From: the human T2T-CHM13v2.0 reference genome, Homo sapiens
Direction: 5' to 3' (one strand)
Length of the DNA stretch: 64,000 nucleotides
Assembly: GCF_009914755.1 (NCBI RefSeq)
Contig: NC_060933.1
Shown: positions 1 through 64,000 of the stretch, in pieces
How positions within the stretch are numbered: the stretch's first letter is position 1
How the letters are laid out: every line of letters begins with the position of its first letter
The notes under the pieces: generated by a model
What the model was told of the DNA's origin: nothing
What the model saw: only the letters and a program-made list of their open reading frames with translations
Database searches by the model: none
Program-made: the position numbers and the translations under genes

Positions 1-880
<880 letters not shown>

Positions 881-1107
881 AAAGATCCCACTGCTTTGGT
901 AGTGACAAGACCCCTATGAAATACTAGGTGTAGAATTTCATGGCCCATTCCGTTTTTCTGCTGTACCACACACAGCCTCATAACATTTCAATAACCATCT
1001 TCAGAAATGAGCCTTATGTCATCCTCTCCCTGTCAGCCCCCACATGATATCGTAGCATGAAGGTTTCCTGAGTTTGGTAGTCTGAAACAATCTCTCTTCT
1101 CCCTCCA

Positions 1108-1445
1108 TGATGCAGTGGAAAGAGCATGGAATTGGAATAATTCACTCAACTATATTTATTGAATGCCTTCTCTATGCCAAGAATGTGACCAGGACCTAGG
1201 AATACAAAAGTGAGTGAAGGACGTTATCCTGGTTTTTACAGTCTATTTGGACTTGAATCTTGCAACTTATCACTTGTATATCTCAGACAAATCATTTTGC
1301 CTCTCTGATACCCCATTCTCTGATCTTTAAAATAAGGGTAAATTCAATTTTTTAAAGTCCTAAGAATTAATTAATGTATAAAAATGTAAATCTTCTGGCA
1401 CATTTCTGACAAACAGCAGGCATTCGCTCAATAAACGTTAATATC
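1108..1445. mobile_element. Degraded MIR with an embedded L2 3' end
   Basis: MIR-like start GCAGTGGAAAGAGCATGG and core (~1250-1340). L2-tail-like TTCACTCAACTATATTTATTGAATGCC at ~1140. Confidence 0.55.
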
Positions 1446-1697
1446 TTCCCTCTAACTTCTAAGGATTATTGTGAAAATCAAGTAAGATAATGGATATAAA
1501 ATTGTGTTGTGAATTGGAAGCATATGTTATAGTTACAGATGAAGTTGGAGTTTTAGAGGGTCTACAACTTTCCTCACCTTTCAAGTTCAATTCTAATGAG
1601 AAGAGGAAGACACCTCAGGATTAAAGTAGCTATTTAGTTACTGATAAAAGCTGGTTTAGAAGTTGATTTTGATGTGCTTCCCATTCCTTTACTTCAG

Positions 1698-1762
1698 AGT
1701 GCAACTTCCCTGCTCAGGCACAGGCATACTGGAATAGCTACAAGTTTTACCCACTGGAACAG
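1698..1762 (+). other. Candidate 65-nt exon (cryptic or non-coding)
   Basis: Acceptor tgcttcccattcctttacttcag| and donor CAG|gtaatt in non-repeat DNA. No recognised protein. Confidence 0.2.
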
Positions 1763-3052
1763 GTAATTTATTTCAAGGCAGAGAGCAAAGAGAATAAATG
1801 TTTTCTGCAGGGAAGTGGAGAAGCTGTGAAGGGGTAGAGCTACCCATGGCTAATTCTGTTTTCAAACTCACCTATCAAGTAAATTGCTTGACCTCATGTG
1901 GAAGAGAAACTGCAAATGCTAATTTTTGAAAACTTCTCTGCATGGAAAGGAAATAGAAGGCCAAAAAAATATATGTTTCTCCAACAGATACATACATATT
2001 CCTGTGAAAAAACCTCAAATCAGCCTCCTTCCTCCAACTTCTCATTCTTTTTTTTTTAACTTCTATTTTAAATTCAGGGTTACATGTGCAGGTTTGTTAC
2101 ATAGGGAAACTTGTGTTATGGAGATTAGTTGTACAGATAATTTCATCCCCCATGTATAAGGCCTAGCACCCATTAGTTATTTTTCCTGATCCTCTCCCTC
2201 CTCCCATCCTCCACCCTCTGATAATCCTCAGTATGTATTGTTCCCCTTTATGTGTTCATGTGTTCTCATCATTTAGCTGTCAATTGTGAGTGAGAACATG
2301 TGATTTTTGGTTTTCTGTTCTTGTATTAGTTTGCTAAGGAGACTCCAGCTCCACTAATGTCCCTGCAAAGGACCTGATCTCATTCTTTTTAATGGCTGCA
2401 TAGTATTCCCCTGTGTGCATTTGCCACATTTTCTTTATTGAGTCTATCATTGATGGATATTTAGGTTGATTCCATGTCTTTGCTATTATGAATACTGCTG
2501 CAATTAACATACCTGTGCATGAATCTTCATAAGAGAACAATTATATTCCTTTGGGTATATACCCGGTAATGGGATTGCTGGGTTGAATGGTAGTTCTGTC
2601 TTTAGGTCTTTGAAGAATCACCACACTGTCTTCCACAATGGTTGAACTAATTTACATTCCCACCAACAATGTGTAAGTGTTCTTTTTTTTCTCCACAACC
2701 TTGCCAGCATGTTATTTTTTGACTTTTTGATAGTACCCACTGTGACTGGTGTGAGATGGTATATCTCATTGTGGTTTTCATTTGCATTTCTCTCAGTGAT
2801 GTTGAGCTTTTTTTTCATACGATTGTTGGCTGCATGCATGTCTTCTTTTGAAAAGTGTCTGTTTATGTCCTTTGCCCACTTTTTAACGGTGTTATTTTTT
2901 TTCCTTATAACTTTTTTTTTTAAGTTCCTTATAGATGCTGGATATTAGACCATTGGATGCATAGTTTGCAAAAATTCTTTAGGTTGTCTTTTTACTCTGT
3001 TGATAATTTCTTTTGCTGTGCAGAAGCTCTTTAATTAGATCCCATTTGTCAA

Positions 3053-3346
3053 TTTTTTTTTTTTTTTGAGACAGAGTCTCGCTCTGTCATCAGGCTGGAG
3101 TGCAGTGTCATGATCTTGGCTCACTGCAACCTCCGCCTCCCATGTTCAAGCAATTCTCCTGCCTCAGTCTCCTGAGTAGGTAGAACTACAGGCGCACGCC
3201 ACCATACCCAGCTAATGTTTGTATTTTTAGTAGAGACGGGGTTTCACCATATTGGCTAGGATGGTCTTCATCTCTTGACCTTGTGATCCACCCGCTTTGG
3301 ACTGCCAAAGTGCTGGGATTACAGGTGTGAGCCACCATGCCTGGCC
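3053..3346 (-). mobile_element. AluS (AluSc-like)
   Basis: Full dimeric Alu with poly(T). TSD CCCATTTGTCA(A/G)TTTTT at 3041 and 3347. Confidence 0.93.
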
Positions 3347-5493
3347 CCCATTTGTCAGTTTTTGCTTTTGTTGCAATTGCTTTCAGTATATTTGTCATCA
3401 AATCTTTGCTTGTGCTTGTGCCTAGGTTGTCTTCCAGGGTTTTTATAGTTATAGGTTTTACATTTAAGTCTTTAATTCACCTTGAGTTAACTTGTATATA
3501 TGGTGTAAGAAAGGGGTCCAGTTTTAATCTTCTGCATTTGGCTAACCAGTTATCCCAGCACCATTTATTGAATAAGTAATCCTTTCCCCATTGCTGGTTT
3601 TTGTCAGGTTTGTCAAAGCTCAGATAGTTATGGGTGTTCAATCTTATTTTTTGGTTCTCTATTCTGTTCCAATGACCTATGTGTCTGTTTTTTTCTATCA
3701 ATACCATGCTGTTTTGATTACTGTAGTCCTGTAGTATGGTTTGAAGTTGGGTAGCATGATGCCTTTAGCTTTGTTCTTTATGCTTAGGATTGGCTATTCT
3801 GGCTCTTTTTTTTTGTTCCATATGAATTTAAAATTTTTTTTTCTAGTTCTGTGAAGAATCTTGATGGTAGTTTTATAGACATAGCATTGAAACTATAAAT
3901 TGCTTTGGACAGTATGGCCGTTTTAATGATGTTGATTCTTCCTATCCATGAGCATGGAATGTTTTTACATTTGTTTGTGTCATCTCTGATTTCTTTGAGC
4001 AGTGGTTTGTAATTCTTCTTGTAGAGATCTTTCACCTCCCTAGTTAGCTATATTTTTAGGTATTTTATTCTTTTTGCAGCAGTTGTTAATGGGAGTTTGA
4101 TCCTGATTTGGCTCTTGGCTTGACTGTTGTTGGTGTATAGGGCTAGTGATTTTTGCACATTGATTTTGTATCCTGAGACATTGCTGAAGTTGTTTATCAG
4201 CTTAAGTAGCTTTTGGGCTAGGACTATAGGGTTTTCTACATAAAGGATCATGTCGGCTGCAAACAGGGATAATTTCATTTCTGGTCTTTCTGTTTGGATG
4301 CCTTTTATTTCTTTAGCTTGCTTGATTGCCCTGGATAGAACTTACAATAGTATTAGAACAGGAGTGGTGAGAGAAAGCAGCCTTCTCTTGTGCCAATTTT
4401 CAAGGGGAAGGCTTCCAGCTTTTGCCCATTCAATATGATGTTGACTGTGCATTTGTTGTAGATAGCTCTTACTGTTTTGAAGTATGATCATTCAATACCT
4501 AGTTTATTGAATGTTTTTAACACAAATGGATGTTGAATTTTATTGAAAGCCTTTTTTGCACCTATTGAGATAATCATGTGGTTTTTCCCTTTAGTTCTGT
4601 TTATGTGATGATTCACATTAATTGATTTGCATATGTTGAACCAACCTTGCATCCCCGGGATGAAGCCTACTCGATCATGGTGGATAAACTTTTTGATGTG
4701 CTGCTGGATTTGGTTTGCCAGTATTTTGTTGAGGATTTTTGCATCTATGTTCATCTAGGATATTGGCCTAAAGTTTTCTTTTCTTTGGTTGTATCTATGC
4801 CAGGTTTTTGTATCAGGATGATGCTGGCCTCATAGAATAAGTTAGGGAGAAGTCCCTCCTCCTCAATTTTTTGGAATAGTTTTCAGTCAGAATGGTATCA
4901 GCTTTTCTTTGTACATCTGATAAAATTCAGCTGTGAATCTGTCTGGTCCTGAGGTTTTTTTGGTCGGTAGGCTGTTTATTATTACAGCAATTTCAGAGCT
5001 TGTTACTGGTCTATTCAGGGATTCAGTTTCTTCCTAATTTAGTCTTAGGAGGGTGTATGTGTCCAGTAATTTATCCATTTCCTTTAGGTTTTCTAGTTTA
5101 TATGCATACTGATATTTATAATATTCTCTGATGGTTGTTTGTATTTCTGTGGCGTCAGAAGCAATATCCCTCTTGTTTCTGATTGTGTTTTTCTGAATCT
5201 TCTCTTTTTTCTTCTTTATTAGTATAGGAAGCAGTCTATCTATCTTATTAGTTTTTTCAAAAAACTAGCTCCTGGATTCGTTGATCTTTTAAGTGGTTTT
5301 TTTTGTGTGTCTCAATTTCCTTTAGTTCAGCTCTGATTTTGGTTATTTCTTGTCTTCTGCTAACTTAGGGATTTGTTTGTTCTTGGTTCTCTAGTTCTTT
5401 TGGTTATAATGTTAGGTTGTTAATTTGAGATCTTTCTAACTTTTTGATGTGGTCATTTAGTGCAGTGCCATAAATTTCCCTCTTAACCCTGCC

Positions 5494-7391
5494 TGTATTA
5501 GTCCATTTTCATGTTGCTGAGAAAGACATACCTAAGACTGGGTAATTTATAAAGAAAAAGAGGTTTAAGGGACTCACAATTCTGTGTGGCTGGGGAGGCT
5601 TCACAATCATGGTGGAAGGTGAAAGGCATGTCTTATATGGTGGCAGGCAAGAGAGAATGAGAACCAAGTGAAAGGGGTTTCCCCTTATAAAAGCTTCAGA
5701 TCTTGTGAGACTTATTCACTACCTTGAGAATAGTATGGGGGAACTGCCCCTATGATTCAATTATCTCCCACCAGTTACCTCTCACAACACTTGGGAATTA
5801 TAGGAGCTACAATTCAAGATGAGATTTGGGTGGGGACACAGTCAAACTGTATCATTCTTTCCCTGACTCCTCCCAAATCTCATGTCCTCACATTTCAAAA
5901 CCAGTCATGCCTTCTCAACAGTCCCCCAAAGTCTTAGCTCATTTCAGCATTAACTCAAAAGTTCACTGTCCAAAGTCTCATCTGAGACAAGGCAAGTCCC
6001 TTCGGCCTATGAGCCTTTAAAATCAAAAGCAAGTTAGTTACTTCCTAGATATAATTGGAGTACAGGCAATGGGTAAATACAGCCATTCCAAATTGGAGAA
6101 ACTGGCCAAAACTAAGGGGCCACAGGCCCTATGCAATTCCAAAATCCAGCAGGGCAATCAAATCTTAAAACTCCAAAATAATTTTCTTTTACCCCATGTC
6201 TCACATTCAGGTTATGCAGATGCAAGTGGTGGGTTCCCACGGTCTTGGTCTGCTCTGCCCCTGTGGCTTTGCAGGGTACAGCCCCTCTCCTGGCCACTTT
6301 CACAGGCTGGTGTTGAGTGTCCATGGCTTTTCCAGGTGTGCGGCGCAAGCTATCAGTGGATTTACCATTCTGGGGTCTGGAGGATGATGGCCCTCTTCTC
6401 ACAACTTCATTAGGCAGTGCCCCAGCGGGAACTCTGTGTAGGGGCTTCAACTGCACACTTCCATTCTGCACTGCCCTAGGAGAGGTTCTCCATGAGGCCC
6501 TGCCCCTACAGCAAACTCCTGCCTGGACATCTAGGCATTTCCATACATCCTCTGAAATCAAGGCAAAGGTTCCCAAACCTCAGTTGTTGACTTCTGTGCA
6601 CCTGCATATTCAACACCACATGGAAGCTGCCAAGGCTTGGGGCTTGCACCCTCTGAAGCCATGGCCTGAGCTGTACTTTGGTCCATTTTAGTCATGGCTA
6701 GGGCATCTCAGATGCAGGGCATCCAGCCCCTAGGCTTCACACATCAGGGGGACCTGGGCCTGGCCCAAGAAACCATTTTTTCCTCCTAGGCCTCCAGGCC
6801 TGTGATGGGAGGAATTGCAGTGAAGGTTTCTGACATGCCCTGGAGATATTTTCCCCATTGTCTTGGTGATTAACATTTGGCTCCTCGATACTTATATGGG
6901 TAATAAGGAACTGGCTTGAATTTCTCCTCAGAAAATAGTTTTTTCCTTTTTGTTGCATTGTCAGGCTGCAAATTTTTTGAACCTTTATGTTCTGCTTCCC
7001 CTTTAAACTTAAGTTCCAATTCCAAACCATATCTTTGTGAATGAATAAAACTGGATGCTTTTAATAATACGGAAGTCACCTCTTGAACGTTTTGCTGCTT
7101 AGAAATTTCTTCCACCAGATGGCCTAAATCATCTCTCTCAAGTTCAAAGTTCTATAAATATCTAGGGCAGGGGAAAAATGCTGCAAGTCTCTTTGCTGAA
7201 ACATAGCAAGAGTCACCTTTACTCTAGTTCCCAACAAGTTTTCAATCTCCATCTGAGACTACCTCAACCTGGACTTCATTGTCCATATGAGCATTTTGGT
7301 CAAAACCATTCAACAAGCCTCAAATTCCAAACATTCCCACATTCTATAATTCAAAATGAGATTTGGACGGGGACACAGCCAAATGCTATCA
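5494..7391 (-). mobile_element. THE1 (MaLR) element: one intact LTR (5494-5853), internal region, and a largely deleted second LTR
   Basis: Termini TGTATTAGTCC...GCTATCA. TSD CTGCC(5489-93)/CTGCT(7392-96). The internal sequence is a reverse-complement homolog of 28623-30188. Confidence 0.92.
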
Positions 7392-7929
7392 CTGCTTTTT
7401 CTGTGTTCCAGAGATTCTGGTATGTTGTATCTTTGTTCTCATTAGTTTGAAAGAACATATTGTTTTCTGTCTTAATTTCATTATTTACCCAAAAGTTATT
7501 CAGGAATTGGAAAGGAAAAATTATATTAAAATATTCACTCTAATCACTTTTGGGTATGATTTCCAGTGATTATTATTATCATGTTTTTTGTACATTTTAG
7601 AATTTATTAATAATGTGTTTTTTAAAAACTCAACCCCCTCTCCCGCTGCCAAAAAACAAAACCCAAATACTAAAAATGGGCACAAACAAAAGCCTAACCT
7701 AGCCAAAAGTTTCTTCTTCTCTAATTCTGACAAAGTTTTCTAATGTCTTCTTTTCAGTTACATTCAGTATGAGTGATCCAAGAGACTCACTTCATGCCTT
7801 GAACATTAATGGAAGGGCGAATTACAAATATTATATGTGACCCTAAAACCCCATCTTTTCCATTATTTGTGAATAATGATAAGCCCTGGAAGTAAGGTGA
7901 AAAGTTCTAACATCTTTTCCTTCATTAGT

Positions 7930-8545
7930 GTCTTTTCACTTGTTTAAAAGCCATCTGTAGTTATGATTCTGTCAAATGTATGTTCATTGTCTTTGCCTGT
8001 GTTTTCTGTTTTTTGACATTATTGTTAACATGTAAAAGCTTTTTGTATATTAGAAAAATGACTTTATTTTCTGTAATGTGAATTACAAATATCTTCTCAC
8101 TTCTTGATTTTGTTGATAGTCTTGATAGAACATTTTTGGAAATAGAGACTTTATTTTTAAAATTAGGTTCAATTTATTTATCTTTTCTTTGAACTTCTTT
8201 GTTTTTTATACTGAGAAAGGCCTCCACTTCCAGGTTATAAAAGTTTTCTGCATTTTTTCTTCTGAGCTATTATGGTTTTATTTTTACATTTAAATATTTA
8301 TATTTTAGAATGTTTACTGGTGTAAAGGTTGAGGTGTGAGAAATTATTTTCCCCCAGATGACTCTCCAGTCTTATAATACCATTTATGGAATAATCCGTG
8401 ATTGCCTCATCTTTATCATATTCTAAGTTTCTACATGCATTTGCATTTATTTCTTGGCTTCTAATTTGTGTCAAGATTCCATTTATTTTTTCAGAGAGCA
8501 CCACATTTTAAAATTAGGTTGCTATGTTATGTATTTTAAAATATG
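7930..8545 (-). mobile_element. Highly degraded L1M (L1ME-like) fragment
   Basis: T-rich sequence resembling the antisense L1 ORF2 3' region. Confidence 0.5.
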
Positions 8546-9789
8546 GTTAGTAAAATACCATCTCTTTGTTCCCATAATACAGCATAAAAGTGAACTCAGG
8601 AGGTGGTTCTCTGTTGGAGAGATTACACATATATTTATCATTTTTTATTACAATAACTTCAGTTTTTTTAAATCAATATCACAGCTTTTGCTATTTTGGA
8701 AGGGTGCCTCTTGAAATGACATTTAGGCAAGCCTATGATTCAATTGGTGTCTCAACTATTAGCATTCTAGGATGCAGTTGTATTTCAAGGAGGAATAATC
8801 TGGGACTGGCAATTTCACTATAAAAAACTGGTTATCATAGGCAAGCAGTGTAGCACAAGGCATTTAGGAGAAACATATATCTTTGTTCTGTATGTTTTGC
8901 TGAGACATCTTCCCAGTATCTCTTTGGACTGAGAAATATGCTGTTTTCTCAAATAGAAAAACCTAGTGATTGTGCCATCTTAGACATTTGGAATGACATG
9001 CCAACTTTGTGTGTGTAGGTGTATTGTGCCAGGTACTCAAAATAGATTATTTCAAATACTCGAGGGGCTCAAAAAATCTATTTGACAAGATAAATAATTA
9101 ACATTTCTGATTCCTTTTACTGAATTCAAGAAATAACTCCAATCTAATTTGTGATATGACAATATTTTTGGTCCATTGCTAATTTTTAGCAGTATTTATA
9201 TAGCTTTTCAAAGAGTGCTGTAACTACGGCTAGAAAAAATATCTCTGAAAAGTAAGCACCTAGAGTATGTATGTGCTTTCTGCCTTTAGTTCATATGATT
9301 CACCCCGACTTAATTTATCTTTGGGAATTTATTCCCAGGAAATAATGCAAACTATAGAAAAAAATGTATATATGCAATTTTTATTGTCATACTACTTAAG
9401 AATTAACTAAATTGAAAATAACTGAAATGCTCCCATTTAGGGGAATTTTTATATAACATAGTATTTACAGGTATGGAACATTTGTCTTAAAATAATGCTT
9501 ACAAGGAGGTTTTATGGTGTGGGATTATGCTGTTGATGAAAAGTCAGGTATTAAAAACTAAGGCTATGGAGGGTAGTCTCAGCTATTAACATTACATTGT
9601 ACTGTAAAAATGTTAGAAGGGGTTCTCTGAGAGCTGGGATTATGGGTAGTTGCTTATTAGGCTTCTCTAATCTTTGTGGCTTTTGTGAATTTTTTACAAA
9701 GTATGCAAAAATGCAATTGCTTTTAAAATATGTTTACAACACTTTCTCTTGACTTTAATCTAGCATTTCTAATATCATCCATTAATTTT

Positions 9790-10345
9790 CTTTAATATAT
9801 CTTTTTACTGAGGTACAAGTTGAATATAAAAATATAAATAAGTGAAAATTATTAAGATATTTTATATGGATAAACATCTATGTAACTACTATTCAGATTA
9901 GTATAATAGAACATTTCCACTGCCCCATAATGCTCTCTCATGCCTCATTCCAATCAATACTGCTATATGTAACTAATCACTATTTTAACTTAATTTCTCT
10001 ACAATTCATGATTGATCATATATGCATATTTGAACTTCATATAAATTGAAAAATGTAATATGTATTCTTTTGTATCTTGGTTTTTCATTAAACATTATGT
10101 TTTAAAGAGCCATCTTTACTGTTGCATGTAATAACAGCTTTTTCATTTTAATTGTTGTGCATGCTCTATATTAATAAACACATATTTTCAGTAGATCAAA
10201 ATGCTTTCTCAAAGTGGCTGTACCAATTTCTATTTTCATCAGCAATGTATAAGAGTTCTAGTTGGTCCACTTCCTTGAGTTCTAGTTGTTCCACTTTTAT
10301 CACATCTTTGGCATTGTTGGCTGTTTTAAGTTTAGCCATTCTATG
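9790..10345 (-). mobile_element. Old L1M 3' end (L1MD/ME-like)
   Basis: Antisense 3'UTR motifs, e.g. CAAAGTGGCTGTACCAATTT...CAGCAATGTATAAGAGTTC. Confidence 0.6.
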
Positions 10346-11956
10346 TAAGAGATACAATGGATTGGGAGAAACAGCAGTTGAGAAGTTGTATCCAAGGAAT
10401 CTCATCTACTTAATATTTTCTCTTAGATCACTGATGCTAATTTTTTTACTATATCTTCTTCAATTTGAGTAAGTCCTATTAATTTCTTCTTGTCATTGGT
10501 TATTACTTTTACAGATTATGTTTTGTTAAGATCCTCCAATGAATTTTTTACATCATGCATTGCAATTTTCAGTTCTATAATTTCCATTTGCTCTTTAAGA
10601 ATATTTATTACTCTCCTGAAATATGCCATGGCCTCATTCATTATATATGTCTTTTCCTATAAACATACTTATAATAGTTTTTTTAAAGCCTTTGATTACT
10701 AATTTTCATAACTGTGTCATCTCTGTGTTTGCTTTTATTGACTCTCTTTTATCTTGATTATAGGTCATATCTGGGCTATTCTTCATTTTCTTAATATGCT
10801 AGTCTTGATACTATGTACAAATGAATGCAGAGATTAAAGTATGAATTTTGTTCTCTTTATTTCTCAGAGAGTACAAAACCTCTTTTCTGTTGGGTGGTTA
10901 GGATGAGGGGCTGATCACTCATATTTCTTTTAGAGTTAAATTGATTTGGAGCTGAGATGTAATTTCAAATAGATTTACTTCAGTTACGATTGGCCCAAAT
11001 CCCAAATTCCTGTCACTGTCTTTTTACTCTTGTCAATATTTAGCTCAAATATGTTGGGATGTACTTTCAAGTGTTTGGGTTCATATTTGTAGTCAACTCT
11101 AGTAACATCTTAAAAGTCAAGCACCACAAAATTTTTGCATTATAAAGTAAATTCTCTCTCAATTTTAATCCATTTCTAATGTCACATTCTTGTATTATGT
11201 CTAGATAAGATCAACATTGCAGCTGGAGAGAGAACTTTCAACCTGAATAATGTGTTTTTGTGTTTGAGCCTCTTCCTAATTCCTAACAGTGGTTTATTTC
11301 ATGAACCCACTCTTTTTTTCTAAAGCTTGCCTGATTTCTCATTGTCTCTCCAAAGACTGAAGTTCTGCTCCATGCTATACCTCTACACAGCTCAGGCACA
11401 AACCTCTAGATATGAAAGTTCTCTGCTCTCTCTAATCGTATTTAAAGGGCTTGTTTTATTGGATTAGTATTTTCATGTTATATACTTTCTCATGCTTTAC
11501 CTTTCAACCTTTCTTTACCACTATATTTTAGAAGTGCTTCCTTTAAACTGCATGTAATCGAGTTTTAAAAATCTAGTCTGACATCTTTTGTTCATTAACC
11601 TGAACATTTAATCCATTACAATTAATGTATGTGCAGATCCATTTGGGTTGAAATTGTCTTATTTTATCTTTTCTAATTGTCCTGCCTGTATGGTGTTTAT
11701 TTTTTAGTTCTTTCATGCCTTTTTTTGTATTGAGTGTGTATACTATTTATTTATATCTTTTCAAGTATGGCATTTATCATTCTATTTTTATTCATTTAGT
11801 GGTTAATAACCCTTATAAAATAATAACATATTTTTCTTCTACTGGATAATAAAAATACATAGGTATGTAAGTCCATTCACCCCTTCCTCTTTCAGTTTTT
11901 ATGCCATTATTTTCCTAACACCACAAGGTACTTTTCTTTGGATTTGCTTTAATAAA

Positions 11957-12415
11957 TATATTAGTTCTTAGGGCTGCTGTAAGAAAGTACCACAAACTGG
12001 ATGGCTTAAGATGAAAGAAATTTATTATTTCATAGTTCTAGAAGCTAGAAATCTGAAATTAAGATGTTATTAGGGCCATGTTCTCTCTGAAGCCTCTATG
12101 GGAGGATTTTTTCTTGCCTCTTGTAGCTTCTGGTATCCCCAGGCATTTCTTGGCTTGTGGTGGCAGAGCTCCAATATTTGCCTCCAACTTCACATAGCTG
12201 TCTTTCTTCTGTTTGTGTGAATCTATCTCTTTGTGTCTCCTCTTTTCCTATAAGGATTTCGGTCATATTGGATTAGGGGCCCACTCTTCTCCAGCATTAC
12301 CTAATCTCAATTAATTACATTGGTCATGACCTTATTTCCAAATAAGGTAACATTTGAGGTACTGTGGGGTTAGTTCTCCAACATATGTTTTGAGGGAACA
12401 CAATTCAATATAACA
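11957..12415 (-). mobile_element. MLT1 (MLT1C-like) solo LTR
   Basis: TATTAGTT...GGGCTGCTGTAAGAAAGTACCACAAACTGG...CACAATTCAATATAACA. TSD ATAAA/ATGAA. Confidence 0.85.
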
Positions 12416-12771
12416 ATGAATTAATGTTTATTTAGATTTACCTATATGTTTAATATTTATGTTGATTTTTATTTTTTCTTACATCTCCTAACTTCTACCT
12501 GGGATCATTTTCTTCTGATTGGAGTACACCTTTAAATATGGATATGCTGGTTGAAAACTCTCATTTTTGTCCACAATTGTTTGTATTTCATTTATATTCT
12601 TGAATACTGTTTTTTCTGTGTATGGAATACAAGCTTGTCAGATATGTCTTTTAGAATATTGATGATATTGTTCAACTACCTCCTGGTCTCCATTGTTGTG
12701 ATTGAGAAATTAACTGTTAATTGGAAACTCTTTGGGCGATTTTATTTTTTCTGGCTTCTTTTAAGACTATG

Positions 12772-13990
12772 CCTTTATTTCTTTCTCCTGCCTGATCTTC
12801 CTTACACCTTATACAAAAATTAATTCAAGATGGATTAAAGACTTCAATGTCAGACCTAAAACCGTAAAAACCCTAGAAGAAAACCTAGGCAATACCATTC
12901 AGGGCATAGGCAAGGGCAAGGACTTCATGACTAAAACACCAAAAGCAATGGCAACAAAAGCCAGAATTGACAAATGGGATCTAATTAAACTAAAGAGCTT
13001 CTGCACAGCAAAAGAAACTACCATCAGAATGAACAGGCAACCTACAGAATGGGAGAAAATTTTTACAATCTACCCATCTGACAAAGGGCTAATATCCAGA
13101 ATCTACAAAGAACTCAAACAAATTTACAAGAAAAAAATCAAACAACCCCATCAAAAAGTGGGCCGAGGATATGAACAGACACTTCTCAAAAGAAGACATT
13201 TATGCAGCCAACAGACACATGAAAAAATGCTCATCATCACTGGCCATCAGAGAAATGCAAATCAAAACCGCAATGAGATACCATCTCACACCAGTTAGAA
13301 TGGCGATCATTAAGAAGTCAGGAAACAACAGGTAATGGAGAGGATGTGGAGAAATAGGAACACTTTTACACTGTTGGTGGGACTGTAAACTAGTTCAACC
13401 ATTGTGGAAGACAGTGTGGAAATTCCTCAAGGATCTAGAACTAGAAATACCATTTGACCCAGCCATCCCATTACTGGGTATATACCCAAAGGAGTATAAA
13501 TCATGCTGCTATGAAGAAATATACACACGTATGTTTATTGCGGCACTCTTCACAATAGCAAAGACTTGGAACCAACCCAAATGTCCATCAGTGATAGACT
13601 GGATTAAGAAAATGTGGCACATATACACCATGGAATACTATGAAGCCATAAAAAAGGATGAGTTCCTGTCCTTTGTAGGGACATGGATGAAGCTGGAAAC
13701 CATCATTCTCAGCAAACTATATCAAGGACAGAAAACCAAACACTGTATGTTCTCACTCATAAGTGGGAATTGAACAATGAGAACACCTGGACACAGGGTG
13801 GGGAACATCACACACTGGGGCCTGTCGTGGGATGGGGAAGGGATAGCATTAGGAGATATACCTAATGTAAATTACGAGTTAATGGGTGTAGCACACCAAC
13901 ATGGCACATGTATACATATGTAACAAGGCTGCACATCGTGCACATGTACCCTAGAACTTAAAGTATAATAAAAAATATTTATTTTAAAAA
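12772..13990 (+). mobile_element. 5'-truncated L1PA5-7-like element with a 25-nt inverted 5' piece
   Basis: ORF2 C-terminal ORFs at 12927-13773, 3'UTR and A tail. TSD AAGACTA(T/C)GCCTTT at 12763-12776 and 13991-14004. Confidence 0.93.
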
Positions 13991-14222
13991 AAGACTACGC
14001 CTTTGACTTTGGTTTTTGGCAGTCTTGCTTTGATGTTCCTGTATATGGATTTTTAGTGTATGTATGTATGTATATATGTATTAATTGTTTATTCATTCAT
14101 TTGTGTGTTTCAGATCCTTTGGGGTCCTTGAACCTGTAGACTGCTGCTTTTCATGAGTGGCATATTTATGAGGAAATTCTCTAAAATCAAAACAGTGAGA
14201 AATGTGGGGTTGTGGGGGATAT

Positions 14223-15134
<912 letters not shown>

Positions 15135-15494
15135 CTATCAAATATGAAAAATTTCATCTCATTATTTCCTCAATATTTTTCTCCTCCCTCATTCTGTTAT
15201 CCAATAATACTTTTGTTGGATCATTTGATATTGTCCTAAAAGTTGATTACACTCCTTATTTTTAAAATTCCTGTTTTCTTTTTGTATTTCATTTTGAATA
15301 GTTTCAATTGTCATGTCTTCAATTTCAATGATCTTTACTTCCGCAGTGTCTAATTTGATGTAATCCTTTCCAGAGCATTTTTTATATTTAGACAATTTTT
15401 TTTCTCATTTTTAGAAATTTCATTTGGGTTGTTTTATCTCTTAAATTTGTTTCTTCTTTATGTTTACTTGTTTTTCTTTATAGCCTTGAAGGCA

Positions 15495-15808
15495 CAGGCA
15501 GTCCCTGACTATGATGGTTCAACTTATGATTTTTCAACTTCACAATCACATGAAAGTGATATGAATTCAGTAGTATCTCATTAAATTACATGAATTACAT
15601 GACTCAACACTTTATTATAATATTGGCTTCATGGTAGGTTATTTTGCCCACTGTAGGCTAATGTGAGTGTTCTAAGCATGTTTCTGGTAGGCTAGGCCAA
15701 ACAATGTTTGGTAGCTCAGATGTATTCAATGCATTTTGACTTATCATACATTCAAATTACAAAGGGTTTGTTTTGGACGTAACCCCATCGTACGTGAAGA
15801 CACATTTG
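15495..15808 (-). mobile_element. MER47A-like (TcMar-Tigger) DNA transposon
   Basis: CAGGCAGTCCCTGACTATGATGGTTCAACTTATG...AACCCCATCGTACGTGAAGACACATTTG matches the recalled MER47A termini. Confidence 0.75.
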
Positions 15809-16794
15809 TATTTATAGTATTTGCAAAACCTTTTTTAAGGTTTTTGTCTGCTAATTCCAGCATCTCTTGTTTTCGAGTCTATCATTGATTTTTCTCCAGG
15901 TTATTTGTCATGCATTTCTGCCTCCTTGCATACCTGATAATTTGTATTGGAAGCCAGCCAATGTGAATTTTATGTTGTTCAGTGTTGGATTTGAATGTGT
16001 TAATTTAAAGAGTTGGTATTTTTTCTGGCAGTCAGTTAAGATACTTGTAGATCAGTTTGATACTTTTGAGGTTTCCTCTTAAGCTTTATTAACATGAGTG
16101 TTGAGCAAGCTTTATTGTAGGACTAATTTAGTCCCCTCTTTCTCACTAAGTAATGACTCACTTTTGAATGACTCCATCATATGCCTCAAATATTGTGAGA
16201 CTCTTCATTCTGGCTGGTGGGTATGTTAACTATGCTAGGCATGTGAGATCCCAAAATATCTTGTTTGTTTTTATGTAGGGAGAGCAAAAGTTTTACGATT
16301 AAAATAGAAGGGCTGATGTTTTTGACTATGTGCTGATCCTTGAATTTAAAAAATTGTTTCTATGTAATATTTGAAGGCTAGGATGATAATATTTTTCTGC
16401 AAAGGGAATTTCACATTCTTCTGCTAGGAACCTGGGGGTATTGTCATTCTGAGACCAAGTTCAATGTTTGAGGTTCTATGGATTATCAGATTTAGAAATA
16501 TGGACTATTTATATCTGATTTACCTTTGATTTATTTTTACCTTTTGAAATCTGGGCTTATTATTTGTGTGTAAAGGTGATTTTCAGACTGTCTGACTTCA
16601 TTGGGCTTTGACTTTTATGTCCAATTTTTATGAAGCTACCAAAAACGGAATTTCAGATTTGTAGTTCTTCTTGATTGGCAAAGAAGAGAGACACTTGAAT
16701 GCTAATATCTTCACTCAGGTATTTCTGGTGCTACAGCTGCTGGTACAGTGTGTAGAACCACCACCATAAGCCTTTTGTCACTTAATACATTTAA

Positions 16795-17982
16795 AAATAG
16801 ACTTTATTTTTAAGAGCAGTTTTAGGCTCCCAGCAAAACACAGAGAAAATATGGAGAATTCCCATATACCCACCTATACAACTCACCTGCTCTCAGCATC
16901 TTGTACAAGTGTGCTACTTTTGTCACAGTGAATAAACACATTGACACATCATTATCACCCAAAGTTGATCGTTTACATTTGGGATTCACTCTTAGCGTTG
17001 TTCATTCTGAGTTTTGATAAACATGTAATCACAGGTATCCACTATTAAAGTATATGGAAAGTTTCATTGACTTAAAAATCCTCTGCGCTCAACCTATTCA
17101 TCTCTCCCTGTCCTCTAACTCCTGGAAACCACTGAATTTTTTACTGTCTCCATGGTTTAAACTTTTCCAATATGCCATATAGTTAGAATCATACAGTATG
17201 AAACCTTTATACATTGGCATTTTTAACTTAGATGTATGCATTTATTTCCTCCATGTATTTCATGGCTTGGTAGCATACTTTTTAAAGAAACAATAAATAA
17301 GATCCCATTTTCTGGATGCACACATTTTATTATGCATTAACTTACTGAAAGACATCTTGGTTGCTTCCAAGTTGTGGCAAATATGAGTAAAGCCATATAA
17401 ACATCCATGAGTAGATTTTTTTGGAGCTATACTTTTCAACTTATTTAAATAAATACCAATAAGTATAATTACTTATTTGCTACAAATATGTTTAATTTTG
17501 TAATAAACTGCCAGACTATCTTTGTAAGTGATTGTACCATTTTTGCTTTCCCATCAGCAATGAATAAGAATTCCTGTTGCTTCACATCCTCACCAGTACT
17601 TAGTGTTGTCAAAGTTCTGGATCTTGACCATTCTAATATTCATAGGTATATAGTGGTATCTCATTGTTGTTTTAGTTTGCAATCCCCTAATGCCATATGA
17701 TGTTTAATATCTTTTCATATCATGACTTGATGTCTGTATATCTTCTTTGATTATACCTACACCTGTTGCTATTATTATTTTGAACCAACTATTATTTATT
17801 AGATCAATTGAAAACAGGAAAAAATATTTTATTTTACCTTTGCTTATTTCTTCTCTAATATTCATCCTTCGGATATGAACTTCACATAGATCTGACTTTA
17901 TAACCTATATCATTTTCTTTCTCTCTGACACAATTCTTTTTAACATTTCTTGCAAGATAGGTCAACAAATTTCCTGATTTTT
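16795..17982 (-). mobile_element. L1MC, left half (3' end plus ORF1-region piece); continues at 30801
   Basis: L1MC 3' end TTTTTAAGAGCAGTTTTAGGCTCCCAGCAAAA. Ends in TTCTTGCAAGATAGGTCAACAAATTTCCTGATTTTT. Confidence 0.8.
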
Positions 17983-17989
17983 AAAAAGA

Positions 17990-18135
17990 GTTTTCCATTT
18001 ATTTCTTGTGGTAAAATCCACATGACATAAAATTTACTGTCTTAAATTTTTAAGTGTACTTAAAATGATACTGATGGTAATTATGTTCACATTGTTGGGC
18101 AACCATCACCACCACTTACCTCCAGAATTCTTTTA
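17990..18135 (-). mobile_element. Short L1MB-like 3' end
   Basis: TGTGGTAAAATCCACATGACATAAAATTTAC...CACATTGTTGGGCAACCATCACCACC. Confidence 0.7.
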
Positions 18136-18241
18136 AACAAAATATTTTTGCAAACACAAATATGAAATGGGGACCAACATTTATCTTCAAAACATTGAGA
18201 CCTGGTATAGGATACAACCTCCACTGAGACTGGCTTATGCA

Positions 18242-18366
18242 GCTCTTGGATGATGTTGGAGGTTGTTAAATGGTCTTCTAATATGGATAGAAAACAGTTT
18301 TAGCAGGCTCTTGCATGATGTTGGAGGTTGTTAAATTCTAATATGGATGAAAAACAGTCTTAGCAG
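18242..18366. repeat. Two-copy tandem duplication (65 + 60 bp)
   Basis: GCTCTTG(G/C)ATGATGTTGGAGGTTGTTAAA[TGGTC]TTCTAATATGGAT..AAAACAGT(T/C)TTAGCAG occurs twice, head to tail. Confidence 0.9.
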
Positions 18367-18436
18367 AAGAATGATCTCATTCCTGGTGCTGTTTCTCAAA
18401 GAGAGGAATTCAGATGTGAATTCCTGAGGCTAGGTA

Positions 18437-18740
18437 GTTTATTCTAAATATAAATTTATTGGCTTATGGCTCGGGAGACTGTGAAGTCCAAGATTGAGGG
18501 GCCACCATTTTGTGAGGTCCTTCTTGCTGTGTCATAACATAGTGGAAGGGCAAAGAGAGGGCAAGAGGGGGGCAAACCCATTATCTTGATAATGAATCCA
18601 CTCTTGTGTTAGTCCATTCACAAGGACAGAGTCCTCATGACTTAAACACATCTTAAAGATTCCATCTCCCAATACCACAACCAATGGCAATTAAATTTCA
18701 ACATGAATTTTGGACATGATATACATTTAAACCATAACAT
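18437..18740 (-). mobile_element. MaLR LTR fragment (MLT1A/MST-like)
   Basis: GAAGTCCAAGATTGAGGGGCC...AAATTTCAACATGAATTTTGG...AAACCATAACA. Confidence 0.7.
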
Positions 18741-18917
18741 ATACCACAAAGGTGAGCCCCTGAAATAAAAGTGGAGAGGAGACCATCAGCCTATCTCTTC
18801 TCTTTGAGGAGACGAGGAATCTCCTAAGAGGAATCTCAGTTGGGGGTTTAAAGGTGGTCTATGCCTTGTGAAGATAAGAAGAGAGCTAGAGAGAAACTTG
18901 GACAGATAACCTCAATG

Positions 18918-19120
18918 CAGGGCCACAAAACATGCATACCCTGCACAAAAGTGCCCGGGTTGTGAACATGAATTGGAGATGAAATTGTACCCTAGAACCA
19001 TGCACTCTGGCTTGGGTGTGATTCATTCTGGAGAAAGAAGCATAGCAACTTTTGGAAACTGATGTGCCTAGAAGGGGCACCTCTTTGTAATTTGTTAGCC
19101 CGGAGGCCACATATGCTTAC
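18918..19120 (+). mobile_element. MER91A-like (hAT-Tip100) relic
   Basis: CTGCACAAAAGTGCCCGG, ACCATGCACTCTGGC and GAAGGGGCACCTCTTTGTAATTTG match recalled MER91A blocks in order. Confidence 0.55.
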
Positions 19121-20539
19121 ATGAGGAAACCTCTTTTTCAATGCAAAGAGCCACTCATAAGCAAGCAACAGTAGTTCCAACTATTAAAATGAAGATTTCA
19201 TAGCTTTAAAGTGAAAATAACCTAAAGCAATGATTCACAATTACACTCCGCGTTTTCCTCCCTTTGTTACCCTGCGGTATTCAGTAAAGACCCTTTATAC
19301 ATGACAACATTGTCTCCATTACAGCATGCGCTATCTATTCTTAGATTAATGTGTTAAAGTGATATCAGCACCCATTTCTCCAAAAGATAAACTTGGTAGC
19401 TAGCAGCTGTAATCAGCAAAAATCCACCAAGAAATTGTGCCCTTGGAATTGTCTATAAACCACCTGATCCAGTCACATTCCTGGAACTAAACTGGAAGGT
19501 GTGGGCAAAATGGTGAGCAGATGAAGTATGTGTAGTTTTAGAAGGGAATTGTTTACAGCAGCTCAAAGAGAACTTCCAGAGGAAGATAAAAATATCTCAA
19601 CAGAAAAGAAAATTTGAATATCATGAAAAACCTAAGAAAACTCTAAAACTCTTTCCAGACAGCTCTTTTGACTGAAAAAATATGAATATGTTTTGTAATT
19701 ATTGCAGAAGTCTATGTCATAAAGCTACATAAAATTAAATCATGATTTATCTTACAAAATCTTAATGTTAACTCTAACCTCTTTAAAGGAAGACTTTCTT
19801 TGTTTTACCTAAAATATTAAAAAATTACTGATAAAGAAAATGATAATCTGCATGGTATACAAGTATCACTGACCCCCCCCCACAAATAAAACAGAAAATG
19901 AAAAATTCCCAAGCATTTTAATAGATACAGTGCAAAACCAAATTTTCTATATCTTCAAATATTACTAACTTTACAGGATTAGTTATTATAATTTGAGTGG
20001 ATGCTAATACATAAAGAGTCTGATTTCTACCACCAAATATTTTAATGAAGTTGTTGATATAATTTTCAAATAAGGAGTTTTATTATTTCCTATTGCTACC
20101 TACTCAACCTTTTGAGAGAAATATTTTCTCATTGTTTATTTGATTAATATTACTGGCTAGTGAAAATTTACAACATTTTAACCATAGTTTCCCTGATGTG
20201 GGTGAAGACATAGCCCTATAGAAAGGGTAGCAAGAACACATGTATTTTGACACAAATTCTGTAAGAGAATTTTACAAGGGTAGGACTATTAATATATCTT
20301 TAGCAACTTTATTAGTTTTGAAGTGCTAAAATCATGGATGTAGAGAACTATATGAGCAAATAAAAATTTGTTCAAAAGAAATTTTGTTAAAATTCAGAAT
20401 TATAAAGTATTGCACTAACTTACTAATATCCCTACAATGTGATCTTCCTTTCACCTCACAAATGATATTTGTGATGAAAAGTTTGGTAGTGATAAGAATT
20501 ATAAAGTAAAGGTAAGAAAGGCTAATGAGATAGATAAAT

Positions 20540-20700
20540 ACATGCAGGGGTAGTTTTTAGGTGGTCAGGGAAGTAAGTAGTAAGTTGCCTGTGAGAGCTA
20601 AAATATGATGGGGAAGGCTCAAGTCATGATGTGTACAAGAGCATTCCAGGCAGAGAACCTGCAAGTGCAGTGTCTGAAGCTAAAATATGAAGATATTCTT
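20540..20700 (-). mobile_element. L2 fragment
   Basis: GGTGGTCAGGGAAG...AAGAGCATTCCAGGCAGAG. Confidence 0.55.
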
Positions 20701-20959
20701 CAGGAGTTTTTTGATTAGGGAAAGATTGAAAGATTTGACAAAAATGAAAAAGTCCATTTGTTATTCTCCATCAACAGAAAAAATATGCATTTTTATATTT
20801 CTAGTTTAATAAAATGTCTTCATCAAAACTAAAACCAAAATAAACTAGGAATTTTCCCATATATGTAGAATGAGAATTTAGGCTATTCACATTTGTTTCT
20901 AAGAGATATTTACCCTATAGTGAGAGCAATGATTAACAACATTATTTCCAATTAATTAA

Positions 20960-21150
20960 AATAAGTTTTGGAAACATTCTACATATTACATTATATTCCA
21001 ACAGCCCAACAGGCTAGTATTATCTTCATTCATAGATTAGGAAAACTGAGTCTCAGAAAAAAATCCATAACTTGTTTAAGATCAGATGATCAAAAACATT
21101 AAAATCTAGTCCTGAACCTGAGTCTTCTGACTCAAAATCCAGGAACTTTG
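20960..21150 (-). mobile_element. MIR
   Basis: TATTATCTTCATTCATAGATTAGGAAAACTGAGTCTCAGA...TCTTCTGACTCAAAATCC. Confidence 0.7.
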
Positions 21151-23915
21151 TCATCTGATGAAACTAACACTGAAACACTACTGAAAGTAGTTTAGTCTAC
21201 CTTTAATGTTTCAGATATCCCTAGAAAGATCATATATGGATACTTCAGAATGTCACACTTTGTAAAGCATAGTGGCAAGGTTTCTGCATCTTAAAGAAGG
21301 TGGTTGGGAATATGTCATTATCTGCTAAGTATTTCTCATCTATTTATTTAACAAATATTTTCCTTTTTTGGCAAATATAAATTATACATATTTAAGGTGT
21401 ACAACATGATGTTTGGATATACATACACATTGTGAAATGACTACCACTATCACACAAATTCACATATATTCATCATCTCACATAGTTACTGTGTATGTGT
21501 GTATGTGTTCAGTGAGAATACTTAAAATTTACTCTCAGCAAATTTTGAGTATACAATATATCATTATTAACTAGAGTCACCATGATGTACATTATATCCC
21601 TAGAATTTACTCATCCTTTGTAATTGAAACTTTGAATTCTTTGAACAAACAACATATGTGTTTCCCACACCTCCAAGACCCTGGCAATCACCATTATAGT
21701 CTCTGCTTTTACAGATTTGAGTTTTTGAGATTTCATGTAAAAGAACATACAGTATTCCTGTTTCTGTGTGTGGCTAATTTACTTAGCATAATACCTTCCA
21801 AACAAAATTATGAATATTGTGTTGAATGGCAGGATTTCCTTCTTTTTAAAGATTGAATAATGTTCTAGCCTCTGTGTTTCTGTTTGTGTATTTATGTATG
21901 TATGCGTGTGTGTATGTATATATGTAAATGTATTTATTATATTTTCTTTATCAATTCATCAGGCAATAAAAACTTAGGTTGTTTCTATGTCTTGGTTATT
22001 GTGAATAACATGACAATGAGCATAGAAATGCATGTATCTCTTTGAGGTCTTGATTTCATTTCCTTTAGCTGTATAACCAGAAGTGAAATCACTGGATCAT
22101 ATTGTAGTTCTATCTTTAATTTTCTGAGAAACTTCAACACTGTTTTCCAAAATGGCTATACTGATTTACATTCCTACCAACAATGTACAAGAATTCACTC
22201 TTCTGCACATCCTTGCCAGTACTTGTTCTCTTTTCTATTTCTGGTAATAGCCGTTCTAACAGATATGCAGTGATATTTTATTGTGTTTTTGATTTGCATT
22301 TTCCTGGTGGTTAGTGATGTTGAGTACCTTCTCATCTACCTGTTGGCCATTTGTATATCTTCTTTTGAGGAATGTCTCTACAATTTCTTCTGCTCATTTT
22401 AACATCAGGTCATTTGTTTTCTTGCTATTAAGTTGTTTGGGTTCTTTATATATTTTAAATATAAATATTAACCCCTTATCAGATATATGGTTTGCAAATA
22501 TATTCTCCCATTCCATAGGTTCTCTTTACTCTGTGGATTGTTTCCTTTGTTGTACAGAATCTTTTTAGTTTGATGCACTCCCTTGGTCTATTTTGTTTTT
22601 GTTGCCTGTGCTTTTGGGATCATATTCAAAAACTCGTTGCTCAGACCAACGTCAGGAAGCTTTTACCTTATGTTTTCTTCTAGTAGTTTTACAGTTTCAC
22701 GTCTTACATTTAAGCGTTTAGTCCATTTTGAATTTATTTTTGTATATGCTGTGAGATAAGCATCTAATTTTATTCTTTTGCTTGTGGATATCCAGTTTTC
22801 TCCACATAATATATTGAAGAGACTGTCCTCTTTCCCCTTTGTGTGTTCTTGCCATTTTTATCAAAGTTCAATTGGCCTTAAAAGTGTGGATTTATTTCTG
22901 GGCTTTCTGTTTTGTTTCATAAGTTTATGTGTCTGTTTTTATGCCAGTGCCATACTGTTTGGATTATAATAACATTATATTATATTTTGAAATCAGGTAG
23001 ATTAATGCTTTCAGTTATTTTTCTCAAAATTGTTTTGGGTATTCAAAGTCTTTTATGGTTTCATATGGATTTTAGGATATTTCTATTTCCATAAAAATGT
23101 CATTAGAATTTTATAGAAATTACATTGAATCTGAAGAAGGTCATATAGATATTTTAACAATATTAATTTTCCAATCTATGAACACAGGATTTTTTTCATG
23201 TGTTTGGGTCTCTTAAAGTTTTCTTCATCAATATTTTATAGCTTTCAGTGTACAAAGCTTTTACCTCCTTGTTTAAATTCATTTCAAAATATTTTTGATG
23301 CTGTATCATTTTATTTTTTATTTCTTAATTTTTTATTTTTAATTTTGGTAGGTATGTAGTAGGTATATAAATTCATGATGTACATGAGATATTTTGATAC
23401 AGGCATACAATTCATAATAATCACATAAAGGTGAATGAGGTATCCATCATCTGAAGCATGTATCCTTTCTATGTGTTACAAATACTCTAATAAAACTCTT
23501 TTAGTTATTTTAATGTGCACAATAAATTACTGTTCACTGTAGTCATCCTGTTGTGTTATCAAATACTAGATTTTATTCATTCAATGTAACTATGTTTTTG
23601 TATCCATTAGCCAACCCTGTGTCCATCCCTCCAGCCCAACTACCCTTCCCGACCTCTGGTAACCATCATTCTACTTTCTCTGTCCATGGGTTCAATTGTT
23701 TTATTTTTTAGCTCCCACAAATAAAGGAGAACACGTGAAGTTTGTCTTTCTGTGCCTGGCTTATTTCATTTAACATAGTGTCCTGCATCTATTATGTTGC
23801 AAATGACAGAATCTCATTCTTTTTTTATAAGTGAATAGTACTCCATTAAATATGTACCATATTTTCTTTATCCATTCATCTATTGATAGACACTTAGGTT
23901 GTTTTCAAATCTTGG

Positions 23916-24266
23916 TGATACGGTTTGGCTGTGTCTCCACCCAAATTTCATCTTTAATTGTAGCTCCCATAATTTCCATATGTCGTGGGAGGTAATTTAA
24001 TCATGGGGTGGGGCTTTCCTCTGCTGTTCTCATGATAGTGAATAAGTCTCACAAGATCTGATGATTTTGTAAAGGTGAGTTCCCCTACACAAGCTCTCTT
24101 GCCTGCTGCCATGTAAGATGTGCCTTTTCTCCTCATATGCCTTCCACCATGATTGTGAGGCCTCCCCAGCCATGTGGAACTGTGAGTCCAATAAACCTCT
24201 TTTTCTTTAATAAATTACCCAGTTTTGAGTATATCTTTATTAGCAGTGTGAGAACAGACTAATACT
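23916..24266 (+). mobile_element. THE1/MSTA solo LTR
   Basis: TGATACGGTTTGGCTGTGTC...CAGACTAATACT. TSD CTTGG/ATTGG. Confidence 0.9.
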
Positions 24267-24701
24267 ATTGGCTATTGTGAATAATGCTAGAGTAAACATG
24301 TGAGTGCAGACATTACTTCAATATAGTGATTTCCTTTCTTGTAGGCATATAGTTGGTAGTGGGATTGCTGGATCATATGGTACTTCTATTTTCAGTTTTT
24401 TTGATGAACCTCCAAACTGTTCTCCATAGCAGTTATATTAATTTACATTCCCACCAACAGAGGACCAGAGTTCCTTTTCCTCCACATCCTTGTTAGCATT
24501 TGTTATTGTCTGTCTTTTGTATAAAAGCCATTTTAACTGGGGTGAGATGATATGTATTGTAGTTTTGATCTACATTTGTTTGATGGTCAGTAATCTTGAG
24601 CACCTTTCCAAATACGTGTTTGCCGTTTGTCTTTTTTTGAGAAATGGCAGACCTTTTGCTCATCATTTTATTAGATTTTTTTTTGCTGTTGAGTTGTTTG
24701 A

Positions 24702-25067
<366 letters not shown>

Positions 25068-26317
25068 CAATATTTTTTCTTATTCTTTCGGCTGTCTCTT
25101 CACTTTGTTGATTGTTTCCTTTGCTGTACGGAAGCTTTTTAGGTTGATGTGATCCCGTTTGTCCATTTTTCCTTTGGTTGCCTGTGTTTGTGGGATATTA
25201 ATCGAGAAATCATTCCACAGACCAATGTCCTGGAGAGTTTCCCCAATGTCTTCTTTTAGTAGTTTCAAGTTTGAGGTCTTAGATTTAAGTCTTTAATCTA
25301 TTTTGATTTGATGTTTGTATATAGCAAGAGAGAGAGAGGGAAATAGGAGTCTAGTTTTATTCTTCTGCATATGGATATCATTTTTTCCTTGCCTATACAT
25401 AGGCAAGAAAAAAATACGTATATTTGTTGTTTGTTTTTTGATTTGAGGTTACCACAAATCTTGCAAGTATCTTGTAATCCATTATTTTAAAGTGATGACA
25501 ATTTAATACAGATATCATAAACAGACTAGTAAGGGAAAAGAAAACTAATAAAAACTCTACACTTTAATGCTATTTTAGATTGACAAGTTTTCTTAATTTC
25601 TTTTTCAGAAACTTCATCGTTAGTGTATAGAAATACACTGATTTTTATACATTGATTCTGTATCCTGCAATTTTACTGAATTATTTTTTAGTTCTAACAG
25701 TTTTTTTGGTCGAGTCTTTAGCTTATCTTAATATATAAGATCATGTGATCTGCAAACAGAGAAAATTTTACTTCTTCCTTTTTTATTTGGATGCCTTTTA
25801 ACTATTTCTTGACTAATTGCTCTGGCTGGCCATTCCAGTACTATGTTAAATAGAAGTGGTGAAAGTGGGTATCCTTGTCTTGTTCATGATTTTAGGGAAA
25901 AAGCTTTCAGCCCTTCATCATTGAGTATTATGTTAACTGTTGGCATGTCATATTTGGTCTTTTTTATATTGAGATAAAACACTTGTATACTGATTTGTTG
26001 AGCATTTTTTTTTTATCATGAAATGATGTTGAATTTTTAAACATGCTTTTTCTGCATTTATTATAATGTCTTATGCATTTTACCCTTTATTCTGTTAACA
26101 TGGTGTATCATGTTTATAGATTTGCATATTTATAAACCATTCTTTTACCTCAGGGATAAGTCCCACTTGATCGTGTCATATAAACTTGAATGGGCTGCTG
26201 GATTCAGTTTGCTAGTATTTTGTTGAAGACTTTTAAATCTGTGTTCCTCAGGGATTGGCCTATACTTTTCTTTTCTTGTAGTGTCCTTGTCTGGCTTTGG
26301 TATCAAGGTAATGCTGG

Positions 26318-26745
26318 TATATTAGTCAGGGTTCTCTAGAGGGACAGAACTAATAGGATATATATAAGTTTATTAAGGAACTCACATGATCACAAGGTCT
26401 CACAATAGGCCATTTGCAAGCTGGGGAGAAGGAAGCCAGTTTGAGTTTCAAAACTGAAGAACTCGGAGTTTGATGTTTGAGGGCAGGAAGCATCCAGCAT
26501 GGGAGAAAAATGTAGGCTGGGAGGCTAAGCCAGTCTAGCCTTTTCATGTTTTTCTGCCTCCTTTATATCCTGGCCACACTGGCAGCTGATTAGATGGTAC
26601 CCACCCAGATTAAGGGTGGGTCTGCCTTTCCCAGCCCACTAACTCAAATGTTGATTATTTTGGCAACACCCTCAGAGAAACAGCCAGGATCAATACTTTG
26701 CATCCTTCAGTCCAATCGAGTTGACACTCAGTATTAACCATCACA
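26318..26745 (-). mobile_element. MLT2A (HERV-L) solo LTR
   Basis: TATTAGTCAGGGTTCTCTAGAGGGACAGAACTAATAGG...ATTAACCATCACA. Perfect TSD GCTGG at 26313-17 and 26746-50. Confidence 0.92.
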
Positions 26746-28256
26746 GCTGGTTTCATAAAATGAGCCTTGAAGTATTTCATCCTCTTCAAAGAGACTGAGA
26801 AGGAATGGTATTAACTCTTCTTTAAATATTTGGTGGAATTTGACAGTTATCGTATTGCTGCCTATTGCTCATTTCAATTCTGTTTATTTTTGCTTTATAT
26901 ATATATGTTCCAATGTTGAGTCCCTATATATTTACAACTGTTAGATCCTCCTGATGAATTTACACTCTTTATCATGACCTTTTGTGACCTTTTGTCTTGT
27001 GAAATGTTTTGACCCAGTCTATTGTGTGTTATATAAGTTTAGCCTCCCCTGCTCTCTTTCATTTGTATGAGATATCTCTTTCCATCCCTTTATTTTTAGC
27101 CTATGTGTCTTTTTACAGGTAAAGTGAGTCTCTTGTTGGCAACAGATAGTTGTGCCTTCTTTTAAAAATTCATTTAGCTACTCTATGTCTTTTGATTGGA
27201 TAATTTAATCTATTTATATTTAAAATGATTATTAATTGATCAGAACCTACTATTGCCACTACAACTGTTTTCTTACCATTTTATAATTTCTCTGTTTCTT
27301 TCTTTGTTTCTTGCTATCTTCTCTGGTGATTTGATAATTTTTTATTAGCATGGTTTTATTCCTGTTTTACGTATCCACTAGAGTTTTTTTTATTATAAGG
27401 TTTACATAAGACATTTTGTAATTATAACAGTTTATTATAAGCTAGTCACAATTTAACTGTAATGAAATACAAAAGCTCTACCCTTTTACTTCTCCTGTCT
27501 TTCATGTTTTATGTTATTGATATCATAATTTACATCATTTCATAGTTTGCATTCATAAAGAAATTATTGCAGCGATAGTTTTTAAAAACAGTTTTCTTTT
27601 TTATCTTTTATATCTCCTATTTTCTTTTTTGTCTCTCGGACATTTGCCATAGATGAACCCATTTCACTCTTTTTGTTCCCTCTTTTGGAGGAAGTCTTAT
27701 GATTCTGCACCTTTTCTTGATCCCACAAAGCCAGGCCAGGTGCTGAGAGGCTCTCATTTATTTTCCATAGTGCAATCCCAAGTGTTGAAGGTTAAGCACT
27801 TATACCAATCCAGCAGAGTTGAGTCAGCTGTCTGTGTGTGCTCAAGCATGACATGCACTGTTTCACATGTTGTCCATGAAGACATACACAGTGTGTTGAC
27901 TATAGGAGAGAAGGGGAGGATGTGACTGGAACAGGAGATATACTTAGGCTTGTTGGGGGAGACCTCAGGTGGTGTGTTCTATGAGGACTGTGGGCAAGTG
28001 TCTTGGTAGAGTCCACAATTAGCTAATAAAAAACTCAGGCCTTTGTTAAGATCCACACCCTGATTGTTTTGAGTCTTTGTCCCTTTTCCTGCTACTAACT
28101 GTCCCAGAGTATTCAGTCATTATGATCTCCTCAGTCTTCAGAGTGGGTCAAGCAAGAAGTGAACCTTTTGGGTACTGTTGCTCATGGTTGAGGAAGGCAA
28201 GTGAGTCCTCACCATGCTCTCACTTTCTTCTGTGGGAAAAATGGGCCAACGAATTC

Positions 28257-30550
28257 TGATATGATTTGCCTGTGTCCCCACCGAAATCTCATCTTGAATT
28301 GTAACTCCCACAATTCCCACGTGTTGTGGGAGGAACCCGGTGGGGGGTGATTGAGTTATGAGGGCAGGTCTTTCCTGCACTGTTCTTGTGAGTGAGTGAG
28401 TCTCATGGGATCTGATGGCTTTAAAAACAAGAGTTTGCCTTCACAAGCTCTCTTTGCCTGCTGCCATCCATGTAAGATGTGACTAGCTCCTCCTTGCCTT
28501 CTACCATGATTGTGAGGCTTCCTGAGCCATGAAGAACTATAAGTCCAGTTAAACCTCTTTCTTTTGTAAATTGCTCAGTCTCGGATATGTCTTTATCAGC
28601 AGCATGAACACAGATTAATACAGTAATTTGGTACTGTCAGAGTGGGGTGCCACTGAAAAGATACACAAAAATGTGGAAGTGACTTTGGAACTGGGTAACA
28701 GGCAGAGATTGGAACAGTTTGGAGGGATAAGAGGAAGGCAGGAAAATGTGGGGAAGTTTGGAACTCCCTAGAGACTTGTTGAATGGCTTTGAATGAAACA
28801 CTGATAATGATATGGACAATGAAATCCAGGCTGAGGTGGTCTCAGATGGAGATGAGAAACTTGTTGGGATCTGGAGCAAGGTGTTTCTTATTATGTTTTA
28901 GCAAAGAGACTGGTGGCACTTTGCCCCTGCCCTAAAGATTTGTGGAACTTTGAACTTGAGGGATGATTTAGGGTATCTGACGGAAGAAATTTCTAAGCGG
29001 CAAAGCATTCAAGAGGTGACTTGGGTGCTGTTAAAAGCATTCAGTTTTATAAGGGAAGCAGAGCATAAATATTCAGAAAATTTGCAGCCTGACAATCCAG
29101 TAGAAAAGAAAATCCCATTTTCTGAGGAGAAATTCAAGCCAGCTGCAGAAATTTGCATAAATAACGAGTAATGTTAATCCACAAGACAATGGGGAAAATG
29201 TCTCCAGAGCCTCTTAGAAATCTTCACAGCAGTCCCACCCATCACAGTCCCGGAGGCCTAAGAGGAAAAAATAGTTTCATGGGCCAGGCTCAGGGTCCTC
29301 ATGCTGTCTGCAGTCTAGGGACTTTGTTCCCTTTGTCCCAGCCACTCCAGCTGTGACTAAAAGGGGCCAAGATACAACTCAAGCTGTGGCTTCAGAGGGT
29401 GCAACCGCAGGCCTTGGCAGCTTTCACATGGTGTTGAGCCTGCAGGTGCACAGAAGTAAGAATTGAGGTTTGGGAACCTCCACCTAGATTTCAGAGGATG
29501 TATGGAAACACCTGGATGTCCAGGCAGAAGTTTGCTACAGGAGTGGGGCTCTCATGGAAAACCTCCGCTGGGGCAGTGCAGAACAGAAATGTGGGGTGGG
29601 AGCCCCCACCCAGAGTGCCCCCTGGGGCACTACCTAGTGGAAATGTGAAGAGGGCCACCATCCTCAGGACCTCAGAATGGTAGATCCACTGGCAGCTTGC
29701 ACTGGAAAAGGTGCAGATACTCAATGCCAGCCCATGAAAGCAGCCAGGAGGGGAACTATACCCTGCAAAGCCACAGGGACAGAGCTGTCCAAGACCATGG
29801 GAACCTACCTCTTGCATCAGTGTGACCTGGATGTGAGACACGGAGTAAAAGGAGATCACTTTGAAGCTTTAATATTTGATTGCCCATTGGATTTTGGACT
29901 TGCATGGGGCCTGCAGCCTCTTCATTTTGGCCAATTTCTCCCATTTGGAATGGCTGTATTGACCCAATGCCTGTATCCCCATTGGATCTAGGAAGTAACT
30001 AACTTGCTTTTGATTTTATAGCCTCATAGGCAGAAGGGACTTGACTTGTCTCAGATGAGACTATGGACTTTGGACTGTGGACTTTTGAGTTAACAGTGAA
30101 ATGAGTTAAGACTTTGGGGGACTGTTGGGAAGGCATGATTGGTTTTGAAATGTGAGGACATGATATTCTGGAGGGGCCAGGGGCACAATGATATCGTTTG
30201 GTTGTGTCCCACCCAAATTTCTTCTTGAATTATAACTCCCACAATTCCCACATGTCATGGGAGAAACCTGGTGGGAGGTGATTGAATTATGGGGGCAAGT
30301 ATTTTCTGTGCTGGTCTTGTGATAGTGAATGAGTCTCATGAGATCTGATGGCTTTAAAAAGAAGAAAAACAAGTTTTCTGTCTGCCTGCTGCCATCCATG
30401 TAACATGTGATTTGCTTCTCCTTGCATTCTGCCATGATTGTGAGGCTTTCCCAGCCAGCTAGAACTATAAGTCCAATTAAACCTCTTACTTTTACAAATT
30501 GCTCAGTCTCAGGTATGTCTTAATCAGCAGTGTGAAAATGGATTAATACA
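28257..30550 (+). mobile_element. Full-length THE1 (THE1B/C-like): LTR 28257-28622, internal region, LTR 30189-30550
   Basis: Two homologous LTRs (TGATAT...TAATACA) with a purine tract before the 3' LTR. Perfect TSD AATTC at 28252-56 and 30551-55. Confidence 0.95.
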
Positions 30551-30800
30551 AATTCTCTCTTGGCACTGAGCTGTGATGCCTGGGGGAAGGAGTAATGCAA
30601 GCAAACTGAAACTATTCTTCTTACTCTATTAAATGTATTCATTCTTGAAAATTTGCTTTAACAGGGTGCTGGGATATCTCTCTAGATGTTTAGGATCCCA
30701 CAAAGATACTACCCTCTGTGGATTGTTATCAATATTGATGTTTTTACAGGGGAAAGAAGATAGAGACTCCTACTCTGCTATTCTGTTCATGTCACTCTGG

Positions 30801-32515
30801 ATTCCCCAATTTTTACTTCTCTGAGAAAGTCTTTATTTCTTCTTTACATTTGAAGAAATTTTTTTTGAGAATACAGAATTCTAAGTTTGTTTCTTTTTTC
30901 TCTCAACAATTTAAACATTTCACTCCACTCTCCTCTAGCTTGCATGTTTTCAAAGAAGAAGTTGGGTGTAATTCTTATCTTTGTTACTCTATGGGAAAGT
31001 TAGTTATTTCTTCAGGATTCTTTTAATATTTTTATTTATGTTTGAGTTTCCAAAGTTTGAATATGATATGAGTGGATGTAGTTTTTTGTTGTTATTTATC
31101 TTGCTTAGTTTTTTTTTCTCTCAAGTTCTTGGATCTGTGGTTTATAGTTTGATGCCATATTGGGGGAAATGCTCATTTATTAGTGCTTCAAATATTGCTT
31201 CTATTACCTTCACTGTTTCTTATCATTCTGGCATTCCCATAACATGTAAGTTACATCTTTTGTAGTTGTTGCACAGTTCTTGGATAGTCTGTTCCATTTC
31301 TTTTAAGACTTTTCTCTTTGTTTCATAGTTTTGGAAGTTTCTATCTATGTATTTCCAAGCGAAACTCAGATACTCTTTCCTCAGTTATATCTTCTACTAA
31401 TAAGCCCATCAAAGGTATTTTTCATTTTTGTTACAATGGTTTTTTTGTACACTCTAGCATTTTTAATATTCTTTTTTATAATTCTCATCTCTCTACTTGC
31501 ATTATCTATTAGATTTTGTATGTTGTCTACTTCTTCTACTAGATTTCATTGCATGGTAATCATACTTCTTTTAAATTCATGATGTGATAATTCTAACATC
31601 ACTGCTGTATTTGTGTCTGGTTCTCACGTTGTTCTATCTCTTCAAACTGTGTTTTTGCATTTTAGTATGTCTTGTAACTTTTCCTTGAAAGGTGGACATG
31701 ATGTACTGGATAAAAGGAACTGCAGTCACTAGGCCTTTAGTGATGTGGTAGTAAAGTGTGAGGTAGGGGAATTGCTCTGCAGTCCTATGATTAGGTTTCA
31801 GATTTTTATAGAGTCTGTGCTAATAGGCTGTGAACTTCACAAATGCTTCTCAGTTTGTTCTTTTTTCACCTCATTAGATGGTACAGGATGGCCATAGGGG
31901 ACTGGAGTGGGGTAAATCTCTGCCTCCACAGGAAAAGCTAGAATAGCTGCAGTTGAATATTTTTCTTCTTTCAGGTGAATCAGGCTCTGATAAAAACCCA
32001 ATAGGTTGGGCTCTGGTAAAATAATTTTTTTGAAGGCAGGCTTTGTTAACAGGAACAGGTTGCCATGGTGCATTTCAAAATGATTTCTTTCCTCCTCCTC
32101 TTGCAGGAAGCCAAAGTAGATTTTTCTCTGATCTTCACTGTGAGAACCTGGTAGAGGTCTTGGAGGTAGAACTCACAAAACTGTTAGGGTTGTCCTATAA
32201 ATGGGTCCACCTGGAGTTTTCATCTCTCATACTTGTCTATTCTGAGCCTCCAGCAATTTGTGAACTACAGTTCAGCTTTTCCTGCATTGGTACTGGTTCC
32301 TATGAAGGTGGGTTTCTGCTCTGGTAAGTTGTGATTCTCTGTATTCATCAACTTGTCTCTCCAATTTTGGGGGCAGTGGTGTGAACTGTGACTTCACTTT
32401 TCTAACACACCTAAGAAGAATTGTTGATTTTTCAATTTGTTCTGAATTTTTTTTCTTGTTAGGATAGAATGCTGACTTCTATGTTCCTGACATGCCAGAT
32501 AAGAAACTGTAGGCC
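30801..32515 (-). mobile_element. L1MC, right half (ORF1 region and 5'UTR)
   Basis: ATTCCCCAATTTTTACTTCTCTGAGAAAGTCTTTATTTCT continues the recalled L1MC consensus where 17982 stops. Ends near GACATGCCAGATAAGAAAC. Confidence 0.78.
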
Positions 32516-35500
32516 TTACTAGTATTTTTTAATCTAATCATATTTTCCAGAGAAGACTCTTCCAACCTCCAGCATAGAGACTAAAAGCCTGTATCCCAAT
32601 ATTTTGGGAGCTGACTGACAAAAATGGACTGAAGGATCCTGGAATACAGTATTCACTTTTCACTTAACTGCCCTGCTTTCTCATCAAGAGGAGTTGCATC
32701 TTCCTGTCCAGAGAGCCCTTTGAATTGCCATTTCCAGATAATGTATCAGTGTTTGCCATGATATATGGGTAGAGATAGTTAACTTTCTGAATTCAGCAAG
32801 ACTGTTCTCTCTTTTAAACAGATATTAAACCAGGTTTTCTTACTTTAGTCACTATATCTTTACTTCCGTTTCTATAGATTCTTGATGCCCCCAACACTTG
32901 ATTGGTAATTTTTCAGTGTGAATCAGGTTGATTATTGATTTTGCCCTCCAACACTTGCTTAGCACTCAGTTTTCTCAGTTCTTTCTCAGACGTCTGCTTT
33001 TTAGCTTCTAACGCTTTGTTTCTATTGTCTCCTTTCCTATTCTCCCCAAGTCCTCTGGGTTTATATCTTAAAAGTCCCTTTATTGTAATTTTAATGGGGT
33101 TTAGGAAAGTAGTGAAAGTTGATGTTCATTTTTAATCATTTGTCTTTACTTGGAAGGTAATTTCAAATTATGTCAAAATAATTTAACCATTATAATCAAT
33201 ATTTTAAATGTCATGTAGGAATATTCCAGGAATAATTATATATTAAGAACTGGTAGAAGCTAAGATGATTAAGAAGAGTGATGAATATAATTTTATATGG
33301 ACATGATATACCTTGTTTTAAAGATTATCTACATTTGTATTGCCCAGCAGAGATGTTTTTGTTAATTTAATGTTGCCATTATCAGGACAAATGTATCATC
33401 ATTCAGATATCTCCTTAAACATTATCTACTGAAATAAATCTTTCATTCATTCATCAAACATGTATTGATTTCCTACTATAAGCCAAGTATTGTTTAAGGA
33501 TTAGGGGATAGAAATAAAGAGTATATCACATCTAAAATATATTAAAGACTTCTAAATGTACAACTATAATATAATGAACTAAGTGAAAAGTAAGATTTTT
33601 CTTCATTTCCCCAGGTGGTAGATTCCTGCTGTTACTAAATTCTTAATCGTCATTATACATTTCACCTCCTGTGCACACTGCTCCTTTATTTCCTTATATT
33701 GCCTGTTAGACACCACCCTGATTAGATTCCTTCACTCCCAAGTTAATATTTTTTAAAGTCTTTCCACTGGATATACTTTACTGAAGATTATCTGATACCC
33801 AAGAGAGGGATTAACATGCCATGCAACACAGCAGAGCATACAACTCAAATTTATGTTAGATATCCTTTTTGTTAAATACCCCTTTGCCATTTCAAACAAT
33901 GTTACCTTCTCACTGATTGGTTCACCTCATCAGTCCCTGGACTTCAATTTTACTGCAGGACTCTTCCTTCTGTTTCTTTTTAGTTCTTCAAAAATTATCT
34001 GGGTCTCTTATGTAGAACAATTCAATTTTCTTCAATAAATTCTGGGCCCATGTTTGTGTATTAGCCAGAGTAGGCTGATATCATTGGTTTAATAAAATAA
34101 ATATTTAATATTTATAGTTTGCTGTGGGTTCATAGAGAGGCTTCGTTTCGTGTAGTCATTCAGGGTGCCTGAACAAAGGTAAAAAAATACTTGAAGGGTA
34201 GCCCAGGAAATTACTGGACTGAGCCTGAAAGTATCATTTATCAGATCCTCTTACATTTCACTGTCCAGAACTCATTCATATGTCCCCACTTAACTGCAAG
34301 AGAGGTGAAATGAAATACTCTTTGATGAATGTATAGAATTCTTTCTGCCACACTTAAAAAAATACTAGGTTGATTTGCAAAATAAAAGCCTGATCTGAAT
34401 TATACTTTATTTTACTGGAATTTTAGTAAACTTTTTTTCTTGTACATGAGTTTTTCATCTTACGTAGGCCTTCCTGTCTGAGATGATAATCCCAACCCTT
34501 AAAGGAGAAGAGGCTCCTATTAATTATGGTTTTTTGTTTCATTTTCTGTTTATTTTAGTGACATGTACTGCCCTGTTTATTACATCTATACTTAGTCAAG
34601 TTCGTACAATGTGCATATATAATTTACTATTTAAAAATTTTTACTAATAATACTTGAGGAATTTTCTTCTCATGGGTTGATCTTATCTACTGTACTCTAA
34701 CGTGATACTAGATGCTTTTAATTCTGATTTTAACCACTAGGATCAATGTTAGGTCAATGTCTCTGGAGCTTGTTGACTGCAGCAGAAAATCTGTCCCTAC
34801 ATTTTGTGAAACCCCACTTTTCTTCATTGTTCCCTTAGGATTCCCTACTCATCGTTTCCAGCTTGTCAGCTACTTTCTTTATTTTTATTTCATATTGGTT
34901 TTCAAGTTATTCCCTTTAGCTACCTTGACTTATCACTGTTTTTTTTTAAACTTTGATTGCTCCTCATGTTTCTATAATCAGCTGGATGGTTGTTTTTTAC
35001 TGCTTATACATTTAGTCCCTTAAAGTGAAAAAAGTTAATGAGTACTTCAGTTCCTTCCATTTGCTCCGCATTCCCTGACCTTCCTGTTAATTTTAGTCTC
35101 CCAGTGTGTTGTACACATTATAGTTGTATTTTGTACAACTTTACTTTTCAGCATTTTAATATGTGAATCAGTCTTTGAATTCATCTTTTGTTTTGTTGTC
35201 ATGTGACAGTCTTTATAAAGAAGTTTTGGAATCAGCAATGCTACTCCTTAAATTATATAATAAATTAAGGTTGCATAAACTGAGTTCAGGAAGGGTTTTC
35301 TGTAACTATAGTATGGTTTGAGGAGAGTATAATTCAAATAATCTAGGAAAAACAATAAAATGTTTTATTCAAATTTGGATTGATATAAAATATTTTTCAA
35401 ATGCAGCAATTTTAATAAATAGATTAGTTTAGAGGCTAGCTACTGGTCTGTTGCTATTTCTGATGGGTTAGTCTCTTTTTTAGCTAATGGGTTAATATGG

Positions 35501-36010
35501 GTGAGCTTATTAGAGTTACCAATGCAATAAAATCCAAACTTTTACTTTTGAGGTAGGAGGAAATATGTTTAAAAAACAAACGTTTTTGTTGGCAATTATC
35601 ATTGTATAATGAATACTCTCTTTGAAGGATATGGATGGAGAACTGTTTCTTGCTTAGTAAATTTGTGGAGTAGTTAACACTTTTGTATTCTTGACAGTAA
35701 TAGGTATGTAAGCTTTCCTGTCTCCAGTGTTCTAGGAATTGTCCCTCCCCGCCACCACAGGGATGGGTGATGAGCACATTACCAAGGTATGGCCAATTAG
35801 TTTGGCCATTTTGATTGTTTTATAGAGAAATGTATAATCCAGGCATGGCCTATTAGAGTTACCATGATGCCTGAAATTTTCAGAGAAAATTACTTTCCCT
35901 CTCATACTCCTAACCCCCTCTAGAGTTGCAGTAGGGACCATGTAAGTTGGGGAGCTGCTGGAAGTTCTTACTACCATCACCCAGTGATCCCCTTTCTAAG
36001 GACAAAACAG

Positions 36011-36188
36011 GGGGAAGTGTGGGAGGCAGGTGAGGGATAAAAGACTACATAACGGGTACAGCGTACACTGCTCAGGTGATGGGTCTACCAAAATCTCAGA
36101 AATCACCACTAAAGAACGTATCCATGTAACCAAAAACCACCTGTTCCCCAAAAACTATTGAAACAAAACAAAACAAACAAACAAACAG
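36011..36188 (+). mobile_element. L1PB-like 3' end inserted in an old MLT1-like LTR (~35700-36370)
   Basis: GGGATAAAAGACTAC...CACCACTAAAGAACGTATCCATGTAACC followed by an (AAAC)n tail. Confidence 0.8.
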
Positions 36189-36399
36189 AATGAGGAAAAC
36201 AGCTGCAAAAGGGAGAGATAGAAAGAAAATTTCTTGATGGCATTTTTGAAGCCCTGTATCTAGTTGTGTCTGAAGTTAGTCACCTATCAGATTTCTCGGA
36301 AAAGTAATTCATTAAGTTACATCGTAATTTCAGCTAGTTTTGCTTCAGTTTCTTTCACATACTACTAAAAGTGCCCCAACTGAACCAGTAGACTACCTA

Positions 36400-36500
36400 G
36401 ATTATATATATATATTAATATGTATCTATAGATGTAGTCATCTATCTATATCTATGTCTATATAGATATCTATCTACATCTATGTCTAGATCTATATATA
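36400..36500. repeat. (TA)/(TCTA) low-complexity tract
   Basis: Directly visible. Confidence 0.8.
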
Positions 36501-36599
36501 ATGTCGTAAAATAAAAATATTCATTTAGAAGGGTAAGAAAGGGTCATTTCTATATTACTCACCATTCTATCTCTATCATATATCATGGTGACTGCACAT

Positions 36600-37525
36600 A
36601 GACATATATCATATTACTCCCCAATTTGATCTTGAGGTCTCTCTCTACAGAGTGGCTATAAGCTCTAGCCCTACCCTTACAAGGCTCCAGGGGATGTGGT
36701 TGTGGGTTTTACAATGTGTCTTTCATAGGATTCTCCTTTATCTTAGCAAACAGCCTAATGCCTAAGTGTCCAACCCATGGCCCCATGTCCCTCTCATAGT
36801 AAACTTGTTTATGAGGGCAAATATAACAATTTATGGGGATAAACTGGCAAATGTCCTTGTGGCTCTTGTCTGAGCTGTGTCCAGTTTATTCCTGCCAAAA
36901 CAGCCACTATCTAGGAGAGCATTGACTAGGAGGCAAGTTAGGTCTGGGTGTGTCGGTCTGAGGAGACACAGAGGAGGCAACATAATAAAAACACATGAAA
37001 TATTAATAACACAAGTGGTTTATTACTCGCAGATCCATGAGAGAAAAGGTGTACTTATGAAGGTAATGGGAATGTTCCTGAAGAAATAAGCTCAACCAAC
37101 AGGTTGGGAGCCAGAGAGAGATGAATCTACCGGCTGAGGCATTTACTGGGGTCTAGGACATTACCTAACTATGTTTCCTGTGGGGAGTGCTAATGAGTTG
37201 GTGAGGTTAAGGTAAGCAGGTACAAGTTTCATGGAACTATGCTGTGACTGACAGTGGTCACTGAAGCATATCTGCACAGTTTATGCAGGTTGTGGGGCTC
37301 AGTAGGGGAAGTTAAGTATTTTGTATCTGTATATAGTATAGGATGATGGTCACCAGGAGATGGTTGGATAAAGCAGATATCCAGATAAACCATATTGAGA
37401 AGATGGGAGGAGACAGAGAAGTAGAAACTGTGTCAAGGGTGAATAAACCCTGTTTCTGGTATGAGCAAGTTAAACCTAGATCCAGAATGAATGCCAAGAC
37501 AGGATATAATTTTAGAAGTTACTAC
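36600..37525 (-). mobile_element. ERVL-class solo LTR (MER74/MER54-like)
   Basis: LTR-like composition with a minus-strand poly(A) signal near 37018-37024. Family assigned from memory only. Confidence 0.5.
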
Positions 37526-37759
37526 AACATGTTTAATAAATATTCATGAATGAACAAATAATCTAACTAGTCCAATTTATTGGGCCCCTGTTTTGTGTGA
37601 AGTCCTATCTTAGGAGAGAGTAAAATAATAAAAAGAGTAAGAGACTTTGTCCTCTAGTTGATGATGTTATGCAAGCTTTGAGTTATAAGAAAAATGTAAG
37701 GTAGATTAAGAGAAGGGGCTAAAGGAAGTGAAAATTGTACATTGAAAAATAGCTAAGCC

Positions 37760-37990
37760 ATGAAAGGGCACTAGAGTTAGACTACCTGAGTTTGAATCAG
37801 TGCTCTATTCTTGTGAACTGTTTGATCTTGGATATATTACTTAAACCCAGTTTCCTTATCTGTAACAAAGGAATAATATTGTTACGTTCTTGATAGATTT
37901 TCTGTGAGGATAAGTCAAGATATTCTATTTAAAATGAGTTAAATGCCTAGGATATGTTAAGTGCTCAGTAACTATTGGCTATTTTTATTT
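37760..37990 (+). mobile_element. MIR
   Basis: GAGTTAGACTACCTGAGTTTGAATC...CAGTTTCCTTATCTGTAAC...AAGTGCTCAGTAA. Confidence 0.75.
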
Positions 37991-39683
37991 CAGGAAGCAA
38001 AGATGGGCAGAACATGATTTAAATATTAAGGAAAAGAGAATTGGAAGCAAAGTCACCCTGGGTATCTGAATATTTATTGTATTGCAAATCAACACCAACT
38101 ATCAAAAAAATGCCCACAAACGTAATTTAACATACAATATATAATCCAGCAAAATTTTAGTGTTGCACAGGTTAGATTTACACAATGATAGGTTTATTTT
38201 AGAGATTAGTTAAGACTTGAATCTTTGGTAGACAGGAGGGAAAAAAAGACCTCTACGTTATACTTAAAAAATTTTTAACAAGAAAGGACTTAGAGTTTAA
38301 AAACTTTGAGTGATAATTATAGTGTTGGATTTTATTAGATATTCTGCATGAGGAAAAAAGTGGATTAAAAAAGTACATTTAATTGTCTGCTAGGAGGTAG
38401 ATATGCAGAAGATTATTACATAGCTAGATGGAAAAGGACTTCTTGAGTCTTTACAATACTTAAAGATGATAAAATTTGATAGAATTTTATAGACTCATTC
38501 AGGAACAAATGCCTTTCTATGTCATAAAATGCTGTTTGTAATTACATTTTTTCCTAACTTTAATTCTTACCTCATGGTAAAATGGTAGTTACCTGTGGGT
38601 CTCTGGATACAAAGGAAAATGAAATCCCATTAATAGACATAAAGTAGCTTCATATATGTTTAACACTGCTGGTCTACACATTTCAAAAGCATGGGGGACT
38701 TCCACTTGATTCAAGGGTCTTATGGAGAAAATAAAACAGCATTGTATAGTAGAGGAAAGAACATACAAACAGATTAAAGCTATGTGACCTTGAACAAATT
38801 AACCTTTTTGAGCCCAAGGTTCCCTGTGAGTAGAAAGAAGATAACAATTATAGTGTCTTGTGAGGATTAAAGATAATATTTACAGAGAGAGAAATTTTTT
38901 GGCATATGGTAGGAGATCTAAGATAGATAAGTATGAATAAATAAAACTGTTGACACAAAATGTTAAGTAGCAACTTGCAAGATTTTGATAAATACTGATA
39001 GAGTCTTAGCTGATGTCATCACTAATGAATAGTTGTGTTCAGCACTGTGGCTTAATAATTTCATTGCCCCCGCCCAGTCCAGTGATACATGGATCAATGT
39101 TGACCAGACAGGGATTATGACAATGAAGCCAGCGTTCCATGCTTTCTCTTCTTCTCAGGCTATATGCCCTTTTTATTTAGCATGTAAAGGAAGCGTTAGT
39201 CTGCCCAGTTTTCCTTTCTTCTTAGTTCACTGAAAAGCTTCTTTACCTTCACAAAACTAGGTTCCTCAGGGGCATTCTCAATCTACTTCACACCATGGAA
39301 GGATGAAGCCTTCCTTAAGAGCTGCAAAATACATATTGGGATGTTAAAAGTAGTTACTTACTGGTTTTAAGGACTTTTTATTCGTTTAGATTTAAGCTGA
39401 TCAAATCCCCAAATTTAGATTTTAGCATATATGAGTTTATCCATTGGTCCAAGATTATCCTTAGAAGGTCACAACGTTTTATTTTCTTTGTCTCTTTTCC
39501 TTCCTTTTTGAGAAAAAGATTACTATATAAATGGTTTATTTACAAGAGTTTGAAACTTTTTTTAACTTTAGTCAGATATTCCTTCTTTTCTGTTTTTTTC
39601 TTTCTTTCTTTTTTTTTTTTTTTTTTACTTTTTTTCCTCATAAGAAACTTTTCAAAGCAGTCTGGCATTTAAAAAATATAAAT

Positions 39684-41090
39684 CTAGTTTACAGTCCCAC
39701 CAACAGTGTAAAAGTGTTCCTATTTCTCCACATCCTCTCCAGCACCTGTTGTTTCCTGACTTTTTAATGATCGCCATTCTACTGGTGTGAGATGGTATCT
39801 CATTGTGGTTTTGATTTGCATTTCTCTGATGGCCAGTGATGATGAGCATTTTTTCATGTGTCTTTTGGCTGCATAAATGTCTTCTTTTGAGAAGTGTCTG
39901 TTCATATCCTTTGCCCACTTTTTGATGGGGTTGTTTGATTTTTTTCTTGTAAATTTGTTTGAGTTCATTATAATTCTGGATATTAGCCCTTTGTCAGATG
40001 AGTAGACTGCAAAAATTTTCTCCCATTCTGTAGGTGGCCTGTTCACTCTGATGGTAGTTTCTTTTGCTGTGCAGAAGCTCTTTAGTTTAATTAGATCCCA
40101 TTTGTCAATTTTGGCTTTTGTTGCCGTTGCTTTTGGTGTTTTAGTCATGAAGTCCTTGCCCATGCCTATGTCCTGAATGGTATTGCCTAGGTTTTCTTCT
40201 AGAGATTTCATGGTTTTAGATCTAACATTTAAGTCTTTAATCCATCTTGAATGAATTTTTGTATAAGGTGTAAGGAAGGGATCCAGTTTCAGCTTTCTAC
40301 ATATGGCTAGCCAGTTTTCCCAGCACCATTTATTAAATAGGGAATCCTTTCCCTATTTCTTGTTTTTGTCAGGTTTGTCAAAGATCAGATAGTTGTAGAT
40401 ATGCGGCATTATTTCTGAGGGCTCTGTTCTGTTCCATTGGTCTATATCTCTGTTTTGGTACCAGTACCATGCTGTTTTGGTTACTGTAGCCTTGTAGTAT
40501 AGTTTGAAGTCAGGTAGCATGATGCGATTCCTCAGGGATCTAGAACTAGAAATACCATTTGACCCAGCCATCCCATTACTGGGTATATACCCAAAGGATT
40601 ATAAAACATGCTGCTATAAAGACACATGCACATGTATGTTTATTACGGCACCATTCACAATAGCAAAGACTTGGAACCAACCCATATGTCCAACAATGAT
40701 AGACTGGATTAAGAAAATGTGGCACATATATACCATGGAATACTATGCAGCCATAAAAATGATGAGTTCATGTCCTTTGTAGGGACATGGATGAAGCTGG
40801 AAACCATCATTCTCAGCAAACTGTCACTAGGACAAAAAAACCAAACACTGCATGTTCTCACTCATAGGTGGGAATTGAAGAATGAGAACACATGGACACA
40901 TGAAGGGGAACATCACACACCAGGGCCTTTTGTGGGGAGGGGGAAGGGGGGAGGGATAGCATTAGGAGATATACCTAATGTTAAATGACGAGTTAATGGG
41001 TGCAGCACACCAACATGGCACATGTATACATATGTAACAAACCTGCACATTGTGCACATGTACCCTAAAACTTAAAGTGTAATTAAAAAG
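39684..41090 (+). mobile_element. L1PA4/5-like element with twin-priming 5' inversion
   Basis: 39684-40525 is antisense ORF2; 40524-41090 is the sense 3' end. TSD core ATATAAATCT at 39676-85 and 41094-103. Confidence 0.94.
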
Positions 41091-41346
41091 AATATATAAA
41101 TCTTTGCTGCTATTTTTGAGGAAGAGGTAGGTCCAGAGCTCTGATTTTTCATCCCTATCATCTCCACAGCTTCTGCAGTACCTCCCAGGAACTACAGGTT
41201 TCAGGAAATACATTTTAAAACCTCCATGTTAGTGAAAAAAGAACTGGAATTCTTGAGACTTGATTTTTAGCATTAGTTCTACCATCAAATTTGTTTGTGT
41301 CACTGATAGGGTTAATTGTTTCATCTGTAAAACAAGCGGTTTAGAA

Positions 41347-41525
41347 CAGTGGTTCTCAATTTGGGCTGCGTATTAGCATCACCTGGGGAGTTTTAAAAAA
41401 ATCCTGATGCTTAGGCCTCACTCTATACCAATTAAATTAGAATCTCTGGGGCATGACCCAGGCAGCCGTATTTTTTAAAACCCTTCTAGGTGATTCTAAT
41501 GTGCAACCAGGTTTTAAAACCGCTA
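41347..41525. mobile_element. MER5-family (hAT-Charlie) MITE
   Basis: CAGTGGTTCTCAA...ATCACCTGG...GGTGATTCTAATGTGCAACCAGG. Confidence 0.8.
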
Positions 41526-42858
41526 GAGAATTTGTGAGCAATAACGTTCCCCAAGTCCATGAGTCTGTGCAGCATGTTTTGCTAGATGTCGTTAACATGT
41601 GCACAGAGTCCAGTATAAAGTGAGGATGAGGGATGAAGGTAGACATAAAGATGGAATCTGGAAAATGGTTTTTTAAAAAAATCCTAGTAGCTCTGTGTTT
41701 TGAGCAAACACTTTGTTATATCCCTGATGGGAATGATTTTAACTTCCTGTAAAATGAAGTTCTCAAATGGGAAATTAAATTTAAATGCAATGTTATTTTT
41801 ATACAAATAATATCGTTTGTTAATCTAATTAGCCAAGAATTATGCCTAAATATTTTATTCATAAAACAAATAGAAAAGGCAGGTTGACTACGGAAATATA
41901 AGATATGGTTAATATTCCTTAGTTGATGGTATAGATTTTAGGCATATTGAAGTAACATGTTGCTAACAATGAAAATCTCTGATACTTATATAGTGTAAGT
42001 TAAAAGTCCCTGCATCAAAAATGTTAAAAACAAACAAAACCCAGAATTACTGCAGTGTGCATATTGTCCATTATTAAAAACTATTGTTTCACAGTTTTCA
42101 AATTAGGAAACAAAAATTTACAGCATTGGTAAGCAATTGATCTTGGAACATATAAAAATTGGATGACATTATTCGTGCAACAATCTGCAAATGTCAAATG
42201 AATTTATTATGATTGGATAAATTATAGTGAATACTAAATAGTTTAAAAATGATAACACAGTTGGAATAAAATGATTGATATTAAGTATTTTAGATGCATA
42301 ACTAAACAGAAATGACTTTTCATTTTATTACCAAGGCCACTTACATATTTTTTCTCATATTTGTGCAGCTAATGAGCATTCAAGATTCATGTGCTTTAAT
42401 CTCCACTTTTTAACAGGGTAGTTCTTTTCTGAAAGTTGGTAACATTTAAATAAAAGAAAAAGTGCTGTTATCACTTGAGGCAAGACAATATATTAACAAT
42501 TTTACTACCTATTCTTTAGGCTTTTTTTTTTTTTCTGGGATAGATTTACCAAAAACGGAACAAAAAAAAATTTACACATTTTCTGGACAGAAAGGTCAGT
42601 CGGTCTTTTGTGTTTTTGTATTCTGGTCTCCTTACCCTAGAGAAAAATTCACACTAGCCTTTTCATGTGGAAGTGTCCTGAGGGGTTAGATAATATGCCC
42701 CAACATTGACAGGCTAGATTTTGACAATGTGGAATGGAGCCAGCAGCGGCATTGACCACTTCTCAATGAACCATGGTAACAAAGACAATGAGTTCTTTTA
42801 CCAATGATCATGAGTGACTGCTTGTTGAGAACATCCCAACTTCCTTCTTTTTTTCCAG

Positions 42859-42891
42859 ACTGTAGATTCTGATGTCCTGGTACAATATAAA
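42859..42891 (+). CDS. Candidate 33-nt phase-0 microexon (TVDSDVLVQYK) of an unidentified host gene
   Basis: Acceptor ttccttctttttttccag| and donor AAA|gtgagt. Length is a multiple of 3 and only frame 0 is open. Unique-sequence flanks. Host gene not recognised. Confidence 0.5.
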
Positions 42892-44104
42892 GTGAGTAAG
42901 GAGAATGGGTCAGGTGAGGAGAGGGAAATAGAGTGTGTAAGAAAAGGCGGGTAGTTGGGGAGAGAGAGAGTGAGAGCAAGAGCGAGCACACGCGATATGG
43001 GAGGTAGCGGGAATAGGGGAATAGAATGTAGTAGTGAAACAGAAAACGATTGATGTGGTATTTTCACCAAATTTGGCCAGTAGAGACTGGGAACTAAATA
43101 TAATTTGGTTTAGATAAATTAAAGGCATTTAACATTTTTCTGTACTTTCTGTGTTGTGGCACAATTCTTAGTTGTCACACACTTTTAAAAATATAAAATT
43201 GGTACAAATAACGCCCAATATTTGGTCATTAGTGAGTTATTTCTTTTTAGTGAAAAATATCTAAAATGCTTCTGTGAAGTCTTCTTAGTTTACCATTTAC
43301 ATAGGGATCTCTATTGTCAACTTAAATTACTTACTATCTACACCACTTATTTTGTGGCTCATTGATATACTTCTGTGAGACATTTCTTTGGTTGTCTCCT
43401 ATCATAAAACTCATATACTTTATTAACAGATCTAAATTTTAAACTTCTACCATGGTAGGAATTGCCTAAAAAAAAGTTGAGTAAGTGAATATATGGATAT
43501 TCCTCTAGAGTGAGTTGTCTAAGGGCAGGAACTAAGAATACCATTTTATCCATGTGTTTTCAGCACAGCACAGTTCAGGCAACTAGGAAGTGCTCAATAC
43601 TTGATTGTCAACAAGTACTGCATGAATAGATGAATAGACTAGTATGGAATTAAGACCCAAATGCATATATCCACCTGCAGAGTTGATTCATTCATATCTC
43701 ATGAAAGATTCATTTGTTAGATCCAGATATGAATTTTTAATCCAGTACAATATGTGCTTTTTACTAATATATTGTGGTAACCAGTCTGATTAATGTCAAC
43801 AATAGGGGATATTTAGATAAAAATCTCATACAAATTATGAAATCTATCCTTAATTTTTCAACCAAATCTTATATTTTATATTTATTTTCTCTCTTATGCA
43901 AAAATGAACATAGTCACCCAGCCCAACATACTCAATTTCTGTCAAGCTCCAACGCCTAAGCACTGTTAGTTTTTTTTTAAAGTTTATTATGAGTTGCCCA
44001 AAAACATCCCAACAGGCCACTGTACTTTATCTTAGAAGGATCTGAGCAATGAAATCCAGAAGTTCTTTTGGTGAAGAAAATGTTAGGAATCTCTTTTAAA
44101 GTAT

Positions 44105-44530
44105 TTCTGTGCTAGTTTAAAGAAATTCTTTGAAATTCTCCCATCGAGATGTAGGGTCTGTTTCTAACACCAGGAAAATATGACAGAATTTGTACTTGGT
44201 GACTTCTGAGACCAGGTCATGAAAGGCCATGGGTTTTCTGATTTGTTTGCTGAAACACTGAATGGTGACCTGGTAAGTCTGACTATCCTCAGGTCTTTGA
44301 TCATTCCATCAAAGTCCAGCTGTGAAGAACCATCTTGGTAAGTGGGTCCTAAGCCCCAGCTCTTCTAGCTCCCAGCTATTTGAGTCACCCCCTAAACATC
44401 AAGGAGAAGAAATAAGCTATGCTTTGTCTGAATTCCTGACCCACAGTCTCTGTGAGCATAATAAAAATGTTTGTTTTATGCCTCTAAGTGTTGGTGTAAT
44501 TTTTTACAGAAAAAGAGTAAATGGAATAAA
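44105..44530 (+). mobile_element. Old MLT1 LTR
   Basis: GTGACTTCTGAGACCAGGTCAT...CTGAATTCCTGACCCACAG...AATAAAAATGTTTGTTTTATGCC. Confidence 0.7.
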
Positions 44531-47387
44531 TTTTGTATCCTGAAGAGTATATTTTATTTTAAAAACTATAATACAATAAGTTTTGTATTTACCATTTATG
44601 AGTAATATATAATGCTATATTTAATTTAATCTAAGAAACTCCTAATTTACTTTACTTTCTCTACCCTTTCAAAGTTTGAAATCACTAAATGATAAATTCA
44701 GTGACTCATTTTAGCATATTGTGAGCCCATTTGAAAAGTATCTCAATGTTACTTTTAGTTCCTTTTCCGTTTCCAGTAAATATAAATTCCTATAGTGTTC
44801 TGCTTTTTACTTTCATTGTGCCTGAGGCAATCGCCATGGAGGCTGGATGTAGCCCAGGTTTCTTGAAGGCATTGTTCTTGGCTTGAGTCACTTTTCCACT
44901 GGACTCTCTTCTGGCATATGTTAATATACATGATAAAATAAAAGAATTCCATGGTCAAAGAATTGGGAAACATATTTTAAATGCTCTTCTTAGAGAGTCA
45001 TAATTAATGTTAGCATATTTAATAATCTGAGAAGTCCTAGTATAAGGAAATCTGTTTGACTCTGTTTCATTCAGTGTTTCTGAACTCTTTTGACTATACC
45101 CAGATCATGTGACCATGCAACACTCTAGAGAATACGCTTTTTAATATCTAATGTCTTGTACTACTGGTTTAGAAAATGCTTATTGATCTAGAGAGAGTAG
45201 TAATTAGAAAATGTTCATAATTAGCCAAGTAGTAATAAGTAACTATTAGTAATTAGCAAAATTCAAAGAGCTTACTTTATTTTTTCTTTCATTTATATAC
45301 ACTCTTTGAAATTATTAAGTATACAGGAACCTAAATGATGGCCTTAAAAACTCTAAGGAATGAATGATTGATAAATGTGAAGAAGAATTGTAGGAGATAA
45401 GATCAGAGAAAAAGGGATTAGCAGCAATTAAGGACTATTATAGATAATATAGGTCAATTATTATGAATAGCTCTATCCCTCCTATATGGTTCCAGGGTGT
45501 TTATCAGAGTTTCCAGGAGAAGCATAACAAAGTGTTGGAAATACACATATTTAAATTTATGATTATTTAAATTTGCCTTTAGGTGTATTGTTTAACTCTC
45601 TTGCATTTTTAAATAAGAGTAGAGGAGGGTGTAATCATGAGTATAAAATAATTGAGAGCTTGAGGTCTGAGTAGAACAGAAAAATCACAGCTTTGGAGAG
45701 TGAGGTAACACCTTTGTATCCCAGTCTCGTTGGGGAATGGTGTATTCCGGTCAACCAAGTCTCCAATTACTTCATTTTGACAGCAAAACTGATATTAGAG
45801 CACAGATGTGAGGGTTGAACTATAGAACGCTCTAGATTGATTTTTCAAGTGCTGTATACATTTTTAGAAAAGCAGCACTTTAACAGCTACAAATCTTTAA
45901 TGGAGTTGCTAGACCATCAACTGACATGTCAACACACCTTGAAAGAAGCCTCATCAAATGCAAAGGTAAAGTTCTGTCAGATAGTGTTAGCAAAGCAAAA
46001 TAAACTCATAGGAAGAAGGAAATATTTCTTCCAAATACCTGAGTGTTATAAAATAAAACACTTCAAAAGTCCTTAGATGTTTCTAATATGTAATCTGGGT
46101 AAAAAGATAAGAAATGGAAAAAGCAAGAAGGTAAATGAAAGCACTTCTTAAAATATTTAAATAGGAAATGATAAAAATGTAAAAGTGAAACTGTGCTTAT
46201 TAGTGGGGGAAAAAAACAACTGAAGTTAATTTCAAGCTGCCATAGGATAAAAGCAAAGATGAGCAAGATAATGTGTCACTGGCTTGGGGAAATTAAAAAA
46301 AAAAACATTGTTAATACTTAAGCCAGAACCTATTAATTTCTGACAGAAACTATTGATTTCAGAAAACTAGATAATTTCTGACAAAAAGGGTTCTAGGTCA
46401 AATAAATTTGGGTCAAACAATAACAAGTCTTTTTATTGAGTCTTTATTACACTAATGTGTTTTTCAAATCATTCTATAGTGTTTCCCAAATTTACTTGGC
46501 TATGGAAATTTTTGTTTGTTTGTTGAGACTTATCCTCTTTTGGGACTCAGGTCCAAGGAGCAAACTTTGGGAAACACTGATCTAGCCCTTTTGTTTGATA
46601 AAGCTATTATTGACCTTGCTATGAGACTAGCTGACAGGTGGCCTGTAGGCACCTCATGGCTCCTGCCGTTAGTACTCATGGCTCTAATGACTGAATTTAG
46701 GTGGAACTTGTGCCCTTCCCTGGCTTAAATCCACAAATTAATTTTTCCATCTATAAGATAGGGATTATCTTTTGCAGAAGGTAAAATGAGATGAAGAAAG
46801 GTGATAAGCCTCTCAAAGTCACACAACATGAACACTACATGTCAGAATTTGAACTTTAAACTTCTTTCTCCCATTCTGCTGAGTATTGCCTTCCAGGTTA
46901 AAAAAATATATAGTATCTGTTTTTAGTTAAAGAGTGAGCTGTGGCTTGGATTGAGCCCCTCTTCTTTGAATGGGACTCTGGTTTAACTAAAATTTAGAGA
47001 AGTTCTGAAGCTTTTAATGAAAGGCTACATTTATCAAAAATAGGGCCCACTCATTAAATACTAAGGCTTATATCATTAAGAAACAATAGAGAAAGGAAGA
47101 AAAACCTATTCCCAGTTTCGATGAAAAGAGAGAAGGCTTTTAAGAAATAAGGGTGGACTTTCCAACAGAGCAGTCATGAAAAGTTGAATGTCCAAAATGA
47201 GTACATTTTAAAGAAATATATAAATATTTTTCTTCAGACACAGAAATATTCAAAAGATGGTTACACATGTGAACGTGAACCTTGGAAGGGAGGACTGGCT
47301 ATAGGGAAACACTGGCCATCTTCATGAATAAGAAATTTGAAAATGAAGGAGCAGTTGGAGTTATATTAATGGTTCTCAAATTAGTTC

Positions 47388-47419
<32 letters not shown>

Positions 47420-47465
47420 CTCTTCTCTTCTTTTCTCTTCTCTTCCCTTCCCTTCTCTTTTTTCC
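47388..47465. repeat. CT-rich simple repeat
   Basis: (TTCTCT)n-like tract. Confidence 0.85.
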
Positions 47466-47559
47466 CTCATTCTCATGCTTCTATATACTTTTTCATACTT
47501 TGACTGCTTTCTCTTTGTCTTTTATAAAGTCATCTTTATGAATCAGATAGCTAATTGTG

Positions 47560-47850
47560 GAACACCAATGGGATTATTGAATTCTGTGATCTATTTGTAG
47601 AGTGCTAGTAGTTCTCTGGCAGGGCCTTTCTTTGCCCAAGGACCAGTTACATTGTGGTTGTGGTGGTGGAAGTCTCTTTATATGTTTGCTTGTTTTTCCA
47701 AGATCAAGTGGCATTGCCTTATTCACTTGCCTTTCCCCATTTACCGTTTTCAATTTCCTAAAAGGATTTTTCCATGTGGTCTGTGATGATTTAGCTATTG
47801 AAAGTAGATTGGTTGTCTGAAAACTGGCTAGTTTCCACAAGAAATGTTTA
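47560..47850 (-). mobile_element. Possible CR1/L3 RT relic
   Basis: The minus ORF contains SFQTTNLLS...LDLGKT, weakly resembling CR1 RT SCxTNL...LDFSKAFD. Confidence 0.3.
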
Positions 47851-49106
47851 CTATATATTCCTAATTTGTGGAAATTATACTTTGAGAATTATTGATAAAT
47901 ATCCTGATACAAAGTTTGAAGGAGATCACGTAGGGGAAGAGAAGGTTGGATTTTCTAACTCAGCCTTTGCAAGGAAAGATGCAAGAGCTCTTAAAAGCAA
48001 CCCCTCTTGAATGTGGTTACTGACTTTTACTGTTCATGTTCTAGCAGAGTGAGATTTTCACCCTGGAAAACTCGGGCACTGTACAGTTTTCTAAACAAAT
48101 ACAGTTCAACTCATCACTTCTTGTCCTGAGGATTATGTAGATCATTGGTAAGTGAATGACACATCATGTATGAGATATCATGTTTCTCTGGTAATGGGTG
48201 AGCATCAACTTCAATGAACATCATAGTCAGAAACAAATCTCACCCTAGTGTAAAACTTTGAAATCTTAAAGTGAAACATTCTACTTACTTAGAAATTGGA
48301 TTATTAGGCCGATTCTCTTTATGGCACCTCTCACATTTTTCTTATTTGCTACTTGCTTATATCTATTCCCATCCTCTCTGCCTATTCACAGGAAGGTAAG
48401 ATACATGTTTATTGTTGCATTGCTGGGCTAAAATAGGGCTGGGCACATAGTAGATTTTCAATAAATGTTTGCTATATGAATGTCTCAGGGTATTAATAAA
48501 TAAACACATCTTCATTTTAAGGGAAAGAAATTGAGTCAGGTGAGGTTAAGTGGTTTACCAAAAAGTGTTATAACGAACTCATAGATAGACTAGAAATATA
48601 ATTCTGTATCCTAATTCTGAAACCAGCAAAATATACCTCTGTGTCTTTTATCTGGTGTAATTGCACATGTTTACTAAAAAGGCATTTGGAATTTTAGACT
48701 AATTATATGCCAGGACTAAGATAAGTTCTGTCTGATGGTGAATCCTTGTTTTAATATTATTTGTAATCTGTTGACATTATAGTTTTTGAATTGTCTGAGA
48801 TTTTTTCTCACATTTTAGTACATTGAATAAATCTTATAAACGTGAAACTTACTTTTTAAAATCTGTTACATAGAAATTTGGTAACATTCTTTTATTAGAT
48901 GAATAAAATAATTGCAATAGTAATTCAAGAAATCACTTCATAGTATTCTTATGAATTATTTTTGGTTGTAAATCTTTATAAATTTTATTTGTGTACTAAT
49001 ATTTTGCTCAGATAGTCATATTTTTATTTTAAAGGGATTAATTTTACATTCTCTTATACTTTAGTAGTAAAAAGTAATTGTTTTTGGTAGACTGAATTGT
49101 GTTTAA

Positions 49107-49426
<320 letters not shown>

Positions 49427-50863
49427 CCTTCTTTTCTTCTGTTTTCCTGTCCTTCTTCCATGACTCAGCAATTCTCTACTTGGTGGAGTGTCTGGCAATG
49501 CCCTGTTCTTCACCTGTGTGGTGGTTACACAGGAATTAGCTTTATAATTACTGGCAGTTATACTAATTATAAACCATATAACTGTGTGTTTCATGTACTG
49601 ATCTGCATACATAGTTAATAAAAATTAAAAAAATTAAAAGCAAAGTTATATAGTCCATATGTTTCCATCTAGAATGGATTTAAATTTAATGAAACATTTG
49701 TATGTATCATTATTTCTGATTCTCAGAAATTTATAAAAGTTTCAGAGTATGGAACTTTCTATTTGTGTTCCAATTTATTTATGAATAAGTCTCTAATAGA
49801 CAATGCATATAAGTGATTTATTCCACTTAAAATTTATTTTTTATTAGACATGCATTGAATTATATAAAGAACATTAAGGATGAGAATTGCCTGTTTTATT
49901 TTTTGACTCTTCTGGCATAAGTAATCAAGTCAATTTTAGTAAAATTTCTAAAGGACAAGGTAATTTCAAATACTTTCAAGTACTTTTCTTCTGTTGTCTG
50001 TAGATTACACATAGAGGTGTGTAATTAAAAACTTAATATAGCCTCTAGTAGATGAAACATATCTTGGATAAACTTTTGCTCTTTTATCCTTTAGAACAGA
50101 TGTGTTTATCACATATTTCTCAACAGAATATAATTTTGTTTAGGTCATTCCGCCAACAGAAAAGAAACAACATGCCTATCCCCACCACACCCTAATTTAA
50201 TTATGGATTTATTGCTTTATGGATATTGATATTCATGGATTTCAAATTCAAATATGAACAGAGTATATTTTGTAGAAAAACTAATATTTTAAATGGTGAA
50301 ATTTAAAAACCCATAATAACATCATTACATTATTTGTAATATCCAGTGCGAAGACAATATACTATATATAGTTATTTTATTTCCCATCTGATAGGGTATT
50401 TTTGCACAAATGTAATTCTACCTGTAAATAAAATACTGATTTATAGTCATTGGAATGTGAGACTATAGAAGGTTTTCCCCCAATTTTTTTAAATTAATTC
50501 TCCTTGTTAAAAGGGAAAGTAAAGCCCATAAATAAGTTAAAAAACGTTTGACTCAGAATGTAATCTTTTGATCATAATACAACAATAGATGTTTGTTTCT
50601 TTTGTTGTAGAATAATTAAGGTTTAGTTTATTTTATTTTTTATTTTATTTATTTATTTATTTTTTTAATTTATTATTATTATACTTTAAGTTTTAGGATA
50701 CATGTGCACAATGTGCAAGTTAGTTACATATGTATACATGTGCCATGACTCATCATCTAGCATTAGGTATATCTCCCAATGCTATCCCTCCCCCGCTCCC
50801 TCCACCCCACAACAGTGCCCAGAGTGTGATGTTCCCTTTCCTGTGTCCATGTGTTCTCATTGT

Positions 50864-54702
<3,839 letters not shown>

Positions 54703-54750
54703 TTATTTTGCTCGTTAGTTGATGCAGTTTCTACCTAGTCTCAATGGTCT

Positions 54751-55766
54751 TTACATTTTGGCATGATTTTGCAGCAGCTGGTACCAGTTGTTCCTTTCCA
54801 TGTTTAGCACTTCCTTCAGGAGCTCTTTTAAGGCAGGCCTGGTGGTGACATAATCTCTCAGCATTTGCTTGTCTGTAAGTATTTTATTTCTCCTTCACTT
54901 ATGAAGCTTAGTTTGGCTGGATATGAAATTCTGGGTTGAAAATTCTTTTCTTTAAGAATGTTGAATACTGGCCCCCACTCTCTTCTGGCTTGTAGAGTTT
55001 CTGCCAAGAGATCAGCTGTTAGTCTGATGGGCTTCCCTTTGTGGGTGACCCGACCTTTCTTTCTGGCTGCCCTTAACATTTTTTCCTTCATTTCAACTTT
55101 GGTGAATCTGACAATTATGTGTCTTGGAGTTGCTCTTCTCGAGGAGTATCTTTGTGGCGTTCTCTGTATTTCCTGAATCTGAATGTTGGCCTGCCTTGCT
55201 AGATTGGGGAATTTCTCCTGGATGATATCCTGCAGAGTGTTTTCCAACTTGGTTCCATTCTCCCCGTCACTTTCAGCCACACCAATCAGACGTAGATTTG
55301 GTCTTTTCACATAGTCCCATATTTCTTGGAGGCTTTGCTCATTTCTTTTTATTCTTTTTTCTCTAACCTTCCCTTCTCGCTTCATTTCATTCACTTCATC
55401 TTCCATTGCTGATACCCTTTCTTCCACTTGATCACATTGGCTCCTGAGGCTTCTGCATTCTTCACGTAGTTCTCGAGTCTTGGTTTTCAGCTCCATCAGC
55501 TCCTTTAAGCACTTCTCTGTATTGGTTATTCTAGTTATACATTCTTCTAAACTTTTTTCAAAGTTTTCAACTTATTTGCCTTTGGTTTGAATGTCCTCCC
55601 ATAGCTCGGAGTAATTTGATCGTCTGAAGCCTTCTTCTCTCAGCTCGTCAAAGTCATTCTCCATCCAGCTTTGTTCCGTTGCTGGTGAGGAACTGCCTTC
55701 CTTTGGAGGAGGAGAGGCGCTCTGCTTTTTAGAGTTTCCGGTCTTTCTGCTCTGTTTTTTCCCCAT
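54751..55766 (-). pseudogene. L1 ORF1, disrupted
   Basis: Starts MGKKQSRKTG. Premature TAA at 55572-74 and a 1-nt frameshift near 54880. Confidence 0.95.
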
Positions 55767-56668
55767 CTTTGTGGTTTTATCTACTTTTGGTCTTTGATGA
55801 TGGTGATGTACAGATGGGTTTTTGGTGTGGATGTCCTTTCTGTTTGTTAGTTTTCCTTCTAACAGACAGGACCCTCAGCTGCAGGTCTGTTGGAGTACCC
55901 TGCCGTGTGAGGTGTCAGTGTGCCCCTGCTGGGGGGTGCCTCTCAGTTAAGCTGCTTGGGGGTCAGGGGTCAGGGACCCACTTGAGGAGGCAGTCTGCCG
56001 GTTCTCAGATCTCCAGCTGCGTGCTGGGAGAACCACTGCTCTCTTCAAAGCTGTCAGACAGGGACATTTAAATCTGCAGAGGTTACTGCTGTCTTTTTGT
56101 TTATCTGTGCCCTGCACCCAGAGGTGGAGCCTACAGAGGCAGGCAGGCCTCCTTGAGCAGTGGTGGGCTCCACCCGGTTGGAGCTTCCCGGCTGGGCTGC
56201 TTTGTTTACCTAAGCAATCCTGGGCAATGGCGGGCGCCCCTCCCCCAGCCTCGCTGCCGCCTTGCAGTTTGATCTCAGACTGCTGTGCTAGCAATCAGCG
56301 AGACTCCGTGGGCGTAGGACCCTCCGAGCCAGGTGTGGGATATAATCTGGTGCGGCGTTTTTTAAGCCTGTCGGAAAAGCGCAGTATTCCGGTGGGAGTG
56401 ACCCAATTTTCCAGGTGTCGTCTGTCACCCCTTTCTTTGACTAGGAAAGGGAACTCCCTGACCCCTTGCGCTTCCCGAGTGAGGCAATGCCTCACCCTGC
56501 TTCGGCTCGCGCACGGTGCGTGCACCCACTGACCTGCGCCCACTGTCTGGCACTCCCTAGTAAGATGAACCTGGTACTGAGATGGAAATGCAGAAATCAC
56601 CCGTCTTCTGCGTCAGTCACGCTGGGAGCTGTTGACCGGAGCTGTTCCTATTCGGCCATCTTGGCTCC
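55767..56668 (-). promoter_or_regulatory. L1 5'UTR: sense promoter with intact YY1 site, plus antisense promoter firing on +
   Basis: CpG-rich, with the YY1 motif AAGATGGCC (56654-56662, minus). Promoter activity is family knowledge and is not shown here. Confidence 0.8.
56227..56532 (+). CDS. L1 ORF0 (antisense ORF), open for 101 codons
   Basis: MAGAPPPASLPPCSLISDCCASNQRDSVGVGPSEPG... with the ATG in a GCAATGG context. Confidence 0.7.
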   Translation: MAGAPPPASLPPCSLISDCCASNQRDSVGVGPSEPGVGYNLVRRFLSLSEKRSIPVGVTQFSRCRLSPLSLTRKGNSLTPCASRVRQCLTLLRLAHGACTH

Positions 56669-57869
56669 ACATTCAGCGGTTTAGTTTATTTTAAAAAGAG
56701 AAAAGATTAAAAGGAAAAAAGAAACCAAAAGGCAGATATAGTTCTAATGAATTAGTCTTAGAAGTAAATCAGCCCACTGGGAATGAACTTCTTTTGAAAA
56801 TGCAGTGTGGAGAAACAGGTTAAACTCTGATTTTTGATGACAGAAGCAAGGGGATAAAATTTATATACAGATTGAATTCTGGTTGTATTTCTAGGACAGC
56901 ATTTGTGCATGCTGCTTTGAGACCCACGTCAACTCTTTATCTTTCTCTTTGACAGATCAGTATTGAAATGAGAAGCCCAGCAGCTACTAAGCCCTGGTGC
57001 AAGTGTTCTTTCCACACTACCAAACTCTCTCTTATTGTTCTATTACTTAGGTTCTTCTTATGGATTGGTTACAGATATTTAACTTGAGAGAGAAGACAAG
57101 GAAAACCCATTAAATAATAATTGTTGGGAAATTTACTGTTTAAGTTACCTGGTGTTTATTGATGTCTGAAATTTTCAACGTTCCCAGTCAGGTTAGAGAT
57201 ATAAATGAAGTGTGAAGCTTACCATATCCGGAGGACAATACCTTGCATGTACTTATTTGCTGATGGAATGAATGGTAATTATATGAATGAATGAATAAAT
57301 TAATGAATTACAGATAGAAAATAATTGTAAATTACTATTACAAGTTGAACTAAATGGAACACTTAAGAGTAGGCCAACCCTACACTTGTGGACGGATAAG
57401 AAGAAAGAGAGCTAACACGTAGTTGGGGGGAACAACAGGAGAATTTATGAGAATAGCAGATCAAATGTAAGATGCATTTTGAAGGATTACAATCAAGACA
57501 TATTTCATGGAGGAGCTGGCACTTGAGGTAAGTATAACAACAGTTTAAAATAACATCAGATTTCTTTTTTTGCTATCCTTTCTACAAATTGCAATGAGAA
57601 CACTGACTCTTCTTTAATTTTGATTCTTTTATTTGAAAACTGGGTTAATTCAAATAAAATTATCCTTCCTTAGCAAAGGTAGGATTTCTTTATCGAATGT
57701 CATCTTCATTATTAACCCAATTTAGTGTTATAAGACTTTCACACTTTTTACGGAATAGTGCATGGCATGTTGTAAGGGGTTAATGTTTATTATTCGACTG
57801 ACTGTATATCAAGTTATAGTCACAGTAATCTTTAAACCAAGAGCTTCTACTTTTCTGGTTCCTGCCTTG

Positions 57870-58310
57870 ATCAACTTTCCTTTTTTTTCCCCCTGTGGCT
57901 CTGTCTTTGGACTTCCATTCTGTACCTGAACTATCTATTGGTAGTCTCATCCCATCTCATGGCTTTAAATATCATCTATATGATGACTATTTACAACTGT
58001 ACAGTTCTAGCCTGTAACTCTCCCTTGGACTCCAAACTCCTATATGCACTACTTAAATGACATCTTTTGTTGGTATTTAATAGTTACTTCAAACATAATA
58101 CATCCAAATGAAATTCTTTAGTTTGCTCCTAACAGTTTCCCCACCTTGCTTAATGCCACCTGAATTTCTCCAATTGCTCAAACCAAAGACACTGGAGTCA
58201 TCATTGTTTCTTTTATACCCACGTCCAATTCATTAGCAAATCTGTTGCCCCTATTTTCAAAATATGTTCAGAATCTGACCATTTCTCTTAAGGTCCATTG
58301 CTACCAACTC
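57870..58310 (+). mobile_element. L2 fragment
   Basis: CATGGCTTTAAATATCATCTATATG...CTGGAGTCATC...CAGAATCTGACCATTTCTC. Confidence 0.7.
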
Positions 58311-58321
58311 TTCATTGAGGG

Positions 58322-58445
58322 ACATTATGTTGGTAGCTTGAAATCAGCCATCATGAGAGTATTTACACCTCGGAAACTGGCAAACACTACACATTGGGGA
58401 TTATTTTCTGAGAGACTGGGTTTTAACACATTTAAAACACCTTTG
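58322..58445. mobile_element. MER63-like (hAT-Blackjack)
   Basis: GGTAGCTTGAAATCAGCCAT..GAGTATTTACACC..GGAAACTGGCAAACACTAC. Confidence 0.65.
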
Positions 58446-58958
58446 GCTGTTGGGTAAGCTATAGCCATGTACTTTCCTGCATGAAGGTCAGGGATTTTAT
58501 TTAGCCAGTCATGGTAAAGGAAATTATGGGAGGTGAACCAACCAGGAGAATCTGCATTGTAAAAGGAAATTCAAATAGTCATGAGACAGGAAGGAGGAAA
58601 AGAAGGATTGGTAGCCATTATTAGAGGCAGCCAGTACATTCTTGTATCTTTTCCAGTTGGTAATTGAATGAACAAAGGTCTAGGGTTCACATTCCTGAAA
58701 ATGGAGGCAAGGTAATGGCTAGATAATCACAAGACTTTAGCCACATAGGTTAGAGATAAGGACAGGGTTCCATTCCTAATGAGGAATTGGAAATCTAGAC
58801 AGGGACATTGTGAAGAATATTAGTCAGGGATGTAATATTATCTGGAGAATGGTGTCTTGGCAAGATTAATAACTTAATACCCATTAATATTGTTTATCAC
58901 ACTTTAATATTTTTATTTCAATAGTTTCACACTTTAATTTTTGTCCAACCCTGAAAAC

Positions 58959-59135
58959 AGTGGTTCTGAGGTTTATGCATCAGCATCACCTGGGCTTGTT
59001 AAAAGACATTACTGGGTTCCATCCCAGAGTTTTTGATTCAGTATGTCTGTGTCAAGGCTTGAGAATAATATATGTCTAAGAAAATCTCCAAAGATGTTGG
59101 TGCTGCAGATCTGAATGTCTCAATTTGAGAACCAC
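58959..59135. mobile_element. MER5A-like
   Basis: Termini CAGTGGTTCT...TTTGAGAACCACT. Confidence 0.75.
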
Positions 59136-60592
59136 TTATTTACGGAAAAAGCAAGGAGCAGGCAGGGATGGTGGAGACTGCCCGTTGTTTTTGATGCCCC
59201 TTGCTAATGATAGCTGTGCCCAACTTCCCTAATATGGTTGTGAGCAAGTCAGCTATAGCCCCAAATGTACTGTCTCAAAGGTTCTGCAGTTAGCCAGACC
59301 CTTACTCTTTGGAAGGCAGTTTGGTTTCCTTGATGGTATTATTCCTTTTTCCTTGGGTGGCTTATTCCTACTGGTGGCATGCAGTACTCTTCCTGAAAAG
59401 AATTCTCATTCATCAGTATTCAATTAAATTTTCAGAACAATTATGATCCTAGTGATATTTTATTGTCCTTGATTAGCTAGTTCCTCAATCCAATACTGAG
59501 TTTAGTCACATGATGTAGAATAAATTGGAAAATACAGAGTTCCAGTGGTAACAAAGATGCCAGTTCTTATCCCCAGCCCAAAGGATATTGCAGGCATAGA
59601 AAACAAGACTGATTTTATGCTCTGTTGGTTAGGAAATTGAGCTGAATAGATTTTCTTTCGAAAATTAGATAAGTGGTTCTCAAAGTGAGATACTCAGACC
59701 TGCAACGTCAATGTCTCTTGAGATCTTGTTGGATGTGCATATCCTCAAGACTTGCCAAAGACATACTAAATCAAAAACTCTAGGATGGAACCCAGTAATA
59801 CCTACATTTTCTGAGAGAGAGAGTGTGTGTGTGTATGTGTGTAAGAATTGTTAGGGGGAACAGAGAGAGAGTAAGCTAGAAAAAGAAGTAGAAGTGTACA
59901 GCTGAATCTATAGGTAGAAGAAAGTATCAGAAACTACCTGGGAAGAATTAGAAAAAGTAGGGGTTGCTACAATATTATATTTGTTCCTTATAAGGTCATA
60001 GTCATCTGATAATTAGCAAAAATGTATTAAAATCTTCTGCGCATATGATATACTAATGATATAGTAATACAGCTCACTTGCTAATTACACATATTTTTAA
60101 AATTTATTCATTTAAAAAATCACTCTAGGGACTCTACAAGTATCTTACTCCACGAATGAAAGATGAATTGCTTGAACTTGTAAGCTTTTGTTTTGATAAA
60201 GGCACGTTTTACATTTCATTTACTTTTTACATTTCTTTTAAAAGTATTTTAACATTATAAATTTTCACTGATTTATACTGATTTTTTCAATTAATCCAAA
60301 TTGTGGAAGCTTTTCTTTCTTCACTAATCCTTCAGTCCTCCAGGCTCTGTTAGTTGAGATAATAATTAGAAGTTTAGTGAAAAAAATGTTCACACAAGAA
60401 TAGTGTAAAGGTTAAGATGTTTGCATCACAGCTTGGAGCATGTCTACCTTTCATTTTTTAGCTCTCGTCTTTCCAGTTGATCATGTAAGTAGATTTAAAC
60501 TCCGTCAGTGGTTCCTTATCTTAAGTGCACATTAAAAGCCTCCTTTGAAAATAGTAATTTCTCACTCCCACCTCTAGATATTTGTCTAGGAT

Positions 60593-60953
60593 GTGTGTCG
60601 TAGTCCGTTTGTGCTGCTATCAAAGTGACAAAATACCAGAGACTGAATAGCTTATAAACAGCAGAAATTCCTCACAGTTCTAATAGCTGGGAAGTCCAAG
60701 ATTGAGGTGCCAGGAGATTCTCTACCTAATGAAGGCCCACTTCCTGATTCATAGATCACACCTTCTTGCTGTATTCTCACATGGTGAAAGGGACAAGGTA
60801 GCTAGCTCTCTGGGACCTCTTTTGTAAGGGCGCTAGTCACTTTCATGAGGGGCTTGCCCTCATGGCCTAATTACCTACCAATGGCTCCAACTTGTAATAC
60901 TATCACATTGGTGATTATGAATTTGGAGGGACACAAACATTCAGACCACAGTA
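60593..60953 (-). mobile_element. MLT1A/MST LTR nested in a MER5 relic (~60505-61020)
   Basis: TAGTCCGTTTGTGCTGCTAT...GGGACACAAACATTCAGACCACAG. Confidence 0.8.
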
Positions 60954-61703
60954 ATGGACTAGAAATTAAACTTAAAAAGCTTTCTAGGTGGTTTTAATGT
61001 GCAACCAGCTTGAGGATGACTGCACGAGAGAAAAACAAAATTCACGATAACTTGGAATAACTGAACAAACACATTTTGACAAGTTTTTAAATCCAGCAGC
61101 CAAATCTTATTATCCTCTAGTGATTTACAATTCACTTCATCTTTTAAATATAAAAATATTTAAACCCACCCTGATCTTGTGACATGAGCAAGGGAGATGA
61201 TAGTATATTCATTTTACAGAAAAGAAGGCTAAGAATTTATATCAATTTTGTAAACTTAATTAGGTACTTAAGTAATTTTATGAAGATTTATTTATTATTT
61301 ATCAGTAACATATATGTTGCTAAACACTGGACTGGGAGATTTCCATTTCATAACATGAAGGTGATACATTCAATTTCATAGCATTAGGATGCTTTCCTTT
61401 TTATACACAAACTTGACCCTCAATGGATACAAACCATAGCTTATGTTTTCCTATTTTTTGTAACCAGTATTAGTTTTAAAACATTTCAGGCACAGTTTGC
61501 ATTTATCATCCTTGTTTATTTTGACTCATTCATCACATTCATGATGTTTACAGTACTTTCCTAACTTTGGGGCCATTATTAAGCTGAGAAGTGACATTAA
61601 CCTTCCCAGAGAGAATTGTCGACACAGGAAAGCTGACAGCCTGATCTTCTAATATGAAATCACAGGTTTGAAAGGTGAGGAAATTGACCTTGAAATCTTC
61701 CCT

Positions 61704-61718
61704 TTGCCATCTACTGGA
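61704..61718 (-). promoter_or_regulatory. CTCF core motif
   Basis: Minus strand TCCAGTAGATGGCAA fits CCASYAGRKGGCR, in non-repeat DNA. Confidence 0.45.
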
Positions 61719-62725
61719 CTCTGAGCAGTCAAAGTCATTCTGACTGAAGGGCAAGCTGGGCCGTTTGCTCTTTGCCTTTTATTACACTTTTTGTGGCAGA
61801 CCAAACCTCCATTAGAAGACTATTGAAAAATGCCATAAGCACAGCTGCAAGAAAGATTTCTTTGTGTTTGCACATCAGCACAGTAGCTTCTGGGCTTATT
61901 TGAATGCCATGGTGAGCGCTTTTATAAGGCAGCCTCACATCTTTAGAACAAACGTGTGGTGGAGTTGGAATTTGAACTCAAAGTTACTGACTGCCAGACT
62001 TGTGCTCAGATCAGCAGGTTCTGCAACTACCCAGCTGTTTTGTTCTTGTAGAATTGGGCTGAGCAGCAAAGAAAAAGAGAGCATAGCTTATGAAATAACA
62101 TGATTGGTTCACCAAGTGCAAATATGTGGATCAGGAGCTTGATGCTTCTGCCAATAATAAATGAATAAGAGAAGACTCATCAGTGGCCATTTTAATAAAT
62201 ACATTAATGAAAGAATGGAAATGTGGAAAGAATATAGTGGAATACGTATTCAAGCAGGTTTTTTCCAGATGGTCAAATGGTAGGACAAGAGATTTTCAGA
62301 AGTCACAGCTGAGAACTTTAGAATACTGAATACTAAATAACTTTAGAACTGTAGGAATACTGCTTGGAGAGAAATGAAAACTATTTCCCAAAGGAGAATT
62401 TTGTAGGCTGTACCTTTGTTTCATTCGCTTCTTCTAGCATGGGCAGGTCCTTGCAGAAAGGACTGAGACTGGCTTTATCAGGGTCTTATTAATTTCTGTA
62501 TCTACTGCAAGTATAACCAGATATCATTAGTTAAAAATGGGTTCCAATTCAACAGATTCTCTTATAATATGGGCATCATTATCCTCTCCCATTTTATCAG
62601 TGTTGCATATCATTTTTACAATTGTTGGTAATCTTACACCCATAAAACATGAAATTAATTAAACAAAAACTACTTCTTTCGAGTATTAAACAAACAACAA
62701 CTGCACTTTAAAAAATAAGCTTTCT

Positions 62726-63404
62726 GCTCTATCCATGTTGCTGCAAAGGACATGATCTTGTTCCTTTTTATGGCTGTGTAGTATTCCACGGTGTATAGGT
62801 ACCACATTTTCTTTATCCAGTCTCTCATTGATAGGCACACGGGTTGATTCCATGTCTTTGCTATTGTGAATACTACTGCAATGAACATACACATGCAGGT
62901 ATCTTTATAATAGAATGATTTATATTCCTTTGGGTATATACCCAGTAATGGGATTGATGGGTCAAATAGTATTTCTGTTTCTAGATCTTTGAGGAATCAC
63001 CACACTGTCTTTTACAATGGTTGAACTACTTTACATACCCACCAACAGTGTAAAACCGTTCTTTTTTCTCCCCAACCTCGCCAGCATTACCATTATCCTT
63101 AGGAAGCTAACGCAAGAAGCAAAAACCAAACACCGCATGTTTTCACTTATAAGTGGGAGCTGAACGATTGAACGATGGGAACACATAGACATGTGGTGGG
63201 GAACAACACACAGTGGGGACTGTTGTGGGGGTGAGGCAAGGAAGAGCATCAGGAATAATAGCTAATGGAAGCTGGGCTTAATACCTAGGTGATGGGTTGA
63301 CCTGTGTAGCAAACCACTGTGGCACATGTTTACCTATGTAACAGACTGCACATCCCGCACATGTATCCTGGAACTTAAAAGTCGATGAAAAAAATTAAAA
63401 TAAT
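62726..63404 (+). mobile_element. L1PA13-like element with twin-priming 5' inversion
   Basis: 62726-63087 is antisense; ~63089-63404 is the sense 3' end. Degenerate TSD AAAAATAAGCTTTCT / AAAACGAAGCCTTCT (12/15). Confidence 0.85.
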
Positions 63405-64000
63405 AAAACGAAGCCTTCTATAATTAACCCTACAAATTCAATTGTTTGAAGCCTCCATCATGTCAGGGTACAGGAGGATCTAGTTTTTGACAGGATTGTC
63501 TCCCCAAAATTTGGGGACTTCTTAGAGGATGCTTATGCATTATACAAATCTGTTCTTGGTATAATGTTCAATTCTACTCATGAACCAAACCTCTTCTACA
63601 AGTCTTCTTGTACAATTTCTGGGTAAGAGATTTCCCTTAGGCTAGTATATTATTTGTATGTAGAAACATACTTTCCATTAATTTCTTTCAGTGATAGCTG
63701 ATATGAAGCTGAAATTTAAGTAAAAGGTTAATGAAATATTAGGGATAACATAAGAAAAGTGTTACAGCTTCTATATAATATATGTCTATGTATGTGTGTA
63801 TGTGTATGTTGAGTTTGTGGATGTGTACATACATACTTCATTTCTCCTCTAGTATTTCAGTTCCAGCTCCTTTATGCCATTCTTTCACCCAGATACCTGC
63901 TCTGAGGGAATCCATGTTGGTAATAAGGATAACATTCTGAAGGGGAGAAGAGAGAGGGATAGATGGCTACAAAACAAAAAGAATTGCACTATTTAAAAGC

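What the first reader, a model, noticed from the sequence alone, without database searches (positions are those of the whole stretch)
17969..30814. Probable ancient L1MA-mediated 3' transduction of ~3.4 kb of genomic DNA into an L1MC
Seen: an L1MC stops at 17982 and resumes at 30801. The breakpoints carry a 14-bp degenerate duplication, ATTTCCTGATTTTT (17969-82) / ATTCCCCAATTTTT (30801-14). Its TG/CA difference fits opposite-strand decay of one CpG, and it ends in TTTT/A like an L1 endonuclease site. On minus, the insert reads: L1MA 5' end flush with the TSD (30800), L1MA body to its tail (21362), ~3.2 kb of non-L1 DNA containing MIR, L2 and MER91 relics, then an L1MB 3' end (18135-17990). Established: L1s read through their weak poly(A) signal and mobilise 3' flanks, and MIR/L2 predate L1MA activity. 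Inference: a long read-through RNA ended at the downstream L1MB poly(A) site and was retrotransposed, so 18.1-21.4 kb came from another locus. L1MC continuity rests on my recall of the consensus.
Basis: partly seen in the sequence, partly recalled or inferred. Interest (0 to 1): 0.8.

Follow-up and report, generated by a model that had tools for sequence, protein, structure and literature searches.

The report
Stacked retrocopies at one L1 nick site
An old L1 repeat on human chromosome 9 was hit repeatedly at one cutting site, and one insert is an RNA-made copy of about 2.9 kb of chromosome 7, which makes it a tidy but ordinary piece of repeat archaeology.

Summary
The breakpoints are real. 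Three uninterrupted genomic copies of the same L1 family join the two flanks, and in one of them both 14-mers map to the same 14 bases.

Window 17991-21362 has one long paralog, chr7:3499191-3502064 (70.7% identity, K2P 0.38). The window copy stops about 15 nt after an AATAAA, in the middle of a target-site duplication that is complete on chr7. So chr7 is the source and the copy went through RNA.

The "9.4 kb L1MA" is not one element. It is:
- a 5'-complete, younger L1 (23334-30800) that carries a nested LTR element, a solo LTR and an Alu;
- an older 5'-truncated L1 (21363-~23310) that lacks its last ~20 nt, including the poly(A) signal.

A third copy of the 14-mer sits between the two L1s.

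chr7 has no L1 next to the source segment. Its boundary also resembles the L1MC target: 18 of 19 bases match, with a 2-nt gap.

I slightly favour three separate insertions at one nick site (0.42) over a true 3' transduction from a lost source L1 (0.36). This is a known kind of event and of modest interest.

The parts
30815..31312 (-).
   Evidence: tblastn of the window's young-L1 ORF1 gives 30862-31164 and 31163-31312. There are 39 non-self genomic hits at 72-77% identity.
30801..30814 (-). Copy 1 of the 14-nt target-site duplication (minus strand AAAAATTGGGGAAT), directly before the 5' end of L1-B
   Evidence: It maps to the same 14 nt as copy 4 in an uninterrupted chr5 copy.
23334..30800 (-). 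L1-B: a 5'-complete, younger L1 of about 4.5 kb of L1 sequence with internal deletions. It is interrupted by an LTR-internal-LTR element (28257-30550, + strand), a solo LTR (23916-24265) and an Alu (24754-25076).
   Evidence: ORF2 pieces lie at 23708-27259. The 5' end equals the family 5' end in at least 8 of 11 loci. Pieces 30551-30800 and 27260-28256 are colinear in a chrX copy. The nested element is shown. The 3' UTR matches 39 relatives at 78-82%.
28257..30550 (+). Nested LTR-internal-LTR retroelement. It looks THE1/MST-like, but that name is recalled and not tested. The LTRs are at 28257-28622 and 30189-30550, and the flanking 5-bp duplication is AATTC.
   Evidence: The LTRs are 81.9% identical over 370 columns. 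The element is 76.7% identical to a second copy at 5494-7343. The ends and the duplication were read.
23320..23333 (-). Copy 2 of the 14-mer (AAAAATTAAGAAAT), between the A-rich tail of L1-B and the 5' end of L1-A
   Evidence: It matches copy 4 at 12 of 14 and copy 1 at 11 of 14. In 100000 shuffles of the 41-nt A-rich junction, 1.4% reach 12 to either copy and 0.33% reach both values. Caveat: it matches an ORF2 word of this L1 family about equally well, for example in L074 and in L1-B itself.
21363..23310 (-). L1-A: an older, 5'-truncated L1 (last third of ORF2 plus the 3' UTR) that lacks its last ~20 nt and its poly(A) signal
   Evidence: tblastn gives 21973-23294. By my reading of the printed tails, 27 of 29 related loci continue about 20 nt further, through an AATAAA, before their A-tail, and 2 of 29 end early. 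Own-branch K2P is 0.16-0.17. The 39 relatives match at 71-78%.
21349..21362 (-). Junction between L1-A and the chr7-derived DNA (minus strand AAAAAAGGAAAATA). It is either a short A-tail plus chr7 sequence or a decayed fourth copy of the 14-mer.
   Evidence: Alignment to chr7. The similarity between the chr7 boundary and the L1MC target was tested.
17983..21362 (-). Retrocopy of chr7:3499191-~3502080 (3.38 kb here, about 2.9 kb on chr7). It carries two window-only additions: an LTR at about 18418-18745 and a ~65-nt tandem duplication at 18242-18366.
   Evidence: Searches show four colinear blocks. Substitution-only identity is 70.7% over 2139 columns, K2P 0.38. It is the only retrocopy of that chr7 stretch in the genome.
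17991..18135 (-). 5'-truncated L1 3' end inside the retrocopy. It supplies the AATAAA about 15 nt before the end of homology.
   Evidence: 39 non-self hits. The chr7 alignment shows the fragment's own duplication complete on chr7 and cut short in the window.
17969..17982 (-). Copy 4 of the 14-nt duplication (AAAAATCAGGAAAT)
17764..17968 (-). Downstream continuation of the host L1 (end of ORF1 and the inter-ORF spacer)
   Evidence: 39 non-self hits, most ending at query 214-222, which is window ~17769-17761. Reading frame across the junction.

Best explanation
One L1 endonuclease site (+ strand TTTTT/A) inside an old L1 was used three times by target-primed reverse transcription. Each use duplicated the same 14 nt.

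1. Oldest event. A polyadenylated RNA from chr7:3499191-~3502080 was copied in. The RNA ended about 15 nt after the AATAAA of a resident L1 3' fragment. Its 5' end was fixed where the cDNA could pair with the target, so no L1 came with it. It is a processed retrocopy or 'orphan' type of insert.
2. A 5'-truncated L1 (L1-A) then entered the upstream copy of the duplication.
3. Later a 5'-complete L1 (L1-B) entered the new upstream copy.

Afterwards an LTR element, a solo LTR, an Alu, another LTR and a small tandem duplication were added, and L1-A lost its last ~20 nt and its tail.

Shown:
- the chr7 origin, its direction and its end at a poly(A) site;
- that there are two L1s of different age;
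- the continuity of the host L1.

Inferred:
- that L1-A arrived separately from the chr7 copy;
- the order of events;
- the pairing step at the 5' junction.

The core shared with the next rival has about 0.85 confidence. That core is an RNA-made copy of chr7 plus a separate, later L1-B at the same site.
For: 1. Source and direction. There is a single long paralog on chr7, colinear over 17991-21362. The window copy ends inside the second copy of a duplication that is complete on chr7, about 15 nt after AATAAA.
2. No L1 lies next to the source. There is no match to the window's L1 bodies in the 10 kb upstream of chr7:3499191. tblastn finds only a non-significant ORF1 hit there (E = 0.83).
3. The chr7 boundary resembles the target. 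AAATCAGAAAATAATTGTTGA matches the L1MC target AAATCAGGAAAT--TTGTTGA at 18 of 19 aligned bases, with a 2-nt gap. Only 9 of 30000 random 40x40-nt window pairs and 30 of 20000 AT-rich pairs score as high. Pairing of cDNA with the target at 5' junctions of truncated inserts is described in PMC2912911 (passages read).
4. L1-B is a separate and later event. It has its own ORF2 C-terminus, 3' UTR and A-rich tail. Its relatives match at 78-82% against 71-78% for L1-A. Its identity to a young L1 is 70-71% against 67%. A 14-mer copy lies behind its tail.
5. Ages rise from 5' to 3', as expected for stacking. L1-B holds an LTR pair with 18% divergence. L1-A has K2P 0.16-0.17. The chr7 copy has K2P 0.38 between the two copies, so about 0.19 per lineage if the split is even.
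6. Double insertion at one target site, leaving the duplication in the junction, is described for other elements in 10.1101/158386 (passages). Precise parallel insertions in mammals are described in PMC10531181 (passages).
Against: - A third exact re-use of one nick site is costly a priori. Precise parallel insertions run at 0.01-0.04% in primates (PMC10531181).
- The supposed fourth 14-mer copy at 21349-21362 is poor. It needs a 2-nt deletion and a 1-nt insertion relative to copy 4. It aligns to chr7 without gaps just as well.
- L1-A has almost no A-tail (6 A) and lacks its 3' end, so a deletion must be assumed.
- L1-A's age (0.16-0.17) is not clearly different from the retrocopy's (~0.19), as co-insertion would predict.
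- The similarity in point 3 was noticed by eye before it was tested. Over a 600 x 590 nt search it is reached by 10 of 200 shuffles.
- Copy 2 could be ORF2 sequence of L1-A rather than a duplication.
- L1-B's age rests on top-hit identities only. Relatives could not be fetched.
Confidence: 0.42

Rival explanations
1. Classical 3' transduction, but by L1-A and not by the 9.4-kb 'L1MA'. An active L1 of L1-A's family once sat just upstream of chr7:3499191. Its transcript read through to the next poly(A) signal, in the L1 3' fragment 2.9 kb downstream. The RNA was inserted 5'-truncated into the host L1. The source L1 was never fixed, or was later deleted, on chr7. L1-B entered the upstream duplication copy later.
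For: - L1-A lies directly against the chr7-derived DNA in the same orientation.
- L1-A lacks its own AATAAA, while 27 of 29 relatives have one. That would force read-through if the loss happened at the source.
- The ages of L1-A (0.16-0.17) and of the segment (~0.19 per lineage) are alike.
- Only two hits of the site are needed.
- Sources absent from the reference genome are documented. An orphan transduction from a non-reference L1 is listed in PMC4859970 (table row and reference read).
Against: - No L1 lies beside the source on chr7 today.
- No sibling offspring carries the chr7 boundary region. One search gave 3 hits in all: the query itself, the window, and one unrelated hit to the upstream flank.
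- The 18-of-19 resemblance between the chr7 boundary and the L1MC target is left to chance (9 of 30000 and 30 of 20000).
- The chr7 boundary is not a typical TTTT/A site. It reads TTTT/C or ATTT/C on the nicked strand (read by eye).
- A deletion of L1-A's end and tail must still be assumed.
Confidence: 0.36
2. A single event in which one full-length L1, with its 5' end at 30800, read through everything down to 17990. A 12.8-kb RNA was inserted with one duplication, 17969-82 and 30801-14.
For: - The outer 14-mers are a true duplication of host-L1 sequence.
- The L1 starting at 30800 is 5'-complete.
- It needs only one insertion.
Against: - The stretch contains two L1s, each with its own ORF2 C-terminus and 3' UTR.
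- The 5'-complete one looks younger than the other and than the chr7 copy.
- The source would have had to carry both L1s, although they differ in age. Yet chr7 has neither.
- A 14-mer copy lies between the two L1s (p = 0.003-0.014).
- About 2.9 kb of the stretch is later LTR and Alu insertion.
Confidence: 0.04
3. Chimeric retrocopy. During one round of reverse transcription the enzyme copied the chr7 RNA and then switched to an L1-A RNA, or the two RNAs were ligated beforehand, as proposed for U6/L1 chimeras.
For: - It explains an L1 fused to chr7 sequence without any L1 at the chr7 locus.
- It explains the near absence of an A-tail at the junction.
- Chimeras of L1 with other RNAs are catalogued in PMC13174262 (abstract and section 10 read).
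Against: - In the catalogued chimeras the foreign RNA sits 5' of a truncated L1, and the U6 part is usually full-length up to the junction (PMC13174262, section 10). Here the L1 is the 5' partner and lacks its last ~20 nt.
- It does not explain why the chr7 boundary resembles the target.
Confidence: 0.08
4. DNA-level event. A piece of chr7 DNA was captured into a break in the host L1 without an RNA step.
For: The short similarity between the chr7 boundary and the target could serve microhomology-mediated repair.
Against: - The copy ends about 15 nt after an AATAAA, in the middle of a duplication that is intact on chr7.
- It abuts an A-run and a 14-nt target duplication at a TTTTT/A site.
- These are the marks of polyadenylated RNA and L1 endonuclease.
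Confidence: 0.03

Closest known systems
L1 3' transduction (read-through of the L1 poly(A) signal; the first papers are recalled, not read here)
   Same: An L1 3' region is followed in the same orientation by unique DNA from another locus. That DNA ends at a downstream poly(A) signal, and the whole is bounded by a target-site duplication at a TTTT/A site.
   Different: The source locus has no L1. The adjoining L1 lacks its own terminal ~20 nt. A rival reading without co-mobilisation fits at least as well.
Orphan transduction or processed retrocopy made in trans by L1 (orphan transduction from a non-reference L1: listed in PMC4859970)
   Same: It is a copy of non-L1 RNA with a poly(A)-site end, a duplication and an endonuclease site, with no L1 sequence of its own event in the favoured reading.
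   Different: It is very old (K2P 0.38 to its source). The RNA is intergenic or intronic sequence and not a spliced mRNA. The 5' junction sits at an unusually long (19-21 nt) similarity to the target.
Double insertion at one target site (10.1101/158386, passages) and precise parallel insertions in mammals (PMC10531181, passages)
   Same: Different elements stand head to tail, separated by a copy of the same target-site duplication.
   Different: Here there are two or three different inserts of clearly different age in one lineage, stacked in age order. This is not a dimer of one element and not the same site hit in two species.
Microhomology-guided 5' attachment of truncated L1 inserts (PMC2912911, passages; Zingler et al. 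2005 seen only in its reference list)
   Same: The 5' end of the insert lies where the copied RNA resembles the upstream target end.
   Different: Reported microhomologies are a few bases long. Here it would be 18 of 19 bases with a 2-nt bulge, reaching 7 nt beyond the 14-nt duplication.

Membership tests
L1 3' transduction | L1 3' end directly upstream of the foreign segment, in the same orientation | tested here: met
   L1-A ends at 21363 and chr7 homology starts at 21362. However, L1-A lacks its last ~20 nt and its AATAAA.
L1 3' transduction | The foreign segment ends at a downstream poly(A) signal followed by an A-run | tested here: met
   AATAAA lies about 15 nt before the end of homology. 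It is followed by AAAAA, which is also the start of the duplication.
L1 3' transduction | At the source locus the same segment lies directly 3' of an L1 | tested here: not met
   There is no L1 in the 10 kb upstream of chr7:3499191 (blastn, tblastn). A lost or unfixed source cannot be excluded.
L1 3' transduction | One target-site duplication encloses the L1 plus the segment and nothing else | tested here: inconclusive
   Copies of the 14-mer lie at 23320-33 and 17969-82, which would fit. A possible decayed copy at 21349-62 would split the pair.
L1-mediated retrocopy (processed or orphan type) | Unique source paralog, copy ends at a poly(A) site, target duplication at a TTTT/A site | tested here: met
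   for the source. for the site. for the duplication.
L1-mediated retrocopy (processed or orphan type) | The 5' end of the copy is joined directly to the upstream duplication copy | tested here: inconclusive
   The junction 21349-62 could be a decayed duplication or an A-tail plus chr7 sequence. The chr7 boundary resembles the target.
Repeated insertion at one target site | A copy of the duplication is kept in the junction between the two inserts | tested here: met
   23320-33 matches at 12 of 14 and 11 of 14, and 0.33-1.4% of composition-keeping shuffles do as well. Caveat: it resembles an ORF2 word equally well.
Repeated insertion at one target site | The inserts differ in age | tested here: met
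   Relatives match at 78-82% against 71-78%. Identity to a young L1 is 70-71% against 67%. No outgroup or species comparison was possible.
Repeated insertion at one target site | Species exist with one insert but not the other | not testable with these tools
   No other mammalian genome is held.
RT template-switch or ligation chimera (U6/L1 type) | The 5' partner is complete up to its own 3' end at the junction | tested here: not met
   L1-A lacks the ~20 nt that 27 of 29 relatives carry. The feature is taken from PMC13174262, section 10.

The most novel reading that the evidence does not exclude
A self-renewing L1 landing pad. Every insertion at this TTTTT/A site rebuilds the site in the upstream copy of its duplication, so later inserts stack 5' of earlier ones in strict age order. 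The 5' end of the first insert was set by unusually long (about 19-nt) pairing between its cDNA and the target. If this is general, stacks that share one duplication would give a built-in relative clock for old repeats. They would also show that target sequence can dictate where a retrocopy is truncated.
Probability: 0.35. Interest if true: 0.45.

Novelty: new member of a known kind. Interest (0 to 1): 0.3.

Why it matters
- It gives a worked, checkable case of a very old RNA-mediated movement of about 2.9 kb of unique DNA, from chr7 to chr9, with the source still recognisable. The age is roughly that of the placental radiation, if a neutral rate near 2e-9 per site per year is assumed; that rate is recalled.
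- It shows how a plausible single-event reading, one long L1 with one duplication, can hide two or three events at one nick site. That matters for automated calls of transductions and chimeric insertions.
- No gene or functional element is annotated in the window, so no functional consequence is expected.

Tried and rejected
- Pfam scan of three-frame translations of the L1 regions. I mapped L1 coordinates by tblastn with the ORFs of the window's own young L1 instead.
- Idea that chr7 carries a longer relic of the host-L1 ORF1 region at the boundary, which would make the 21-nt similarity true homology. Rejected: permissive local alignments of chr7 3498600-3499600 against the rebuilt empty L1MC score no better than shuffles (30, 87 and 39 of 100 shuffles reach the observed scores).
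- Idea that chr9:24109916-24110664, 70 kb from the window, is a third copy of the segment. Rejected: only about 0.6 kb matches (window 20548-20856 and 20933-21139), so it is a shared old repeat.
- Independent L1-A insertion with a duplication of its own, different from the 14-mer. None was seen at its two ends.
- Relative-rate test of window against chr7 using repeat relatives as outgroup. Not feasible: in 337 kb of held sequence only the window-only LTR had 3 or more relatives.
- TRF missed the 65-nt duplication. The repeat finder found it.
- Searches for print on re-use of L1 duplications gave the general precedents cited. Among the listed titles and the passages read, I saw no description of this locus or of age-ordered stacks.

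Full report
OBSERVATION

On the minus strand, which is the sense strand of every L1 discussed here, they read AAAAATTGGGGAAT (30814->30801) and AAAAATCAGGAAAT (17982->17969).

To test whether the host L1 is continuous across them, I searched the genome with each flank (31100->30801 and 17982->17683). Each search listed 39 non-self hits. Three genomic copies occur in both lists, and the two matches abut in each:
- chr5: the matches overlap by exactly 14 nt (173055686-173055699), so both 14-mers map to the same bases;
- chr2: offset 4 nt;
- chr10: offset 8 nt.

A tblastn match of ORF1 from the window's young L1 also runs through the rebuilt empty site in one frame. The + strand reads TTTTT/A at the nick. 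So the interruption and the duplication are real. The degenerate pattern alone is not rare in the window: 4 matches against 2.11 expected, and 18 of 100 shuffles reach 4.

THE FOREIGN SEGMENT HAS A SOURCE

A whole-genome search with 18140-21350 gave one long paralog, on chr7 (40 of 1796 candidates were scored). Pairwise work shows four colinear blocks:

| Window | chr7 |
|---|---|
| 19093-21362 | 3501395-3499191 |
| 18848-19025 | 3501572-3501402 |
| 18787-18839 | 3501665-3501616 |
| 17991-18311 | 3502064-3501761 |

Substitution-only identity is 70.7% over 2139 columns, K2P 0.38.

The window copy has two additions that chr7 lacks. One is an LTR at about 18418-18745, MLT1-like by recall. It was the only part with several relatives in the held sequence. 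The other is a ~65-nt tandem duplication at 18242-18366.

A search with the chr7 boundary region found only the query itself, the window and one unrelated hit to the upstream flank. There are therefore no sibling copies.

DIRECTION AND RNA ORIGIN

On chr7 the 146-bp L1 3' fragment is flanked by its own ~16-nt duplication, with both copies present. In the window the upstream copy is present. Homology stops inside the downstream copy, about 15 nt after the AATAAA of that fragment. It then runs into AAAAA plus the host-L1 duplication. The fragment belongs to a high-copy L1 3' end family (39 non-self hits). This is the signature of a polyadenylated RNA copied in at an L1 endonuclease site. chr7 is the source and the window holds the copy.

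THE '9.4 KB L1MA' IS NOT ONE ELEMENT

tblastn with the ORFs of the window's young L1 finds two sets of ORF2 C-terminal sequence on the minus strand.

L1-A (21363-~23310) holds the last third of ORF2 and a 3' UTR.

L1-B has its own A-rich tail at about 23334-23345, a 3' UTR, ORF2 pieces from 23708 to 27259, and upstream sequence to 30800. L1-B is interrupted by:
- an Alu at 24754-25076;
- a solo LTR at 23916-24265;
- a 2.3-kb LTR-internal-LTR element at 28257-30550, whose LTRs are 81.9% identical and which is flanked by AATTC.

The pieces 30551-30800 and 27260-28256 are colinear in a chrX copy. L1-B's start at 30800 is the family's own 5' end. At least 8 of 11 related loci begin with the same motif after unrelated flanks.

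THE TWO L1S DIFFER IN AGE

| Measure | L1-B | L1-A |
|---|---|---|
| 3' UTR identity to 39 relatives | 78-82% | 71-78% |
| DNA identity to the window's young L1 | 70-71% | 67% |
| Own-branch K2P | not obtainable | 0.16-0.17 |

The own-branch figure for L1-A is the mean distance to relatives minus half the mean distance among them, from 29 and 19 relatives. L1-B's relatives could not be fetched. If the 0.38 between the two copies is split evenly, the chr7-derived segment has about 0.19 on the window lineage. L1-B therefore looks like a later arrival.

A THIRD COPY OF THE 14-MER

Between L1-B's tail and L1-A's first aligned bases lies AAAAATTAAGAAAT (23333->23320). It matches the other two copies at 12 of 14 and 11 of 14, and all differences are transitions. 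Shuffles that keep the A-rich composition of the 41-nt junction reach this in 0.33-1.4% of 100000 trials. The caveat is that this L1 family has a similar word in ORF2, nearly in register. However, the 12 nt that follow do not match ORF2. The simplest reading is that L1-B entered the upstream duplication copy of an older insert and duplicated it again.

DID L1-A BRING THE CHR7 DNA?

For co-insertion:
- L1-A abuts the segment.
- Their ages are similar.
- L1-A lacks the last ~20 nt, including AATAAA, that 27 of 29 relatives carry (my count of the printed tails; 2 of 29 end early).

Against co-insertion:
- chr7 has no L1 within 10 kb upstream of the boundary.
- The chr7 boundary is not a typical nick site.
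- The chr7 sequence at the boundary resembles the host-L1 target. AAATCAGAAAATAATTGTTGA matches AAATCAGGAAAT--TTGTTGA at 18 of 19 aligned bases, with a 2-nt gap.

Only 9 of 30000 random pairs of 40-nt windows, and 30 of 20000 AT-rich pairs, score as high. Over a 600 x 590 nt search, 10 of 200 shuffles do. I noticed this similarity by eye before testing it. No longer homology to the host L1 exists on chr7.

Such a similarity is what one expects if the cDNA of the chr7 RNA paired with the upstream target end and the 5' junction formed there. That would mean the segment arrived without an L1. Pairing at the 5' junctions of truncated inserts is described in PMC2912911 (passages).

Weighing the cost of a third hit at one site against the cost of a chance similarity plus a lost source leaves the two readings nearly level. 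Precise parallel insertions occur at 0.01-0.04% in primates (PMC10531181, passages). I put separate insertion at 0.42 and true 3' transduction at 0.36.

COMPARISON WITH WHAT IS KNOWN

All components are known kinds:
- 3' transduction and orphan transduction (PMC4859970, table and reference list);
- retrocopies made in trans;
- double insertion at one target site with the duplication kept in the junction (10.1101/158386, passages);
- precise parallel insertions.

What is unusual is the combination: two or three inserts of different age stacked at one site in age order, and a recognisable source for a copy this old. My literature searches showed no description of this locus among the listed titles and the passages read. 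They do not prove that none exists.

LIMITS

No repeat library was available.
- No other mammalian genome could be consulted, so the order of events rests on divergence alone.
- The age in years rests on a recalled neutral rate.

VERDICT

This is a new member of known kinds, of modest interest.

Noticed in passing
window 17431-17764: Homology of the host L1 to its relatives stops at about 17764 (most hits end at query 214-222). Next comes an ORF2 C-terminal fragment at 17431-17751. This is either a large internal deletion of the host L1 or a different L1.
   Followed up: no
window 5494-7343 and 28257-30550: Two copies of the same LTR-internal-LTR element lie in opposite orientation, 76.7% identical over 1884 columns. 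Each sits inside an L1. A related solo LTR lies at 23916-24265.
   Followed up: partly
window 18242-18366: A tandem duplication with a unit of about 60-65 nt, whose copies are 90-97% identical. It is present in the window copy and single on chr7. It is much younger than the retrocopy itself.
   Followed up: partly
L003 (chr9:24109916-24110664), 70 kb upstream of the window: This locus shares about 0.6 kb with window 20548-20856 and 20933-21139 at 74-77%. That is higher than the identity of the same stretch to its chr7 source (about 70%). It is probably another copy of an old repeat (MIR/L2-like by eye), but the high identity is unexplained.
   Followed up: partly
window 39685-40878, 2-628 and 62727-63163: Three L1 3' parts show an inverted arrangement. 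The last part of ORF2 is on the + strand, and the part just before it lies next to it on the minus strand. This is the pattern expected of 5'-inverted (twin-primed) L1 insertions.
   Followed up: no
window 50620-56612: A young, nearly full-length L1 on the minus strand. It has long open stretches of 634, 393, 264 and 237 aa, and it is broken by a few stops or frameshifts.
   Followed up: no
window 23306-23319: Twelve A-rich bases (AAAAAATAAAAT on the minus strand) lie between the middle 14-mer and the first bases of L1-A that align to relatives. They match neither ORF2 nor the duplication.
   Followed up: no
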